Notes under the pieces: model-generated | Told to the model about the DNA's origin: nothing | The model's database searches: none | The model's input: only the letters and a program-made list of their open reading frames with translations | Virus record (IMG/VR): IMGVR_UViG_3300030107_004497 | Length of the DNA stretch: 64,000 nucleotides | Source of the DNA: an uncultured virus (IMG/VR IMGVR_UViG_3300030107_004497) | Taxonomy: Duplodnaviria; Heunggongvirae; Uroviricota; Caudoviricetes; Crassvirales | Direction: 5' to 3' (one strand) | Position numbers and translations under genes: made by a program | Shown here: positions 1 through 64,000 of the stretch, piece by piece | Layout: every line of letters begins with the position of its first letter | Position numbering within the stretch: the first letter of the stretch is position 1

Positions 1-1607
1 AAATTTTGAAATTTAACTTTAAGCACTTTAACTTTTGTTGTTTTTGCTTCGTAGTCTCTATGTACCAATAATCCATGGTAACTAGCATCGTACCATTCAC
101 CACCTCCTTTGATATTGTACATTGTTGGTTCTTCAATTTTTCCATCTTGTCCTTTATACATTTTAGTTGGGTGTGCAACAATAAACGTTAACACATCATA
201 TTTTTTACAAAAAGTTTCAATTTTAGCTAAGTAATCCATTGTATAACGGTTTACATCATCTGACACTGCGTTTGTATCTCTAATCTTATTAAATGGATCA
301 ATAACTAAACATTTAATACCTTTACGTTTAACTAGCTCAGCGCCTTTACGTAATACAGATTCTAAGCTATATTTATCCATATCAATAAAGAAATAATTAT
401 CATTAACATGGTTTGCAACTTCTTTCCACTTATTACCTCCAATATCTCCTGGTGATGGCATATCCTGCCATGTTTTTCTCATTAATTTATGAGCATGAAG
501 ATATACTGGTTGATTCTCTGGGCTAGCATAAGCAGTTTTCCAGCCATATAGGTTATTATACCCCACAACCATTTGATCAACAAAATCAGACTTGCCGCTA
601 CTAGGAATCCCAGTGACAGTAATAAACTGACCAGTATATGTAGAAAATATTTTATCAAAGTTTTTAAGCCCGATTTGAAATCCAGGTTTGAAACCGTTTT
701 TAACAAAGTCTCTAAGTTCATCTTCAACGTCTTTTAAGGTTGATACATTTTCCAGTGGCACAGGTCTTGCGGTGTGTATAGCATTTTTAAGTGCATCAGC
801 ACCGTGTTCTAATAAGAAATCGTTTGCGTCTTTGTTACCATTAAAATCTATAAGATAACATACTTCTGCTCCTAAACGTCTAACAAGTTCTCGTTGTAAC
901 ATTTGACCTGGTTCATCTTGATCTACCGCTAGAATTATTCTTGTCTTGTCGTCAAAATAATCAATACAATTGTCTAAGTAATCTAAATTGTTATTATTTA
1001 ACGTAGCACCGTTGGGTACTGATACAGCGTTTGGTATTCCAGCTTCATGTAATGCTAAAACATCCATTTCACCTTCAACTATAACACAAGTATCATAACC
1101 CACGATACTATTAATATTGTAAAATACTTTTTCAGCACCTTTATAAAGTTTAAAGTTTTTTCTACCATCTCTATATTTTACATTGATCAACTGATCACCT
1201 ATAAAATAATTAAATTGAATAGTATTTTCTTTCTTTCCTGTTTGAGGCATAAACTCAGGGCCTTCAGTAACCTGAAGATCTCTAAGTGTTTGCTTTGATA
1301 TACCTCTTGTACCAAACCACGTTTCAACATTCGTACTTACCTCATTAAATTGTTCTGGTGTTTCAGGTCTTACATAAACTCTTTCACTAGAACCTTTACG
1401 TTGATAAGTGTGAAGTTGAAAAGTAGTATTACAGTTGTGACAGGTGCCGAGACCACGTTCCCAATCATAGCTAGCACATTGTGCTTTCTGATTTTTAGGT
1501 TTCCTAGTATGAGAACATAAAGGACAAACTCCTTGTGTAGCTTTCTCTTTTAGGTTGTATTGATTAAACTTGTCAATCAAGAATCCATTGATCTCCTCTG
1601 TATTCAT
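1..1607 (-). CDS. Primase-helicase, T7 gp4/Twinkle type (runs off left edge)
   Basis: Not in ORF track; translated by hand from ATG at 1607. Zn-binding CPLCSH...CHNC, TOPRIM IVEGEMD and AVDQDEPG, KDAND, Walker A TGIPSSGKS, Walker B LVIDPFN, VAHP. Confidence 0.93.
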   Translation of the reverse strand, partial: MNTEEINGFLIDKFNQYNLKEKATQGVCPLCSHTRKPKNQKAQCASYDWERGLGTCHNCNTTFQLHTYQRKGSSERVYVRPETPEQFNEVSTNVETWFGTRGISKQTLRDLQVTEGPEFMPQTGKKENTIQFNYFIGDQLINVKYRDGRKNFKLYKGAEKVFYNINSIVGYDTCVIVEGEMDVLALHEAGIPNAVSVPNGATLNNNNLDYLDNCIDYFDDKTRIILAVDQDEPGQMLQRELVRRLGAEVCYLIDFNGNKDANDFLLEHGADALKNAIHTARPVPLENVSTLKDVEDELRDFVKNGFKPGFQIGLKNFDKIFSTYTGQFITVTGIPSSGKSDFVDQMVVGYNNLYGWKTAYASPENQPVYLHAHKLMRKTWQDMPSPGDIGGNKWKEVANHVNDNYFFIDMDKYSLESVLRKGAELVKRKGIKCLVIDPFNKIRDTNAVSDDVNRYTMDYLAKIETFCKKYDVLTFIVAHPTKMYKGQDGKIEEPTMYNIKGGGEWYDASYHGLLVHRDYEAKTTKVKVLKVKFQN

Positions 1608-1916
1608 CTAAAATGGTAAATCTGGTTCAGCTGCAGCAGGAGCAGGCGCTGGAGCAGATTGATTATCTCTTGGAGCTGGATCAACATTCTGACCATTAGT
1701 CCAAACTACTTTTACATTACCAAGGTAAGTTTTAGGTGCTTTAGCATCTCTTTCTTCCTTAGTTTGTTCTACAACTACAGGGCCTTGATTACCGAATTGA
1801 TCTAATTCATCATTTAAAGTAATTGTAATTGGTAAATATTTACCTTTTTTACCTTCAAAGATTCTATCTTTAGGTATATTATTAAGGTTAATACTTGTTT
1901 TAATAATACTTGCCAT
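1608..1916 (-). CDS. Single-stranded DNA-binding protein (phage type)
   Basis: Small beta-rich protein with Pro/Ala linker and acidic C-terminal EPDLPF tail; adjacent to primase-helicase. Confidence 0.7.
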   Translation of the reverse strand: MASIIKTSINLNNIPKDRIFEGKKGKYLPITITLNDELDQFGNQGPVVVEQTKEERDAKAPKTYLGNVKVVWTNGQNVDPAPRDNQSAPAPAPAAAEPDLPF

Positions 1917-1918
1917 AA

Positions 1919-2074
1919 TTAATAATTATTTATTTGGTTAAACATTCTTTTTAATTGTTCTTTAGTAACATTAGTGTTTCTCCTAATATTATCTACAGCC
2001 TTTAAATGACTTTGGTTTTTGTAGAAATTATTAGTATTGGTTTTTACACCTGTTACATCGCATACTTTTTTCAT
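1919..2074 (-). CDS. Hypothetical protein, 51 aa (MKKVCDVTGVK...)
   Basis: Hand-translated; fills the gap between exonuclease and SSB in the same orientation. Confidence 0.6.
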   Translation of the reverse strand: MKKVCDVTGVKTNTNNFYKNQSHLKAVDNIRRNTNVTKEQLKRMFNQINNY

Positions 2075-2084
2075 AAAAATAGGT

Positions 2085-2858
2085 TTAAAGGGTTTTGCTT
2101 ATGAAGTATTGTTTAGGATCAAAATCCTTAGTTTTATAAAACAAGTCATAAGCTTCACTTGCTTTACTAACTTTTTCTTCTCCTTTTTCATAAAACTGTG
2201 GAGAACAATCGAACATACCAATTTGATGGGTGTTCTTATCAATAACTATAAATAACATCTCATATCCAAACAACTTACTATAAATATAAGCTTGTGAATC
2301 ATAGTTAAATTTAGACGCCGACCATTGAAACTTCTCAATATCAGCAGTTGTTTTTAAATCAATGACTAATTTTTCTTCATGGTTAACAATATCTGCTTTA
2401 CCTTTCCACTTGTTACCGAATAACTCTGTAACCATTGGAACTTCATATTCTACATATTCCGATACTTTATGTTTTACTTTTCGGAATTGTTCTCCTACTA
2501 TAAGATCTCTACATATGTCGTTGCTCATTACTTTCTCTCTCATTAATTCAATTGTATCTACTTCGTGTTGTAGTAGACATAGCTCACCACCTGCAACATC
2601 TTTATAGGCTTTAGTATTTCTAGTAGTTGATTTAACAACTTTGTATTTTTCTAGCTTGTCGGGTTCTAGAATACACGTGTGAAAATACCCACCAACTAAA
2701 AATGCTGGAGATGGTTTGCTTGGTTCGAAGGCTCTTAATGGATCTTTTAATAATCTACCAACGTGTGAGTTAGATAAAAACTGATTACCAAATTTACCAT
2801 AATAGTCTTCGTCGTTTTTAAGCCTTTGTAAGATCTGACTTTTCTTTTTTAAGATCAT
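2085..2858 (-). CDS. PD-(D/E)XK exonuclease (RecE/exonuclease VIII-like)
   Basis: LSNS, GGYFHTCILEP, KGKADIV...IDLKTT, YDSQAYIY motifs; next to ERF. Confidence 0.85.
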   Translation of the reverse strand: MILKKKSQILQRLKNDEDYYGKFGNQFLSNSHVGRLLKDPLRAFEPSKPSPAFLVGGYFHTCILEPDKLEKYKVVKSTTRNTKAYKDVAGGELCLLQHEVDTIELMREKVMSNDICRDLIVGEQFRKVKHKVSEYVEYEVPMVTELFGNKWKGKADIVNHEEKLVIDLKTTADIEKFQWSASKFNYDSQAYIYSKLFGYEMLFIVIDKNTHQIGMFDCSPQFYEKGEEKVSKASEAYDLFYKTKDFDPKQYFISKTL

Positions 2859-3396
2859 TTAATTCATTTGTTTGTTTAACTGTTAATTTATATTTTGTTT
2901 CAATAGCTTTAACTTCTCCACCTGCTAATACATATTCTCTAGCTTTTTGTAGTTGTTCAGCTGTAATTGTTGGTTTAGCTGCTTGCTTAATCTTATCAAT
3001 AGCTTTAGATGGTTTTTGAGCATCAGCATCTTCTGTGTCATCAATAAGCAATAGATTACCTAAGGCATATTTCTTACCGTAAGTTGACGCTGCACCGAAT
3101 TGCTGAGCAGTCTGCATGCCTTTTTGATTAAGGTCTACACCTACTAGAGCGGTCGCGTGTATAGCATTTTCGCCGTCTGATATTGTTGCTGTTGATTTCA
3201 TTGTTGGAACAGGGTCAGTTAATATTAATTCCTCATTAATTATAACTGTGACGCCATGCTCAATTAAGAAAGGCTTTATAGCCTCTAAGATGTCTTCTGA
3301 TTTTCGGAAGTGATACTTACCGAACGAATTATACGAAGACTTTTTCGCTTTTAGTTTAGTCTGTATGACTGCTAATTTTTGGTTTAATTCCTTCAT
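2818..3396 (-). CDS. erf: ERF-family ssDNA annealing protein (probable start MKELNQK at 3396)
   Basis: N..GKY.FR..EDIL, AQQFGAASTYGKKYAL, DDTEDAD signature. Confidence 0.9.
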   Translation of the reverse strand: MKELNQKLAVIQTKLKAKKSSYNSFGKYHFRKSEDILEAIKPFLIEHGVTVIINEELILTDPVPTMKSTATISDGENAIHATALVGVDLNQKGMQTAQQFGAASTYGKKYALGNLLLIDDTEDADAQKPSKAIDKIKQAAKPTITAEQLQKAREYVLAGGEVKAIETKYKLTVKQTNELNDLKKEKSDLTKA

Positions 3397-3420
3397 AATT
3401 TTGGTCTTTTGGTGTATATA

Positions 3421-3431
3421 TATAATTACAC
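3421..3431 (-). promoter_or_regulatory. Candidate middle/late promoter core GTGTAATTATA
   Basis: Intergenic, upstream of the recombination/replication block; similar cores at 12558, 48782 and 60726. Confidence 0.4.
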
Positions 3432-3458
3432 ATTTTTGTTTATATTTACACAAGTAAC

Positions 3459-4220
3459 TTACAGGTAGTCAATCACTTGCGAGTGGTCTACATTATCTAT
3501 TAATTTCTGTACAGCTTGCTTTTTTAATTGTGAAACTCTAACATAAGCGCCACTTCCTTCAATGTTTAAATAGCCTGCTATTTCTTTAGCAGAATGCTTA
3601 TCACAATCAAGTCCATAACTCAATCTTAATACATGAAATTCTTTATCTGTTAAATGTTGTTTTAACAAAGCTGTTAAATATATATTTAAGAATTCTTGAT
3701 TATATGGTTCTGATTTATCTTCAATTTGTAAAAATAAATCATCATCTTCTCTAGTTCCAGAATCAATACTTAAAAATATAGAATTAAAAAACATTGCAAC
3801 TGCTTTTTTATCTTTACCAAAGTTTTTACGTATACTATTTGTAACGTGTTCTGGTAATCTCATTTGTCCTCTATTAATGTCAATAGCTCTACGTATACCA
3901 CCTTTTATTCTTTTAGATAAAAATGATTTCATAGTTTTTTCTTTGTCTTCAGATTCTTCCATTTTTTCCCAATCAATACGATCAACTGCTTTTATTAAGT
4001 TTAAACTTCCCTCTTGAATTAAATCGTTTATACTCATCACGCCACAGGCTTGTTGAGATGTAGCAAATTTTCTAGCTATATTTTCTACTAATGGCATGAA
4101 TAAAGTTACTAATGTATCCCTATCATATAAAGAATAATGTTCTTTAATTTTAATTCGTTTAATTGTTTCTTCTAAATCTTTTTTATATCTAATGTAATTC
4201 TGTATATTATAACTTTTCAT
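3459..4220 (-). CDS. Phage-encoded sigma70-family RNA polymerase sigma factor
   Basis: Region 2 (PLVENIARKF, DLIQEGSLNLIKAVDR, IRRAI...MRLP) and region 4 HTH (LTDKEFHVLRLSYGL, KEIAGYL, RVSQLKKQAVQKL). Confidence 0.9.
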   Translation of the reverse strand: MKSYNIQNYIRYKKDLEETIKRIKIKEHYSLYDRDTLVTLFMPLVENIARKFATSQQACGVMSINDLIQEGSLNLIKAVDRIDWEKMEESEDKEKTMKSFLSKRIKGGIRRAIDINRGQMRLPEHVTNSIRKNFGKDKKAVAMFFNSIFLSIDSGTREDDDLFLQIEDKSEPYNQEFLNIYLTALLKQHLTDKEFHVLRLSYGLDCDKHSAKEIAGYLNIEGSGAYVRVSQLKKQAVQKLIDNVDHSQVIDYL

Positions 4221-4576
4221 TTATTTAATTTTTCGTTAATTCTTTCTTGTATTATCAATCTATCTTTGTATGTTGGTTGGTAATGATTCATCAACTCTTT
4301 TGGTACGTTATCCCAAGCTGAACTATAGTTTTGCACATTAAATCCTCTTTTTATACATTCTATATATAATTTCCAATATCTATTTTTAAGATATAATAAT
4401 TTGTTATAGAAGAACTTAACATGACCTGTACCTAGTTTAAATTCATCAGGTATTCCATTCATATTATACTTACCTTTAGCAATACAGTTTGGTATACGTT
4501 TTATTTCTCTATGTTCAGCTATTAAATGTTGATTAGTTAATTCAGCTGGTGGTATTCCCACGTTTATTCTAGTCAT
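4217..4576 (-). CDS. denV: Pyrimidine-dimer DNA glycosylase / endonuclease V (start MTRIN at 4576)
   Basis: MTRIN...L..QHL.AE.RE..R and F.LG.GHV.FFY.KL.YL match T4 DenV; ATGA overlap with upstream gene. Confidence 0.92.
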   Translation of the reverse strand: MTRINVGIPPAELTNQHLIAEHREIKRIPNCIAKGKYNMNGIPDEFKLGTGHVKFFYNKLLYLKNRYWKLYIECIKRGFNVQNYSSAWDNVPKELMNHYQPTYKDRLIIQERINEKLNK

Positions 4577-5190
4577 AATTGTTGGTTTAATAATTCTTTT
4601 TCTCGTTTTAAATCTGTACACATATTTCTATGTATAGTTCTTGTTGATACATTTAAATGTAATGCTAATCTTTTTATAGTTATCTTTCTACCACTATCAT
4701 TTACTGATAACATTAAATCATATATATCACTTTGTGTTACACTTTTAGATCTACCTATTAATTGTCCTACAATACGTAATTTTTCTTCTTTACACATTCT
4801 ATTAAATGGTTTAAATATAACTTTACGTAATTTATTCTTTGGCGGTTCATCTAAATCTAACATAGATACTTCATATACTATTTTACGTAATAATTCTGCA
4901 TGTATAACAAACGAAACAAAACCATTTGGTTTATGACATATAACTTCTGCTAATCTCATAAACTTATCTTGATCTAAATCTGGATTAAGATACCACAAAA
5001 CTAATAAATGCCACTTAAGTGATTTGTATGTAGTTATCTTAGCTGATGATCTAAATAGTTCATAACATTCATGCGTACCATTTAAATAAAACATATATAC
5101 TTCATTCTCTTGATCTGGTTTATCTGTTATTGGTAACCTACGATATATTATTCTATTATCATTTAAATATTTAAGGTTTCTATGTGACAT
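4573..5190 (-). CDS. DNA-binding protein with C-terminal HTH (possible replication initiator or regulator)
   Basis: KITIKRLALHLNVSTRTIHRNM helix-turn-helix; inverted repeat overlaps its start codon. Confidence 0.65.
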   Translation of the reverse strand: MSHRNLKYLNDNRIIYRRLPITDKPDQENEVYMFYLNGTHECYELFRSSAKITTYKSLKWHLLVLWYLNPDLDQDKFMRLAEVICHKPNGFVSFVIHAELLRKIVYEVSMLDLDEPPKNKLRKVIFKPFNRMCKEEKLRIVGQLIGRSKSVTQSDIYDLMLSVNDSGRKITIKRLALHLNVSTRTIHRNMCTDLKREKELLNQQL

Positions 5191-5228
5191 TAGCCTGTTA
5201 CTCTTTATCTTTAGGGGCTGTTGTCACA
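5183..5228. promoter_or_regulatory. Inverted-repeat operator-like site, copy 1
   Basis: TGTGACATTAGCC-N20-GGCTGTTGTCACA; left arm shared with 12488-12530. Confidence 0.65.
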
Positions 5229-5332
5229 GTCCCTTGTGGTTTTAATTTTGCAATAATTATTCTTGTTTCATTATCATTAGGATATTTTATTTCATTCCAT
5301 AATTTAATTTTTTCTATTAATTTATCATCCAT
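5198..5332 (-). CDS. Hypothetical protein, 44 aa (MDDKLIEK...)
   Basis: Hand-translated, operon-packed. Confidence 0.45.
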   Translation of the reverse strand: MDDKLIEKIKLWNEIKYPNDNETRIIIAKLKPQGTVTTAPKDKE

Positions 5333-5429
5333 TTTCTTTTATTACTTTAGTTATTAATTTTACTAATTTTTCCAAGGCTACAGCTACACGTTTAATATCT
5401 TTGTATAACTCTTGTTCATTTCTATTCAT
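5325..5429 (-). CDS. Hypothetical protein, 34 aa (MNRNEQELYKDIKR...)
   Basis: Hand-translated; overlaps neighbours by a few bases. Confidence 0.45.
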   Translation of the reverse strand: MNRNEQELYKDIKRVAVALEKLVKLITKVIKENG

Positions 5430-6261
5430 AATCTCTAATACATTTAAATAACGGATGTCTATAACTACCCGCTTTTGTTCGTTCAAAATACGTGAACGTC
5501 GCTGTTTTACCTACATAATCTTGCATAGCTTTAAAATTATTTTGTAAATATTTAAATTTATCCATAACTGGCATGCCAAACTCAACACCATTAGCATCAA
5601 CCGCTAAGAACTTTCCAATAGTGCCTATACGTTTACCTTTACCTTCAACCCAACCTGTAATAGTAGCTTCGGTATCATGAAAGTCTTTGAATTTACGTAA
5701 TGACCATGATCTACCACATTTATATACATCGTTAGTACGTAATATAGAACCTTCGTAACCTCCAGCTAAATAGCTTTCGTGAAAAGCTTTAGCATCAGAT
5801 TCATCAGCTAAATATACAGTATTAACAAGTTTTACACAGTAACTAGGTTTTAAGTTTTTATTAATAAAAGCTTTACGATTGTAAAAAGAAACAGATTCAT
5901 CAACAGCGTCATAACAATGAAACTGCACGTTATCGCGTGATTCTGCACGTGCCTCTACTGTTGGTTTTGTTTTTCTGACCATAGATATGATTTTTTCGAA
6001 ATTATCTTTGTAGTCATGATTATATAATTCACCGTCGAGTATAACATCAGGGTGTTTATCAAAGAACTTATATAAGTTTACAATAATATGCTCTATGTTT
6101 TGCCATACTTTACCTGTACGTGAATAAGCTGTAACTTTACCTGCATCATATTGTATAAGACAACGTACACCATCAAGCTTTGGTTGCATAAATATCTTTT
6201 CATTGTAGTTAATTGGTCTGTCGCTTACTGGATAAGCTAACATTGGTTTTTTTCTCATCAT
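5422..6261 (-). CDS. lig: ATP-dependent DNA ligase (probable start MMRKKPMLA at 6261)
   Basis: PMLA, QPKLDGVR (catalytic Lys), LDGELY, EGSILR, RKFKDF, C-terminal RHPLF. Confidence 0.93.
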   Translation of the reverse strand: MMRKKPMLAYPVSDRPINYNEKIFMQPKLDGVRCLIQYDAGKVTAYSRTGKVWQNIEHIIVNLYKFFDKHPDVILDGELYNHDYKDNFEKIISMVRKTKPTVEARAESRDNVQFHCYDAVDESVSFYNRKAFINKNLKPSYCVKLVNTVYLADESDAKAFHESYLAGGYEGSILRTNDVYKCGRSWSLRKFKDFHDTEATITGWVEGKGKRIGTIGKFLAVDANGVEFGMPVMDKFKYLQNNFKAMQDYVGKTATFTYFERTKAGSYRHPLFKCIRDYE

Positions 6262-6262
6262 A

Positions 6263-6574
6263 TTATTTGTATTTTTTAAGGATTTTATTAATTTCATCCA
6301 TGCGGTTTTTTATTATTGCACATTTTTCATACTCTTCATCTTCTTGATATAAGTTAAGTAATGTCATTAGTTTAGCTGCCTCACCTAAAGCATTGTATTC
6401 TTCTGATACTTCAAGATCTTGGTAAGCCGTTGACCAAGCTATGTCAGACTTGGCCACGTGATGAAACCAGTCTTCCATAGACTTAAGTTTAACCATACGG
6501 CTTACGATCTTGATAGCCAACGCATTAAGTTCAGCTTCATTCATCATACAATCGTTTTTTAACACGTGCATCAT
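6263..6574 (-). CDS. Hypothetical protein with C-terminal UVR-like motif
   Basis: EDEEYEKCAIIKNRM; start moved downstream because a promoter motif lies at 6616-6647. Confidence 0.6.
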   Translation of the reverse strand: MMHVLKNDCMMNEAELNALAIKIVSRMVKLKSMEDWFHHVAKSDIAWSTAYQDLEVSEEYNALGEAAKLMTLLNLYQEDEEYEKCAIIKNRMDEINKILKKYK

Positions 6575-6615
6575 ATCGAGAAGAGCTTTATTTGTTATTC
6601 GTTTTTTGTTATTAT

Positions 6616-6647
6616 TATTATCCTTAGTCATTTGTATTCTCTTTGTA
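6616..6647 (-). promoter_or_regulatory. Early promoter-like motif, copy 1
   Basis: TACAA-N4-AATACAA-N8-GGATAATA with exact spacing. Confidence 0.75.
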
Positions 6648-6980
6648 TTTATCAATTAGTTTTTGTGGTTCACCTACAAATATACATTCAAAGTCATCGC
6701 CATTACCCATACCTTCAAATATACTAATCCATGTGGTTTTACCTGGTGTTTGCCATATATAATATACGTATTCTAAATCGCCATGCCTAGTGTCTAGATA
6801 TTCTATTTCCCATCCCTCTACCTTCATTGAATCTAATAGTGATTCAGCTATTTCTACACCTAATCCTTCTGGATAGCCATCACTGTGGTTGTAGAACTGC
6901 GCGTGTATAGCATTTGGGTGTTCATTAAAGCTTACACCAGTTTCTCTTGTTGCAAATCTAATTTGTGCTCTTGTACTCAT
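6624..6980 (-). CDS. Conserved phage hypothetical protein
   Basis: MSTR...YNHSDGYPEGLG...HGDLEYVY, a motif pattern common in phage early proteins. Confidence 0.75.
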   Translation of the reverse strand: MSTRAQIRFATRETGVSFNEHPNAIHAQFYNHSDGYPEGLGVEIAESLLDSMKVEGWEIEYLDTRHGDLEYVYYIWQTPGKTTWISIFEGMGNGDDFECIFVGEPQKLIDKYKENTND

Positions 6981-7555
6981 ATATTTATTGTTTTATAAAA
7001 CATTACAAATACTTCTCTACCTTGTTTCCATGATTTGTTTGGGTATTTACTATGAAAGTAATTAGCAGGGTAAGATATTGCTCTGTTTTGGTTATATCCT
7101 ATTACACTATCAAGAGTCCACATATCTAAGTTTTCAGACTCTTTTAATATCATTCTATCAAATTCTTTATCAGTTATATTATCTGGTAATGATTTACCAT
7201 AAGTTTTGTGTCTCCATAAAGCTGTACCATGTAACTCATTTATTTTTCTTGGAGATATATATAATACTAAAGCTCTATCTGGTTGTTGACCTTCTATTTT
7301 TAGATCACTATGTATTCTCCAATTAGTATCTAATACATTATTTGAAACTCTAAAAAAACTAAGTATAGGTTCTACTATGTTACCTTCTAAAGTACTTAAA
7401 CTGCCACTCACATGATTAATAAATGGTTGGGTAGCTTGTTGTATATAAAAAGATTTACCTGGAGTTTTAAGCTCTTGATAATCTTGAGTTGATAAATCTT
7501 TTATTGTTTCATCTAATATATAATTAGGCAAGAAATCGTCTATAAAATATATCAT
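6977..7555 (-). CDS. 2OG-Fe(II) oxygenase-like protein
   Basis: IDDFLP, IHSD (HxD), GTALW, NRAISYPANYFHS, R..FVMF. Confidence 0.75.
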   Translation of the reverse strand: MIYFIDDFLPNYILDETIKDLSTQDYQELKTPGKSFYIQQATQPFINHVSGSLSTLEGNIVEPILSFFRVSNNVLDTNWRIHSDLKIEGQQPDRALVLYISPRKINELHGTALWRHKTYGKSLPDNITDKEFDRMILKESENLDMWTLDSVIGYNQNRAISYPANYFHSKYPNKSWKQGREVFVMFYKTINI

Positions 7556-7650
7556 TCTTCATCATCTTTAAATGTTGGTGCAAAATATGCTTCTAATACA
7601 CAAATAGTCATTAAAATTATATATAAAATTGCAAATAGTTTTATTGTCAT
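7552..7650 (-). CDS. Small membrane protein, 32 aa
   Basis: Hand-translated MTIKLFAILYIILMTICVLEAYFAPTFKDDEE. Confidence 0.5.
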   Translation of the reverse strand: MTIKLFAILYIILMTICVLEAYFAPTFKDDEE

Positions 7651-7652
7651 AA

Positions 7653-7904
7653 TTAATCTAATAAGTCCATATAGGCGTTAATATTATTTTTAGAAAACCA
7701 TCTTAAACCTTTGTGAAAGTCATCTAACATTTTATCATTTTGCATTCCCATATCAAAACACATTTGTGCTCCCGTAATAAAGTCATACATAGATAGTTCA
7801 ACAGCGGTTAATTCAACTTCTACTCCTGTAAAAGGATTTGATACAGTATCTCCTTCTTCATATAACGCGCCGTTAAACCAATCTGGTAATTTTTGTTTTT
7901 TCAT
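7653..7904 (-). CDS. Hypothetical protein
   Basis: ORF track; operon-packed. Confidence 0.75.
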   Translation of the reverse strand: MKKQKLPDWFNGALYEEGDTVSNPFTGVEVELTAVELSMYDFITGAQMCFDMGMQNDKMLDDFHKGLRWFSKNNINAYMDLLD

Positions 7905-8173
7905 AATTCTAATTTTTCATATTTATAATAATACTCTTGTACTGTTTGTATTATATGTCTACCTGTTGCAGTGTGAAAACCATAATTATGTGTATGCAAC
8001 AATGGTATTGGATCATTAAAGAATACTAATTTTAAAAAATCCTGAGCTTTATAATGACCAAACTTGTAGGCCGCATCATTACAAGCGGCAGCAATACAAT
8101 TAGGACAATGTCTTAGCTCTTCATCTGATCGCCAAGCCATATATTCTTTTACTTTCTTAGTTGTTAGTTTCAT
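7901..8173 (-). CDS. Hypothetical protein (probable start MKLTTKK)
   Basis: ORF track with adjusted start. Confidence 0.65.
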   Translation of the reverse strand: MKLTTKKVKEYMAWRSDEELRHCPNCIAAACNDAAYKFGHYKAQDFLKLVFFNDPIPLLHTHNYGFHTATGRHIIQTVQEYYYKYEKLEL

Positions 8174-8540
8174 TTGTTTCTTCTTCATCGGTTGGACATT
8201 CAGCTTCTTTAAATAAGTTAAGTACTTTGTCGACAATTTTCTCAGTTAATTCATAAGTCTGTTGAAACTCAAGGCTATTAGCATTAACTCTACCATCATA
8301 ATCTAACTCATATTCTATATGATAGTTATCAGTATCTTCAAAGTCAAAATCATTTACAGCATTCTCAACAGCATTATGAATATCATCTAGTTGAGATGGT
8401 GTTAACTCTGGTTTATTATAGTCATCTAATTGTTTTTGAGTTGACTTCAAATCGTTTTGATACGTGGCACTAAAGTCGTTGTGCTCTTTTATTGCTTTTT
8501 CTAAGCCAGCAATCTTTAGCTCTAAATCTTTTTGGTTCAT
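8157..8540 (-). CDS. Hypothetical acidic/coiled-coil protein
   Basis: ORF track; directly downstream of a promoter motif. Confidence 0.75.
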   Translation of the reverse strand: MNQKDLELKIAGLEKAIKEHNDFSATYQNDLKSTQKQLDDYNKPELTPSQLDDIHNAVENAVNDFDFEDTDNYHIEYELDYDGRVNANSLEFQQTYELTEKIVDKVLNLFKEAECPTDEEETNETNN

Positions 8541-8562
8541 ATTATTTAATTTTATTTGTTTA

Positions 8563-8594
8563 TATTATCCTTCTTTATTTGTATTTAATTTGTA
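8563..8594 (-). promoter_or_regulatory. Early promoter-like motif, copy 2
   Basis: Exact consensus spacing. Confidence 0.8.
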
Positions 8595-8597
8595 ATT

Positions 8598-8675
8598 GTA
8601 GCTAGTGAGGAATCGAACCTCATTGTTTTCAACTCGAGCGCAACCGAGTTTCCTGTATCTCCAGTACCTAGCTTC
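8598..8675 (-). ncRNA. tRNA-like RNA (non-canonical cloverleaf)
   Basis: AGCTAG/CTAGCT acceptor, CTG/CAG D-like arm, AACTCG/CGAGTT arm with 8-nt loop, T-arm TGAGG-TTCGATT-CCTCA; no encoded CCA. Confidence 0.65.
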
Positions 8676-8680
8676 CATAA

Positions 8681-8822
8681 AACGAGGTCGGGCAGGTGTG
8701 GTTCTACCGAGTTTCGGTAAGCCGAGTTTCGGTTTTTGCTTTATCCTGCCGTTCTGCCAAGTGAGTAAGATCACTATCTTATCATGTGTACACATCTCAC
8801 GCGCTACCACCCTCACCTCGTT
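8681..8822 (-). ncRNA. Multibranched structured RNA of unknown class
   Basis: Nested helices 8681-88/8815-22, 8691-96/8745-50, 8761-65/8796-800 plus four hairpins; GC-rich island in AT-rich DNA. Strand inferred from context. Confidence 0.6.
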
Positions 8823-8878
8823 ATTTATACCATATTCCGTACACTTTACACCCATGATGAGTTGTACATAGTAATTTC

Positions 8879-9025
8879 TTATCTTTTATTGGCTTTTCCT
8901 TTAGTAGGCTTTTGTCCCAATATTTTGGATTTTTGCTGTTTAGTTTTTTCTTTTTTGGCATATTCTTCTAAGTTTTTTTCTATATTATTATTATCTTTTA
9001 TAAAATATTCTATTATTCTTTTCAT
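8879..9025 (-). CDS. Basic hypothetical protein, 48 aa (MKRIIEYFIK...)
   Basis: Hand-translated; ATGA overlap with upstream gene. Confidence 0.55.
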   Translation of the reverse strand: MKRIIEYFIKDNNNIEKNLEEYAKKEKTKQQKSKILGQKPTKGKANKR

Positions 9026-9525
9026 GTTACATTATATCTATGTCCGTTAACAATTACTTTTACTTCTGGCTCTTCTTGCCAAACATGTAATTCTTTAGTT
9101 CGTTTTATCTCGTCTTCATGTTCCCACTTGGGTATAAACTCACCACTTGATAGTTTATTAGCATAACCTATGTAATAGTTTTTGAGACAAAAGCTTATTA
9201 AGTATTCCAATCTGTCTTGCTCATTAGGTATTAGTACACAGCTACGGCTTGTAAATTGAGTATATAATGGTCTACCCATACTATCTTTTCTACCTGAGTC
9301 AAAATACTCTGGTTCACCTTCACATCTTTTATTTAGTTGCCAACTCGGGCAATATCCACCTGCTTTAGTACGTCTTACATAACCACTAGCAAAACTAGCT
9401 ACATGTATTTCACCACCATATTGGTCTTTCACTGGTAACTTAAATTCACGCGTACCATTTTTCTTCTGTCTTTTAGTCGTAACTTCTTGGATATCAAGTA
9501 GTTGTAATGTTTCTTTTATATTCAT
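9022..9525 (-). CDS. Hypothetical protein
   Basis: ORF track. Confidence 0.75.
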   Translation of the reverse strand: MNIKETLQLLDIQEVTTKRQKKNGTREFKLPVKDQYGGEIHVASFASGYVRRTKAGGYCPSWQLNKRCEGEPEYFDSGRKDSMGRPLYTQFTSRSCVLIPNEQDRLEYLISFCLKNYYIGYANKLSSGEFIPKWEHEDEIKRTKELHVWQEEPEVKVIVNGHRYNVT

Positions 9526-9526
9526 A

Positions 9527-9718
9527 TTATTGTGCTATGTAAGTAAAACCTTTGTAATTGAACCAACTTGTAATATATGAGTTGCCTTCATTATCTACTT
9601 GACCAAATCTAGTGTCAGCAAGTTGACATATTGTATAAGGTTTATAAGTTATACCATTCAGTTGAATTTTTTGTAAGCCAGTAACTGTGTTTGCTTTTAA
9701 GAATTTAATTGTATTCAT
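9527..9718 (-). CDS. Hypothetical protein (probable start MNTIKF)
   Basis: ORF track; start adjusted to lie downstream of the promoter motif. Confidence 0.65.
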   Translation of the reverse strand: MNTIKFLKANTVTGLQKIQLNGITYKPYTICQLADTRFGQVDNEGNSYITSWFNYKGFTYIAQ

Positions 9719-9729
9719 ATTTTTATTTT

Positions 9730-9761
9730 TATTATCCATTAGTTATTGTATTTATTTTGTA
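9730..9761 (-). promoter_or_regulatory. Early promoter-like motif, copy 3
   Basis: Exact consensus spacing. Confidence 0.8.
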
Positions 9762-9762
9762 A

Positions 9763-9939
9763 TTAAGGCGTGATTATTTCTGGATTATCATGTACCATCC
9801 ACTCGCAATTAGCTAAATTATGACCAACACTAGTTAAAAACTCTTCTATTGATTCATAATCAGGATTCCAATTATCTTTACCTACTTCATATTGAAACAC
9901 TTTACCTGTTTCGAAATCTAATACTGTTATATATTTCAT
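9763..9939 (-). CDS. Hypothetical protein, 58 aa (MKYITVLDFETGKV...)
   Basis: Hand-translated. Confidence 0.65.
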   Translation of the reverse strand: MKYITVLDFETGKVFQYEVGKDNWNPDYESIEEFLTSVGHNLANCEWMVHDNPEIITP

Positions 9940-9954
9940 ATCTATTATTTACTA

Positions 9955-10164
9955 TTATCCTAACATTGTACCATAACCTTTACGACGAGTTAACTTAGCT
10001 ATGCGCGCAGCATCACTGCTTGACATAATCTGTATGGAATTTCCGGTTTTATGGTTTATAAGTGGAGCACAACCATATTGTTCGGTCGTGGAGCAGTTTA
10101 CACACACTTTGTAGCCAAGTTTAACTCGTTGCTTAGGTATTATATTTTTACATTTACATATCAT
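9955..10164 (-). CDS. C4 zinc-finger protein (DksA/TraR-finger-like)
   Basis: CKC..IP.QR...G...CVNC pattern. Confidence 0.6.
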   Translation of the reverse strand: MICKCKNIIPKQRVKLGYKVCVNCSTTEQYGCAPLINHKTGNSIQIMSSSDAARIAKLTRRKGYGTMLG

Positions 10165-10171
10165 TCGTATA

Positions 10172-10203
10172 TATTATCCATTAGTAATTGTATTTGTTTT
10201 GTA
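10172..10203 (-). promoter_or_regulatory. Early promoter-like motif, copy 4
   Basis: Exact consensus spacing. Confidence 0.8.
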
Positions 10204-10283
10204 TTACTCTTCTTCATATTCTTCACATAATTTACTTAATATCATTGCTGATATGTATATTAATACAAACCATTCACCCATAA

Positions 10284-10616
10284 TTATTCTTTTATTTCTA
10301 TTCTAAATGGACCAAGTTTACTAAAATACATATTATCTTTACTTTTTAATGTATCTATAGATGTTTTTCCATTTGGATAAGTTGTTATTACCACTCTATT
10401 TCTATCTATTTTGTCATATAACCATAAATTTAGTACATTATTTTCATTTATTTGAGTAAAAAATGATTTTTTATACTTATATTCTCTGATCAAGTGACCA
10501 GTTTTATAGTTCCATTCAAAAACTGTATTGCCTTTAATAGCAATTCTAGAAGTATCTTGCGCATTTGAGCACAAAATACTTGCTATCAATCCTATACTTA
10601 ATGTTATTTTCTTCAT
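10284..10616 (-). CDS. Secreted hypothetical protein
   Basis: Signal peptide MKKITLSIGLIASILCSNA-Q (Gln after cleavage is typical of Bacteroidota). Confidence 0.7.
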   Translation of the reverse strand: MKKITLSIGLIASILCSNAQDTSRIAIKGNTVFEWNYKTGHLIREYKYKKSFFTQINENNVLNLWLYDKIDRNRVVITTYPNGKTSIDTLKSKDNMYFSKLGPFRIEIKE

Positions 10617-10619
10617 AAT

Positions 10620-10826
10620 TTAGTCAATTTCATCACAATTCTCGCAATCAGGAGCATATTCTTGAGCAACTAACTCATAATATTCTTCTTCTGTTAAGTT
10701 TTCGTGTATTGCTTCTGTTTCTTCATAGTCATAATTACTTGAATAAGCTGGACAAGGTAAGTAATTAGTACTTGTACAACTTGTTAATCCGAGCGCTATT
10801 AACGCTATTCCTGCTGTTTTTTTCAT
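10620..10826 (-). CDS. Small lipoprotein
   Basis: MKK + hydrophobic stretch + LTSC lipobox; acidic mature part. Confidence 0.7.
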   Translation of the reverse strand: MKKTAGIALIALGLTSCTSTNYLPCPAYSSNYDYEETEAIHENLTEEEYYELVAQEYAPDCENCDEID

Positions 10827-10918
10827 AATTTTTTATTTAATTTAGTTAATATTCTGTTGTTCCGTTTTTTTCAGCTAATTCTTCTAGCCATTTATCAAAT
10901 TCTTCCATAATTTATTGT

Positions 10919-11191
10919 TTAATCTAATCCATCTCGGTGATTTCCTCTACTATCTGTAAAGCGAAGTCCACTCTTTTTCTCTAATTCTATCATATTAGCA
11001 ATAGCATTTGCCATTAAATCTTCTTCTGGTTCTACTTCATTTGACCATATTTCTTCAGCTTGTCTTTCAATATCATCTATTATATATGATTTGAAGAAAC
11101 CTAAGTGATGTTCTTGACCGAAACTATCTTCAACGTGAATACTATAATGAGTATTACCTTGATATTTATTTATACTGATTTTTCTAGGCAT
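10919..11191 (-). CDS. Hypothetical protein
   Basis: ORF track. Confidence 0.7.
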   Translation of the reverse strand: MPRKISINKYQGNTHYSIHVEDSFGQEHHLGFFKSYIIDDIERQAEEIWSNEVEPEEDLMANAIANMIELEKKSGLRFTDSRGNHRDGLD

Positions 11192-11335
11192 AATTTACTT
11201 GTTTAAATATCCACTCATAACATTCTGATTTACTTTTATGGCTGAATAGTATTTGTTGTGAGTGTGTCTGAAATACTATAAATAGTTTACCATTTTTTAA
11301 AAATTTTATCTTCATAATTTATTTGTTTACATAAT

Positions 11336-11367
11336 TATTATCCAATACTAGTTGTATTTAGTTTGTA
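11336..11367 (-). promoter_or_regulatory. Early promoter-like motif, copy 5
   Basis: Exact consensus spacing. Confidence 0.8.
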
Positions 11368-11496
11368 TTACTTTATAGTTAAAGTTATTAATTCAAATTC
11401 ATCATTAGTAATTAATCCACTTAATAAACCTAAGTATTCTGTACTAATATCTCTACCTGTTATTTTACTTTTTATCATCATAACTTTATATTTTTA

Positions 11497-11634
11497 GTTG
11501 TAGTGTGAGAATCGAACTCACATTAACCATTACTACATTTTGTCATTCGTATTATTTATACACATTAAATGTTACTCAACGCTGTGTTTATCGTGAATAC
11601 TAGAAGAGCTACAAATCCGCTAATATACACTACA
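11497..11634 (-). ncRNA. Second tRNA-like RNA (T-arm plus acceptor mimic)
   Basis: GTGAG-TTCGATT-CTCAC T-arm followed by ACTACA, which can pair with TGTAGT at 11532-37 or 11629-34. Confidence 0.5.
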
Positions 11635-11677
11635 TTGATTACAATTTCAAAGTAGTGATTGAACTTTTGCTTATTCA

Positions 11678-11920
11678 TTACACTAACTTTTTATCTCTCA
11701 ATACTACTGGAATATTGTTAGTTGCAGTGTAACTTTTGTATTTTTGAAAGCAAGCTAATTTACTTAATGTATCTTTCATAAGTGAATACACTTTGTCATG
11801 ATTATAAGTACAAGTTTTACCATTTTTAAAGTTAACTGTAATTACTGCATTTTTACCGATTAAAGATTTTCTTACTACGAATCTTTTACTTGTTAATTGA
11901 TTTTGATTTTTCTTTGACAT
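11678..11920 (-). CDS. Basic hypothetical protein, first gene of the left arm
   Basis: ORF track; downstream of a promoter motif. Confidence 0.75.
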   Translation of the reverse strand: MSKKNQNQLTSKRFVVRKSLIGKNAVITVNFKNGKTCTYNHDKVYSLMKDTLSKLACFQKYKSYTATNNIPVVLRDKKLV

Positions 11921-11959
11921 AATTTTGTTATTTAGTTATTAATTTATTTTAGTTATTAT

Positions 11960-11991
11960 TATTATCCATTATTAGTTGTATTTACATTGTA
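11960..11991 (-). promoter_or_regulatory. Early promoter-like motif, copy 6
   Basis: Exact consensus spacing. Confidence 0.8.
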
Positions 11992-12096
11992 TTAAAGTAA
12001 GTACTTTGTTTAGTTGTATTATGAGCTACCACTGCTACTCCGCGCACTCTCATTGCTCGCGACACAATTACTATTTATATTTAGTATTTACATTTA

Positions 12097-12128
12097 TATT
12101 ATCCAAATGATATTGTATTGCAATTGTA
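12097..12128 (-). promoter_or_regulatory. Early promoter-like motif, copy 7
   Basis: Exact consensus spacing. Confidence 0.8.
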
Positions 12129-12256
12129 TTAGTTGTTTATTAGTGTATACAATACAAATGTGAATAAACATGCATTAGTTATTAAATAAGTGTAGTTGAT
12201 AATTGTTTCGAAGTTTTTCATTTTATTATATTTTATATTGTTATTACTTACATTGT

Positions 12257-12288
12257 TATTATCCAAATTAGTTTGTATTATAATTGTG
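12257..12288 (-). promoter_or_regulatory. Early promoter-like motif, copy 8
   Basis: CACAA-N4-AATACAA-N8-GGATAATA (one mismatch). Confidence 0.75.
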
Positions 12289-12308
12289 AGTGCGAATGAC
12301 AGTGTAGA

Positions 12309-12340
12309 TACAGAATGAATACGCTCGAACGTGGATAATA
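12309..12340 (+). promoter_or_regulatory. Divergent (rightward) variant of the promoter motif, copy 9
   Basis: TACAG-AATG-AATACGC-TCGAACGT-GGATAATA; same spacing, three mismatches. Confidence 0.6.
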
Positions 12341-12425
12341 TGGATATAAAGAAAAACGGAAAACAAAACGACGGAAACGTGGACGAAGGAGGTGGGGCCC
12401 GTAAAACTTTTGCAATTCCCCAGGA

Positions 12426-12450
12426 GGGGGAGGGGTAGAGGGGAGGGGGG
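12426..12450 (+). other. G-quadruplex-forming tract
   Basis: G5-A-G4-TAGA-G4-A-G6, the only such tract noticed in the window. Confidence 0.8.
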
Positions 12451-12487
12451 CAACACGGTACCCCAAAATTTATAATATTTTTTTTTA

Positions 12488-12530
12488 TGACATTAGCCTA
12501 TTAAGAATACCTAGTAACTAGCTAGTGTCA
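12488..12530. promoter_or_regulatory. Inverted-repeat operator-like site, copy 2
   Basis: TGACATTAGC-N23-GCTAGTGTCA; shares TGACATTAGCCT.TTA with 5185-5200. Confidence 0.65.
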
Positions 12531-12596
12531 CACTCTCGCTTAAATATACTTTTTTACCTGTAATAATAGAAAGTATAGTATGAGAAAATAAAAGAG

Positions 12597-12824
12597 ATGC
12601 CTCAAAAATTATCACCATCAGCAAGGAGAAGGAAATTAGCTAGAGATTTAGCTTATGCTAAAACTCCTAGTAGAAGAGCTAAGAAAGCTGAGAATCAAAG
12701 ATTACGTAGAGCAGCTAAAAAAAGAGGTATAAACTTAGATGGAAAAGACTTCGATCATACTAGAAATAAATTTGTTTCCGTTAAAGCTAATAGAGGTGGA
12801 CACGGAAAAGGAACAAAAACATAA
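12597..12824 (+). CDS. Small basic protein with minimal HNH-like motif
   Basis: Arg-rich helix followed by DGKDFDH...S.KANR. Confidence 0.55.
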   Translation: MPQKLSPSARRRKLARDLAYAKTPSRRAKKAENQRLRRAAKKRGINLDGKDFDHTRNKFVSVKANRGGHGKGTKT

Positions 12825-12828
12825 GATT

Positions 12829-13689
12829 ATGCCAGATCCAAAAAAACTAATGAAGAAACAAATCCAGGATGACCCTGGTAGCAAGTACGATCCTAGCAAG
12901 GATTACGAAGGTCCTGAATTAAGGGATTTTACTGGAGATCCTACCACTAAAGGTACTCACTTTGAAAAACCAGTTAACCTAACTAAGAGCTCAGGTCTTG
13001 GTCCAAGAAGTTCTTTTGGTGGTGTTAACAATCCTGAGTTAACAAAAACTAAAGAAGGTAAACACAAAAAAGTAATGGTAGATGGACCTAAAAATAAAAT
13101 GCACCAAAGCAAACCAACTCAATATGCTCCATTTAAAATGGCAGCCGCTGATCATGGTAATAGTCCTATAGAGAAAAATTATGGAACACCTGCTCAAAGA
13201 GGTTTTAATGTCGGTGGACTTATAGGTGGTGTTCAAGGTAAACCACAAGCTAAAACTGGTGTTGGTTCTAGTCTAAACATGGGAGCATCTGTTGGTAGTT
13301 CGCCAAATAAATTTTGGAAAAAAATGAAAAAGAAAGCTAGAAAAATGCTAGGTATGGATAAAGTTGCTGATGTAATTAAAAATGTAACAGGAATGGGTGG
13401 TGACGATCCAGCTGCGGCTGAAGGAGCTGTTGCTGGAGTTGGTCAACCAGCGGAAGGTAGTGTACCGATGCATGGTGAAGAATCTCACACTGGAGGTGCT
13501 GGACCTGTCGGAGATGGTGGTAAACAGTTAGCCGCTTCAGGTGAAATGCCACAAGGTGCATCTATGATGGCTCAATATGCCCGAGCCCAACAAGCTCAAC
13601 GTGCAAAAGAGAAAAACGTGCTTGGAGGTGGTCCCGGAGGTACGATGTGGGGTGGAATAGGAGACATGGCGTCACGTGCAATGGTTTAA
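12829..13689 (+). CDS. Low-complexity Gly/Lys-rich protein (putative internal virion protein)
   Basis: Start MPDPK; contains PFKM...NSPIEK and SSPNK. Confidence 0.6.
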   Translation: MPDPKKLMKKQIQDDPGSKYDPSKDYEGPELRDFTGDPTTKGTHFEKPVNLTKSSGLGPRSSFGGVNNPELTKTKEGKHKKVMVDGPKNKMHQSKPTQYAPFKMAAADHGNSPIEKNYGTPAQRGFNVGGLIGGVQGKPQAKTGVGSSLNMGASVGSSPNKFWKKMKKKARKMLGMDKVADVIKNVTGMGGDDPAAAEGAVAGVGQPAEGSVPMHGEESHTGGAGPVGDGGKQLAASGEMPQGASMMAQYARAQQAQRAKEKNVLGGGPGGTMWGGIGDMASRAMV

Positions 13690-13700
13690 AAAAAACATAT

Positions 13701-15242
13701 ATGGCATTTAAAATGAAAGGACCAGGACTACCTGGATTTAGAAAACAACAAGGAACTGGATTTTATAAAATGAATCCTCTTAATAGCAAGAGATCTCCTA
13801 TGCTTCAAGGTGAAGATGATTCTGAATCTTCAGGTAATTGGGATGAGCATGGTTATTCTGACGCTGAGATAGCCAAAATGCAAAAAGAATATATGGATCT
13901 TTCAGAAGAAGAAAGAAAAGCAATACCTTTTGATCAATTTTTCTACAAAAACTATACCGAAAGACAAGGTGACCAAGTAAGAAAAATTAAAGAAACATTA
14001 AAAATAGCTAATATACCAGGTGATAAAGATGATGATTATGATGGTAGTGGAGGATATATGCCTGACGATGAATGGGAAGCGTGGTTAGAAACTGACCCTG
14101 GAAAAGAGTATTTGAAAAAATATGGTCCTAAACAAGTAGCGGTAAAAGATATAGATATAGAAGAAATAAATATCAAACCTAAAGATGATGTAGAGATGAC
14201 CAACTTTAGGATAGATTTAGCTAGAATAGGTATTGGTACTCATACTGTTAAAACAGACGCAGGTGATGGTTCTTATAGATACCGTGCTTCTGCTAGTGGA
14301 GAGTTAAACCATATAGGAACAGGACAACTATCAGCGGGTGATATACATAAAGGCGTGTTAGAAGGAAAATGGAAATACGAAGTGTTACCAGATGGAACAA
14401 GTACTGGTAATTTATTGATGAGTAAAAATTATTACGAAAACGTACATAAACCAATGGAAGAAATGTACGCGCGTGGTGCGGAGAATATGAATGCTCACGT
14501 AGCAAAAGTTAAAGATATAACTAGTTCTAGAACAAGAAACGCTTGGGTAAAACAAAAAATGGCTGAAGAATATCCTGAGATAAAAGAAAAATCTTGGTTT
14601 AAAGATATATTTGATGGTAAAAGAAACGATGGTGTTACGAAGCAATACGCGGATAAAAGAAACGAATTATCTAGACAATATATGGATGAGCATAGGTTTT
14701 ACTATGACGAAAAAGCAAATGGTTATCAAAGTACTTATGAAGATCCAGCTAACTTTGGACATGTTATGCCTAAAATACTTCCAGATGATGAGGGTTATAA
14801 ACATCATCGTATAGCGCAAGTGGTAAGACCACAAGATTACATGTACAACGAAGAAGAGGGTAAATACGTTTTAAAACCTAACGCTTTAACTTTAGATCCT
14901 CAAGTTTTCAAAAATTTAAGTAGCGAAGAGCAAAGAGAGCACAACGCGGCGTTAGACGCTAGAGATAGACAGCATTCTAACTTTAAAGAAATGAACTGGG
15001 AGGGACCACCAACACCATCGCATTATGCAAACGCTTCTATCTTGGAATATCAAAACATGACAGATGCAGAAAGAAACTCTGAAGCAGGTAGAGAACTGTA
15101 CAAAGACTTACTTTATATGACAGCGGTAAAGGAAAATGATTTAGAATTTAGAAAAAAAGGCAATATAGACACTGATTTTATTGCTGATTCAACTAATGTA
15201 GAAGATATAGAAATAGATGATGACGGAAACGTTATAAGATAA
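13701..15242 (+). CDS. Hypothetical protein with MAFKMKG leader
   Basis: ORF track; start adjusted to 13701. Confidence 0.7.
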   Translation: MAFKMKGPGLPGFRKQQGTGFYKMNPLNSKRSPMLQGEDDSESSGNWDEHGYSDAEIAKMQKEYMDLSEEERKAIPFDQFFYKNYTERQGDQVRKIKETLKIANIPGDKDDDYDGSGGYMPDDEWEAWLETDPGKEYLKKYGPKQVAVKDIDIEEINIKPKDDVEMTNFRIDLARIGIGTHTVKTDAGDGSYRYRASASGELNHIGTGQLSAGDIHKGVLEGKWKYEVLPDGTSTGNLLMSKNYYENVHKPMEEMYARGAENMNAHVAKVKDITSSRTRNAWVKQKMAEEYPEIKEKSWFKDIFDGKRNDGVTKQYADKRNELSRQYMDEHRFYYDEKANGYQSTYEDPANFGHVMPKILPDDEGYKHHRIAQVVRPQDYMYNEEEGKYVLKPNALTLDPQVFKNLSSEEQREHNAALDARDRQHSNFKEMNWEGPPTPSHYANASILEYQNMTDAERNSEAGRELYKDLLYMTAVKENDLEFRKKGNIDTDFIADSTNVEDIEIDDDGNVIR

Positions 15243-15261
15243 TATAGGGAAAGACCCTATA
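15243..15261 (+). other. Intergenic hairpin
   Basis: TATAGGG-AAAGA-CCCTATA; no U-tract. Confidence 0.4.
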
Positions 15262-15291
15262 CCAATAAGTTTAACCAATAAAACCAAAAAA

Positions 15292-15585
15292 ATGACTTAT
15301 TTATACTACAAGACGTCGAGTTCGACGCATACAATTAAACCGAATGAGAAAACTATCAACCAATGGAAACATTTAGCTGATAAAAAGAACTGGAGAATTA
15401 CACAGTTACCTAATGGATTTTACCAAACTGAGGTAAGTGATCCAGAAAATACTGAAAATTGGCACGATGTTACACGTAGAGAAACCATAGAAGGCGCAGA
15501 AGCTGCTATAAACGGTAGTGTTGAGCATTTCTCTAAAAAATTAGAATCAATTAAAGGCCCAAAAGTGGTAAAAACTTTTGAATAA
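15292..15585 (+). CDS. Hypothetical protein
   Basis: ORF track. Confidence 0.8.
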   Translation: MTYLYYKTSSSTHTIKPNEKTINQWKHLADKKNWRITQLPNGFYQTEVSDPENTENWHDVTRRETIEGAEAAINGSVEHFSKKLESIKGPKVVKTFE

Positions 15586-16237
15586 TTATGCCAAATGGGT
15601 AGAAACTATAGAGTCCACCACTGATTTAAACGGTGGTGGGCATATATTAGCCCCAATATTTGAAGGAGCATTATCCAAAAAGAAATTTAATACTGTTTTT
15701 GAATGGTGCGCTGGTCCCGCTTGGATAGGAATGTGGCTTTTAGAGCAAAAAATATGCAAAAATTTAATTACTGGAGATATAAATGAAAAATCAATAGATT
15801 TTGTTAAAAAATCTGCAAAAAAACACAATTATAATGTAAAAACATACGTTAGTGATAACATGAAAAGTATTCCTAAACGTAAAAAGTTTGATTTAGTGGT
15901 TTCAAATCCTCCAAATTATTGTAATATTCAAAAATCTCATCCTTTTGGGTTTTTAAGAAACGATATAAGACCTTCAGATATTGATTGGAAGATACATAAA
16001 GACTTTTATGAAAATATAAGTGATTATTTACACAAGGAAAGTGTAATGTATATATCAGAAGTAGATATATATAATGAAAATGTTTATTTTGACGGTGCTT
16101 TATATGATAAAAGACCTGAACAACCAATTATTACTTTTGAAAAAATGACAAAAGATAATAATTTAAAAATAAACAATATAATACCTTATTTTGTAGAAGG
16201 TATGAAGTGTTATTTATTAGAAATAAGTAAAATTTAA
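15578..16237 (+). CDS. SAM-dependent methyltransferase (HemK/NPPY-type)
   Basis: Motif I FEWCAGPAWIG, GDIN, and DLVVSNPP. Confidence 0.8.
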   Translation: MNNYAKWVETIESTTDLNGGGHILAPIFEGALSKKKFNTVFEWCAGPAWIGMWLLEQKICKNLITGDINEKSIDFVKKSAKKHNYNVKTYVSDNMKSIPKRKKFDLVVSNPPNYCNIQKSHPFGFLRNDIRPSDIDWKIHKDFYENISDYLHKESVMYISEVDIYNENVYFDGALYDKRPEQPIITFEKMTKDNNLKINNIIPYFVEGMKCYLLEISKI

Positions 16238-16253
16238 TTAAATTTAATCAAAT

Positions 16254-17825
16254 ATGGAATACAATCAACCTAGCGAGATTGTCAAAGATGTGAACTTTGG
16301 CGATCAAGCTAATAAAAAAATTGTTGCTGGTGTAGAAAAGCTAGCAAAAGCAGTAAAATCAACCTTAGGAGCATCTGGAAAGTGCGTTATATACGAAGAC
16401 GCCAGAGGTCTCCCGGTCATAACAAAAGACGGGGTAACTGTAGCAGAATCAGTTGTCTTATTTGACCCGGTTGAAAATATAGGTGCTACTTTAATTAAAG
16501 AAGCTGCTAAAAATACAGTGAGAGAAGCGGGTGACGGTACTACTACAGCTACTGTCCTTGCTGAATCATTATTAAAAGAAGTTAATAATTACAATAAAGA
16601 TGTAACTATTAGAGAAGTAAAGAACGGTATTAAATCCGGACTTGAAAAAGTAAATGATTACTTAAATGAGGTTTCTGTCAAGATCGAGGGCGATATGCTG
16701 GAATCTGTTAGTTCAATTAGTTGTAATAATGATGAAGAGCTAGGAAAGATTATAGCAGAAGCTTATACTAAAGTAGGTAAAGATGGTGTGGTGTTAATGG
16801 AAGAGTCTCCAACTGAAGAGACATACGTCGAAGTTGTTGACGGCGTGCAGGTCGACTCAGGACTCACATCCCCACATTTTATTACTGATAAGGACAAGCA
16901 AATTTGTGAGCTTGAAAACCCATTAGTATTAGTGGTAACCTCAGAAATACCAAACATAAGGAAAATACAAAAAATACTAGAGTATGTTATAAAAAACAAA
17001 CGCTCTTTATTAATAGTGGCTCCTGTAGAACAACAGGTTAAAGCCGCTTTACTTATGAATAAGGTAAAAGGTAATATTAAAGTTAATATAATTGACTTAC
17101 CAGGCTTTGGTCCCACTAAACAAGATGTATGCGAAGATTTTGCGTTTTTAGTTGGAGCTAAGATAATTAACGAAGAACTTGGTGATGATCTTGATTTAAT
17201 AGATATTGATTGTTTAGGCGAGGCTTACACATCTATAACCGATGATAAGAACACTGTATTAACTATAGATACACCAGGAGAAGAACTTAAAGAAAGAGTT
17301 AAAAATATAAAAAAGCTTATTAAAAAAGAAGATAAAAATCCTTTTTTAAAGAAAAAGCACCAACAAAGATTAGCAATGTTGTCAGGTAGTGTAGGTATGG
17401 TAAAAGTAGGTGCTAATTCTAAAGTTGAGCTTAAAGAAAAGAAAGATAGAATAGAAGATGCTATTTATGCCACAAAAGCAGCTTTAAAAGAAGGGATTGT
17501 CCCTGGTGGTGGAGTTGCTCTTTTAAATGCATCTCAAAAAATTTCAACCGACTCCGTCGGTGAAGAGATACTACTTAGAGCTATAACAGCTCCTTTCCAT
17601 ACTATACTAGCAAACGCTGGTTTAGAACAAACAGCACCAAGACCTGGTAAAGGATTAGGTGTAGATGTTGTAACGGGAGAAGATGTTGATATGATTAAGT
17701 CTGGTATTATTGATCCAGTACTTGTAACTAAATCAGCGCTTAAAAATGCAGTAAGTGTTGTTTCAACTATAATATCTGCGGATTGTGTAATTTCAAATAT
17801 GAGAATGAATGAAAGCAATCAATAG
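16254..17825 (+). CDS. groEL: Chaperonin GroEL (Cpn60)
   Basis: TKDGVTVA, AGDGTTTATVLA, PGFG, KKDRIEDA, EGIVPGGG, GIIDP; no GGM tail. Confidence 0.97.
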   Translation: MEYNQPSEIVKDVNFGDQANKKIVAGVEKLAKAVKSTLGASGKCVIYEDARGLPVITKDGVTVAESVVLFDPVENIGATLIKEAAKNTVREAGDGTTTATVLAESLLKEVNNYNKDVTIREVKNGIKSGLEKVNDYLNEVSVKIEGDMLESVSSISCNNDEELGKIIAEAYTKVGKDGVVLMEESPTEETYVEVVDGVQVDSGLTSPHFITDKDKQICELENPLVLVVTSEIPNIRKIQKILEYVIKNKRSLLIVAPVEQQVKAALLMNKVKGNIKVNIIDLPGFGPTKQDVCEDFAFLVGAKIINEELGDDLDLIDIDCLGEAYTSITDDKNTVLTIDTPGEELKERVKNIKKLIKKEDKNPFLKKKHQQRLAMLSGSVGMVKVGANSKVELKEKKDRIEDAIYATKAALKEGIVPGGGVALLNASQKISTDSVGEEILLRAITAPFHTILANAGLEQTAPRPGKGLGVDVVTGEDVDMIKSGIIDPVLVTKSALKNAVSVVSTIISADCVISNMRMNESNQ

Positions 17826-18066
17826 ATATATAATAGTAAGAAATATAAAGACAGAACCTAAAAAGGTTGCTGGTCTTATAATGACGGAAGAAACAGATGT
17901 AGATAACCGTTATATAAAAGCAAATATAATATCGTGTGGTAATCTTGTGGAAGGTTTAAAAGATGGAGATACGATATATTATGATAAACATGCTGGGCAC
18001 GATGTATCATTTAAAGATATTCTTTATAGAGTTATTCGTGATGGCGATGTAGTTTTAATAGATTAA
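17809..18066 (+). CDS. groES: Co-chaperonin GroES (Cpn10)
   Basis: 85 aa, AGLIM mobile loop, GDTIYYDK, VIRDGDV; overlaps the groEL stop. Confidence 0.8.
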   Translation: MKAINRYIIVRNIKTEPKKVAGLIMTEETDVDNRYIKANIISCGNLVEGLKDGDTIYYDKHAGHDVSFKDILYRVIRDGDVVLID

Positions 18067-18068
18067 AA

Positions 18069-18470
18069 ATGGATAAATATTTAATTTTTCACGCTAGTAG
18101 TGTAGATTCATCCTCTGTAACAGCTCATGACGCTGGAACTAATGTTGATTTAGGATGTTTTAAAGTTTCTGATATATCAGCTATTATGGGTGAAGAAGAC
18201 ATGGTGTATATTTATTTTAAAAATGCTGGTAGATTTGAAATGGGACCAATCGGTTCTGCAACTGAAGTTTTAGAGCAATCATTTGTTAGATTAACAGTAA
18301 GTGAAGGAAAAGAAATTGATGTTATCAAAGATTTAACAACATTGTTTTTTGGATCTCACTCTTACGGTCAAATATTATTTGATGCTGTAAATAGTGATTG
18401 GCCTATAGATAATGTTACAGCTATTCAAATAAGAAGACATTTAACGACGCATACAATAGCGTCTGATTAA
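18069..18470 (+). CDS. Hypothetical protein, divergent paralog 1
   Basis: KYLIF and VRLTVSEGKEIDVIKDL align with the next two ORFs. Confidence 0.7.
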   Translation: MDKYLIFHASSVDSSSVTAHDAGTNVDLGCFKVSDISAIMGEEDMVYIYFKNAGRFEMGPIGSATEVLEQSFVRLTVSEGKEIDVIKDLTTLFFGSHSYGQILFDAVNSDWPIDNVTAIQIRRHLTTHTIASD

Positions 18471-18541
18471 ACCTAAACCAAAAACCTAAACCCCTAAACT
18501 TAAAAACAAAAACAAATTATTAATTAAAAAATTTTAAAATT

Positions 18542-18937
18542 ATGCAAGAACATCAAGGACATTTATCTGGTAGAATGTTATATTTTATGGAGGAAACTGA
18601 TGGGGCATTTGATGCAGCTAATGATTGTGTAGCTATTCCTGTAGAAAGATTTAAAGGATTTACAAACTATTCTGGATCTAGTGCTACAACTGAATTAACT
18701 ATGGAATTTGACCCAATGATTGGTTATTCAGGAGCACATGACGACGCGACATTTGTTGCTGATAGCGTAGAGTTAACAATAACTTCTAATAAACACAAAG
18801 AAGTTATTGAAGATATATTAGCTTTAATACATGGAACACACTCTGATGGTTTCATCGTTATAGCTGATGACTCAAACTCAGTATACGCGAGCAGCCACAT
18901 CACAGCATGTACAATTACAGTAACAGCTGAAGCCTAA
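18542..18937 (+). CDS. Hypothetical protein, paralog 2
   Basis: LYFM..DGAFD, LTIT.NKHKEVI.DI, VTAEA shared with the next ORF. Confidence 0.8.
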   Translation: MQEHQGHLSGRMLYFMEETDGAFDAANDCVAIPVERFKGFTNYSGSSATTELTMEFDPMIGYSGAHDDATFVADSVELTITSNKHKEVIEDILALIHGTHSDGFIVIADDSNSVYASSHITACTITVTAEA

Positions 18938-18964
18938 TTATTAACACTTAAAATATAAAAAAAC

Positions 18965-19345
18965 ATGACAATGATAAAAGAAAAATACTTATATTTCATG
19001 GATGAGGCTGATGGAGCATTTGACACAGCTTATGATAGTTTATGCGTTCCTTTAAGTAGATTAAAAGGATTTAGAGCAAACGGTACAACTACTCAACTTG
19101 AAATAGAACTTAAAGCACTTGTGGGTTATGGTAATAGTTCTGACGATGACACATTTACTGCTGATCACGTTACACTTACTATAACAGCTAATAAACACAA
19201 AGAAGTTATACACGATATTACAGCCGCTATAAACGCCGCTAGAAATATTGACAAACCAATAATTGCTATTTGTGATGCTGCAAACTCAATATTTGCTAGC
19301 ACGCATATAACTGGTTGTGCTACTAACGTAACAGCTGAAGCATAG
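18965..19345 (+). CDS. Hypothetical protein, paralog 3
   Basis: Shares LYFM..DGAFD, LTIT.NKHKEVI.DI and VTAEA with 18542-18937. Confidence 0.8.
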   Translation: MTMIKEKYLYFMDEADGAFDTAYDSLCVPLSRLKGFRANGTTTQLEIELKALVGYGNSSDDDTFTADHVTLTITANKHKEVIHDITAAINAARNIDKPIIAICDAANSIFASTHITGCATNVTAEA

Positions 19346-19348
19346 TAG

Positions 19349-19789
19349 ATGCGATTAACCGCGCAGGATCTGCGTGAATTAAATATCCTTAAGTATTACA
19401 GGCTCACTAGAAAGTGGGTCTGTAAAACTTACGGGTTAAAAGATGCAGATTTAGAATTATTAATTTATTTAGATTGTAAAAAAAGATTTACACGAAACGA
19501 TTTTATCAATGGAGTTTATACATACTCTTGGGATAAACAAAGATGGGAGAGATTAAAAAGAGATGGTTGGATAGAAACATGGAGACATAGAAATAGAACA
19601 ACCATAAAATACTCAGTATTTAAAACCTCTTTTAAATGTTCTCAAGTAATAAGTAGAATATACAGAATACTCTTGGGTGAGGAAGATCTTCCTACATCAG
19701 AAAGAAGTGTATTTTTTAATAATAAATCATATACAGATAAAGTTTATAATAAAGCTATTGATGATATGATTAAAGACAAAGACCGATAA
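19349..19789 (+). CDS. Putative winged-helix (MarR-like) DNA-binding protein
   Basis: YGLKDADLELLIYL...RLKRDGWIE pattern. Confidence 0.55.
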   Translation: MRLTAQDLRELNILKYYRLTRKWVCKTYGLKDADLELLIYLDCKKRFTRNDFINGVYTYSWDKQRWERLKRDGWIETWRHRNRTTIKYSVFKTSFKCSQVISRIYRILLGEEDLPTSERSVFFNNKSYTDKVYNKAIDDMIKDKDR

Positions 19790-19790
19790 T

Positions 19791-20723
19791 ATGGGACATA
19801 AATTAAGATTTGGAACTTCAAGCGGCACTGGTTATACTAGAGCTAAATTTCCTACGCATCTTGGCGTGGCAAAGGGGCCTTTAAATAAAATGAGTGACTT
19901 TGATTCAACTTTTGCTAGAGAAAGAGATAAGCAAGGTCCTGGTGGAGAGTTTACTTATAAAGGTAAAAGATACACTACAGATAGAGCTGATGATAAAAAA
20001 ACAGCTGTTTCTAGTGCCAAAACAAAAGATAAAGACCAGATACAACAAGATCAAATAAATCTAACCAATAGTTTTTCTACAAGTGGCCCAATAGATACTT
20101 CAAAAGCTCAGAAAAACACTACATTAGTAAAACCTAAAAAAATAGATATAGTTACCACAAATCCAAAAACAGGTAAAAGAGAAAAAATTGGAGAAACAAA
20201 TACTTCTTCAAGACCAGGTGGGTCAGAACCAGTCGTACAAACCCCTGAGGAAAAAAGAGGTATTACAAAAAATGAAATAAAACAAACATCTGGAGGTGGA
20301 AAAGGTAGTAGTAAAAAAGAAGGACCTAGCTTTTTAAACAAACTAGGAGCAGGACTAGAAGAAGCAGGTGCAACAATATCTATGGCTTATGGTAAAGGTG
20401 GTACTGGTACTATGACAACTGCTAATATGGCTTATAAGAAAATGAAAGAAGATCTTAAAACAAAAAGACTTCTTAACGAGAGAAGAGCTTATATGAATAC
20501 TGATGCTGGTAATATGGAACTAGAAGGAAAAGATCCAGTTGAAAAACAAGATGACAAAATGAAAGAAGAAGTTTTTCAAGGTGGTCTTATAGAAAAACAA
20601 AAGCAAGAATCTGACGCTGCAAATCAAGCAATAGTTTCAGAAAACGCTAGTATAGAAAATAGAAGAGACAACAATGCTGGCGCAACAGATTGTCCAGGTG
20701 GAACTTGCCCAGCTTATGAATAA
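19791..20723 (+). CDS. Low-complexity hypothetical protein (putative internal virion protein)
   Basis: ORF track; Lys/Thr/Gly-rich. Confidence 0.65.
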   Translation: MGHKLRFGTSSGTGYTRAKFPTHLGVAKGPLNKMSDFDSTFARERDKQGPGGEFTYKGKRYTTDRADDKKTAVSSAKTKDKDQIQQDQINLTNSFSTSGPIDTSKAQKNTTLVKPKKIDIVTTNPKTGKREKIGETNTSSRPGGSEPVVQTPEEKRGITKNEIKQTSGGGKGSSKKEGPSFLNKLGAGLEEAGATISMAYGKGGTGTMTTANMAYKKMKEDLKTKRLLNERRAYMNTDAGNMELEGKDPVEKQDDKMKEEVFQGGLIEKQKQESDAANQAIVSENASIENRRDNNAGATDCPGGTCPAYE

Positions 20724-20734
20724 AAATAATATAT

Positions 20735-21106
20735 ATGGCTTTTAAATTAGGAGACGAAAAAAGAAATACAAGTGGTGAGTCTAAAAATAGATTTAATACT
20801 GACGATGCGTCTATACCTGGTACGCCTGTTATTAGAAAAGAACTAGCGCCTGGTGTAGATGGTGAAGCTAATAATGATGGATCTATATTTATAGGTAATC
20901 ATATACAACCAGGTAGCGAGCAAGAAAGAAAAGTACTCATGCATGAAATGAAGCATATAGTAGATATGAAAACTGGTAAGTTAGCATATACTGATGATTC
21001 TTTAACTTGGATGGGTGAAAAATATAGAAGATTTAAAGGGATGATTAATTACAATGGAGATTGGTTGCCAGAAGGTAGCGATGAATTTCCATGGGAAAAA
21101 CACTAA
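20735..21106 (+). CDS. Small zincin metallopeptidase
   Basis: GEANNDGSIFI...VLMHEMKH (HExxH)...PWE; MAFKL start. Confidence 0.75.
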   Translation: MAFKLGDEKRNTSGESKNRFNTDDASIPGTPVIRKELAPGVDGEANNDGSIFIGNHIQPGSEQERKVLMHEMKHIVDMKTGKLAYTDDSLTWMGEKYRRFKGMINYNGDWLPEGSDEFPWEKH

Positions 21107-21117
21107 AAATAAAAAAA

Positions 21118-21489
21118 ATGCCAGACTTTGATGAAACAACAGGATTTAGACTTCCAGGAAGTGAATTTTACGGACATGGAAATCAATCACCAAACAAGAG
21201 AAAAATAGAAGATACAGAATTAAAACCTCCAACACCAGCTTTTGATAGAGCTGCTGATCCTTTGGCTACGGGAACGGAAGCAACAAGAACAACAAAAAAT
21301 TTAGTTACAGGTGGGGAAAACACTGTTGCTAAATACGCTTCTCCAACTAAAGTTATCGCCGGTGCTCTTGGTACAGCTGCAACTATAGGAGCTATGAGTA
21401 GAATAGGTAGAAACTTTGGAGATGATAAGGAAGAAACTAAGGATAATAAGGAAAACTCACCAACTGATTACGGTAAACATGCTAAGTAA
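21118..21489 (+). CDS. Low-complexity protein with SPxK motifs
   Basis: Start MPDF; GNQSPNK, ASPTK, NSPT. Confidence 0.6.
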   Translation: MPDFDETTGFRLPGSEFYGHGNQSPNKRKIEDTELKPPTPAFDRAADPLATGTEATRTTKNLVTGGENTVAKYASPTKVIAGALGTAATIGAMSRIGRNFGDDKEETKDNKENSPTDYGKHAK

Positions 21490-21865
21490 AATACTCTCAG
21501 GTGGAGCTGCCGATCTTGTAAAAAACGTAGGTGGAGTTATAGATAATCTACACACATCAGCTGAAGAAAAACTAGAAGCAGAAAGAAAAATTAAAGATAT
21601 GATATTAGGTTATGAAGCTGAGATGCAAAAGCAAGTGACCGAAAGATGGAAGATGGATATGCAATCTGATTCTTGGCTTAGTAAAAATATACGTCCGTTA
21701 GTTTTGGTATTTTTAGTAGTAGCAACAGTATTATTGATATTTATAGATGCTGGCGTTATAGATTTCAAAGTAGAAGATAAATGGACTGATCTTTTACAAT
21801 TAGTATTAATAACTGTGATCGGTGCTTATTTTGGCGGTAGATCATTAGAAAAAGTAAAAAAATAA
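21479..21865 (+). CDS. Holin (3TM / gene-transfer-release type)
   Basis: DMQSDSWLSKNIRPL, two TM helices, GAYFGGRSLEK. Confidence 0.8.
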   Translation: MLSKILSGGAADLVKNVGGVIDNLHTSAEEKLEAERKIKDMILGYEAEMQKQVTERWKMDMQSDSWLSKNIRPLVLVFLVVATVLLIFIDAGVIDFKVEDKWTDLLQLVLITVIGAYFGGRSLEKVKK

Positions 21866-21868
21866 ATT

Positions 21869-22552
21869 ATGGGAATAAATTCAACAGAAGTCGCTTACGG
21901 CTTCGGACAAATGGGTAGTGCTTATACCGATAAGGCGGTAGAAATAATACCACCAAAAGATCATGTTATTATGGCTATTCAGTTTTTAGCAGATTGCACG
22001 CCAGCTACTATGACACCAGAAAGATTAGATGATGGTGGTCCAGGTTACGTTGGTATAACAGGAACAACAGCGGCAGATGTAGAAGATTTTGAAGCAACTA
22101 TAACTAGTAATATAAACTTTGCGGGCGCTTGCGGTAGTGCTGTGGGTGACGCTTCTCCGCACACTGCATATGCAGACATAACACTAACAAACCCACCCTC
22201 TGATCCTAACATGATACATGTTGGACAATACGTTATGGTTGTAGCACCTAATGCTACAGAAAACGGTAGTGCAGCTATGGCGTATGACACAGCTCAAACT
22301 CCATTTCCAGTATATAATGGACCACATAAAGATGGTGTTAGAGTTGTTTCTTGGGATGGGGTTAATAAAGTTCAATTGGACAAAGATATAACTACATCTA
22401 GCGAGGCGTTAATATTTATTGATGAAAGTCATGGCGCTGGAGGTCTAACATCTGCTGGTCAACAATATCCAAAAGGAGCTGTAATTTACGGTAGATGGAC
22501 TTGTTTTAAAGGAGAGGTTGATAAAGGTGTAATAGTATACTTCGGTAAGTAA
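21869..22552 (+). CDS. Putative virion structural protein
   Basis: Beta-rich; ends YPKGAVIYGRWT...VYFGK. Confidence 0.55.
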   Translation: MGINSTEVAYGFGQMGSAYTDKAVEIIPPKDHVIMAIQFLADCTPATMTPERLDDGGPGYVGITGTTAADVEDFEATITSNINFAGACGSAVGDASPHTAYADITLTNPPSDPNMIHVGQYVMVVAPNATENGSAAMAYDTAQTPFPVYNGPHKDGVRVVSWDGVNKVQLDKDITTSSEALIFIDESHGAGGLTSAGQQYPKGAVIYGRWTCFKGEVDKGVIVYFGK

Positions 22553-22863
22553 TGGCACCCTTAGGATTACAGATGACAACAGTAGGATCGTTAGGCGGTC
22601 CTGGAATGATGGGTGATCCTGGTAAAGCAGCCACAAGGCCTGATCCGCTTTGGGAGTGTGCGGGTATAGGTGATTTACAACCACTTGACTCAAGCGCTAT
22701 GCCAGCGACTGATAATAATGATATGTGGGACTTTATATCAAGCCCATTTGAATACACGCCGGAAGATGATTCAACTAATGAAAGCGAGGGATTTTGGGAG
22801 GTTGCTGGAACCAATCTTATACAACCTATAGAAAAAAGTATTATTGAAATGTCTTGTGGATAA
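22552..22863 (+). CDS. Acidic hypothetical protein
   Basis: ORF track; TAATG coupling. Confidence 0.65.
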   Translation: MAPLGLQMTTVGSLGGPGMMGDPGKAATRPDPLWECAGIGDLQPLDSSAMPATDNNDMWDFISSPFEYTPEDDSTNESEGFWEVAGTNLIQPIEKSIIEMSCG

Positions 22864-22891
22864 TATAAATATAAAATAAACAATATAAAAT

Positions 22892-23803
22892 ATGGCAACA
22901 CCAAATATAGTACCTAGAGCCGACGGCGAAGGTGGAATAGGATCTGCAGCTAAAGGCTGGGGAGAAGCTTTTGTAACAAACACTACAACAAGTAGTGGTA
23001 CAGAAGGAGGTAAACTAGTATTAGCTGCAAACGATGGAGCTGCAATGGCTGATAATCACAGGTTAGGAGTTATTGAATTTAAAGGCGCTGAAGACGCGAG
23101 TAGTACTCTTTCCATTGGAGCTAGAGTAGAAGCTATCTGCCAAGAAAATTGGGGTGCTTCGGAAAATAGTACTTCATTATTATTTTTTACAACAAAAACA
23201 ACTACAGAAAACAATGTTTTAACTTTAGATGATGACAAGAACGCAACATTCACTGGGGCTATAAGAGCTACAAATGATTCTATAACTGGTTTAAACTATA
23301 GAACAATATGGATAGACGCAGGATCAATGGTACCAACGGTTACAAATGGTGCTTTAGCTGCTACCGAACAAGTAACTAACACGTTTGATTATTATGCGTT
23401 TGATACATCAACAGCTGAAAAAGTACAATTTAAAATGCCAATGCCAGAGCAATGGGATGGTGGTACTATAAAAGCTAAGTTTTATTTCTTACCTTCAAGT
23501 ACAAATACAGGTACAGTACAGTTTTCAATAGCAGGAACAAGTCTTGATACTGGAGATATAATATCTACTGCTATGGGTACAGCTGCTGTTCACACTGCTT
23601 TAGCTGCTAACGGTACAGATAACGACGTCCATATAACCGCTGCAACAGCGGCTTGTACAATAGATGGATCACCAGCAGAAGGTCATTTAGTATTGTTTGA
23701 AATAGCTAGAGTTACAGCTACAGACACTTATAACGCAGATGTACATTTATTAGGTGTAAATATACAATATAGAGAAAAATCAACAGCAAGCGCAGCTTGG
23801 TAA
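22892..23803 (+). CDS. Tail fibre/spike-like protein
   Basis: MATPNIVPRADGEG.IG start, LGVIEFKG and LLFFT fibre-type segments, beta-sandwich C-terminus. Confidence 0.65.
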   Translation: MATPNIVPRADGEGGIGSAAKGWGEAFVTNTTTSSGTEGGKLVLAANDGAAMADNHRLGVIEFKGAEDASSTLSIGARVEAICQENWGASENSTSLLFFTTKTTTENNVLTLDDDKNATFTGAIRATNDSITGLNYRTIWIDAGSMVPTVTNGALAATEQVTNTFDYYAFDTSTAEKVQFKMPMPEQWDGGTIKAKFYFLPSSTNTGTVQFSIAGTSLDTGDIISTAMGTAAVHTALAANGTDNDVHITAATAACTIDGSPAEGHLVLFEIARVTATDTYNADVHLLGVNIQYREKSTASAAW

Positions 23804-23815
23804 TAAACAATTAAT

Positions 23816-24538
23816 ATGACAGGAAGAAGCAGGTTTAAAACACATGGTGGTATTCCTCACGGAAGTACTCTTAAATTAGGAGAAAGACTTGATTTTTATC
23901 TTCAATGGAATAATGGCGTGAGCGCAGCGAGATGGGATGACCAAAGCACTAATAATAATCACGCAAACCAAACCACTGGGGTGCAACAAGCAACCCCTGC
24001 GGAAGGAGGACTTGATTTTGAACGTGATAACGCAAGTCATTATGATTTTACGCAAGTAGATATTTCTTCTGAAGAAGGATTTACTTTTTTTATAGTATTA
24101 AAATTTGAAACTACTAGCTCAAACTCTTGTATACTAGGTATGAATACAGCGGCACATTTTTTAGAGTTTAAAGGTGGTGCTGACACAATGAGGTGTAAAT
24201 TAGCGCATACAACAACTGAAATAGCACCAGGAGACGGAACTAGAAATGATTTTTCTACAGGCTCAAAAATGGTAGTTACTTTACAACGAGTGGCGGGTGC
24301 GGAAGCCCCAGGAGGGAATTTTAATATTTGGAAAGATGGTTTTCTTTTAGAACAAGAGTCACAAGCTAATAACGCTGCAGATGGAGAATTTTCAACCTTA
24401 GGTGTTAGAAGTGGTGATCGTTATTTTGACGGTATCATATATGATGTTATTTTCACTTCTTCTGGAGGAGCTATAGATAATGAGGTAACTAAAATACATG
24501 ATTATTTAATGGCTAAACACGGTATAATAAAACAATAA
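23816..24538 (+). CDS. LamG/concanavalin A-like lectin-domain protein
   Basis: WDDQSTNNNHA.Q, FTFFIV, FDGIIYDVI, IHDYLMAKHG. Confidence 0.7.
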   Translation: MTGRSRFKTHGGIPHGSTLKLGERLDFYLQWNNGVSAARWDDQSTNNNHANQTTGVQQATPAEGGLDFERDNASHYDFTQVDISSEEGFTFFIVLKFETTSSNSCILGMNTAAHFLEFKGGADTMRCKLAHTTTEIAPGDGTRNDFSTGSKMVVTLQRVAGAEAPGGNFNIWKDGFLLEQESQANNAADGEFSTLGVRSGDRYFDGIIYDVIFTSSGGAIDNEVTKIHDYLMAKHGIIKQ

Positions 24539-24558
24539 ATTAATTAAAATAAAATAAA

Positions 24559-24846
24559 ATGGCAAAAACAAAAGAAAAAGTAGTAGACTTAAAACCTGAA
24601 AAGGTAACAGAAGCAGAACATAAACAAATACAATCTATAGTTAATAGAACCAATAATATGCAAATGAATATTGGTCAATTAGAAGCTAGAAAACATCAGA
24701 TACTTCACATGATGTCATCTGTAAACGATGAATTATCGACTATGCAACAACAATTAACTAAAAACTACGGTACTGACGACATTAACATTATGGATGGTAC
24801 TATAAATTATCCAAAAGAAAATGGCGAAGTTAATAAGGAAGATTAG
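24559..24846 (+). CDS. Coiled-coil hypothetical protein (possible fibre chaperone)
   Basis: Heptads, ending YG...INIMDG.I. Confidence 0.65.
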   Translation: MAKTKEKVVDLKPEKVTEAEHKQIQSIVNRTNNMQMNIGQLEARKHQILHMMSSVNDELSTMQQQLTKNYGTDDINIMDGTINYPKENGEVNKED

Positions 24847-25042
24847 TGTAGGTAGAGATTATAAGAACGATGCGATGCATTATGCTGTTGGTCAAGAAGT
24901 TTACGGTGGACATACTATTTGTGATATATTAGAAGAAAAAGACAAGTACTCGATATATATAAAAAAAGATAAAGATGTTTTACCTTGGAAAGACTTTAAC
25001 AAAAATATGGCATTATCTATAGAATATAATCTTGAATACTAA
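24821..25042 (+). CDS. Conserved small phage protein
   Basis: IRKISVGRDYKNDAMHYAVGQ. Confidence 0.75.
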   Translation: MAKLIRKISVGRDYKNDAMHYAVGQEVYGGHTICDILEEKDKYSIYIKKDKDVLPWKDFNKNMALSIEYNLEY

Positions 25043-25632
25043 TGAAAAGTGTTTACAACTTTGTTGTAAAACCAAAAGGAGAGAGATATAATAATAAAAA
25101 AAAGATTGGAGATTCAGAGTTAATACTTAACACTGAAATCTTCAACCATCAATATGTTAATAGAGAAGCTATTGTTATATCAACACCTGTTATTGGTGAT
25201 ACAAATATAAAACCAGGAGATACGGTTATAGTACATCATAATGTATTTCGTAGATGGCACAATGTTTATGGTGTTGAAAAAAATAGTAAAAGTTTTTTTG
25301 ACGAATCTACTTATATTGTAAATTATGATCAAATCTTTTTATATAAAAGATATAACGATTGGGTAACACCAAGTGGTTATTGTTTTATAAAACCTTTAAA
25401 AGCTATTGATCAATTTAATATTGAATCTGAAAAACCACTTCAAGGTATTATTAAGTATTCTGATGGTACTTTTGAAAAAGAAGAATTGGTAGGTTTTACA
25501 CCAAATAGCGAATATGAATTTATAATCGACAACGAAAGATTATATAGAGTTTATACTAAATTTATTACAATTAAATATGAATACCAAGGAAACGAAGAAG
25601 AATATAATCCAAGCTGGGCGCAAGGCAGTTGA
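25042..25632 (+). CDS. Tandem GroES-like domain protein
   Basis: Two repeats of a GroES-like pattern: FVVKP...IKPGDTVIVHHN and CFIKP...EELVGF...YEF.I...RLYR. Confidence 0.55.
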   Translation: MKSVYNFVVKPKGERYNNKKKIGDSELILNTEIFNHQYVNREAIVISTPVIGDTNIKPGDTVIVHHNVFRRWHNVYGVEKNSKSFFDESTYIVNYDQIFLYKRYNDWVTPSGYCFIKPLKAIDQFNIESEKPLQGIIKYSDGTFEKEELVGFTPNSEYEFIIDNERLYRVYTKFITIKYEYQGNEEEYNPSWAQGS

Positions 25633-25855
25633 CGAGCTAATTAAAGTTGCAGAAGAAAAAATTATTACTAATACTGAAGACGATGTATCAGCTGATAGAT
25701 TAAAAAATGCCGCAGCTACTAAAAAACTAGCTATATTTGACGCATTTGAAATACTTAACAGAATTCAAGAAGAAGAAAACTTGCTTGAGGGCAAAACACC
25801 TGAAAAGACAGAGAAAAAAGCTTTTAAAGGATTCGCAGAAGGTAGATCTAAGTAA
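25577..25855 (+). CDS. Probable terminase small subunit
   Basis: Helical 92-aa protein coupled (TAATG) to the terminase large subunit. Confidence 0.55.
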   Translation: MNTKETKKNIIQAGRKAVDELIKVAEEKIITNTEDDVSADRLKNAAATKKLAIFDAFEILNRIQEEENLLEGKTPEKTEKKAFKGFAEGRSK

Positions 25856-28071
25856 TGTACGAGCAAAATTTATTTAAGGTTATACAACCTATTAAAAAAA
25901 CAACAATTACACGTTTAAACCGTGGTAAAAAATGGAAATATGGATATGATAAAGAACATGATATCGTGGTTATCTCTAAGACTGGAAAAATTGGAGAAAT
26001 ATATGAAATTCAAGGTTTGCGAATTGGGCTGCCGTTGGAACCAAAAGGAGTGTATGTGCACCCCGAAAAGAAATGGGTAAAATTTGAAACACCTAAAGAA
26101 TTAAGTAGATTAAAAAATATATTTGATTGGAGAAGTTATCCAGAGGAGTCAAAAGAACAGTGGTACGATTATATAGACGAAGAGTTTAAACGTAGAGAAG
26201 AAGGTTTTTGGTTTTTTAATAAAGATAAACCAACGTATTTAACAGGTACGCATTATATGTACCTTCAATGGAGTAAAATAGACGTAGGTGCTCCTGATTT
26301 TAGAGAAGCAAATAGATTATTTTTTATATTCTGGGAAGCTTGTAAAGCTGATAAAAGATGTTACGGAATGTGCTATCTTAAAAACCGTCGTTCAGGATTT
26401 TCGTTTATGTCATCTGCAGAAACAGTTAATTTAGCTACTCTTGCGAGTGATAGTAGATTTGGTATCTTATCTAAAACGGGTGCTGATGCTAAAAAAATGT
26501 TTACAGATAAAGTAGTACCTATTAGTATAAATTATCCATTCTTTTTCAAACCGATACAAGATGGTATGGATAGGCCAAAAACAGAGTTAGCATATAGAGT
26601 ACCAGCTAGTAAATTTACTCGTAAAAAAATAACAGCTAACGAACAGTTAGAAGATATAAAAGGTTTAGACACAACTATTGATTGGAAAAATACAGGTGAC
26701 AATAGCTATGACGGTGAAAAATTAGCGTTACTGGTACACGACGAAAGTGGTAAATGGGAAAGACCTGATAATATATTAAATAACTGGAGAGTTACAAAAA
26801 CATGTTTAAGGTTGGGTAGTAAAATAGTTGGTAAGTGTATGATGGGCTCAACTTCAAACGCTTTAGACAAAGGAGGTGATAACTTTAAAAAATTATATAA
26901 TGCATCAGATGTCACGCAGAGAAACCGTAATGGACAAACAAAGTCTGGCTTGTATTCTTTATTTGTCCCAATGGAGTGGAACTACGAAGGATTTATTGAC
27001 GAGTACGGAATTCCAGTATTTGATAATCCAAACGATGATGTTGTCGGGCCAGACGGTGAATTAATAGATATAGGTATTATAGAGCATTGGCAAAACGAGG
27101 CTGATGGTTTAAAAACAGATCAAGAAGCTTTAAATGAGTTTTACAGACAGTTTCCAAAAACTACAGAACATGCCTTTAGAGATGAGGCATTGGGGAGTAT
27201 ATTTAATTTAATTAAAATATACGAGCAAATAGATTACAACGAAGAAATGTCCAAAAGTCTTGGAGTAACAACTGGTAATTTTCAATGGGCCTCTGGAATT
27301 AAAGATACACAAGTTGTTTTTTATCCAGATCAAAACGGTAGATTTAAGATTAGTTGGGTACCACCCCAACATTTACAAAATAAAATAATACTTAAAAACG
27401 GTGTTAAATATCCAGGTAATCATCATATGGGAGCTTTTGGTTGTGACTCTTATGATATATCAGGAACGGTAGATGGTAAAGGATCAAAAGGAGCTTTACA
27501 CGGGTTAACTAAATTTAGCATGGAAGACGCTCCAGCTAATAGCTTTTTTTTAGAATATTTATCAAGACCACAAACAGCAGAGATATTTTTTGAAGATATG
27601 TTAATGGCAATTGTTTTTTATGGAATGCCAATACTTGCTGAAAATAATAAACCTAGACTTTTGTATTATTTAAGACGTAGAGGTTATAGAGGTTTTAGTA
27701 TGAATAGACCTGATAAAGTTTGGAACAACTTATCTAAAGCAGAAAAAGAAGTTGGTGGTATACCAAACTCAAGTGAAGACATAAAACAAGCTCACGCGGC
27801 AGCTATTGAGATGTATATAAACGATCACGTGGGTATTAAACCGGATGGAGAGTTTGGTAGTATGTATTTTAATACAACTTTAAATGATTGGACTAGATTT
27901 GATATAACAAAAAGAACTAAGTTTGATGCCACTATAAGTAGTGGTTTAGCAATAATGGCCTGCAATAGACATTTATACGCGCCAAACGCAAAGATAGAAA
28001 GAACACCACTTGAAATTTCTATTGCTAAATATAATCAAGGAGGTAATATGAGTAGAATAATTAAAAATTAA
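25855..28071 (+). CDS. terL: Terminase large subunit (crAss-like type)
   Basis: KNRRSGFS Walker A variant, LVHDESGKW Walker B, GSTS, FGCDSYD nuclease, KFDATIS. Confidence 0.92.
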   Translation: MYEQNLFKVIQPIKKTTITRLNRGKKWKYGYDKEHDIVVISKTGKIGEIYEIQGLRIGLPLEPKGVYVHPEKKWVKFETPKELSRLKNIFDWRSYPEESKEQWYDYIDEEFKRREEGFWFFNKDKPTYLTGTHYMYLQWSKIDVGAPDFREANRLFFIFWEACKADKRCYGMCYLKNRRSGFSFMSSAETVNLATLASDSRFGILSKTGADAKKMFTDKVVPISINYPFFFKPIQDGMDRPKTELAYRVPASKFTRKKITANEQLEDIKGLDTTIDWKNTGDNSYDGEKLALLVHDESGKWERPDNILNNWRVTKTCLRLGSKIVGKCMMGSTSNALDKGGDNFKKLYNASDVTQRNRNGQTKSGLYSLFVPMEWNYEGFIDEYGIPVFDNPNDDVVGPDGELIDIGIIEHWQNEADGLKTDQEALNEFYRQFPKTTEHAFRDEALGSIFNLIKIYEQIDYNEEMSKSLGVTTGNFQWASGIKDTQVVFYPDQNGRFKISWVPPQHLQNKIILKNGVKYPGNHHMGAFGCDSYDISGTVDGKGSKGALHGLTKFSMEDAPANSFFLEYLSRPQTAEIFFEDMLMAIVFYGMPILAENNKPRLLYYLRRRGYRGFSMNRPDKVWNNLSKAEKEVGGIPNSSEDIKQAHAAAIEMYINDHVGIKPDGEFGSMYFNTTLNDWTRFDITKRTKFDATISSGLAIMACNRHLYAPNAKIERTPLEISIAKYNQGGNMSRIIKN

Positions 28072-28073
28072 GT

Positions 28074-30479
28074 ATGGCTGAATCAGTTATAAATAAATAT
28101 TTTCCTAGCCAAGTAGTTAGTGATTTGGAGAAAATGAGCTATGAGTATGGCTTGAAGGTGGCAAAAGCTATTCAACATGAGTGGTTTTCAAAATCATATG
28201 GAGGTAGTGATAGCAATAGGTTTCGTGGTAATGTTTCAAAATTTCATACATTAAGATTATACGCTAGAGGCGAGCAATCTATACAAAAATATAAGGATGA
28301 GTTATCTATAAATGGTGATTTGTCCTATCTTAATTTAGATTGGACACCTGTTCCTATTATTTCTAAATTTGTAGATATAGTTGTTAATGGTATAGCCGAA
28401 AGATTATATGATATAAAAGCTTACTCCCAAGATCCTTTTGGAGTTGTAAAAAGAACTGAGTACATGAAGAATATCGAGAAAGATATGAAAATGGCTGAGT
28501 TTAATAAATTTTGCAAAGATAGTTTTGCTATTAACACTAAAGAGAGTAAGGTAGAAACATTACCAGCTACGGAAGAAGAATTATCTTTACACATGCAACT
28601 TGACTATAAACAGTCTATAGAATTAGCAGAAGAACAAGCTATAAACATGTTAATGCGTGGTAATGATTTTAATTTAATAAAAAGAAGATTTTATCAAGAT
28701 TTAGTTACTTGTGGTATTGGCGCTGTTAAAACTTCTTTTAATCAATCTGAAGGTGTTACTATAGATTATGTTGATCCAGCTAATCTAGTTTATTCTTATA
28801 CTGATTCACCATTTTTCGATGATATATATTATGTTGGTGAGGTTAAAACAATACCTATAAATGAACTAGTAAAACAATTTCCTTATTTAGATCAAGATAA
28901 ATTAGAGAAAATAGCAAAAAGTAGTACTGGTACTTATGCTAATTATTATGGTCACAAAACAAATCAAGAGTCTGATAATAACAAAGTAGATGTTTTATAT
29001 TTTAATTATAAAACCTACATGAGTGAGGTTTATAAAATTAAAAAAATGGCTACGGGTAGTGAAAAAGCTATAGCTAAAGATGATAAATTACCTGATAGTG
29101 AGAGATATGAAAAATTATCAAGAAATATGGAATGTCTTTACGAGGGCGCTTTAATATTAGGTACTGATCAACTTATTAAATGGGAAAGAGCTTCTAATAT
29201 GATGCGACCTAAAAGTGACTATACTAAAGTTAAGATGAACTACGCTATATGTGCTCCTAGAATGTACGAAGGAAGAATTGATTCTTTAGTTAATAGAATA
29301 ACTGGTTTTGCTGACATGATTCAACTAACACATTTGAAGATACAGCAAGTAATGTCACGTATGGTTCCCGATGGAGTATTTTTAGATGTTGATGGTTTAG
29401 CTGAAGTTGACTTAGGTAATGGTACTAATTACAATCCACAAGAAGCTTTAAATATGTTCTTCCAAACAGGTTCTATACTTGGTAGATCTTATACTCAAGA
29501 AGGAGAAGGTAATCCAGGTAAAATACCTATTCAAGAGCTAAACAATGGAATGGCTGCTAGTAATAAAATGCAAGGTTTAATTAATACTTACAATTATTAC
29601 TTACAAATGATAAGAGACGTAACTGGTTTAAATGAGGCTACAGATGGTTCAACGCCAGCTGAAAGATCTTTAGTTGGTGTGCAAAAAATGGCTGCGGCAA
29701 ATTCTAATACAGCCACAAGACATATTTTAAATAGTGGTATGTTTTTAACGGCTGAAATAGCTGAACAACTTTCTCTTAGAATATCTGATATCATAGAATA
29801 TTCTCCTACAAAAAACGCTTTTATAGAATCAATAGGTGCGCATAATGTTGCTACATTAGAAGAAATGTCTAATTTACATCTTTATGATTTTGGTATATTT
29901 TTAGAGTTAGAACCAGATGAAGAAGAGAGAACAATGTTAGAAAATAACATTCAAACGGCATTAGCTAATCAAAGTATAGAACTTGAAGACGCTATTGATC
30001 TTAGAAGTATTAAAAACGTAAAACTATCTAATCAATTATTAAAATTACGAAGAAAGAAAAAAGGAGAAGAAGATCAAAGAAGACAGTTAGAGCAAACTCA
30101 AGCTCAGGGTAAAGCTCAAGCAGACGCTGCCGCAGCTCAAGCAAAAGCAGAGATTGATAAAAATGAATCTACTGTTAAATCTCAAGTTAGATTAGAAGAA
30201 ATAAAAACACAAGGTAAGTCTCAAATATTACAACAAGAGGCAGAAATAAAAAAACAATTAATGCAGATGGAGTTTCAATTTAATATGCAGTTGAAACAAT
30301 TAGAAGCTAGGACAAAAACCGAAACCCAAATATTAGCTGAAAATCGTAAGGACGATAGAGCTAAAATGCAAGCCACTCAACAATCTGAATTAATAGATCA
30401 AAGAGTAAATCAAAAACCACCTAAAGACTTTGAGTCGTCTGGAAATGACATATTAGGTGGATTTAATTTAGGCGTGTAA
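28074..30479 (+). CDS. Portal protein
   Basis: Follows TerL; 801 aa, PIISKFVDIVVNG, RDVTGLNE, Gln-rich coiled-coil C-terminus. Confidence 0.85.
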   Translation: MAESVINKYFPSQVVSDLEKMSYEYGLKVAKAIQHEWFSKSYGGSDSNRFRGNVSKFHTLRLYARGEQSIQKYKDELSINGDLSYLNLDWTPVPIISKFVDIVVNGIAERLYDIKAYSQDPFGVVKRTEYMKNIEKDMKMAEFNKFCKDSFAINTKESKVETLPATEEELSLHMQLDYKQSIELAEEQAINMLMRGNDFNLIKRRFYQDLVTCGIGAVKTSFNQSEGVTIDYVDPANLVYSYTDSPFFDDIYYVGEVKTIPINELVKQFPYLDQDKLEKIAKSSTGTYANYYGHKTNQESDNNKVDVLYFNYKTYMSEVYKIKKMATGSEKAIAKDDKLPDSERYEKLSRNMECLYEGALILGTDQLIKWERASNMMRPKSDYTKVKMNYAICAPRMYEGRIDSLVNRITGFADMIQLTHLKIQQVMSRMVPDGVFLDVDGLAEVDLGNGTNYNPQEALNMFFQTGSILGRSYTQEGEGNPGKIPIQELNNGMAASNKMQGLINTYNYYLQMIRDVTGLNEATDGSTPAERSLVGVQKMAAANSNTATRHILNSGMFLTAEIAEQLSLRISDIIEYSPTKNAFIESIGAHNVATLEEMSNLHLYDFGIFLELEPDEEERTMLENNIQTALANQSIELEDAIDLRSIKNVKLSNQLLKLRRKKKGEEDQRRQLEQTQAQGKAQADAAAAQAKAEIDKNESTVKSQVRLEEIKTQGKSQILQQEAEIKKQLMQMEFQFNMQLKQLEARTKTETQILAENRKDDRAKMQATQQSELIDQRVNQKPPKDFESSGNDILGGFNLGV

Positions 30480-30506
30480 ATTTATTAACTATTATTATAT
30501 TATATT

Positions 30507-31751
30507 ATGGCAAAAAAACAAAAAGAAGAGCCGAAAGTAGATAACGAAGTAGGCAAATTAAAAGTAAAAGAAAAGGTTGAAAAACAACCAGATAGTAACG
30601 AAACAAAAGGTGATGTTACTAAAGTAAAAGAAACAATGAAAATGAAACCTGAAGTTATAAAAGAAACTATAACTAAGGTTAATTTAGACAAACCAATAAA
30701 ACCAGAAGAAAATGAAACTAAAGAAAATAACGCTGACGACAGCGGAGTGGTTGCAGAGCCTAAAGATGCCGACACCACACAAAAACAAGAAGAAATACAA
30801 CCGGAAGAAAAAACACAAGAAACTCCAGTATTAGAAGAGATAACCGTAGATGGTGGTAAAGAAGAAGTTACTGTTGAAGCCACTGCTAAAGCTGTTGAAG
30901 AAGCAGTTCAAACTGGAAAACCTTTACCGGAAAATATTGAAAAACTAGTTAACTTTATAGAAGAAACTGGTGGTGATTTAAATGATTATGTAAAACTTAA
31001 TCAAGATTATAAAGAAATGGATAATCAAGATGTATTGTATGAGTATTACAAACAAACAAAACCTCATTTAAACGCAGAAGAAATAAACTTTTTAATGGAA
31101 GATTCATTTAAATATGATGAAGATGAAGATAGTGAAAAAGAAATTAAAAGAAAAAAATTAGCCTTAAAGGAGCAAGTTGCTAACGCAAGGCAACACTTGG
31201 ACAGTGCAAAGTCTAAATATTATGATGAAATCAAAGCTGGTAGTAAACTCACTAATGAGCAGAAAGAAGCTATTGATTTCTATAACAAGTACACGAAAGA
31301 AGCAGAGCAAACAACACGTTACGAAGAACAAGCTAAATCTAATTTTTTAAACAGAACTAATAAGTTTTTTGGCGATCAATTCAAAGGTTTTGAATATAAT
31401 GTCGGAGATAAAAACTATAGATTTAACGTTAACGACGTGAGTAAAGTTAAAGAAACGCAAAGTGACATTAATAATTTTATCGGAAAGTTTCTTGATAAAA
31501 ATCAACAAATGACAGACGAAGCGGGTTATCACAAAGCTTTACATGCTGCTATGAATCCTGACGCTGTAGCTAAACATTTTTACGAGCAAGGAAAGGCAGA
31601 TGCTTTAAAACAAAGTATCGAAGATTCTAAGAACGTAAACATGGACCCAAGACAAGAGTTAGGCCCTAACACTAATACTAGTGGAATTAAAGTAAAAGTT
31701 TTAGGAGATAACACTGCTGATTTCAAATTTAAAATTAAAAATAAAAAATAA
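30507..31751 (+). CDS. Capsid scaffolding protein
   Basis: Acidic Glu/Lys-rich helical protein between portal and capsid. Confidence 0.7.
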   Translation: MAKKQKEEPKVDNEVGKLKVKEKVEKQPDSNETKGDVTKVKETMKMKPEVIKETITKVNLDKPIKPEENETKENNADDSGVVAEPKDADTTQKQEEIQPEEKTQETPVLEEITVDGGKEEVTVEATAKAVEEAVQTGKPLPENIEKLVNFIEETGGDLNDYVKLNQDYKEMDNQDVLYEYYKQTKPHLNAEEINFLMEDSFKYDEDEDSEKEIKRKKLALKEQVANARQHLDSAKSKYYDEIKAGSKLTNEQKEAIDFYNKYTKEAEQTTRYEEQAKSNFLNRTNKFFGDQFKGFEYNVGDKNYRFNVNDVSKVKETQSDINNFIGKFLDKNQQMTDEAGYHKALHAAMNPDAVAKHFYEQGKADALKQSIEDSKNVNMDPRQELGPNTNTSGIKVKVLGDNTADFKFKIKNKK

Positions 31752-31771
31752 CAACTTAAAAATTATTAATT

Positions 31772-33277
31772 ATGGCAATTACTGCAGGAAATAATTTGAA
31801 TAGTGTACCTGCTCCAAGAAAGCAAACACTATCTACAAATTATCTAGACCTCAACAGCTCAGCTGGATGGGGACAACAATATGTACCAGACCTAATGGAG
31901 AAAGAAGCTGAGGTTTTTGGACCTAGAACTATTTCAGGTTTCTTATCTCAAGTTGGGGCTGAAGAGTCTATGGCTGCTGATCAAGTTATTTGGTCTGAGC
32001 AAGGTAGATTACACTTATCTTATTTATGTGATATTGATGCAACAGATGTTATTACAATTCAGTCTGATATTGATGGGCTTAATTATGCTGAAGCTGGTAT
32101 TACAGTTGATCATGGTATTAGAGTAAATGATACTGTTATCGTAGCTAACGGCGACGCTGTTTATAAAGGTATCGTAGCTTCTATGACTGGTACTAATAAT
32201 TGTGATGTTACGGTTAAAACATATGATGGTACTACTATCGCTACTAACACTGCTAACAAAGCAACAACTTTATTAGTTTTTGGTTCTGAATACGGAAAAG
32301 GTGTTGGTTACAACGCTATTGGAGGTACTCACTCTGACACTAGAGGTGCTAACGAACCAAAGTTCAGAACATTCTCTAACAAGCCGATTATCATGAAAGA
32401 TTACTACGAAGTATCTGGATCTGATGTTTCTAAGATTGGTTGGGTTGAGATCGCTGCTGAATCAGGAGAAACTGGTTACATGTGGTATTTAAAAGCTGAG
32501 TCTGATACTAGAGCTCGTTTTACTGACTACTTAGAAATGGCAATGTTAGAAGCTGAACTTGGTGATGACAACGCTCATAACTTTGGAGCTGGTGGTACTG
32601 GTAACGCTCAAGGTGTTGATACTGTTCTTGGTAACGCAAGTGGTGACACTGTTGGTACTGAAGGTTTGTTTGCTGCTATTGAAGATAGAGGTAATACAAC
32701 TTCTGGTGTAACTGGTGTTAATGCTGCTACTGATTTAGCTGAGTTTGATGCTATCTTAGCTGAGTTTGACAAGCAAGGTGCTATTGAAGAATATATGATG
32801 TTTGTAAACAGAGCTACTTCGTTAGCTATGGATGATATGTTAGCTTCAATGAATTCTTATGGTGCTGGTGGTACTTCTTACGGAGTATTCAACAACTCTG
32901 AAGATATGGCGTTAAATTTAGGTTTCTCTGGATTCCGAAGAGGTTCTTATGACTTCTATAAGTCTGACATGAGATACTTAAATGACAAAGCTACTAGAGG
33001 TGGTGTTAATGATAATGCTGCTGGTAACGCAATTAGAGGGGTAATGGTACCTGCTGGTACATCTACTGTCTATGATCAAATGTTAGGGAAAAATTTAAAA
33101 CGTCCATTCTTACATGTTCGTTATAGAGCTTCTCAAACAGATGACAGACGATTGAAAACATGGACTACTGGTTCAGTTGGTGCTGCTACAACATCATTAG
33201 ATGCGATGCAGATACACATGTTATCTGAAAGATGTTTAGTTACACAAGGTGCTAACAATTTCATGTTAATGAAGTAA
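31772..33277 (+). CDS. Major capsid protein
   Basis: Position, 501 aa, strong codon bias, W.EQGRLH, GTEGLFAAIE.RG, downstream terminator. Confidence 0.85.
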   Translation: MAITAGNNLNSVPAPRKQTLSTNYLDLNSSAGWGQQYVPDLMEKEAEVFGPRTISGFLSQVGAEESMAADQVIWSEQGRLHLSYLCDIDATDVITIQSDIDGLNYAEAGITVDHGIRVNDTVIVANGDAVYKGIVASMTGTNNCDVTVKTYDGTTIATNTANKATTLLVFGSEYGKGVGYNAIGGTHSDTRGANEPKFRTFSNKPIIMKDYYEVSGSDVSKIGWVEIAAESGETGYMWYLKAESDTRARFTDYLEMAMLEAELGDDNAHNFGAGGTGNAQGVDTVLGNASGDTVGTEGLFAAIEDRGNTTSGVTGVNAATDLAEFDAILAEFDKQGAIEEYMMFVNRATSLAMDDMLASMNSYGAGGTSYGVFNNSEDMALNLGFSGFRRGSYDFYKSDMRYLNDKATRGGVNDNAAGNAIRGVMVPAGTSTVYDQMLGKNLKRPFLHVRYRASQTDDRRLKTWTTGSVGAATTSLDAMQIHMLSERCLVTQGANNFMLMK

Positions 33278-33293
33278 GCATTTATTATATTAA

Positions 33294-33326
33294 GGATCGA
33301 GGCTTCGGCCTCGACCCTTTCTTTTT
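33294..33326 (+). terminator. Rho-independent terminator
   Basis: TCGAGGC-TTCG-GCCTCGA followed by a T-rich tail. Confidence 0.85.
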
Positions 33327-33350
33327 ATTAATTTTATTATATATTATATT

Positions 33351-34202
33351 ATGGCAAAAAAAGCAAAAAAAGACTCTTATCAGGGAGATCCTGGAGATGA
33401 GCACGTAGAAAAAGTGGTAGTTGAAACTCCACCGGTTGTAGAACAACCAAAAGTAAGAGAAAGATTAAAACCATCTAAAGAATGGGAAATAAAAGATAGA
33501 ATTTATTACTTAAAAGGTAATAAAAGACCACTATCTAGAATGATAAAATCAGCAAATATTTATTATTTTGACGAAGAAAAAGGTTATGAAAGAGAACTTA
33601 AATATTGTCAAAATCAAAAAACACCATTTGTTGATGAGATGAAAGGTGATCAAAGATTAGATCATATAATTTTTAGAAACGGAAGTTTATATGTAGAAAA
33701 AGAAAAAGTAATTTTACAAAAATTATTATCTTTATATCACCCACAAAGAGATAAATTATTTTATGAATTTATACCAACGGCTATAGCTGAAGAAGAAATA
33801 GATGTGTTAAACATGCAGGTTGACGCATTAATGGCGGCTAGAAATATAGATATTGATATGGCAGAAGCTATCATGCGTGTAGAGAAGGGTTCTGAGGTAT
33901 CAGAGTTGAGTTCTAAGGAACTTAGAAGAGATTTATTAGTATTTGCTCGTAATAATCCTAAACTATTCTTAGAATTAGCGGATGATGAAAATGTAATGTT
34001 AAGAAATTTCGGTATAAAATCTGTTGAAAGTGGATTTTTAAGATTATCACAAGATCAAAGATATTTTATGTGGGGATCTAATGGTAGAAAAATAATGACA
34101 ATACCTTTTGACGAGCATCCATATACTGCTTTGGCTCATTGGTTTAAAACTGATGAAGGAATGGAAGTTTACAGTAATATTGAAAAAAGAATGAATCAAT
34201 AG
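33351..34202 (+). CDS. Conserved phage protein downstream of capsid
   Basis: ORF track. Confidence 0.8.
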   Translation: MAKKAKKDSYQGDPGDEHVEKVVVETPPVVEQPKVRERLKPSKEWEIKDRIYYLKGNKRPLSRMIKSANIYYFDEEKGYERELKYCQNQKTPFVDEMKGDQRLDHIIFRNGSLYVEKEKVILQKLLSLYHPQRDKLFYEFIPTAIAEEEIDVLNMQVDALMAARNIDIDMAEAIMRVEKGSEVSELSSKELRRDLLVFARNNPKLFLELADDENVMLRNFGIKSVESGFLRLSQDQRYFMWGSNGRKIMTIPFDEHPYTALAHWFKTDEGMEVYSNIEKRMNQ

Positions 34203-34210
34203 TAAATAAT

Positions 34211-34239
34211 ATGGTTGCCCTTCGGGGCGACCATTTATT
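34211..34239 (+). terminator. Probable rho-independent terminator
   Basis: ATGGTTGCCC-TTCG-GGGCGACCAT followed by TTATT. Confidence 0.75.
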
Positions 34240-34253
34240 AAAAATTAAATTAT

Positions 34254-34430
34254 ATGGAAAATAAAAAATCGAAAGGATTAGGTGATACAGTAGAAAAAAT
34301 TACAACAGCCACTGGTGTAAAATCATTTACTAATTTCTTAGCTAGAAATGGTGTTTTTGGTAAGAAAAAAGATTGTGGTTGTAACAAAAGAAAAGAAGCT
34401 TTAAATAAAGCTTTTCCTTATAAAAAATAA
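34254..34430 (+). CDS. Small protein, 58 aa (SKGLGDTVEKIT...DCGC.KRKE.LN)
   Basis: Hand-translated; motif pattern familiar from Bacteroidota phages. Confidence 0.75.
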   Translation: MENKKSKGLGDTVEKITTATGVKSFTNFLARNGVFGKKKDCGCNKRKEALNKAFPYKK

Positions 34431-34436
34431 TAAAAA

Positions 34437-35174
34437 ATGGCAGTAAACGTAGATACAGTATATCAAACAGTACAAGCTTTAGCTAACAAAGAACAAAGAG
34501 GTTATCTTACACCTCAAGAGTTTAATTTATTTGCTAATCAAGCACAGCAAGATATATTTGAACAATACATCTACGAGTTAAGCGCTTTTAAAAGACAATC
34601 TCCACAAGAGAGAGAACTAGGTGACTCCGTGCAAACTGTATTATCAAAAATACTAAATACTAGCGGTGTTACTCATAGTACTAGTACCCCAGTTACTGGT
34701 GGAACAAATATACCTTTCACTGCTGCGTCTACAACTGTTTATACCGGTAGAATATTTGCTACTGTAGCTGGTGAAAGAAGATCTATAAGATTAATAGAGC
34801 CAAGTGAAATATATGATATAAGAGGATCTAGATGGCACAAAATAGGTTTTAGTGATGTTGTATATTTTGAAGATGGTATAAACAGAATACAAGTTTGGCG
34901 TGGTAATGGAACGACATTAACACAAATGACAACCGGTATAACATGTGAAACAATAACAGGTAGACCTAGTAGTGTTTATTGGGGTTACAATATTGTAAAC
35001 GAAAAGCCAGTTTGGAATCCAGCTGCTAGTAAAGATTTTAGTTTAGAAGTCGGTGAGCAAGCTGATATAGTGGCTAAAGTGTTAAAACTAGCCGGTATAT
35101 CTATTGAAGATCAATTATTATATCAAGCTGGAGCCGCTGAAGAAGCATTAAATCAACAACAAGAAAATAAATAA
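34437..35174 (+). CDS. Head-tail ring/adaptor protein
   Basis: NKEQRGYLTPQEFNLFANQAQ; position before the muzzle. Confidence 0.7.
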   Translation: MAVNVDTVYQTVQALANKEQRGYLTPQEFNLFANQAQQDIFEQYIYELSAFKRQSPQERELGDSVQTVLSKILNTSGVTHSTSTPVTGGTNIPFTAASTTVYTGRIFATVAGERRSIRLIEPSEIYDIRGSRWHKIGFSDVVYFEDGINRIQVWRGNGTTLTQMTTGITCETITGRPSSVYWGYNIVNEKPVWNPAASKDFSLEVGEQADIVAKVLKLAGISIEDQLLYQAGAAEEALNQQQENK

Positions 35175-35176
35175 TT

Positions 35177-36646
35177 ATGCCTATAACTTTACCAATACCA
35201 AACTCTCCTGGAGGAAACGCACAAGCAACTAACGCTCAAAGTTATTATTCTGGTAGTAACTATGGTGAATATTCTTTTGTATCATTACAAGAAATTATAA
35301 ATAATTTTACAGCGGTGTATGTTGGTGAAAACAAAATATTTGCAAATTTACACGGTGGCGATATATCTTACCATGCACATAGGGCATTACAAGAATTGCA
35401 TTATGATACGTTAAAATCTTGTAAAAGTATTGAGGTTGAAGTTTGTAACAATTTAAAAGTACCACTTCCAAATGATTATGTTAACTATGTAAAGTTAAGC
35501 CGTGTTGATTCTGATGGTATACATCGTGTTATATATCCAACTAGAAAAACTAGTAATCCATTTGCTATAGAACAAGATCAAGATGCTTGTACTGATTGTG
35601 GTGATAATAATACGTCTCAAACATATCAATATAATGGTCAAAATTTAGATCCACAAGATGAAATATGTAGTACTCAAGATTTGACAACTACATCACCAAC
35701 TTTTAGCAATTGGGCTGGTTGTGCTGCTCAAACAATATATACTCTGTATGGAGTGAGCATAGCTAGCACTGATTACACTGTTAATGATATGACTAGTATA
35801 TTAGATATTTTAACGGTTGGTGGTACAGTTTCAGTAGGGAATGGCCCTTGTGGTTTTGCTATCAATCCAAACGCTAACTCAACTACAAATGGATATTTTC
35901 AAGATTTTTTTGCAAGTGTTGACACTTATTGTCAAGAATTAGCAGCAGCTGGTGGACCTATAAATTGTGGTGCACAAAATCCAGCGGGATGGACTAATTG
36001 GAATATGAATGTTAATAACATGACATTAAATCAAATATTTACCGAAACTCTTGCTAATGGAGGTTGGACAGCTTTTACAGACCCTCAACAACCAGCAAAC
36101 AATGGTATAAACTTAAATGCTTTATTAACCGGTGGGTTACCACAGGTTACACAAACCGTTACAACTTACGAAGATATATCTGATAGTTGGTCAAGATACA
36201 AAAGTAGTTCAGCTAACTCAAATAGTGTTAGTGTTAACTCTAACGCATCAGTTGATAATAGTTCGTACTTTACAAATATGGGACAACGTTTTGGTATGGA
36301 ACCAGAGTTTTCTCACAACAACGGATCTTATTTTATAGATTGTCGTACAGGTATGATATTCTTTAGTTCTAGTATGGTTGGTGAAACTATTGTGTTAGAA
36401 TACATAAGTGATGGTCATGGTACTGATGATGAGTTAATAGTTCCTAAATTAGCTGAAGAAGCAATGTATAAATGGATTGCTTATGGATGCGCTCAAGCTA
36501 GAGCAGATGTCGATCAAGGCACTATAGCTAGATTTAAAAGAGAAAAATTTGCTGAAACTAGAAAAGCAAAAATAAGATTGTCAAATATTAAACTAGAAGA
36601 AATAACACAAGTCTTTAGAGGTATATCGAAACATATTAAACATTAA
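35177..36646 (+). CDS. Tail ring protein with large central insertion
   Basis: RALQELHYD, LPNDYVNYVKLS, LEYISDG, VPKLAEEA, AKIRLSNIK. Confidence 0.7.
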   Translation: MPITLPIPNSPGGNAQATNAQSYYSGSNYGEYSFVSLQEIINNFTAVYVGENKIFANLHGGDISYHAHRALQELHYDTLKSCKSIEVEVCNNLKVPLPNDYVNYVKLSRVDSDGIHRVIYPTRKTSNPFAIEQDQDACTDCGDNNTSQTYQYNGQNLDPQDEICSTQDLTTTSPTFSNWAGCAAQTIYTLYGVSIASTDYTVNDMTSILDILTVGGTVSVGNGPCGFAINPNANSTTNGYFQDFFASVDTYCQELAAAGGPINCGAQNPAGWTNWNMNVNNMTLNQIFTETLANGGWTAFTDPQQPANNGINLNALLTGGLPQVTQTVTTYEDISDSWSRYKSSSANSNSVSVNSNASVDNSSYFTNMGQRFGMEPEFSHNNGSYFIDCRTGMIFFSSSMVGETIVLEYISDGHGTDDELIVPKLAEEAMYKWIAYGCAQARADVDQGTIARFKREKFAETRKAKIRLSNIKLEEITQVFRGISKHIKH

Positions 36647-36650
36647 TTAA

Positions 36651-39600
36651 ATGCCTGAATTAAAAAATACTTTTACAGGGGGTCGAATGGAGAAAGACCT
36701 CGATGAAAGAATAGTGCCTAGAGGTTTATATAGAGAGGCGCTAAATATTGACGTGTCTAATTCTGAAGACTCAGATGTAGGTGCTGCTCAAAATATATTA
36801 GGTAATTTAAAAGTAACAGAAGCAATACAAGGAGATAAAGGTGATTATATAGTAGATCAAATAACACCTAATTGTACTTACACTCCTAGTCAAAATGTAA
36901 ATGGTAGATATTACGGTACTAATTATCATATAGCCTCAACTATAAATCCTCAAACAGATATGATTTATAGATTTGTTAGTACTACACCAGATGCTAATAA
37001 TAGACATGGTGTTTGGATGGATCGAATAGTAGAATATAACACTACTAAAGTATTAAGTGATTTATGGTGGCAAAAAGAAAGGTCTATATTTGTTGATATA
37101 TATAAAATTCAAACAGAAGTATACGAAATAGATCCGTTATCAGGATCTTTTAGCGGTTGTGATCAATCAATAATACATGTATGTACCAATTCTTTTCAAT
37201 TAAGATGGGGTATGATTATTCGTGATGACAATGGTAATATACCCGCTAATAAAGATGTGTTTATTGAAAAAATAGTTTATAGTGGTGATATAGCTATATT
37301 AACATTAAGTGAAAACATAGATACTTATTTAACTCAATGGGACACTATTTCTTTTCATGGTGATAGAGTTTTAAACTTTCATCCAACTAGAAAAATAACA
37401 GGTATTAATATAATTGATGATATGCTTTTTTGGACAGATAATTATTCTGAACCAAAAAAAGTAAATATAGCTAGAGATAGAGTTGGTTCTAATAGTAGTT
37501 TATATGGTTCTGGTTGGGATCATAGTGGTGGTATACCTAGAACCTATGGCTGCGACCCTAGTGGAACTCAAGTTTGCTTTTCAGATTTTGATCAACATAC
37601 TAAATTAATAGTAAAAACTTCTGTAGCTAGAGAATGTAATAAGAAAACAGACGCTTGTCCCGTTACTGGTTGTACCAATCCTTTAGCGGTTAACTATGAT
37701 CCTTTTGCAACTATAGACGATGGGTCATGCTCAATGCCTACATATGGATGTACAGATCCTTTAGCTTGTAATTTTGGTACATTTGATTTTCTTTGTGATG
37801 CACAAGCTGTGCTTGATGGTAACTGTACAAATGTTGACGAGTGTGATTTTACCTCTTGCACAGGATGCACAGATTCAGGAGCTGTAAATTATGATGCAAG
37901 CGCAACAATTGATGATGGTAGTTGTGAGTATTATTATACTTGTGTAAACGGTTTTCAAATTATTAATTGTGCTTGGCCGTTTAATGGTACACCCCGAACT
38001 CTTGTTAGTAATATGACGATAACAAGTCCTCAAACTTTCTTAGATTATATGACTATTTCTATGAATGCTGTAGAATTGGGATCGGTATATTTTTACAATC
38101 AACTTGCTTCAGCAACCGCAACTGATCACTGTTTTAATCCAAATTGGTTTCCAACATCACCAACTGGAGGTGAATTAACAATAATAACCGATATACACTT
38201 AGAAGAATTAGATGATTCAGGGGCTTATGTTCAAACATTATACTCTTGGGATTTAACAAACACAGCAACTACTTCATGGGGTAATATTATTGGTGATATT
38301 AGAGTTGGTACCGGGGGTTGGCATAGTGGAACGTTAGATGGCAATGTAGACCTAAATTGGAACTCTAATCAAGTTAATGTTAATATAAATTTAGACTGGA
38401 ACCAACTTAATACTATTTTAAACGCTGGACTTGTTGGTAATTCATATCCTAACGCAAGACTTTACTCAAGGCTTACTTTTGAAGTAAGTGAATGCAACTG
38501 TACAAACGAACAACTATGGAGCGGTGATCCTAATTTTTCAGCAATACCAGCAACGTATTATGTAGATACGTGTTTACAAGATGATAACTCTACAAATGAT
38601 TTACTTACTTGTCAAACTTTATGTGTGGACCATTGTACTGCCTGTCAAAATGATCCAAGTGTTTGTAATAATGGTACGTCAACCGTGTATGGTTGTACTG
38701 ATCCTTCTATGTTTAATTACGATCCAACTGCTGATTGTGATTGTGATACAGATGCTCTTAATAATGGATATTGCACAGTTAATGATATGTGTATTCCTAT
38801 TTTAACTGGTTGTATGGATCCAAATGCTCTTAATTACAACGCAACCGCTAATGTAAGTAGTGGTACATGTATATATACTGGATGTACGGATCCTACCGCA
38901 ACTAACTATGATCCAAACGCAAGTATCGATGATGGTTCATGTGCATACGCGTGTAGTGGAAGCACTTCTGTGCCAGATCAAGTATTAGAAGATGTTTTAG
39001 AAGGAGGTCCTATAGGAGCAAGTAGTAGTCAAGATGACGGTTGGTTTGATGTAGCAACCTATGGTAGTGGCAATGAATGTGATAGTGCAACTGGTACTAA
39101 TTGCGACGGACTTTTCTACAACATAAATAATCAACTACAAGATCCTCAAGGTAATTATTATAATTGTTGTACTTATCCAAATAAAATAACGCTTGACGGA
39201 GAAGGTATTGCTAATACAACGGGGTTAGAAGTGTTTACTAACGTATGGCAAGTTTTAAACAAAAACAACCCTATGACAACTCATCATGTCTTTAACCATC
39301 CTGTTTGTCGAAACTTTCATTTATTTGGAACATCACAAAATGCTTTAACTGCAGATTCTTGGTATGACACAGCTACTAACACGCAATTAATGCCTGCATT
39401 AAAATGGTTTGACATGGGTAACAATCATCTTACCGTTGGTAGTTTAGATGAAAATACTTTTGACTTTGGTAGTTCTGTTAATGATGTCTGGATACGTAAT
39501 GGTGGACCAAACGGTAATCTAGGAGGGTTTTTAACTGGCGCTACAAACTTACAATATATTTCAATTGCTCATAATAGCGTAAAAGTTTTAGATCTTAAAG

Positions 39601-40196
39601 ACGCTCCAAACGTAGTAGGAATTAATGCTATTAATAATGGAGATTTTAGACAATTGTATTTAGGACAAACAGATGCAGAGACGCTTTTACAAATGTCACA
39701 TTTAAAAACTCCAGAGTTTGATTTAAACGCTTTAATGGATGATGACACAGCGCAACAACTAATGACATGGTATCCGGCTACTTATGGTAATGGTAAGATA
39801 AGTATTTATTCAACTGGAACACATGGAGGCTTGAGATTTGTTGGGACTGATGCCACCAATACTGGTGGTGCAGATGGTATACTGGTCCATCCTGTTTATG
39901 TAAAAATTATAGTTGGTACTCATAGTGTAACCTGCGATGATACTATGTATCCTGGTTGTAGTGGTTGGAATGCTGGATCGGACACTGGTTCTGTAAAAGA
40001 TTTTTGCAATTGGATAGGTAGTCAAGGCGGTTGGTATTTAGATGAACCAGGTATGGGTGGTATGGTAACTAAAAACAATTGGTATTATTACTTTGACGCT
40101 AATGCATCAAACCCAGCTGCTGTTACGTGGACCGGTATGATCGAGGCTAAAGCCGTTGAGTTTTGCGCTACTTGGGATGGAACAACATGTACTTAA
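36651..40196 (+). CDS. Muzzle/stabilisation protein N-terminal part fused to Cys-rich repeats and an LRR-like segment
   Basis: F..GRM.KDLDERIVP.G.YR.ALN, ITGINIIDDMLFWTDN..EPKK; six GC(T/M)(D/N)..A.NY repeats. Confidence 0.7.
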   Translation: MPELKNTFTGGRMEKDLDERIVPRGLYREALNIDVSNSEDSDVGAAQNILGNLKVTEAIQGDKGDYIVDQITPNCTYTPSQNVNGRYYGTNYHIASTINPQTDMIYRFVSTTPDANNRHGVWMDRIVEYNTTKVLSDLWWQKERSIFVDIYKIQTEVYEIDPLSGSFSGCDQSIIHVCTNSFQLRWGMIIRDDNGNIPANKDVFIEKIVYSGDIAILTLSENIDTYLTQWDTISFHGDRVLNFHPTRKITGINIIDDMLFWTDNYSEPKKVNIARDRVGSNSSLYGSGWDHSGGIPRTYGCDPSGTQVCFSDFDQHTKLIVKTSVARECNKKTDACPVTGCTNPLAVNYDPFATIDDGSCSMPTYGCTDPLACNFGTFDFLCDAQAVLDGNCTNVDECDFTSCTGCTDSGAVNYDASATIDDGSCEYYYTCVNGFQIINCAWPFNGTPRTLVSNMTITSPQTFLDYMTISMNAVELGSVYFYNQLASATATDHCFNPNWFPTSPTGGELTIITDIHLEELDDSGAYVQTLYSWDLTNTATTSWGNIIGDIRVGTGGWHSGTLDGNVDLNWNSNQVNVNINLDWNQLNTILNAGLVGNSYPNARLYSRLTFEVSECNCTNEQLWSGDPNFSAIPATYYVDTCLQDDNSTNDLLTCQTLCVDHCTACQNDPSVCNNGTSTVYGCTDPSMFNYDPTADCDCDTDALNNGYCTVNDMCIPILTGCMDPNALNYNATANVSSGTCIYTGCTDPTATNYDPNASIDDGSCAYACSGSTSVPDQVLEDVLEGGPIGASSSQDDGWFDVATYGSGNECDSATGTNCDGLFYNINNQLQDPQGNYYNCCTYPNKITLDGEGIANTTGLEVFTNVWQVLNKNNPMTTHHVFNHPVCRNFHLFGTSQNALTADSWYDTATNTQLMPALKWFDMGNNHLTVGSLDENTFDFGSSVNDVWIRNGGPNGNLGGFLTGATNLQYISIAHNSVKVLDLKDAPNVVGINAINNGDFRQLYLGQTDAETLLQMSHLKTPEFDLNALMDDDTAQQLMTWYPATYGNGKISIYSTGTHGGLRFVGTDATNTGGADGILVHPVYVKIIVGTHSVTCDDTMYPGCSGWNAGSDTGSVKDFCNWIGSQGGWYLDEPGMGGMVTKNNWYYYFDANASNPAAVTWTGMIEAKAVEFCATWDGTTCT

Positions 40197-40214
40197 TAAT
40201 AATAAACTAAAAAT

Positions 40215-43200
40215 ATGCCTGAATTTAATGATCCGTTTGCTTTAAATGCTATAATATCTAACGCGGAAAGCCAAAATACATACGCTAGTTTAAGCTCGTA
40301 CAACGCTGTTGTTAACGTGGAGCCCATTATTAATGAGACTCCACCACCTGTTGTGTTTCCAGTAAGAGGTAGTGAAGGTTTAGAACCTGATGGCTTATTT
40401 AATTATGAATGTAGACCATTATATAAATTAGAAAAACATGTTTCAGTTATTAGAAAAGGTCCTACAATGCCTCCAAAAATACAAATGTATAGTTGGGAAG
40501 ACGAAGATGATATAAGTCAAGGTGGTGCTGGTGACGATTCTATATCTGTTGAAACATCTTTTAACGGCGCTGACATGCCTCAAAAAGCTAATCATGAGAT
40601 TATTGGTTTTAATGGTGTACAAGATACACATACTTATGGTACAGCTATTGATTTAGGTGATAAAAGTATATTTTATAATGAGTTTAGAATAATAAAAGAC
40701 GTAGGCGATACTATTATATTACCAATAACAAATCCATTAGATATGGATTGGGATATTAATATGGTGCTTAAAGTAACACATCAATATATAGATAATTTTA
40801 ACAATACCCAAACCGCTACTTGTAGATGCGCTGTTACAAATCTTAATTATACAAACGTATTTATAAATAACCCTCCTAATTTTAACGCTAATTTCAGTGG
40901 TGTTACAGCCACGTATAATACTGATGGTCCATTTATAACACCAGGTGGTGTAGAGTGTACTATATTAGCCATATCACCTAACTTTCCTGTTAATGCAATT
41001 ACGATAAACGATGTGTATACGGTTTCTGCTGAATTACCAGAGCCTTTATTTGAATTTAAGTTTACAAGATTTGCTTATAGATATAAATATGACGATGGTG
41101 AATACTCTGTATTTAGTCCTTGGTCTGAGGTAGCTTTTATGCCCTCTGATTTTGATTTTTTACCTAAAAAAGGTTATAACCTAGGTATGGTTAATAATAT
41201 GAGAACATTAAAAGTTCTTGATTGGAATCCAAAAGATAGACCTAGAGACGTTGTTGAAATAGATATTTTATACAAAGAATCAAACTCACCCAACGTATAC
41301 ACTGTAGAAACATTTAAGCCAGATCAATTAGGGCCAGGTGGTACACCTGCTGATAACCCTTGGAATACTGGTGGGACTGGTGGACACAAGGGGAGATATA
41401 GTGTAACATCTGAATTAATACACAAAACACTACCATCTAATCAAATGTTAAGACCTTGGGATAATGTCCCTAGAAAAGCATTAGCACAAGAAATAACTGC
41501 TAATAGATTAATATATGGTAATTATGTTCAAAATTATGACAATGTAGATGTTACTACCGGAGATCCTATTGCTCCTAGTTTTAGTTTAGCTGTAGATAAA
41601 TTTAATTATTCTATAGATAGTAATATTGAAGACTTATCAAAACAACCTTTAAAATCTTTAAAATCAATGCGAACATACCAGCTTGGTGTTGTTTACAGAG
41701 ATAGATATGGTAGAGAAACACCTGTTTTAACATCACAATCTGGTTCTATTGAAATACCTAAGGTTGACTCTAAAATGCAAAATAGAATAAGTATTGGATT
41801 AACTTCTTCTCCTCCTAGTTGGGCTGAATCATATACTTTTTATATAAAAGAAACATCTAATGAATATTATAATCTAGCAATGGATAGGTGGTATGACGCT
41901 GAGGATGATGGTATTTGGATATCTTTTCCTTCTTCTGAAAGAAATAAGGTTAGTGAAAGAAGTATACTTTTACTTAAAAAACAACACGATAGTGATGTTC
42001 CAGTAAGTTCTAATATAAAATATAAAGTATTAGATATAAAAAACAATGCCCCAACTTTTATAAAAACAGAATATCAATATTGGGGAGCCATACCAATGAT
42101 GCCAACTCCTCCTGGTTGGGGAGAAGAAACAAACGCTGGTACACTTGATACTGGTATGTTCCATGTAACTGGATTACCATTACCAAATAGATTGTATATA
42201 GATGTTTATGCTGAGTATTTCGATCAATCAGTATTACACGGATTAACAAATAAAAGTGGTGCGCAAGTAAGAATAACACAAAGCGGTGAGGGTACAGCCA
42301 CTGGTTATAATATGCCAGCTAGTGCAACAACAAATAAATCTTTATGGTATGATGTAGCTAAAATTAGTTATATAGGTTCTCCGGCGGAAACATATATAGA
42401 TATTGTAGATGCTCCATCTGGAGGTGGTAGTGTTGAAATAGAAAAAGAAATACCTGGTCAAGCTGAACAAATAGTTAGAATTACTTTAGAAAACATAATG
42501 GGTAATGATTTAGGTTTTTGTGAGCCAGACTCATCAACATCTTTATCAATAGCAAACGGTATATCATTAGAAGCAAGAACAAAAATAGTAAAAGAAAAAG
42601 CTCAATTTGAAGGTAGATTTTTTGTTAAAATATTTAGAGATCCAGAAATAACAGAACATATAGTTAGAAACTCTCAAAAAGCAGAAGATGCTTACCAAGT
42701 TTTAGCATCTAGAGATATTAGATATATATCTATAGCTAACCCTGGTGTTCAAGAATGGAGAACAGATGCCGCTAATACTTATGGAGCATACAGAACATCT
42801 CAAGGAGATCCGGCTAGATGGTCTGGTAATTTAGATGAAGTAGGAAGTGCCTCTAGTTACAACTACATACCTATAAACAAACAGTGGCAACATGTAAATG
42901 TTGGCAATATTAAGGTAGAAGTTAGTAGTTTACACGAGAACGCTGGGGCAGCGGAATATTATGACAGTGCTAACGTATTAAGCACTCCACCTCAAGATCC
43001 AACAATGGACTGTACTTGGCCGGCGGGCCCTGGTTATTTTTCTAATCAAGATTATACTAGTGGTTGGTTTTTTAGAAAGTTTTATGATTTTATAAACCTT
43101 GATATATCCAGAGATTTTGCTGATCACAAACAGAATACAATATCAACACCTGCATACTCAACTTGGTTAGAGCCAGACACACAAAGTGCAACGCCTAGTC

Positions 43201-46200
43201 CACATCACGCTGGTAATACATACACTGGTGGTTCTATATGGCCCGACTGTTCGGACACTCAAAATAATTGGCCTTCATTTTACGTTAATGATCATGAGCC
43301 AGTGACGTGTGGTGGTACTGATTTACCTTGTAGTACCATCGATACAACTTGGTGTACCAACGAGCAGTTAACTGGTGATGGTAGTTTAGTTCTGTCTTTA
43401 CATAACCACCAACTTGTTAATCCTCAAGTTAGTGGAGATGGTGCTCCTGGATACAAACATGAAAAAGGTGGGGCAAACCCATTACAAGTACCAGCTATTT
43501 GGGGTGACCAACAAGATTTATTAGGATATACTGGTAACGCTGGTTCTCCTACAGCTTTAACTGACAACGGTGATGTTACAATAACTAGAACATATCCAGC
43601 TACTTGGCAAATAGATACAATTGAAAAATTAAGAAGCGGTTGGTATTATTTATTTCATGGTAGAGATAAAGTTGCTGATGATTGGCCAGTAAGTAGATTT
43701 TCGTCTCAAAGATGGTTTTTTGACAAAGTTGGGTCTGCTAATAAATATTCTGGTAATGGTATTTGGGATGAAACTATTGGCGGTGTAACTGTTTCTAAAA
43801 TAGATTTAGGTTTCTATGGTATAGGTACGCTAACCACTGACCATAGATCACATGAAATGGCAACACATCAAGATGCAGAGCAAGCTTTTGGTGAGCTTAT
43901 GGCCACTCCTGGTACTCAATTTAGATTTAGACAAGATCCAAACCAAATAGTTTATACTGTAACAAACTCAAAAATAGAAGATTATATATTTAACTACGAA
44001 ACGGCGCATGGTAGTTGGAGTGCTAAAGATGGTACAGATGCAAGTGGAAATACAATCTTTGTGGGTGGTGGTGGAATAGGAGATGACGCTAACGCACCTT
44101 CATCTTCTTTATATCTAAAAACAATGTTTATATCTGACATGTTTAATTTTAAAAGAGAATTACAAGGTGGCGCTATGTATAATTATAGAGTTAGAGTAAC
44201 ACTTACCTTAGATAAACAGATAGGTAGCGAAGGGATAAGTCTTGGTACAGCTAACATAGGTTTTCACCCATTAAAAAACCATGTTAATATTGATGGTAAT
44301 TGCAATATAAAAGAAGGACCTCAAATATATTCAATGTTAGGCCCAAGTCCAAGCGATGGTTGGAGAGCTGAAGCTAATTGGTTTCCTTCTGCAATTGGTG
44401 GAACTCAAAATGTATACAGATTTTATAATTTAAGTAGTTATTGGAATTATATTGACCCAAGCACACCGGGTGTACCACCAGCAAGTGGTCAAAGTAGTGA
44501 TATGGGAGTTGGAGATATTGATGGTCAACATTTTGGATTACACGAAAGAGGATTAAATACAACGACAATAGAAGTTATATCCCCTTATAAAGGCGATGAA
44601 GGTGTAAAAAGAATGAGTAACAATCCAGCTATTTGGGAAACAGAACCAATGGAAGATGTTGGGTTAGATATATATTATGCGGCGAGTCCAACATATCCTA
44701 TAAAATTAAGTAGATTTAGATCAGATTTAAACCAACCAGACACTTTAGATGTTGATGTTTTAGGAAACACAACAGAAGCCCATTATTTTGATTATGGTTG
44801 GAGAGGTGAAGAGATAGTTCCTGTTGGGTGTATAGCAAAAGCTAGCGGTGTTACACCTGGGCATACATACACTCTTACTGGTGGTGTTGTTAATGGTGTT
44901 CAAGGTGATTTAGTGTGGGTACAAGGAGCTATGAAGCTAGATGCCTCTATGAATGCCGTTTCTTTAACGGTAGGTGATAAAGTTAGATTTGAGTGGAATG
45001 GAGAGGGTAGTTGGTATGGTGCAAAACAAGATCCTCAATTTATAGAAGCTGATGTTTTAGGTGGTATTGACACCACTTTGTTCAGAATACAATCGAATAC
45101 ACACAACAATAGACGTAGTTTAAATTATTTTAATTGTTACAGTTTTTCTAATGGTGTAGAGTCTAATAGAGTAAGAGATGATTATAACGCTGTTCAAATC
45201 GATAAAGGTGTTAAGGCGTCTATGCCGTTAGCAACGCCTTATGAAGAAGAAAGAAGAGCTAGCAGTTTAATATTTTCTGGTATATATAATTCTACAAGTG
45301 GTATTAATAACACTAATCAATTTATACAAGCTGAACCTATAACTAAAGATATAAACCCTATAAACGGTAGTATTCAAAAGTTATTTGCTAGAGATACTGA
45401 TTTGGTTACGTTTTGTGAAAATAAAGTATTTAAAATATTAGCTAAAAAAGATGCTTTATTTAATGCTGACGGTAATACCAATGTGACTTCTAACCAAGCT
45501 GTACTAGGACAATCTATACCTTTTACTGGTGAGTACGGTATATCTAGAAATCCAGAAAGTTTTGCTTCTGAATCATACAGAGTTTATTTTACGGATAAAT
45601 CAAGAGGAGCTGTTTTAAGATTATCTAGAGATGGTATAACACCTATATCTGAAGCTGGTATGAAAGATTGGTTTAAAGACAATTTATTTAGAGCAACAAA
45701 TTTAATAGGTAGTTTTGATGATAGACAAGGACATTATAACTTAACTTTAGAATCTATAGATGGTGACGGTATTAATTATGCTTATACTGCTAGTTACACT
45801 GAAGAGAAAAGAGGTTGGGTTAGTTTTAAAAGTTTTATACACCAAGACGGTTTAAGTCATAAAAATGTATATTATACGTTCCCTTCTACTAATTATAGCT
45901 TAAATACTGGTCTTGATCCTTGGGGTGATCCGTATTCAGATACTGGTGTTAACACAGCTGAATTACATCAACATCACGTAGATATAACTACAAAAAGATT
46001 AGTTACTTCAACCGCTCTTGCTGGAAGCGCTATGTTTGCAGTTTCTATTGGTCCCGGTATGATTTTACCAGGAATGAACGTTGAAGGTAATGGAATACCT
46101 TATGGCACAACAGTTAGTGGTTATGATGAGGGAAGTGGTTTAGTAGGTTTATCGATACCTAATTATGCAACTTCTGCTTGGCCTATAGCTGGGGATGAAA

Positions 46201-46628
46201 TAACATTTACTTCGCCTAGAAACATGTTTTATGATAATACCAGTCCTAGATACTCAATGGTAAAAACAGTATTTAATCAAGATCAAGGAACTGTCAAACG
46301 TTTTAAAACAATAAATTATGAAGGTACACAAGGACAAGTTGTTCCAAAAGGTGGTGCTCTTAATACGGTTAATCAATATCAAATACATGATTCTTTTAGC
46401 GGCGTACAACATAACACGGGGTATATAATAGAAGATAACTTTCAAAAAGACGGTTGGTATGTACACAATTTAAAAACAGATATACAAGAAGGAACTATTA
46501 GAGAGTTTGCAAAAAAAGAAAACAAATGGTTTGATTATATAAAAGGTGTTGATAAAGGTGGTGGTGATAATTTAGATACTGGTGATTTTTCACTACAAGG
46601 ATTAGGTTTTGCAACAACAATACTATAG
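40215..46628 (+). CDS. Muzzle/stabilisation protein, main C-terminal part
   Basis: FAYRYKY.DGEYS, NRLIYGNY, NGVESNR.RDD.N, GSIQKL..RDTDL, YGIS.NPESFA, GWVSFKS, KENKWF.YI.G. Confidence 0.75.
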   Translation: MPEFNDPFALNAIISNAESQNTYASLSSYNAVVNVEPIINETPPPVVFPVRGSEGLEPDGLFNYECRPLYKLEKHVSVIRKGPTMPPKIQMYSWEDEDDISQGGAGDDSISVETSFNGADMPQKANHEIIGFNGVQDTHTYGTAIDLGDKSIFYNEFRIIKDVGDTIILPITNPLDMDWDINMVLKVTHQYIDNFNNTQTATCRCAVTNLNYTNVFINNPPNFNANFSGVTATYNTDGPFITPGGVECTILAISPNFPVNAITINDVYTVSAELPEPLFEFKFTRFAYRYKYDDGEYSVFSPWSEVAFMPSDFDFLPKKGYNLGMVNNMRTLKVLDWNPKDRPRDVVEIDILYKESNSPNVYTVETFKPDQLGPGGTPADNPWNTGGTGGHKGRYSVTSELIHKTLPSNQMLRPWDNVPRKALAQEITANRLIYGNYVQNYDNVDVTTGDPIAPSFSLAVDKFNYSIDSNIEDLSKQPLKSLKSMRTYQLGVVYRDRYGRETPVLTSQSGSIEIPKVDSKMQNRISIGLTSSPPSWAESYTFYIKETSNEYYNLAMDRWYDAEDDGIWISFPSSERNKVSERSILLLKKQHDSDVPVSSNIKYKVLDIKNNAPTFIKTEYQYWGAIPMMPTPPGWGEETNAGTLDTGMFHVTGLPLPNRLYIDVYAEYFDQSVLHGLTNKSGAQVRITQSGEGTATGYNMPASATTNKSLWYDVAKISYIGSPAETYIDIVDAPSGGGSVEIEKEIPGQAEQIVRITLENIMGNDLGFCEPDSSTSLSIANGISLEARTKIVKEKAQFEGRFFVKIFRDPEITEHIVRNSQKAEDAYQVLASRDIRYISIANPGVQEWRTDAANTYGAYRTSQGDPARWSGNLDEVGSASSYNYIPINKQWQHVNVGNIKVEVSSLHENAGAAEYYDSANVLSTPPQDPTMDCTWPAGPGYFSNQDYTSGWFFRKFYDFINLDISRDFADHKQNTISTPAYSTWLEPDTQSATPSPHHAGNTYTGGSIWPDCSDTQNNWPSFYVNDHEPVTCGGTDLPCSTIDTTWCTNEQLTGDGSLVLSLHNHQLVNPQVSGDGAPGYKHEKGGANPLQVPAIWGDQQDLLGYTGNAGSPTALTDNGDVTITRTYPATWQIDTIEKLRSGWYYLFHGRDKVADDWPVSRFSSQRWFFDKVGSANKYSGNGIWDETIGGVTVSKIDLGFYGIGTLTTDHRSHEMATHQDAEQAFGELMATPGTQFRFRQDPNQIVYTVTNSKIEDYIFNYETAHGSWSAKDGTDASGNTIFVGGGGIGDDANAPSSSLYLKTMFISDMFNFKRELQGGAMYNYRVRVTLTLDKQIGSEGISLGTANIGFHPLKNHVNIDGNCNIKEGPQIYSMLGPSPSDGWRAEANWFPSAIGGTQNVYRFYNLSSYWNYIDPSTPGVPPASGQSSDMGVGDIDGQHFGLHERGLNTTTIEVISPYKGDEGVKRMSNNPAIWETEPMEDVGLDIYYAASPTYPIKLSRFRSDLNQPDTLDVDVLGNTTEAHYFDYGWRGEEIVPVGCIAKASGVTPGHTYTLTGGVVNGVQGDLVWVQGAMKLDASMNAVSLTVGDKVRFEWNGEGSWYGAKQDPQFIEADVLGGIDTTLFRIQSNTHNNRRSLNYFNCYSFSNGVESNRVRDDYNAVQIDKGVKASMPLATPYEEERRASSLIFSGIYNSTSGINNTNQFIQAEPITKDINPINGSIQKLFARDTDLVTFCENKVFKILAKKDALFNADGNTNVTSNQAVLGQSIPFTGEYGISRNPESFASESYRVYFTDKSRGAVLRLSRDGITPISEAGMKDWFKDNLFRATNLIGSFDDRQGHYNLTLESIDGDGINYAYTASYTEEKRGWVSFKSFIHQDGLSHKNVYYTFPSTNYSLNTGLDPWGDPYSDTGVNTAELHQHHVDITTKRLVTSTALAGSAMFAVSIGPGMILPGMNVEGNGIPYGTTVSGYDEGSGLVGLSIPNYATSAWPIAGDEITFTSPRNMFYDNTSPRYSMVKTVFNQDQGTVKRFKTINYEGTQGQVVPKGGALNTVNQYQIHDSFSGVQHNTGYIIEDNFQKDGWYVHNLKTDIQEGTIREFAKKENKWFDYIKGVDKGGGDNLDTGDFSLQGLGFATTIL

Positions 46629-46631
46629 AAT

Positions 46632-48395
46632 ATGGCAAGAATAATATTAAAAACAAATTTAGCAAATACTACTTTTAGTGTAGAATCTAAAAGCATAGAA
46701 GTAACAAGAGGTGCTTCAACAACGCCAAACCCTATTGAACTATTAATATCTCCTAATAGTGGTTTCGCAATAGATTCTAATAATTTTACTAGTGGCGGTT
46801 TGCCTAGTCAAATATCTAGAATTTTATATAGAAATACGCAAGCTATTATTGATACCAATAATAAAGTTGTAGCAACAGTGTATTTTAACCAATTATCTGT
46901 TTATAGTGAATCAGAGTCTGTATTTTTACCAATAAGTGGATCTTCAGTAACAACATCAAATGAAATAATTTTAACAGAATCTTCACCTGTTGATGAAAAT
47001 TCAATTGTAATTTATTCTAATCAAAACAATAAACAAACGTCAACATCAACTGGTTCTATAAATAGAAATAATTATAGTATTAAAGGATCGCCAGGACAAA
47101 GTGTAAGTATTTTTTCTAAAACTATATCTGTACCAAGTGGTTATTATTTTTCTCAAGAACCTAAAGCTACATCAAACAGTGAACTAACAAGATATAAAAT
47201 AGATTCTACGGTTAATAAAGATGAAGATGGTAATATAATATCTAAAACATTTAATGTTTCTGCTATTTTCCCTTCATCACCTTTAAGAAAAAATTATAAT
47301 GATAATATTAGTTTTACTTATAGATCTTCTAAACTAAAAGATACGTATGGAAAATTATTAAGAGAGGATAAATTAGAAAAAGCAATATATGATATAGATA
47401 CTGGTAATACCATCGGTTCTGGTGGTGGTATAAAAAGAATTGCTATAAAAGGGGTTCCTGGAACGCCTTTTAAGGTTATTATATCTAACGCTAGTCAACA
47501 ATCTTATAATTTTGAAACTGGAGGTTTTGAAGATGGTGGTTTTTTATTAGAGGGCACGATACCCCCTACTAAAGCTGGTGTAGGTTATGGTGTTTATAAT
47601 GCCTCTATAGAAGTACCACCCTCGACAAGTGGTAATACTATAAGTACTACTTTAATATCAAACAATCCAGTTGATCACGAGGCTTTAAAAAATAAGTATG
47701 ACATTGGTGTTATTGGTGATGGTGGTTATAGAAACACAAGTACTAGTTCAGAAGTAAAAGCTGATGGTACTATTAGAGTTGCGTTAGTTAACGGTGGTGA
47801 ATCTGCATTTTATATAACTAAACCTATAACTGAAGGTGATCTTTTTACAGCGGATACTTTATATGAACATGAGGGTATTAGTTATTTTATAAGTGGTTTT
47901 TATGATGTAGGACCTAATGATTACGGATCTAGTGTTACTGGTTATTTAAGTGAAAGACCATTTAAAATATCTAATCTAAGTGGTGGGGGAACAAGTAACA
48001 CATTATCTTTTTTAATAACAACTACTGCGGAAAATAAGTTTATAAGAATAAATAGACAACCCGTGTTTAATCAAGACAAAGAGTTTATAAGATGGGATAG
48101 CGCGTTTGGTGCTGATGATACAAAAAGCTTTAATTCTGAAGGAGTTTCAATATTAACAGATATTGTTGATGGAGCAGACAGCACGTCTACTTTAGATTTT
48201 AAAGGGGCTAAACTTCAAATCGAGGCTGTTGTTGATCCAATTGGTGTTGGTGTTAAACATGATGTTAGTGATGCAGATGATTTACTTGCCTATAAGTTTA
48301 TGCGTATAACAATATCTGTAACAGGTACTTTTGGAGAAGGAAGTATAAAACCGGCTTTAAACTTAAAAAACTTTTTATCAATTTATACATTATAA
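46632..48395 (+). CDS. Putative tail structural protein
   Basis: Ser/Thr-rich beta protein within the tail block. Confidence 0.6.
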   Translation: MARIILKTNLANTTFSVESKSIEVTRGASTTPNPIELLISPNSGFAIDSNNFTSGGLPSQISRILYRNTQAIIDTNNKVVATVYFNQLSVYSESESVFLPISGSSVTTSNEIILTESSPVDENSIVIYSNQNNKQTSTSTGSINRNNYSIKGSPGQSVSIFSKTISVPSGYYFSQEPKATSNSELTRYKIDSTVNKDEDGNIISKTFNVSAIFPSSPLRKNYNDNISFTYRSSKLKDTYGKLLREDKLEKAIYDIDTGNTIGSGGGIKRIAIKGVPGTPFKVIISNASQQSYNFETGGFEDGGFLLEGTIPPTKAGVGYGVYNASIEVPPSTSGNTISTTLISNNPVDHEALKNKYDIGVIGDGGYRNTSTSSEVKADGTIRVALVNGGESAFYITKPITEGDLFTADTLYEHEGISYFISGFYDVGPNDYGSSVTGYLSERPFKISNLSGGGTSNTLSFLITTTAENKFIRINRQPVFNQDKEFIRWDSAFGADDTKSFNSEGVSILTDIVDGADSTSTLDFKGAKLQIEAVVDPIGVGVKHDVSDADDLLAYKFMRITISVTGTFGEGSIKPALNLKNFLSIYTL

Positions 48396-48396
48396 T

Positions 48397-48771
48397 ATGG
48401 CAACTAGAACACTTCAATTTCCTATACTAAACTATTCAATACAACTTGGTGACGACGTGTATTTTGCTGAGCATAACAATAATCAATCAGGTAAAAACAC
48501 AGCTTTTAACTCTTCAACTGTTGATACAAAACCTAAATTATTAGGTGTAGTAACAAGTGTTAACCATGCATCTGGTACTATTTTAGTTGATGATTTACCT
48601 GGTGGATCACCAACTATTAATGGTAATATGTTTTTTATGTTTCAAAAACCAAAAAATATTAACACTTCTGGTATTACAGGATATTACGCAGAAACAGAAT
48701 ATAGAAACGATACAACATTACCTTGTGAAATGTTTGCTACAGCCGTAGATTACATAGAAAGTAGTAAATAA
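48397..48771 (+). CDS. Small tail protein
   Basis: NYSIQLGD, INTSGITGYYA, ESSK C-terminus. Confidence 0.6.
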   Translation: MATRTLQFPILNYSIQLGDDVYFAEHNNNQSGKNTAFNSSTVDTKPKLLGVVTSVNHASGTILVDDLPGGSPTINGNMFFMFQKPKNINTSGITGYYAETEYRNDTTLPCEMFATAVDYIESSK

Positions 48772-48781
48772 CGCTTAAAAA

Positions 48782-48792
48782 GTGTAACTATT
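48782..48792 (+). promoter_or_regulatory. Candidate late promoter core GTGTAACTATT
   Basis: Intergenic; resembles 3421-3431. Confidence 0.4.
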
Positions 48793-48812
48793 ATAGTATT
48801 AAATTAAATAAA

Positions 48813-49277
48813 ATGAATGAATTAGATTTCTTAAATGAAATAAAAGAGCTGGAAAAACTAACTAAGAATAATGGATTTACATGTAGAAAGTTAAAAGAGT
48901 CTGATTGGGAGACTTTAGTTGGTTGGTGGAAATGGTGGAGATGGGCTATTATGCCTAAAGATTTTTTACCAGAAAACGGTACGGGTGGTTTAATTGTTGA
49001 AAAAAATAAAACACCTATTGTTGCTGGATTTTTATACAAAACAAATTCCAATGTTGTTATACTTGAATGGATAGTTTCTAATCCAGAATACAAAAATAAA
49101 AATAGAAAAAAAGCAATAGAATTATTAATAACAGAAGCTGAAGATATATCTAAAAAAGAAGGATATAAGTATATGTTTAGTATAGGTAGAAGTAAACACC
49201 TATTGGATATACACGAAAAGTTAGATTGGCATGTAGATAGTAGAAGCTCTCACGAAATAACAAAAAAATTAAAATAA
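48813..49277 (+). CDS. GNAT-fold acetyltransferase-like protein
   Basis: PIVAGFLY, LEWIVSNPEY, GYKYMF; sits before ejection genes as in many podoviruses. Confidence 0.7.
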   Translation: MNELDFLNEIKELEKLTKNNGFTCRKLKESDWETLVGWWKWWRWAIMPKDFLPENGTGGLIVEKNKTPIVAGFLYKTNSNVVILEWIVSNPEYKNKNRKKAIELLITEAEDISKKEGYKYMFSIGRSKHLLDIHEKLDWHVDSRSSHEITKKLK

Positions 49278-49278
49278 T

Positions 49279-51864
49279 ATGGCAGGAGTAACAGCATTAG
49301 TTGTTGGTGGCGCTATGGTAGCAGGTGGTGTTATCAAAGGAATTAGTGGCGCTAAAGACAAAAGAGCAGCAAAGAAAAAGCAAGCAGCAGCTGAAGCAGC
49401 ATTAGCAGATGCGCAAGCTGGATTGAAAGCTATAGATACATCTAATCCTTTTGAAGATGCAAAAAATGCTTATGCTGGTTTAGAAAATAAAATGTCTGGA
49501 CTTGAAAACGTTTATGAAGATCAAGAAAACGTTTATGCAGATGCAGAGAATAAATTCAAAGATCAAAAAAATGCTTTTGATCAAATGGAAAATAAATTTG
49601 AAGGCATGGAAAATGCTTTTGAAGATTTAACAGTTAATACACAACAAGCAGAATTTGAAGCACAGCAAAACCAACAGATGCAAGCTAACATAATGTCTAG
49701 TATGGGTGCAGCTGCTGGTGGTTCTGGTATTGCAGCGTTAGCGCAATCTATGGCTAATCAAGGTGCTTTACAAGCTCAAAAAGCTTCTGCTAGTATTGGT
49801 GCTCAAGAAGCTGACAATGCTAAAAAAGCAGCATCAGCACAACAAGACATTGAAATGGCTACGGCTGGTGAGGCTAGTAAAATACAAACGATGCAAGCTC
49901 AAGAGCAAAGTAGATTAGACACTCAATCTAACCAAGCTGACATGGATATTCAAAAAATGCAGATGGGTGCAGAAGAAGCTATGCAAGCTGCTAGATTAGG
50001 TGAAGCATCAAGACTTCAAATGGCTGAAGCTACAGAAGCTTCTAAGTTGCAAATGGCTGAAGCACAAGGTGAGATGGAGGTTCAAAAGCTAAAAGGAGAG
50101 GGTCAATTACAATCTGCTAGTCTTGAAATGCAAAAACAATCAACATTAATGGATGCGGCGATGCAACAGTCGGCACAAGCTTCTGCTGAAAAACAAGCTG
50201 GAGATGAAAAGATGTGGGGAGGTATTGGAGATGCAATCGGAGGTGTTGGTAAAATGCTTAGTGATAAAAGAGCAAAAGAAAATATAATAAAAATAAAATA
50301 TTCTGATTCAGGTATACCTATATACCACTTTAACTACAAAGGTAGTGATAAAACTTGGAGCGGAACTATGGCACAAGATTTATTACAACTTGGAAGAGAA
50401 GATGCTGTAGAAAATAATAATGGATACTATACCGTAAACTATAATTTAATAGACGTAGATATGAAAGAAATAAAACCATCACCATTAAAACAAATAAACG
50501 AAGGGGGAGCAATGGGTTCTAACCCTCAAGAACACAATAATAAAGTAAAACAACAAACAGATGCTGGTTTAGATATATTAAGTGGTGCTCAAGCTAGAAA
50601 AAACTGGGAAGAACTTCAGCTTGATATAAAAGATATCGAACCTGAAAGCATGAAGATGAGGAAGTTGAAAGACCAACTTCTTAGAGATAAAGAAAGAAAA
50701 CTATACGAGTCTAACAAAGGTGGTCAAATATCGCTGCCAGAAGCTTATTCTAAATGTGGTATATTAATTGTTAAAAAATACAAAGAACAATATTATCAAG
50801 CTTTAATGAATGATGATGAAGAGCAAATGGGCGTTGTAAAGTCTCAACTAGCAATGTTATCACAAAGTGTTAATGTTGTTAAAGATAATATACAAGAGTT
50901 TTACGAAGATCATTTTGAAACAGAAAGTTTATTGTCAAAAGGCGTGTCTGCTCAACAAGTAAGTTTTGCAACACAAATGTATTGTAAAAACCCAGAGTTA
51001 ATTGTTGTTTACGCTGTAGAAGAAGATGTTATAAATGGACGTACCGATTATTATGGAGAATTAGTTAAAGTAGATGCTCAATATTGCGTTGTACAAGACT
51101 TTTATAATAACCCTGTTTTAATACACATAATGGATGGTAATAAAGATATGTTTATTAGAAACAATTTAAAAGCTATGGAGTATATAAACTTTTTAAACGA
51201 AACGTTTGAAGAGGCTCAAAAGGCAAATGCTAGTAAATCCGCTACAAAAATTGATTTAGGTAGAATAAACTATAAAATAGATACCATGTTTGGTTTTAAT
51301 GATGGAACAGCATCAAAAGAGCAAGATGAATTAGTTTTAATGTTTTGTCATGATAGCGAGGTATTAAGAGATGGTAGCACATTTAGACGTCATTTATATG
51401 AACATCCTAATATTCAAAATTTAAACTATGGGGGTTTTGATTGGGAAATGTTAGAATTTAATCCACCTTTAGGCCCTGGTGATAAAAACTATTGGCATGA
51501 TGAAATAGATAATATTGATAGATTGATGTTAGTAGACGCTATAGTCAATATTGATAATCCATTTTTCAATATGAAGCTATTAAGAACTTTAGTTAAAGAG
51601 TACTATACTTACAAACTAGAAAACTCTTGGTGGAAAGGTATGGGATTTGAGCAGGGCAAATTAGATATAATGCGTTTAAAACAAAATGAATTAAGAAAAG
51701 CTAGATTTAAGAAAGCTCAAGCAGAAGCAGCTAAAAATGGACAAATAGACTTTTTATTTGATGGTAAAGTTTATAAAACAGGTATGACACCAGCTAAAGT
51801 TAAAAAACAAGAAGAAGAAAGAAAAGAAGCAGCTAAAAAAGCTAATCCAGGGTTAAATCAATAA
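49279..51864 (+). CDS. DNA-ejection (pilot) protein with internal peptidase S74-like domain and C-terminal globular domain
   Basis: Gly/Ala amphipathic N-terminus, Gln/Ala coiled coil, SDKRAKENI...IYHFNY...GTMAQDL...GYYTVNY. Confidence 0.7.
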   Translation: MAGVTALVVGGAMVAGGVIKGISGAKDKRAAKKKQAAAEAALADAQAGLKAIDTSNPFEDAKNAYAGLENKMSGLENVYEDQENVYADAENKFKDQKNAFDQMENKFEGMENAFEDLTVNTQQAEFEAQQNQQMQANIMSSMGAAAGGSGIAALAQSMANQGALQAQKASASIGAQEADNAKKAASAQQDIEMATAGEASKIQTMQAQEQSRLDTQSNQADMDIQKMQMGAEEAMQAARLGEASRLQMAEATEASKLQMAEAQGEMEVQKLKGEGQLQSASLEMQKQSTLMDAAMQQSAQASAEKQAGDEKMWGGIGDAIGGVGKMLSDKRAKENIIKIKYSDSGIPIYHFNYKGSDKTWSGTMAQDLLQLGREDAVENNNGYYTVNYNLIDVDMKEIKPSPLKQINEGGAMGSNPQEHNNKVKQQTDAGLDILSGAQARKNWEELQLDIKDIEPESMKMRKLKDQLLRDKERKLYESNKGGQISLPEAYSKCGILIVKKYKEQYYQALMNDDEEQMGVVKSQLAMLSQSVNVVKDNIQEFYEDHFETESLLSKGVSAQQVSFATQMYCKNPELIVVYAVEEDVINGRTDYYGELVKVDAQYCVVQDFYNNPVLIHIMDGNKDMFIRNNLKAMEYINFLNETFEEAQKANASKSATKIDLGRINYKIDTMFGFNDGTASKEQDELVLMFCHDSEVLRDGSTFRRHLYEHPNIQNLNYGGFDWEMLEFNPPLGPGDKNYWHDEIDNIDRLMLVDAIVNIDNPFFNMKLLRTLVKEYYTYKLENSWWKGMGFEQGKLDIMRLKQNELRKARFKKAQAEAAKNGQIDFLFDGKVYKTGMTPAKVKKQEEERKEAAKKANPGLNQ
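49444..49632 (+). repeat. Nine 7-aa (21-nt) tandem repeats in the pilot protein
   Basis: NPFEDAK NAYAGLE NKMSGLE NVYEDQE NVYADAE NKFKDQK NAFDQME NKFEGME NAFEDLT. Confidence 0.8.
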
Positions 51865-51873
51865 TAAATTAAT

Positions 51874-54800
51874 ATGCTTAAAAAATCATCACCGTTAAAA
51901 CATAGAGAGGGAGAGCATTTAATTCTTAATGAAAAAGCTCATGAAGAGGCGCACGCTAATGAGGAAAACAAAACTATAGGTGTTAATCCTACCACTACTT
52001 TTTCTGATGGAAATCAATCTTTTCAATTAGACGATATAAACCAAATATGGTTTGATGGTGATGGTAACATTGTAGATGATAATGATGTTCCGGAAAAACT
52101 TAGGAAAGAAAATCAAGAAAAACTTGCAAAAAGCGTATTATCAACGGGTAAACAGTATGAAAAAGTTTACGACCCAAAAACTAAAGGATACAAATATAAA
52201 TTAATTGGAAGAGGAGAAGATCAAGTTGCTGAAAATTCTGCCATACAAAACGCAGAAGCATTTAAAGCTACACCAAAACAAATTGAAAAAGCTTTAAATT
52301 TTGCCGATAAAAATATTGAGTTAGCTCTTGAACAAAGAGAAAAGTTTAAAATTCAAAAAAATAAAGAATTAGGCTTAGATGCTAATGGTAACAAATTAAT
52401 GATAACATTACCAAATGGTACAAAAATACCAGCTACACCTACACAGGGAATGCCTCAAAAACCAATTGGTTATAATCAATTAAATAGAAATCACCCTATA
52501 AGAGTTAGATATGACGAAAATCTAAAAGCTTGGGAAGATCAAAATAAACATTTAAAAGAATTAAAAAGAGCTAGAGATACAAATCCAATGTGGAAGTATC
52601 TTCAAGATGCTGAACATTCTTTAAAATATACTACTGATGAAAATGGAGATGTAATTAGAAATCCAAACGCTAAGCAAGATGTTACTGATGAGAATATAAT
52701 AAAAGAAGCTAAATCAAGATATTTAGAAGATCAAAAAAGAAAGTATTTACAAAAAAATGTTGAAGAGTGGATTGATAGCCAAGATGGTGTTGGTGTAAAC
52801 ATGCCTCAAACTCAAAAAGACGAAATAGCTAAAAATGAAATAGCTATAAAAAAGTTAAACGCCCAACAGCAAAAAGATATAAAAACATTAAATTCAACAG
52901 CTCAACTTTATCTCGATGTAAATGATCAAATGGGATTATTGAAAAACGGTGGTATTGATGCTAATGGTAAGGAAGTACAAGGATTTGATAATAGGGATAG
53001 GTATTTTGAAAACGAGTTTAGTAAAATTAAAGATAAAATTGCTAAAATGGGTGTTGTAGACTCAAACTCATCAGAAGCAACCATCGCTAAGTATAATAAT
53101 TTAATTGAAGAAGGTAAATCTCTTACTGAAAAATATGAAAAATATTTAGTAAATAAAAATAATTTTATAAAAAAGTTTGAAGACTTAGAGAGAACAAGAG
53201 ATGGTTATAAGAAAAACTACGATCAACTAGCTGTAAAGACACAAGAGTTTAGTGAAAACGGCGAAGATCTTTTAGCTTATCATAATTTAATGAAAAGAAA
53301 TGGCCATTTGTTAACAGGCGCTGGGGCTTGGGCGGTGGCTAGCGCCGCAGAAATATTAAGTGGTTTAGAAGCTGATGCGGCTGAAATTATTATGCTACCA
53401 CAAGGGTTGAGAAATGACAGGATGTTAGGTGATAATCCTATAGCACAATATTTAATTGCTAAGGCAGATCAGTTTGAAAAGTTTAGAGGCGGGCAACCAA
53501 TTCTAGATAAAAACGGAAATTATATTGGTGACACACCTGGTTATAAAGATAAAATAAATAAATTCGCGGAAAGTTTACATAATCAAGTACAATTACCGCA
53601 ATTATATGATGATATAGAGACTTTAGGAGATTTTGGAGAATTTGGAGTTAATGTTTTAGCAAATTTTGCTCCTCAACTTGCTTTAATGAGTGTAAGTAGA
53701 GGGAAATCTTTATATTTACTAGCGGGATCAGCAGCTGGTGGTTCTTTAGATGAATCTAGAAGATCAAATAAATTAGGACAAACAGATTATAGTTTAGGAC
53801 AAAGAGTTGTTCATTCTCTTATGATGGCGGGATCTGAGTACTGGTCTGAAAAGTATACTTTAAACTTGTTAAAAGGAACTAATAAATATGTTAAAAGAAG
53901 AGTTGCAGATGGTTTTGAGCAAGCAATTAAAAAAACCTTTACACCTCGGAATTTAATGGTCGCAACAAATAGAATGCTTGGTGAAGGTGTATCGGAAACA
54001 AATGCAAAGTTATTTGGAGAAAATGCTGCAGATATATTTGTTTATGGAAAAAGAAATAAAAGTTTACTTGAAGGTTTAGATGAAGCTTTTGTTTCTGGTG
54101 TGTTAATGGAACGTGGTATAGCTTTGCCTGGTGTAGCTCGTAGATTGAGCATGCCGTTTATAGGTAATCAATATGATTCCAAACTACGATCTTGGGAAAA
54201 ATCTAAAAGAGATATAGAAAAAGCTTTAGAAACAGAAGGTTTAAGTGAAGATGTTAAAAAAGATTTACGTAATAAATATTTAGACATACAGCAAAAACAA
54301 GACGAATTCATTAAAAAACATCATGAAAATGTAGACATGATGACAGAAGATGAGGTTGGGGATTTAATAGACTTAGATGTTAAACTACACAATATTAAAC
54401 AAGCTGAAGACAATATTAACAACGATAAATCTTTAACCAAAGCACAAAAAGAAGATCTTGTTAAAAAGAATAGAGCTGAAGAGCAAGATATTCTATCTCA
54501 AAAAAACAAGATAATACATAAATACGAAGATCCTGAAACTAGAAAAAAACGTGAAGAGGAATACGAAAAACAAAAAGAGGTTATAAAGGCTAAAATAGCT
54601 AAGTTTAATAAAAGACAAATAAAAGGTTTTACTGAAACAAATGCTTCTGCTAGAGGAAAATTTAAAGAATTTGAAACCGTTGAAGAACAACAAGCGTTTT
54701 TTAATGATCAAATATCCGAAGCTAACACTAAAGATAGAGCTGAGATACAAGAAATGCGAGAACTTTTAGAAAACCCTAATATTACTAGACAGGATAGATT

Positions 54801-57800
54801 AACAATTCAAAATAATCTAGCGGCTTTAAGAAAACAAATAGATGCTAGAAATAAATACTCTAAAACAGCTTCTAGTGAGTTTGGTTTTATAGGTCAACAG
54901 GCAGATGGAAGTTTTCAAATATATGTAAACAAAGAAAACGCTTTATCTGTTGGTGGTAATATAAATGTTGGTGCGCATGAGTTTTTGCATGGTGTTTTGT
55001 ACCAAACAGCTAGGGGAGATTCTAAAATTCAAAAGCAATTAGGAGATGCTGTAATAGATTATATTGCAAACGAAAAAGGAGGATTTAGTCAAGAGTTTAT
55101 AGATAAAATGGAACCATATCAAGGTGACGCGAATTTTGGTGAAGAAGTTATTACTGTAATGTCTGAATCTATATTAGACGGTAGTTTAAAGTATAAAGAA
55201 GGATTCTTTACAAAAGTAGGAGATATTATACGACAAACTTTACAAAGATACGGTTTAAAAGATATAGAATTTAATACAGGTAAAGACGTATATAATTTTA
55301 TAAAAGATTATAATGCTTCTATAGAAAAAAACTACGATAGTAAAGCTATAGACCGTATGATGGACACTGGAGCTCAAGGTAAGCTTTTAGAGGGTAGAAA
55401 AGGTGGTAGAGATATAATGCAAGCATCTAAAGCTCAAGCCGATAAAGTTCAAGATATATATGCTAAAAAAGGAGCAGACGGAGCTGGTGAGATAGCTATG
55501 GAGTATAGAGGTATGGCTGAAGAGATATTTAAAAGAAATCTTAATTTAGCACCATCAGAAGATATAAGAAACAATTTATTAGATAACAAAGAAGATATAA
55601 TTGGTGATATATTATATAATCCTGGAACTGAAACCGCTAAAGCAAGAACTGTACTTGGTTTGGTAAATGATTTTCAAACTAAAAAACATAAGTATGGAAA
55701 CGTAGCTGCCTATATAAATCAATTTTTACCACAAAGAGCTAAAGAAATATTTGCTCCTTATGGCGTTGACATGGCTATCACCAAGTCTCAAGAACAAGAA
55801 GGTATTAGAGAGAAAGTGGCTAAGATAGCCGCGGAAAAAACAGCTAAACTATCTGAGGATTCTTTTAAGGGCCATAAAATACATGAGAAGTTGGGACAAG
55901 GAGATCCAAGAGTTAGAAAACTTGTTAAAAAATACCAAGAAAATGTAAAAGCAATAGCTAAAAAAATGTCTATTGAAGAAGTTAGGAATCTTAAGTTTAA
56001 AGATGTAGAAGGTAAGGGTCATAAAATAATAGCTGAAATACTAGGTATTGATGCTGCTAAATTAGACCCTGATAATAAAAAACAATTCCATGCTAACTTG
56101 CGATATGCTGGTACTGTAGAAGATGGTAACGAAACTTTATCTGCTCAAATGGTTATAGCTAAAAATCCTCTTGCTTTTAAAATAGCAATACCAAAGCATC
56201 ACACTACTAAAAGAGTTAAAACAAACAAAAAAGATGCTAATGGAGATTGGATATATGAAGAAAGACCACACGAAGCTATCGGTATACCAGGTTCTATATT
56301 AAAACCATATATGATCAAAGGTAAAAGAAAAGGTAATTTAACGCCTTTTACTCTTGATAAAGAAATGATGGATGATAAAAAGTTTTTAGAACCAATAGGT
56401 GTTATAGATGGAAAATCTTTCAGAGAAATGAAAGGTAAGGAACAACAAACTATTTTAAATCTTGCTACACTACTTGATAAAACAATGACTTATCAAGCCA
56501 TTAAAGAGCAAAAGTTAGAAGAAGGATATACACTTGATGATACTAAAACAATTTCTGATGGTGTAAGTGAGTTTTCGTTTAGTAAAGCTGTTAGAAAGCT
56601 TAATCCTAGTCAAACTGAAATTTTTTATACAAAACTACCAGAACTTGGTGCCACTGTAAATCCAGCACTAAAAGATTACACTAAAGTTTCTGAAATGAAA
56701 AAAGCTTTAGAAGAGGTTTATGGTAAAGATTTGCCAGCGCCCGTTAAAACAGCTATAGCAAAAGATTTTGTAGGTTTAATTAAGAGATATCAAAACGTTA
56801 TCGCTAATAACCAAACTATAGACGAGGGAACTTGGACTGAATATATAGCTGATAGCTTTAATCAAGAGGCTGATAACATAGTTAAAATGCTTAATCTTGA
56901 AATTGATGGTAAAAAAATATCCGCCGCTTCTATATATGACAATCAACAAAATATAGAAAGAGGTAGAAGAAAGCTTATTGAATACGGAAATAATCTTGTT
57001 AAACAAGGTAAATCTTTAGAGGAGGTTGCTAGAATAATGGCTATACTAAAACCAATGTACGCTGGTAACTCTAAAGTTGGTAGAGGTATGTTTACTACTG
57101 ACAAGAACGGTAAATTACAAATGGTAGAGGGTATAGAGTTTGGAACTCCTAGAAATCAAATATTTGAAAGTGTGCCTATGTTTGAGAAATGGGGAGTTAT
57201 GCAAATTGACGGCATGACGCCTGAAATATGGAAAAACGCTAATACAAAACTAAAGGCTCAAAATTCTAAAGCTGCTATAAAAGATAGAGATTTTGACGGT
57301 AGACTAGCAGAAGCTAAAGAAGCTAGACAGGTTATAGATAGTATGATGAAATTCTTAAATAAAGAAGGCAATGATCTTGATATAGCAATGTTTATGATTA
57401 GTAATTTATCTAGCATGGACGCTCCGCTTAGAAGAGCAGCTAACTTACAATATATAGCTGATAGCGTTTTAAACATGGAAGATATAGGGAAAAATGCAGA
57501 GTACGAGCATATGATACCAGCTAATTATATGGCTTTAAAAATTATCGACCAATATAAAAACAAAGGTGGAATAAAAAACTTAGATAATTTTTATAAAAAC
57601 TACAATGTAGCTATTATACCTAAAACTATGGATAAGGTTTTAAAATTACAAGGATTACAAAGTAAGATGATGCCTGGTTATAATTTTGAAACAGACCCAT
57701 CAACCAATAGATATTATAACTTTTTAACCAATGGTTTTGATGATATAGTTTCTATAAGAGATATTAATAGTAACGAAATCGTTGGTCCTCAAGTTCAATA

Positions 57801-60711
57801 TAGTAAAGGTATAAAACAAAACAAAGTGCTAAGCAAAGCTATGCAATTTTCAAAAAAGAAAAACAAACCTCGAGGTATTACTGTTTTAGACTTTGATGAT
57901 ACATTAGCTACAACTAAATCTTTAGTTAAATACACAACGCCAAATGGTAAAACTGGTACTTTAAACGCTGAGCAATACGCTGCTACTTATGAAGATTTAT
58001 TAGACAAAGGTTATAAGTTTGATTTTTCAGAATTTAACAAAGTTGTAAAACCACAGTTAGCACCACTGTTCAACAAGGCAATGAAACTACAAAAAAAGTT
58101 TGGTCCTGAAAATATGTTTGTATTAACAGCTAGACCACCTGCTGCTCAGAAAGCTATATTTGATTTTTTAAAAGCTAATGGCTTAAATATACCTTTAAAA
58201 AATATTACTGGTTTAGGTAATAGCACTAGTGAGGCAAAAGCGCTTTGGATAGCTGATAAAGTTGGCGAGGGTTATAATGACTTCTATTTTGCAGATGATG
58301 CATTGCAAAACGTACAAGCTGTTAAAAATATGTTAGATCAGTTTGATGTTAAGTCAAAAGTACAACAAGCAAAACTTCAATTTAGTAAATCATCATTAGA
58401 TAGTCAGTTTAATAAAATACTAGAAGAATCATCTGGTGTAGGTAGAGAAAAAGAATTTGGTAAAGCTAAAGCTCAATTAAGAGGTAAAAACAAAGGTAAA
58501 TTTAAATTTTTCATACCTTATTCAGCGGAAGATTTTAATGGTTTAATGTACGCGATTTTACCCAAAGGTAAAAAAGGAGAAGAAGCTTATAATTTTTTAA
58601 AGAAAACACTTATAGATCCATACGCTAGAGGTTATAGAGACTTAAACGCAGCTAAACAGACTATAGCAAATGATTACAAAGCTTTACGAAAAGCAATGCC
58701 TGATGTTCGTAAAAAATTAACTAAAAAAATACCTAATAAAAAAGACTTTAGATATGCAGACGCTGTAAGAGTCTACTTATGGGATAAATCAGGTTTTGAT
58801 ATACCTGGTTTATCTGAAACAGATAGAAAGTTTTTAGTTGATTTAATAAATAAAGATAATAAATTAAAAAGTTATGCTGACGCATTAAGTTTGGTTTCTA
58901 AAAGACCAGAGGGATATACCCCACCACAAGAAAATTGGTTAGTAACAAATATACTAGGTGATTTACAAGATGCTGTTGATAAAATTGGTAGAAAAGAATT
59001 TTTAGCAGAATGGAAGGAAAATAAAGATATTATATTTAGTCCTAAAAATTTAAATAAATTAGAAGCGGTATATGGTACTAAATATAGAGAAGCTTTAGAA
59101 GACATGCTTTTCCGTATGGAAAACGGTACTAATAGAACTAATGGTGATAATAAACTAGTAAACGCGTTTATGAATTGGACAAATAACTCTGTTGGTGCTA
59201 TTATGTTCTTTAATACTAGATCCGCTGTACTACAAACATTGTCATCTGTTAATTTTATAAACTGGGGAGACAATAATATAGCTAAAGCAGCTGTCGCATT
59301 TGCTAATCAACCCCAATTTTGGAAAGATTTTGCTACATTATTTAATTCTGATATGTTAAAACAAAGACGTAAAGGATTAAAAACAGATGTTAATCATGCT
59401 GAATTAACTGAAGCTGTTGGTAGATCAAAAAACCCAGCTATGGCTGCTTTAAACTACTTGTTACAAAAAGGTTTTTTACCTACGCAAATAGCTGACAGTT
59501 TTGCAATATCTTCAGGTGGTGCTACCTTTTATAGAAATAGAATAAATACTTATTTAAAACAAGGATTAAGTCAAAAAGAAGCAGAAGAAAGAGCATTTAC
59601 TGATTTTCAAGAAATAGCAGAAGCAACACAGCAATCTTCTAGACCAGATTTTATATCACAACAACAAGCGTCAGCATTAGGTAGGTTAATATTAGCTTTT
59701 CAAAATACACCTATGCAGTACATGAGATTAACTAAAAGAGCCATGCAAGATTTAGTTAGTGGAAGGGGAGATTGGAAAACACACGTGTCTAGAATATTAT
59801 ATTATGGCGCTATACAAAATGTAATATTTTATGCTTTACAACAGGGATTATTTGCTTTAGCTTTTGATGATGAAGAAGATGACGAGAAAAAAGCCGCTAA
59901 AGAGGAGGAGAAGATGGAGAAAATAATGAATGGTATGCTTGATAGTATATTGAGAGGTATAGGCGTTGGAGGTGCGGTAGCTTCAACTATTAAGAACATG
60001 ATAATAAAAATTGGTGAAGAAGATGAAAAAGATTGGAACTCAGACTTTGATAATGTAGTAATTGAAGGCTTGCAATTATCCCCACCAATAGGATCTAAAG
60101 TTAGAAAAGCTAGAAGCGCTGGAAGATCTTATAAATACAATAAAGACGTGATAAAAAACATGAGCATGTTTAACATAGACAATCCTGTTTGGGATGTTGT
60201 TGGTAATGTAGTATCTTTTAGTACAAATTTTCCTTTAGATAGATATGTAAATAAACATAGAAATATTAAAGACGCTCTTGATGATCAAAATGAAGCTTGG
60301 CAAAGAGTTGCTTTAATGTTAGGTTGGAATCGCTGGGGATTAGATATGGGTAAACCAGAAGAAGTTGAGCTTATTAAAACAGAGCTTAAACAAAAAAAGC
60401 AAGAACAAAGAAAACAAAAAGAAAAAATAAAAAGAGAGGAAAAGAAAAAAGAAAAAGAAAAAGAAAATGAAGCTGTAATAGAAAGTAATAAAGAAAAAAG
60501 TAAAAAAGACGGTGTTTGTTCAGCTGTAAGTAAAAGCGGTAAAAGATGTGGTAATTCTGTGGTTCCTGGAAAATTATTTTGTACTGTTCACGAAAAAGTT
60601 GAACAAAGAGCGGGTGGAGAAAAATCTCAATGTAAAAAGATAAAAGGTGATGGTAAAAGGTGTAAAATGCAAACTAGTAATAAATCAGGGTATTGCTACT
60701 ATCACGATTAA
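51874..60711 (+). CDS. Giant polyvalent ejection protein (zincin, HNH-like, HAD, tandem Zn fingers)
   Basis: AHEFLH...EE; YEHMIP; VLDFDDTL/VLTAR/FADD; two C-x9-C-x10-C-x2-H fingers at the C-terminus. Confidence 0.75.
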   Translation: MLKKSSPLKHREGEHLILNEKAHEEAHANEENKTIGVNPTTTFSDGNQSFQLDDINQIWFDGDGNIVDDNDVPEKLRKENQEKLAKSVLSTGKQYEKVYDPKTKGYKYKLIGRGEDQVAENSAIQNAEAFKATPKQIEKALNFADKNIELALEQREKFKIQKNKELGLDANGNKLMITLPNGTKIPATPTQGMPQKPIGYNQLNRNHPIRVRYDENLKAWEDQNKHLKELKRARDTNPMWKYLQDAEHSLKYTTDENGDVIRNPNAKQDVTDENIIKEAKSRYLEDQKRKYLQKNVEEWIDSQDGVGVNMPQTQKDEIAKNEIAIKKLNAQQQKDIKTLNSTAQLYLDVNDQMGLLKNGGIDANGKEVQGFDNRDRYFENEFSKIKDKIAKMGVVDSNSSEATIAKYNNLIEEGKSLTEKYEKYLVNKNNFIKKFEDLERTRDGYKKNYDQLAVKTQEFSENGEDLLAYHNLMKRNGHLLTGAGAWAVASAAEILSGLEADAAEIIMLPQGLRNDRMLGDNPIAQYLIAKADQFEKFRGGQPILDKNGNYIGDTPGYKDKINKFAESLHNQVQLPQLYDDIETLGDFGEFGVNVLANFAPQLALMSVSRGKSLYLLAGSAAGGSLDESRRSNKLGQTDYSLGQRVVHSLMMAGSEYWSEKYTLNLLKGTNKYVKRRVADGFEQAIKKTFTPRNLMVATNRMLGEGVSETNAKLFGENAADIFVYGKRNKSLLEGLDEAFVSGVLMERGIALPGVARRLSMPFIGNQYDSKLRSWEKSKRDIEKALETEGLSEDVKKDLRNKYLDIQQKQDEFIKKHHENVDMMTEDEVGDLIDLDVKLHNIKQAEDNINNDKSLTKAQKEDLVKKNRAEEQDILSQKNKIIHKYEDPETRKKREEEYEKQKEVIKAKIAKFNKRQIKGFTETNASARGKFKEFETVEEQQAFFNDQISEANTKDRAEIQEMRELLENPNITRQDRLTIQNNLAALRKQIDARNKYSKTASSEFGFIGQQADGSFQIYVNKENALSVGGNINVGAHEFLHGVLYQTARGDSKIQKQLGDAVIDYIANEKGGFSQEFIDKMEPYQGDANFGEEVITVMSESILDGSLKYKEGFFTKVGDIIRQTLQRYGLKDIEFNTGKDVYNFIKDYNASIEKNYDSKAIDRMMDTGAQGKLLEGRKGGRDIMQASKAQADKVQDIYAKKGADGAGEIAMEYRGMAEEIFKRNLNLAPSEDIRNNLLDNKEDIIGDILYNPGTETAKARTVLGLVNDFQTKKHKYGNVAAYINQFLPQRAKEIFAPYGVDMAITKSQEQEGIREKVAKIAAEKTAKLSEDSFKGHKIHEKLGQGDPRVRKLVKKYQENVKAIAKKMSIEEVRNLKFKDVEGKGHKIIAEILGIDAAKLDPDNKKQFHANLRYAGTVEDGNETLSAQMVIAKNPLAFKIAIPKHHTTKRVKTNKKDANGDWIYEERPHEAIGIPGSILKPYMIKGKRKGNLTPFTLDKEMMDDKKFLEPIGVIDGKSFREMKGKEQQTILNLATLLDKTMTYQAIKEQKLEEGYTLDDTKTISDGVSEFSFSKAVRKLNPSQTEIFYTKLPELGATVNPALKDYTKVSEMKKALEEVYGKDLPAPVKTAIAKDFVGLIKRYQNVIANNQTIDEGTWTEYIADSFNQEADNIVKMLNLEIDGKKISAASIYDNQQNIERGRRKLIEYGNNLVKQGKSLEEVARIMAILKPMYAGNSKVGRGMFTTDKNGKLQMVEGIEFGTPRNQIFESVPMFEKWGVMQIDGMTPEIWKNANTKLKAQNSKAAIKDRDFDGRLAEAKEARQVIDSMMKFLNKEGNDLDIAMFMISNLSSMDAPLRRAANLQYIADSVLNMEDIGKNAEYEHMIPANYMALKIIDQYKNKGGIKNLDNFYKNYNVAIIPKTMDKVLKLQGLQSKMMPGYNFETDPSTNRYYNFLTNGFDDIVSIRDINSNEIVGPQVQYSKGIKQNKVLSKAMQFSKKKNKPRGITVLDFDDTLATTKSLVKYTTPNGKTGTLNAEQYAATYEDLLDKGYKFDFSEFNKVVKPQLAPLFNKAMKLQKKFGPENMFVLTARPPAAQKAIFDFLKANGLNIPLKNITGLGNSTSEAKALWIADKVGEGYNDFYFADDALQNVQAVKNMLDQFDVKSKVQQAKLQFSKSSLDSQFNKILEESSGVGREKEFGKAKAQLRGKNKGKFKFFIPYSAEDFNGLMYAILPKGKKGEEAYNFLKKTLIDPYARGYRDLNAAKQTIANDYKALRKAMPDVRKKLTKKIPNKKDFRYADAVRVYLWDKSGFDIPGLSETDRKFLVDLINKDNKLKSYADALSLVSKRPEGYTPPQENWLVTNILGDLQDAVDKIGRKEFLAEWKENKDIIFSPKNLNKLEAVYGTKYREALEDMLFRMENGTNRTNGDNKLVNAFMNWTNNSVGAIMFFNTRSAVLQTLSSVNFINWGDNNIAKAAVAFANQPQFWKDFATLFNSDMLKQRRKGLKTDVNHAELTEAVGRSKNPAMAALNYLLQKGFLPTQIADSFAISSGGATFYRNRINTYLKQGLSQKEAEERAFTDFQEIAEATQQSSRPDFISQQQASALGRLILAFQNTPMQYMRLTKRAMQDLVSGRGDWKTHVSRILYYGAIQNVIFYALQQGLFALAFDDEEDDEKKAAKEEEKMEKIMNGMLDSILRGIGVGGAVASTIKNMIIKIGEEDEKDWNSDFDNVVIEGLQLSPPIGSKVRKARSAGRSYKYNKDVIKNMSMFNIDNPVWDVVGNVVSFSTNFPLDRYVNKHRNIKDALDDQNEAWQRVALMLGWNRWGLDMGKPEEVELIKTELKQKKQEQRKQKEKIKREEKKKEKEKENEAVIESNKEKSKKDGVCSAVSKSGKRCGNSVVPGKLFCTVHEKVEQRAGGEKSQCKKIKGDGKRCKMQTSNKSGYCYYHD

Positions 60712-60741
60712 AGAATTAAAAAAATAAGTGACTATATAACA

Positions 60742-61842
60742 ATGGTGAAAAGATTAATAATATTATTAACAATATTTTTAGTGGCTTGCTCAGCTCCTAA
60801 AAAATGTTGTTCGCAAACAGATTTAAATATAGATGTTAAAAAACTATTAAAGTTTTCTACGTTTTATGCTGCTGTTAATGGTGGTACCTCATTGTCTGAT
60901 GTTGATATATTTTCTGTAGATAACGGTTTGTCTACACAAACTATTTCAACTCCTTATGATTATAATTTTACCATAGGTTTACGTAAGATAGCAAGATTTG
61001 GTTATGAAAATAAAGCACAAACGTTTTATGATGGAACGGAATCTAATTACAGTGACGCAGCTACTGTAGGTAAAGTTAAAGGAGTTGAATACTTATTTGA
61101 AGTTGACTACAAAAGACAAGAAGGTGTAGATTACATGGATCAACACCATTTTATTAGATTTAGTTCTGACGATGGTTGTCCTAGCGGTTTGTGTGTAAAT
61201 TTCTTTGCTTTAAAAGTAGAATATTTACAAGATGGTTTTGCTGATGTAGAATACTTCGAAGCATCTGAAAGATATAGGCATCGTAAAGGTAAAAACTTAT
61301 CTTGGAACATTGGTTTAGCACATAGATTAGCGGAGCCTTATGGTTATGATCCGCTTGCTAGTTGGATGTTATCAAACGGTAATATTCATTATACTTATTT
61401 AGCTATAGAAGAAGGTTACAATGTAGATGTTCATAAAGGTTTTTATTATGATCCATCTGGCAAGTTAGTAGCAACTAGTTCTGAAGTTTGGGAAGCTGTT
61501 GTTATACCAGAAGTATTGTCTGATTATACTGAAAAGAAAAGAGACGAATTAAGTAGAATAATGCAACACTCTATAGTAATGGGTTTTGATTATTATAAAT
61601 ATTCTAAAAAAACATGGCTACACGCTTGGGGAAATTTATTACCGTATCATTACGATGATGGCAGCGAATTTAGTTATCACAATTACATAGAAGATGATCA
61701 ATGGTATGATTATTCGTTTGGTTTTATATACGGTATAAAACAAAATAAAAACTTAGGATATTTTTTAGAAGGTAAATATAATAAGTACTGGAATAGAGAA
61801 TGGTATGATTTTAAATTAGGGTTAAATTATACAATATTTTAA
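60742..61842 (+). CDS. Outer-membrane beta-barrel-like protein with lipoprotein-type signal
   Basis: LVAC lipobox; aromatic alternating strands; C-terminal LGLNYTIF beta-signal. Confidence 0.65.
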   Translation: MVKRLIILLTIFLVACSAPKKCCSQTDLNIDVKKLLKFSTFYAAVNGGTSLSDVDIFSVDNGLSTQTISTPYDYNFTIGLRKIARFGYENKAQTFYDGTESNYSDAATVGKVKGVEYLFEVDYKRQEGVDYMDQHHFIRFSSDDGCPSGLCVNFFALKVEYLQDGFADVEYFEASERYRHRKGKNLSWNIGLAHRLAEPYGYDPLASWMLSNGNIHYTYLAIEEGYNVDVHKGFYYDPSGKLVATSSEVWEAVVIPEVLSDYTEKKRDELSRIMQHSIVMGFDYYKYSKKTWLHAWGNLLPYHYDDGSEFSYHNYIEDDQWYDYSFGFIYGIKQNKNLGYFLEGKYNKYWNREWYDFKLGLNYTIF

Positions 61843-61852
61843 ATAAATAATT

Positions 61853-62086
61853 ATGGGATATACAATGAATGGGTTTAGTGGTTTTGGAAACTCACCAAAT
61901 AAAAGTGTTAAAGATTGGGGAAAAAGGGCATTAACAGTAGCTAAACCATTTTTAAAAGGAGCCGTGAAAAGAGTTACTGGTCCAGTAGGTTTAGTATTAG
62001 GCTCTACGTCAACGTCTTCAACTGATCAACCAGGCACTGGAGGACATGGAGGTAGAAAAACAGGTAGTATTCGTGATATGATATAA
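61853..62086 (+). CDS. Small protein with MGYTMNGFSGFGNSPNK leader
   Basis: ORF track. Confidence 0.65.
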   Translation: MGYTMNGFSGFGNSPNKSVKDWGKRALTVAKPFLKGAVKRVTGPVGLVLGSTSTSSTDQPGTGGHGGRKTGSIRDMI

Positions 62087-62098
62087 CTTTGATAAAAT

Positions 62099-62380
62099 AT
62101 GGCAAAAGAATTAAATGAAAATACTAGTTTTAAAATTAGTATACAAACACTAATAGCTATAGGTTTTGGTATGGCTACAATTATTGGAATGTGGTTTGCG
62201 TTACAAGCAGATATTGCGGAAGCAAAAGAATTACCCGTAATACCACCGGATGAAGTTACCCGAATGGAGTTTAACATGAAGGATCAGATGATTCGTAATA
62301 CCATTATGGAAACTCAAGATGATGTAAAAGAAATTAAAGCTTCTATAGAAAAAATAGAGGATAAATTATATAATAGATAA
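62099..62380 (+). CDS. Single-TM coiled-coil membrane protein
   Basis: N-terminal TM helix and C-terminal heptads. Confidence 0.75.
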   Translation: MAKELNENTSFKISIQTLIAIGFGMATIIGMWFALQADIAEAKELPVIPPDEVTRMEFNMKDQMIRNTIMETQDDVKEIKASIEKIEDKLYNR

Positions 62381-62743
62381 ATGAAAAAATATAATGGTAT
62401 TGGGAAATTATTTGTTAGCTGCGGGCTTGTTATTTTGTTTATGTTATTTTATAACACAACCTTTGGACAAATTCAAGTAACGCATTTTAACGCCGGTTGG
62501 AATAGTTCTAACGATGTTTCTTGGGTAATGGATCTAGAGGATTGCAAAACTATAGGGCACACAGATATAGCTAAAGATACGAAAGCACAAGCAAAATACA
62601 AAATAGCAGTAGTACCTACTATTATAATATTTAAAGACGGCGAAGAGGTTGCTAGATTTCAAGCAGATTTAAGTTTTAAAATGGTAGCAACTAAAGAAGA
62701 AGTACAAGAAGAAATAGATAATCAATTAATGAGCGATTTTTAA
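62381..62743 (+). CDS. Exported thioredoxin-fold protein lacking CxxC
   Basis: Signal/TM; HFNAGWN in place of F.A.WC..C; KYKIAVVPTIIIFKDGEEVAR. Confidence 0.75.
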   Translation: MKKYNGIGKLFVSCGLVILFMLFYNTTFGQIQVTHFNAGWNSSNDVSWVMDLEDCKTIGHTDIAKDTKAQAKYKIAVVPTIIIFKDGEEVARFQADLSFKMVATKEEVQEEIDNQLMSDF

Positions 62744-64000
62744 ATGAAAAAGATTTTAATATTATTATTATTACCAGTACTTACCCACGGGCAAGTTATA
62801 AATACTTTTCCTTGGACACATGACTTTGATAATAACATAGGATTAGAACAAGACACTAATGATTTTGGTGATTGGCTCTTGCATCAAGGAACAACAAGTT
62901 CTTTTAATACAGGACCAACAGGAGATCATACCACAGGTAATGGTATCTACTTTTATGTAGAGTCTTCTGGGCAAAACTACGGTGGTAAAGTTTTTACAAT
63001 ATACACACCAATGTTTGATATATCACAAACGCCTGGTAAAGTATTATCTTTTTGGTACCATATGTACGGTGCGGCTATGGGCGATTTAGAAATAGGTGTA
63101 CTAGACAGTGTTGGATATACAGCTTTAGATACTATATCTGGTGACCAAGGTAATAATTGGAAATTAGCTTATTATCCAATAACAACAAACACACCGTTTA
63201 AAATAAAGTTTAAAGCTGTAACTGGTTCTAGTTATACTAGTGATATATCTATAGACGACGTGATGATTAGTGATCCGTATACAGTTATATATGGTTGTAC
63301 TGATACTGTATCATCTAACTATGATTCAACAGCTACGCATGATAATGGTACGTGTATATATGTTACAGGTTGTATTGATCCTAGTGCTACTAATTATAAT
63401 CCATGGGCTAATGTAGATGATGGTAGTTGTATAATGGATATTGCCTGTAACGATTCTATAGAATCTTTAGTTAATGTGGCAATACTATTAGACAATTGGC
63501 CAGGTGAAACATCTTGGGAAATAAAAGCAAACGGAAACGTCATACATTCCGTTGCACAAGGTACTTATAGTTACACACAAACAGGACAAACTGTACATAC
63601 GCAAGTTTGCGTACCTATAGGTGACACAATAGTGTTTACAATTAATGATAGTTACGGGGATGGTATTGGAGGTGGTTCTGTAGTTGGTAGTTGTTTAGTA
63701 ACAAATATAGATTGTCAAGATACTTTATTTTTACTAAATCCACCAAACTTTGGTTATACAGCTTCTTCTAATCCTTATATATCTGATCAATGTAATAATG
63801 ATACTATAATATATGGCTGTACAAACTCAAGTTATTTAGAGTATGATTCGCTTGCTACTGTTGATAATGGTAATTGTATGACACTAGCTACTTATGGTTG
63901 TACTGATTCTACACAATTCAACTACGATCCAAATGCTGACCGCATGTTATTAACATCACCTTGCGATTATGATTTAATATTATTTGATGATGGTGGTGAT
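62744..64000 (+). CDS. Secreted MAM-domain protein with Cys-rich GCTD repeats (runs off right edge)
   Basis: Not in ORF track; hand-translated: signal peptide, TGPTGDHTTGNGIYFYVESS, SFWYHMYG, GDQGNNW, DISIDD, four GC(T/I)(D/N) repeats, DSYGDG. Confidence 0.85.
   Translation, partial: MKKILILLLLPVLTHGQVINTFPWTHDFDNNIGLEQDTNDFGDWLLHQGTTSSFNTGPTGDHTTGNGIYFYVESSGQNYGGKVFTIYTPMFDISQTPGKVLSFWYHMYGAAMGDLEIGVLDSVGYTALDTISGDQGNNWKLAYYPITTNTPFKIKFKAVTGSSYTSDISIDDVMISDPYTVIYGCTDTVSSNYDSTATHDNGTCIYVTGCIDPSATNYNPWANVDDGSCIMDIACNDSIESLVNVAILLDNWPGETSWEIKANGNVIHSVAQGTYSYTQTGQTVHTQVCVPIGDTIVFTINDSYGDGIGGGSVVGSCLVTNIDCQDTLFLLNPPNFGYTASSNPYISDQCNNDTIIYGCTNSSYLEYDSLATVDNGNCMTLATYGCTDSTQFNYDPNADRMLLTSPCDYDLILFDDGGD

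Follow-up and report, generated by a model that had tools for sequence, protein, structure and literature searches.

Processing signals with the shape of a tRNA are documented in plant mitochondria and in mammalian nuclear long noncoding RNAs. RNase P, RNase Z and the CCA-adding enzyme recognize a tRNA by its acceptor/T-arm part, and in the engineered tRNA scaffold a foreign RNA put in place of the anticodon arm is processed and protected by the cell. In YrlA the two ends form a Ro60-binding stem and the tRNA-like domain is permuted, and rsr is the usual neighbor. The RNAC and RNAD species of phage T4, which we take to be tRNA-like in shape, lie in the tRNA gene clusters of large phages (myo- and siphoviruses).

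Plant-mitochondrial t-elements are non-canonical cloverleaves that were found through the motif GGTTCRANYCC, and their ends coincide with mRNA 5′ or 3′ ends, which are attributed to RNase P and RNase Z (PMC1920247). MALAT1 and MEN-beta carry tRNA-like tags at their 3′ ends, of the mascRNA type, and in these systems RNase P makes the 3′ end of the upstream RNA while the look-alike is released as a small RNA (PMC8457004, PMC11693755). T4 RNAC and RNAD are described as RNAs of the tRNA region whose role is unknown (PMC3014915), and YrlA, or bacterial Y RNA, as a noncoding RNA with a tRNA-like domain that occurs in bacteria and some phages (PMC4201824). The engineered tRNA scaffold was designed for recombinant RNA (PMC3401473, PMC3753655). 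A paper on Lak megaphages reports tRNAs that contain introns and goes no further on this point (PMC8346664), and a review of jumbo phages mentions the Ro60 partner RNA alone (PMC7824862). A full-text literature search, covering little of the subscription journals, found no description of phage elements of the kind reported here, and the family is apparently undescribed.

The element that we analyzed lies in a 64,000-nucleotide stretch of DNA (the window) from an uncultured virus of the Crassvirales (IMG/VR record IMGVR_UViG_3300030107_004497). ORFs in the window matched a large terminase, portal, virion proteins, a primase-helicase, Erf, an exonuclease, a ligase, GroEL and a sigma-like factor. 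By tblastn, the closest terminase was that of an uncultured podovirus record (62%), and identity to the terminases of Flavobacterium (Elemovirus), Cellulophaga, Tenacibaculum and Maribacter phages was 32-45%. No match to named phages was obtained by blastn with the element's locus, 20 kb of the window or a relative's array. The genes from about 1 to 12,300 lie on the minus strand, and the ORFs are readable as normal under translation table 11. A long tract that is C-rich on the minus strand and G-rich on the plus strand occupies ~12340-12470, where the leftward early genes and the rightward genes diverge; the sign of the GC skew flips at this tract, which may be a genome end or origin. The plus strand encodes a GroEL-like chaperonin at 16254-17825 and a MAM-domain protein at 62744-64000. 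The features of the locus are collected in Table 1.

Table 1. Coordinates of the tRNA look-alikes and of neighboring features in the window.
Feature	Position	Strand	Details
tRNA look-alike	8598-8674	-	77 nt; or 8596-8675 with flanking G and AA
Acceptor 5′ strand AGCTAG	8668-8673	-	pairs with 8600-8605, 6 bp
D-like hairpin	8655-8667	-	GTA/TAC stem, 7-nt loop containing GG
Payload module at anticodon-arm position	8623-8654	-	AGGA, hairpin 8650-8631 (loop GTTGCGCT), then GAAAACAA
T arm TGAGG / TTCGATT / CCTCA	8606-8622	-	5-bp stem, loop TTCGATT
Acceptor 3′ strand CTAGCT	8600-8605	-	followed by A8599, C8598, A, A
Upstream structured RNA, second scaffold family	8679-8821	-	143 nt; 4-5 nt before the look-alike
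TATAAATA motif just upstream of the 143-nt RNA	8822-8829	-	candidate promoter
Promoter-like motif of next gene	8563-8597	-	AATTACAAATTAAATACAA ... GGATAATA; abuts the element's 3′ end
Downstream ORF behind promoter motif	8157-8540	-	127 aa, no family match
Second, minimal look-alike	11495-11538	-	44 nt: 6-bp acceptor, 10-nt strap with TGG, T arm, tail ACTA
TATAAATA before minimal look-alike	11553-11560	-	
TATAAATA before third GC-rich stretch	12072-12079	-	
Conserved zinc-finger-like early protein	9955-10164	-	69 aa in the window (69-71 aa in relatives); four Cys
Sigma-like factor	3459-4220		

The minus-strand sequence quoted in the preliminary description is present as claimed, and its 6-bp acceptor, A.A first pair, perfect T arm and lack of CCA were confirmed. 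RNAfold returns the cloverleaf as the structure of lowest free energy, at -22.9 kcal/mol (z -2.05), and 6 of 200 shuffles are at least as stable. A8674 faces A8599 in the first pair, G8675-C8598 could close an eighth layer, and the tail reads ACAA. The proposed 8-nt anticodon loop stands if the hairpin at 8650-8631 is given a 6-bp stem, but becomes a 6-nt loop on 7 bp if G8644.U8637 closes; an 8-nt spacer (8630-8623) separates this hairpin from the T arm. The D stem had been placed at CTG/CAG, a register that had to be abandoned, as relatives back the GTA...TAC pairing (8667-8655) directly after the acceptor. Of the T-loop motif GGTTCRANYCC the window has one copy where 0.13 would be expected, and 11 of 100 shuffles also have one or more. 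The fold statistic and the motif count are each weak alone, and because the fold by itself could be due to chance, the case rests on homologues.

We searched for these with an exact 20-mer spanning the T arm and acceptor, then with regular-expression and protein-anchored searches. The 20-mer was found in 16 IMG/VR loci and in one 63-kb phage-like contig of a MAG. Twenty distinct homologues of 52-121 nt were recovered, from uncultured phages of the Flavobacterium/Cellulophaga/Tenacibaculum podovirus group, and all of them have the acceptor, a GG-bearing GTA...TAC hairpin or strap directly after it, the T arm and a tail A-C-A/T-A. The acceptor reads AGCTAG/CTAGCT or AACTAG/CTAGTT, so that pair 3:70 is G-C in 15 homologues and A-T in 5, never mixed. 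Relatives keep the D-like stem or lengthen it (GTGA/TCAC, GTATT/AATAC). The consensus fold of the four closest sequences has 19 pairs, 3 of which show a compensatory change, one each in the acceptor, the D-like stem and the middle hairpin (the last T-A/A-T). Covariation in homologues, to which the preliminary description had looked for a decision, is therefore present, in this group as well as in the minimal subfamily described below; that neither T arm nor acceptor varies in the AGCTAG subfamily is in part a product of searching with exact patterns. The homologues have no common sequence in the interval from the D-like part to the T arm: some carry one or two hairpins there, and L002 has five bases and no arm at the anticodon position. 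Other subfamilies with different acceptors and T arms occur in the same loci, with elements of up to 278 nt, and there are several look-alike copies and subfamilies per genome. Based on these comparisons, the window element belongs to a large family in podoviruses of marine Flavobacteriia, whose conserved part is the top half of a tRNA (acceptor, T arm and GG unit) and in which the anticodon-arm position behaves as a free insertion site.

The window has a second, minimal look-alike that is without both D stem and anticodon arm and lies 13 nt upstream of a small ORF. An unbiased sample of loci was anchored on the conserved zinc-finger-like early protein rather than on the element's own sequence; of the 244 relatives of this protein in IMG/VR, 80 loci were kept. 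The protein has the motif NHKTGN and a basic C-terminus, and is without a Pfam match. A covariance model of 17 minimal elements (R1) matched 47 times at E ≤ 0.01, each time on the gene strand; 40 of the 80 loci contain a match, and 16 of the 47 are locus sequences used in training. The minimal elements are 44-46 nt long, and the one in the window, itself a training sequence, scored 69.3 bits. Across 40 distinct minimal sequences, pairing holds in 98.9% of 435 cells and both partners vary in 10 of the 11 pairs, figures that have to be read with the selection of the training set (alignment A3) by a script requiring pairing, so that full pairing is partly forced, and with the fitting of the larger alignment (A4) to the model. 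On four of five measures none of 500 shuffles came up to the observed value, on the fifth 6 did, and slid controls were 19-63% paired. The T stem covaries freely in this subfamily, the GG is invariant, and in the tail A-C-(A/T)-A the third position alone varies.

On the payload-bearing window element, R1 aligned the T-arm half alone (15.7 bits, E 0.13), since the model cannot span the payload. We also ran R1 on five named phage records: the matches in phi40:1 are annotated true tRNAs, the match in phi19:3 is a true tRNA-Cys, and there was no match in MW202828.1 or in the Elemovirus record. A looser script found a 110-nt look-alike at MW202828.1:523-632. Two look-alikes are present in Tenacibaculum phage Gundel_1 (NC_062747.1), which is cultured and has Tenacibaculum sp. 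AHE14PA as host, at 787-846 and 68787-68898, and ARAGORN makes no call on any of the three. One of the Gundel_1 look-alikes falls after the terminal repeat (1-322) and before the first gene (1050), where the record has no annotation.

The preliminary description had considered a decoding role unlikely, and our results bear this out. ARAGORN found 0 tRNA genes in the window and Rfam nothing at gathering level, the best weak match being tRNA-Sec at 15 bits against a cut-off of 47; at permissive thresholds, Rfam gave noise or nothing for the element's locus and 16 relatives' loci. Neither program detected a tmRNA, with its tRNA-like ends around a tag frame, in the window or the relatives' loci scanned. 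Compared with the tRNA criterion of a 7-bp acceptor and a 5-bp T stem, the family has a 6-bp acceptor with an unselected N.A first pair, and a canonical T arm. This rejection by the detectors, the missing or replaced anticodon-arm position in relatives and the presence of the element's own arm in non-tRNA frames together mark it as a tRNA mimic that is unable to decode. In 25 relatives' loci ARAGORN called 10 true tRNAs and passed over the look-alikes. True tRNAs found in relatives' loci are Arg-TCT, Asp-GTC and Met-CAT, and the true tRNA copies listed end in A/G-C-A/T without CCA. In 1 of 16 loci (L003:1499-1571), ARAGORN called a homologue tRNA-Thr (CGT), using a register that disregards the pairing conserved in the family, which is likely a mis-annotation of a look-alike.

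What occupies the anticodon-arm position proved to be portable. A search for the hairpin with loop GTTGCGCT and the GAAAAC that follows it located the module in 7 loci, in two of which (L137 and L141) it is inside ordinary non-tRNA helices. The loop motif T-A-R-A-C-G-T-T-T-T-C-A-C-G-A-G is repeated in members with differing acceptors and T arms, TARACGTTTTCACGAG is a recurrent payload loop, and GTAA-tetraloop hairpins occur both in tRNA frames and within the upstream scaffold RNA. Both scaffold types exchange inserts at fixed positions. At L137:1420-1540 a 26-nt payload unit that includes a GTAA tetraloop hairpin is duplicated in tandem, which shows that payloads can grow in place. Conserved and shuffled as they are, the payloads suggest that there may be a further function beyond processing. 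A preQ1-like or other riboswitch as the payload hairpin found no Rfam support, and a hammerhead-like core around CTGACGAG in some payloads was set aside by eye, its helix order being unfit for the hammerhead.

The look-alike was said to start about 5 nt after a 142-nt RNA; the short gap stands, at 4-5 nt, and the RNA measures 143 nt. It is closed by a stem of ACGAGGT (8821-8815) with ACCTCGT (8688-8682), followed by TTTTA, and folds at -44.3 kcal/mol (z -2.62). It has a conserved core, GCGTGAGATGTGTA...TCTTACTCACTTGG and also around GCGTGAGAYGTGT, with variable inserts, and its family is without an Rfam match. The frame closed by ACGAG...CTCGTTTT was seen in loci from L001 to L136 with inserts swapped between phages; 15 of 120 pattern loci have this same scaffold frame with different inserts, in tandem in L002, and some of these inserts double as payloads of tRNA look-alikes. 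Most relatives have their small-RNA arrays between the zinc-finger gene and the next ORF, while in the window these genes are direct neighbors and the array is found some 1.1 kb beyond them. Because the stop codon of the zinc-finger-like gene abuts the array in most relatives, its product is a candidate RNA-binding partner.

In public RNA-library data, 14 runs had small shares of matching sequence, and the four runs examined, from four studies, hold assembled contigs of relatives with other inserts. Contig pieces cover 8583-8704 (X1), 8552-8706 (X3) and 8733-8813 (X4 and X13) and, as contigs, cannot show transcription, ends or strand; in X3 the look-alike is separated from the upstream RNA by 88 additional letters.

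The element's 3′ end adjoins the next promoter-like motif, as had been reported, with AATACAA-N8-GGATAATA starting 10-12 nt on. Eight copies of this motif are present where 0.01 would be expected; they lie between 6616 and 12279, without exception on the minus strand, and each is ahead of an ORF. It is probably the promoter of the minus-strand genes from about 1 to 12,300, and the phage's sigma-like factor may take part in its reading. Most minimal look-alikes, in the window (11560-11587, minus strand) and in relatives, are closely preceded by a hairpin with a conserved loop of about 18 nt and a covarying stem, followed by TATAAATAAT-(A/G)-CGAATGA, which may serve as a promoter, as a regulator site or as a further RNA element. 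A third GC-rich stretch (12010-12079, minus strand), directly after TATAAATA and before a promoter motif, is possibly structured. Of 68 look-alikes, 66 lie at most 90 nt upstream of a start codon (48) or a promoter motif (18), and 2 are near neither; the start codon is 3-83 nt downstream, mostly 10-36 nt, and the promoter motif usually starts +19 or +25 nt after the look-alike. This statistic favors unit boundaries but is suggestive only, since packed genomes have short intergenic spacers and closeness is partly trivial.

The phage elements therefore combine a non-decoding tRNA-like fold, with an acceptor and a canonical T arm, with a place at a gene or unit boundary on the gene strand, as found in t-elements and mascRNA. 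Like t-elements (PMC1920247), they have the T arm GGTTCRANYCC and an acceptor, do not decode, would lie within longer transcripts at gene boundaries, and would gain any CCA post-transcriptionally. Unlike t-elements, they come from a bacterial virus rather than an organelle and make up a sequence family in which some members are minimal (44 nt) and others bear payloads, and their processing is predicted. The likeness to mascRNA is that of a tRNA-like element directly 3′ of a structured noncoding RNA, with release of both products predicted for the phage version; mascRNA is eukaryotic and nuclear with an upstream triple helix (PMC8457004, PMC11693755), whereas the phage upstream RNA closes with a stem and a T-run and is often without a look-alike. 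T4 RNAC and RNAD resemble the family by description only, as small stable phage RNAs associated with tRNAs, and unlike their clusters the window is without a tRNA gene. In contrast to YrlA, the element has no Rfam match at gathering level and its acceptor is closed in the normal order; no match to Ro60/TROVE was found among the window ORFs scanned (27 against PHROGs, 31 against Pfam), the window covering part of the phage genome.

We suggest, with about an even chance of being right, that the non-decoding look-alike is a processing and stabilizing end-module, t-element- or mascRNA-like, that also serves as a scaffold for a hairpin payload. Such a role is favored because the conserved part, exactly the acceptor, T arm and GG unit, fits the tRNA enzymes, because the tail follows the same CCA-less logic as the true tRNAs of related phages, and because of the boundary positions. 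The element would be transcribed with the early minus-strand genes, directly after the 143-nt scaffold RNA, and would be recognized by the tRNA end-processing enzymes of the host. A cut by RNase P 5′ of the element would free the upstream RNA and give it a defined 3′ end, RNase Z or trimming after the discriminator would be followed by CCA addition, and the small-RNA unit would thereby be separated from the next transcription unit. What remains would be a compact, nuclease-resistant, tRNA-shaped RNA carrying the hairpin payload. The strand of all 47 model matches and the place of 66 of 68 elements before a start codon or promoter agree with this proposal. However, the 6-bp acceptor with its mismatch (11 stacked pairs against 12) might weaken recognition by tRNA enzymes, and the tRNA-Thr call at L003, in a different register, also counts against it. 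In 7 of 15 arrays the scaffold RNA has no look-alike behind it, so this RNA needs none for its 3′ end. Processing alone also leaves the conservation of payloads and their shuffling between frames unexplained.

Because the payloads are conserved and shuffled, scaffold and decoy readings have to be weighed, as well as a broader combinatorial one. A natural tRNA scaffold, in which the selected unit is the hairpin payload, as a binding site or decoy for an RNA-binding factor, and the top half just excises and protects it, is an alternative that we regard as possible but tentative. It overlaps the end-module reading, and the difference is what is selected. Modules that stay conserved as they move between tRNA frames and plain helices, a loop motif that recurs across different acceptors and T arms, GTAA-tetraloop hairpins in both scaffold types and inserts swapped at fixed sites all agree with it, as does the engineering precedent (PMC3401473, PMC3753655). 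That precedent is a laboratory design, of which the phage element, with a shorter acceptor and often no D stem, would be the natural counterpart. On the other hand, no payload partner is known, Rfam recognizes none of the modules, and payload-free versions are common and conserved (44-46 nt in 40 of 80 loci; L002), so the top half has a role of its own.

The combinatorial idea, which we put forward as speculation that is possible and still rather doubtful, is one of "RNA display". Early small-RNA arrays built on two scaffolds, the tRNA top half and the ACGAG...CTCGTTTT frame, would present a shuffled library of hairpins that are excised and protected by host enzymes and act as takeover or anti-defense decoys or sponges. 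Recombination would shuffle the hairpin modules into the scaffolds, and the tRNA frame would hijack the host's RNase P, RNase Z and CCA enzyme.

We consider it unlikely that the look-alike is a free decoy or competitive inhibitor of factors that read the acceptor/T-arm half or elbow of tRNA, candidates being a host defense toxin that acts on acceptor ends, or host RNase P or CCA enzyme during takeover. Look-alikes do occur in the early region, in Gundel_1 even before the first gene, with several copies and subfamilies per genome, and the conserved part is the top half; yet there is no candidate target, and tight, fixed spacing to promoters and start codons is unexpected for a free decoy. The preliminary description had proposed a decoy for tRNA-targeting defense nucleases, of which this acceptor/T-arm version is what survives: a decoy for anticodon-targeting nucleases is disfavored because the anticodon region, variable or absent in relatives, is the sole part that is not conserved.

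Quite unlikely, too, is a cis-acting element rather than a processed RNA, either a 5′-UTR structure that aids the next ORF or an insulator or terminator before a promoter. A start codon downstream in 48 of 68 elements, a promoter motif in 18, and the conserved hairpin with TATAAATA before most minimal elements fit such a role, but a plain hairpin would suffice for it, and the kept T loop, GG strap and discriminator-like tail point to tRNA enzymes; moreover, the window element precedes a promoter and not an ORF. That the family is a functionless decaying tRNA gene or recombination scar we regard as highly improbable. True tRNA-Arg, tRNA-Asp and tRNA-Met genes in the same region of related phages would be a plausible ancestor, but compensatory changes keep every helix, the GG and tail are invariant, and the element recurs in 40 of 80 loci, always on one strand.

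A working tRNA with an expanded anticodon loop, such as a quadruplet or frameshift-suppressor decoder, is barely credible: an 8-nt loop and the tRNA-Thr call on the L003 homologue can be cited for it, but the detectors are silent on the window element, the ORFs read normally under table 11, and the arm is absent in L002 and swapped in most relatives, and it is the portable hairpin, found outside tRNA frames, with a loop of 8 or 6 nt by pairing and never 7, that removes the decoding and frameshift-suppressor readings. Position 37 of a tRNA is a purine, and the element has a pyrimidine in the corresponding place. Further candidates were rejected. A His-type G-1:C73 identity fails as the -1 base is not conserved, and a protein-coding reading of the ORF at 8565-8855 fails as family lengths differ by non-multiples of 3, with several members closed in all six frames and no conserved reading frame. 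An attP copy of the 3′ half of a host tRNA was dismissed, the 20-mer being in no host tRNA gene among the genomes scanned; its single match in the genome collection is another phage-like contig, which argues against such a copy, and no integrase was found among the ORFs scanned (27 against PHROGs, 31 against Pfam).

Small RNAs associated with tRNAs, of the T4 RNAC and RNAD type, have been without a known role for decades. To these the family adds many diverged copies with clear covariation, a graded series from the bare 44-nt top half to frames with inserts, in elements of up to 278 nt, and a fixed placement with respect to promoters and start codons. For annotators it is a warning that tRNA finders miss these look-alikes or miscall them as tRNAs, as with the tRNA-Thr at L003. 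Relatives of the elements occur in Tenacibaculum phage Gundel_1, and because this phage is cultured, the hypothesis can be tested at the bench. Two testable questions are raised: whether bacterial viruses use the tRNA enzymes of their hosts to punctuate and stabilize their own RNAs, and whether the tRNA-scaffold trick is used in nature to present other RNA modules. If the "RNA display" proposal is true, these arrays would be an RNA-based counterpart of the gene cassettes that encode protein anti-defense functions.

Follow-up and report, generated by a model that had tools for sequence, protein, structure and literature searches.

A divergent strand switch in an uncultured marine podophage probably carries a short direct terminal repeat and its packaging signal

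The divergent strand switch of an uncultured virus assigned to Crassvirales is probably the end of its chromosome, formed by a short direct terminal repeat (DTR) together with the packaging signal of that repeat. We analyzed a 64,000-nt stretch of DNA (referred to as the window; IMG/VR record IMGVR_UViG_3300030107_004497), in which a sequence-only reading had placed a transcription-primed, G-quadruplex (G4)-dependent replication origin at positions 12257-12530, with a packaging or terminal-repeat signal as the alternative. The alternative is supported by a step in contig depth, as opposed to read ends, and by positional analogy to the end of Tenacibaculum phage Gundel_1. The structure is most likely of a known kind, a short DTR, and not a mitochondria-style replication start.

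The gene content of the window fits the phi38:1-related group 2, marine putative Flavobacteriaceae phages that often carry GroEL (PMC5332604). The virus is a marine podophage with relatives among Flavobacteriia phages and an inferred host. It also encodes GroEL/GroES, a sigma factor, and a portal protein. A T7-like RNA polymerase was not detected in the window, which encodes the sigma factor instead, and one regular-expression search of four large late proteins found no DxDxD-type RNA polymerase motif. The GroEL, GroES, and second GroES-like genes lie at 16254-18066 and 25042-25632, upstream of the terminase gene. The region 40215-46628 encodes a 2137-aa virion protein with a weak match to the C-terminus of the crAssvirus muzzle protein (E = 2e-4, below the cut-off).

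Every feature listed in the sequence-only reading is present and beyond chance. The features of the switch and of the genes discussed below are as follows.

1-1607, minus strand: TOPRIM/DnaB-like (gp4/Twinkle-type) primase-helicase gene, running off the window
4573-5190, minus strand: gene for a 205-aa protein with a three-helix bundle (weakly PriCT-like) and a C-terminal helix-turn-helix (HTH), candidate binder of the inverted repeat
5185-5226, minus strand: second inverted-repeat copy, over the HTH start codon, facing left (29 of 32 loci)
12097-12128 and 11960-11991, minus strand: further leftward promoter-motif copies from the motif scan, with five others down to 6616
12000-12462, no strand: inferred short DTR, ~0.42-0.48 kb, from contig depth and positional analogy to the Gundel_1 DTR
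12257-12288, minus strand: leftward early-type phage promoter motif (motif scan)
12309-12340, plus strand: rightward copy of this motif (motif scan), not conserved
12394-12411, plus strand: box 1 (G4-CCC), then an A-tract/T-tract; no other part of the end signal is conserved as deeply (alignment consensus)
12426-12450, plus strand: G4-capable tract G5AG4TAGAG4AG6, with broad conservation confined to its last G5-6 run
12445-12462, plus strand: box 2 (GGGGG-Y-W-ACAC plus ~6 nt), aligned by eye with the Gundel_1 DTR end
12478-12486, plus strand: T9 run, variable among relatives
12488-12530, plus strand: inverted repeat TGACA-n-TAG...AGTA...CTA-n-YGTCA, directional and oriented toward the late genes, a probable promoter-operator
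12559-12568, plus strand: YGTRANHAT motif, candidate late-promoter element (33 of 42 relatives vs a background rate of 0.02)
12597-12824, plus strand: first rightward gene, encoding 75 aa, homologous to a phi38:1/Calle protein annotated as structural
25855-28071, plus strand: large terminase subunit gene, related to those of Elemovirus, Pervagoviridae, and Pachyviridae

The back-to-back promoter motifs proposed at the switch are both real. The motif TACA-N5-AATAC-N10-RGATAATA has nine matches with at most one mismatch in the 64-kb window (0.01 expected), eight of them leftward (6647 to 12288) and one rightward at 12309-12340. A generic sigma-70 scan of the window showed no excess (23 found vs 24.7 expected), so the promoter motif is phage-specific and not of the TTGACA/TATAAT type. 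The proposed G-tract is exact and is the only canonical G4 pattern in the 64 kb; its G4Hunter score of 3.08, compared with 1.36 for the next best tract in the window, exceeds the maximum of 2.44 over 200 block shuffles. The T9 is the longest T-run in the window, the inverted repeat does recur at the HTH gene, and the Twinkle/gp4-type enzyme is a TOPRIM plus DnaB-like primase-helicase (phrog_239, E = 1.5e-81, and Pfam). As claimed, gene directions diverge from the site, and the cumulative GC skew has its minimum close to the switch, at 12104 (AT skew minimum at 12287).

The DTR is supported by depth, which was taken from 4 of the 20 runs containing the stretch, as one mean figure per assembled contig and not from raw reads. 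Eight long pieces were listed for each run, and in all four runs the contig extending from ~11,800/12,050 to 12,475/12,487 exceeded the other seven in depth (83 vs 41-61, 6.5 vs 3.0-4.2, 33.5 vs 15-25, and 32.2 vs 2.2-5.2). Relative to the median of those seven, its depth was 1.63-, 1.81-, 1.89-, and 7.83-fold. Doubled coverage over 200-700 bp is the standard signature of a short DTR (PMC5000459), and the same reasoning has been applied to crAssphage (PMC10983915). Contig-level depth was close to twofold in three of the four runs; assuming a twofold repeat, these three give lengths of 446, 422, and 480 bp. The pieces directly to the right were near background depth (49 in run X1 from 12479 and 21 in run X3 from 12446), placing the right border at ~12,430-12,510. 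The left border falls at ~11,950-12,050, and both borders are approximate. The GC content of the deep interval (0.29-0.32) is within the range of its flanks (0.28-0.39), which rules out GC bias as the cause of the step. Run X1 may be the source sample, and runs X1 to X3 may represent one campaign. In the fourth run (X10), the interval 12047-12487 reached 7.8 times the depth of its flanks, far over the twofold expected for a terminal repeat, with an end-biased library, free terminal fragments, or nascent strands as candidate causes.

Contig ends bear on the same question less sharply. Among 64 viral contigs, 33 end within 1 kb on the early side of the site and 1 on the late side, compared with 3.7 expected. 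Eighty of the 118 loci gathered by pattern from metagenomes had flanks and were used for this analysis; 50 of these contigs end within 900 nt upstream and 23 downstream. Three end within 25 nt downstream (at 7, 16, and 22 nt), one of them 7 nt past ACAC. No sharp peak was found in either set, the ends of the viral contigs being spread over 15-1011 nt. We treat the excess as weak support for this reason and because a variable, repeat-rich early region would give the same result. Hypervariability of the early region and the selection of viral contigs could explain the early/late asymmetry. One contig of 62,309 bp carries the element at each end; it was set aside, as the two ends share only a 144-nt overlap, which we read as an assembly overlap.

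These data also bear on a reading in which the site is nothing more than a divergent promoter region. Mixing of strains would then have produced the depth step artifactually, and the genome would be circularly permuted or have its ends elsewhere. The metagenomes contain several strains, and strains that share k-mers could inflate contig depth; the depth values are contig means, and the contig ends form no sharp peak. We nevertheless consider this reading very unlikely, since the same interval is raised in four of four runs and is not better conserved between strains than its flanks (in X3, 14 differences in 534 nt of the deep interval vs 32 in 1,089 nt of flank). It also leaves the match to the end of Gundel_1 unexplained.

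Gundel_1 (Pachyviridae, MT732474) has a 322-bp short DTR, a PhageTerm prediction that is not experimentally verified (PMC8776804), and this DTR sits at the divergent strand switch of its genome. The two sites are alike in several ways: both lie at a divergent switch from which early genes read inward from the end, both carry a G6 run with an A-tract at ~60 nt from the end (in Gundel_1, a C6/G6 run lies 55 nt inside, then the A-tract), and the terminases and portals are homologous. The repeat here is longer (~0.45 kb, an estimate), its spacer is ~12 nt longer and G-rich, the replication module differs, and a TGACA inverted repeat flanks the end, unlike in the parts of Gundel_1 that were scanned. 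The motif site in Gundel_1 coincides with the predicted end of its repeat. By alignment with that end, we predict that the terminase of our phage cuts after ~12,462.

A similar motif, with its order of elements judged by eye, lies at the strand switch of six related genomes (Gundel_1, ElemoA, Panino, phi18:3, phi38:1, and MW202828). By eye, the site ends in ATACT or CTACT in five of the six and in ATAGT in phi38:1. We scanned these genomes, five of them in part, using a family HMM built without the inverted repeat. The switch site ranked first in phi38:1, MW202828, and ElemoA, second in phi18:3, and third/fourth in Gundel_1; in Panino it was outside the top four. The matches are weak (E = 0.011-22 across the six genomes), and that in Elemo is in reverse orientation. 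At the Gundel_1 end, the by-eye alignment with box 2 is consistent, and the HMM score is not significant. The terminase of the window matches 87 records, nearly all from Flavobacteriia phages, with identities of 62% (MW202828), 45% (Elemovirus), 42% (Panino), 39% (Calle and phi38:1), 39% (phi18:3), and only 32% (Gundel_1 TerL, E = 3e-91, the ends of Gundel_1 being themselves predicted). A gp4-type helicase was matched in phi38:1 and Panino, with no match in Gundel_1, phi18:3, or MW202828. Because these last three share the terminase and have no helicase match, the motif appears to follow the packaging module. The Panino paper contains nothing on termini, the literature searched yielded no mapped ends for Elemo, phi38:1, phi18:3, or Panino, and the titles and abstract openings covered (subscription papers were largely outside this scope) yielded no description of the end motif or of ends.

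To characterize the signal in uncultured relatives, two proteins served as search anchors (79 and 32 loci), and pattern searches supplied further sets (64, 59, and 118 loci). Their common layout is a G/C box, an A-tract with TTT, a spacer of ~25 nt, GGGGG-Y-W-ACAC, CCC, an AT-rich stretch, and the inverted repeat. HMM matches were obtained in 21 of the 32 HTH-anchored loci, and the box 1 region matched in relatives down to 36% HTH identity; the same site was matched in the related phage genomes. Pairing of the G-box with CCCC is visible by eye in some relatives. A conserved hairpin or noncoding RNA was considered and rejected, as DNA folding of 12380-12540 gave no unusual stability (z = 0.36). 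An Rfam scan of 9000-14000 had no matches, and ARAGORN called no tRNA genes. In the early region, two tRNA T-loop-like motifs GTTCGATTC lie in hairpin-like context at 11509-11517 and 8610-8618 (-), compared with 0.29 expected, and no tRNA was called. Summed depth is high near 11438-11571, which suggests an element common to many phages.

The CSB II element of mitochondria and plasmid ColE1 are RNA-primed origins, and our phage has a promoter, a G-tract, and a T-run in the same order, in this one genome. The corresponding origin here would be primed by a transcript from 12309-12340 that crosses the G-tract, forms a G4-stabilized R-loop, and ends at the T9. The order is real, and the nearest clade keeps its G-richness (G4Hunter of at least 1.5 in 8 of the 10 loci with at least 74% HTH identity). 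However, none of the three elements is conserved among relatives. With this promoter type alone scanned, a leftward motif lies within 400 nt of the site in 52 of 75 relatives and a rightward motif in 5 of 75. A T-run of at least 8 occurs in 13 of 72. The G-tract failed the conservation check proposed along with it: the canonical four-tract G4 is present at 3 of 30 protein-anchored sites (a nonredundant set, 35 before deduplication, that includes the window and leaves loci without a site in range uncounted). At these 30 sites, G4Hunter was at least 2 in 5 and below 1.2 in 16. Larger fractions, 9 of 42 and 17 of 88 loci, came from two sets selected for G-runs. Among the 10 near loci, G4Hunter ranged from 1.2 to 2.8 with three canonical G4s, and among 11 more distant HTH-anchored loci it ranged from 0.04 to 2.0 with none. 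G-richness is thus a clade trait, and the site does not need a quadruplex; we read the G4-capable tract as this clade's own G-rich form of a spacer. The end site persists in relatives with AT-rich spacers and in phages without a detected gp4-type helicase, and our phage has its own TOPRIM DNA primase. A transcription-primed, G4-dependent origin is accordingly highly improbable.

For the terminal repeat, we propose the following mechanism. The ~0.45 kb from roughly 12,000 to 12,462 would be present at both ends of the virion DNA, with a G/C box, an A/T tract, a G-rich stretch, and an ACAC box forming a conserved signal at its late-side border. The terminase would probably recognize this signal and cut near 12,462, and the repeat would be duplicated at packaging. 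The end made by this cut would begin with the C-rich strand and the early promoters firing into the early genes, much as the early promoters of T7 at the entering end fire into its early genes. Recombination or concatemerization of the ends would then place the repeat between the divergent early and late blocks, which would account for the strand switch as well as for the skew minimum. Directly beyond the DTR, the inverted repeat would act as a separate, directional promoter-operator for the late genes, bound by the HTH protein.

In phages of the T7/T3 type, an exact short repeat is duplicated at maturation (PMC5000459), and packaging specificity resides near the termini; terminase is recruited by a pause of the polymerase at the concatemer junction (PMC3276506). 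Short-DTR packaging and a gp4-type helicase would be common to these phages and ours. In contrast to T7, the gene blocks here are on opposite strands, a sigma factor is encoded with no T7-like RNA polymerase detected in the window, and there is no conservation of the rightward promoter, which could fill the T7 role. By analogy, the rightward promoter, G-tract, and T9 could serve a terminase-recruiting pause in this phage; their poor conservation argues against a general role of this kind. The closest analogue for a G4 at such a site is herpesvirus pac1, in which a T-rich core is flanked by G-rich runs near the cut and can form a G4 (PMC13595911). A T-rich core flanked by G-runs is also present here, next to a predicted cut. 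G4 capacity is conserved across herpesviruses, whereas here it is limited to one clade, and the likeness may be convergent.

The inverted repeat spans 42-45 bp in relatives and lies within 130 nt past box 2 in 105 of 133 loci. The two copies in the window have 12 identical nucleotides in common. Copies at the end face right in 31 of 32 cases and copies at the HTH gene face left in 26 of 27, so that the repeat faces along downstream transcription at both kinds of site. A promoter-operator is the likelier reading of the repeat and an initiator site the less likely one; the HTH protein probably binds the repeat and is autoregulated. In the left-facing copy, AGTA precedes the HTH ATG by ~7 nt, a spacing that would suit a leaderless transcript. 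Elsewhere, 10 of 55 copies that are neither at the end nor at the HTH gene lie near early promoters (background 0.10), a weak association. A scan of parts of the Gundel_1, Panino, Elemo, and MW202828 genomes detected no TGACA repeat, which suggests that this repeat is younger than the end motif. In four relatives (L040, L056, L061, and L103), a 22-nt palindrome-like element GGGCGGAGTCTACTCTTCCGA is conserved between paired inverted-repeat copies near the switch; it is absent from the part of the window examined.

The same protein and repeat could instead form a protein-initiated origin, alone or beside the terminal repeat, with which it is compatible. The 205-aa protein would bind the repeat, open the AT-rich/T-run DNA like ColE2 Rep, and load the primase-helicase or prime duplication of the repeat. 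Its structural model is of high quality (pLDDT of 85.8, and 92.8 for the N-terminal domain), and structure search identifies the C-terminus as a plain HTH. The layout of helical bundle, linker, and HTH is that of ColE2-P9 Rep, with weak likeness in fold: among the 50 matches listed for the bundle, six are primase helix-bundle or Rep structures (Z = 4.3-4.9), including ColE2-P9 Rep (3vw4; Z = 4.9, rmsd 6.8, 74 residues aligned). A BFVD search with the helical domain returned prim-pol matches (probability 0.92, E = 0.22). The Elemo gene directly beside the end motif encodes a homologue of the helical domain (E = 1.1e-5), MW202828 has iteron-like repeats at the same place, the skew minimum and divergent genes suit an origin, and the 7.8-fold excess in X10 could represent short nascent strands. 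For crAssphage, the predicted origin lies where the gene block on the forward strand begins (PMC10983915).

Against this, unrelated bundles score up to Z = 6.0, so that the primase and Rep matches are tied with them and all fold scores are below 6.1. The 205-aa protein shows no catalytic primase domain and no sequence match to ColE9 Rep or to the replication proteins of Panino and Elemo, and the palindromic, directional site differs from that of ColE2-P9. The orientation of the repeat toward downstream transcription at both kinds of site is promoter-like, and skew follows the coding strand anyway. We therefore consider a protein-initiated origin unlikely. Searches with the HTH protein gave only generic HTH matches among PDB sequences and folds and only unnamed or HTH clusters in the Atlas; tblastn found no match in cultured phages. 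HTH-type genes adjoin the end motif in ElemoA (L181, 20173-21039) and Panino (L180, 26040-26435). In MW202828 (L113, 22620-22810), an array of ATCGACATA-like repeats with similar half-sites occupies the place where relatives of the window have the inverted repeat.

A more elaborate version of the terminal-repeat reading would combine these elements: a G4 would fold on the displaced strand of the G-rich spacer when the repeat is duplicated or cut, making it the phage equivalent of the pac1 G4, a catalytically stripped ColE2-Rep-like PriCT plus HTH protein on the inverted repeat would open the DNA, and the G/C box with the A/T-tract would be a packaging signal common to Pachyviridae, Pervagoviridae, Elemovirus, and uncultured relatives. 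We regard this combination as quite unlikely to hold in full. Under the preferred reading, a short DTR with its packaging signal, chromosome ends can be predicted at base level in a large group of uncultured marine phages; a search with the HTH protein alone scored at least 8,000 candidates. Ends are also predicted for the culturable relatives Elemo (ElemoA_7-9A, near 20,011), phi38:1 (near 34,405), phi18:3 (near 23,221), and Panino (near 76,918), in the coordinates of their records. If the end motif is common to these families, it would define the terminase signal and allow assemblies to be oriented. Use of a G4 by the G-rich clade, if real, would connect the packaging signals of phages with those of herpesviruses.

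On the late side of the site, the YGTRANHAT motif lies 22-57 nt past the inverted repeat in 33 of 42 loci. Further copies in intergenic-looking positions occur at 3430 (-), before the start of the ERF gene, and at 48783 (+), before the gene at 48813; these are candidate promoters for the phage sigma factor (3459-4220).
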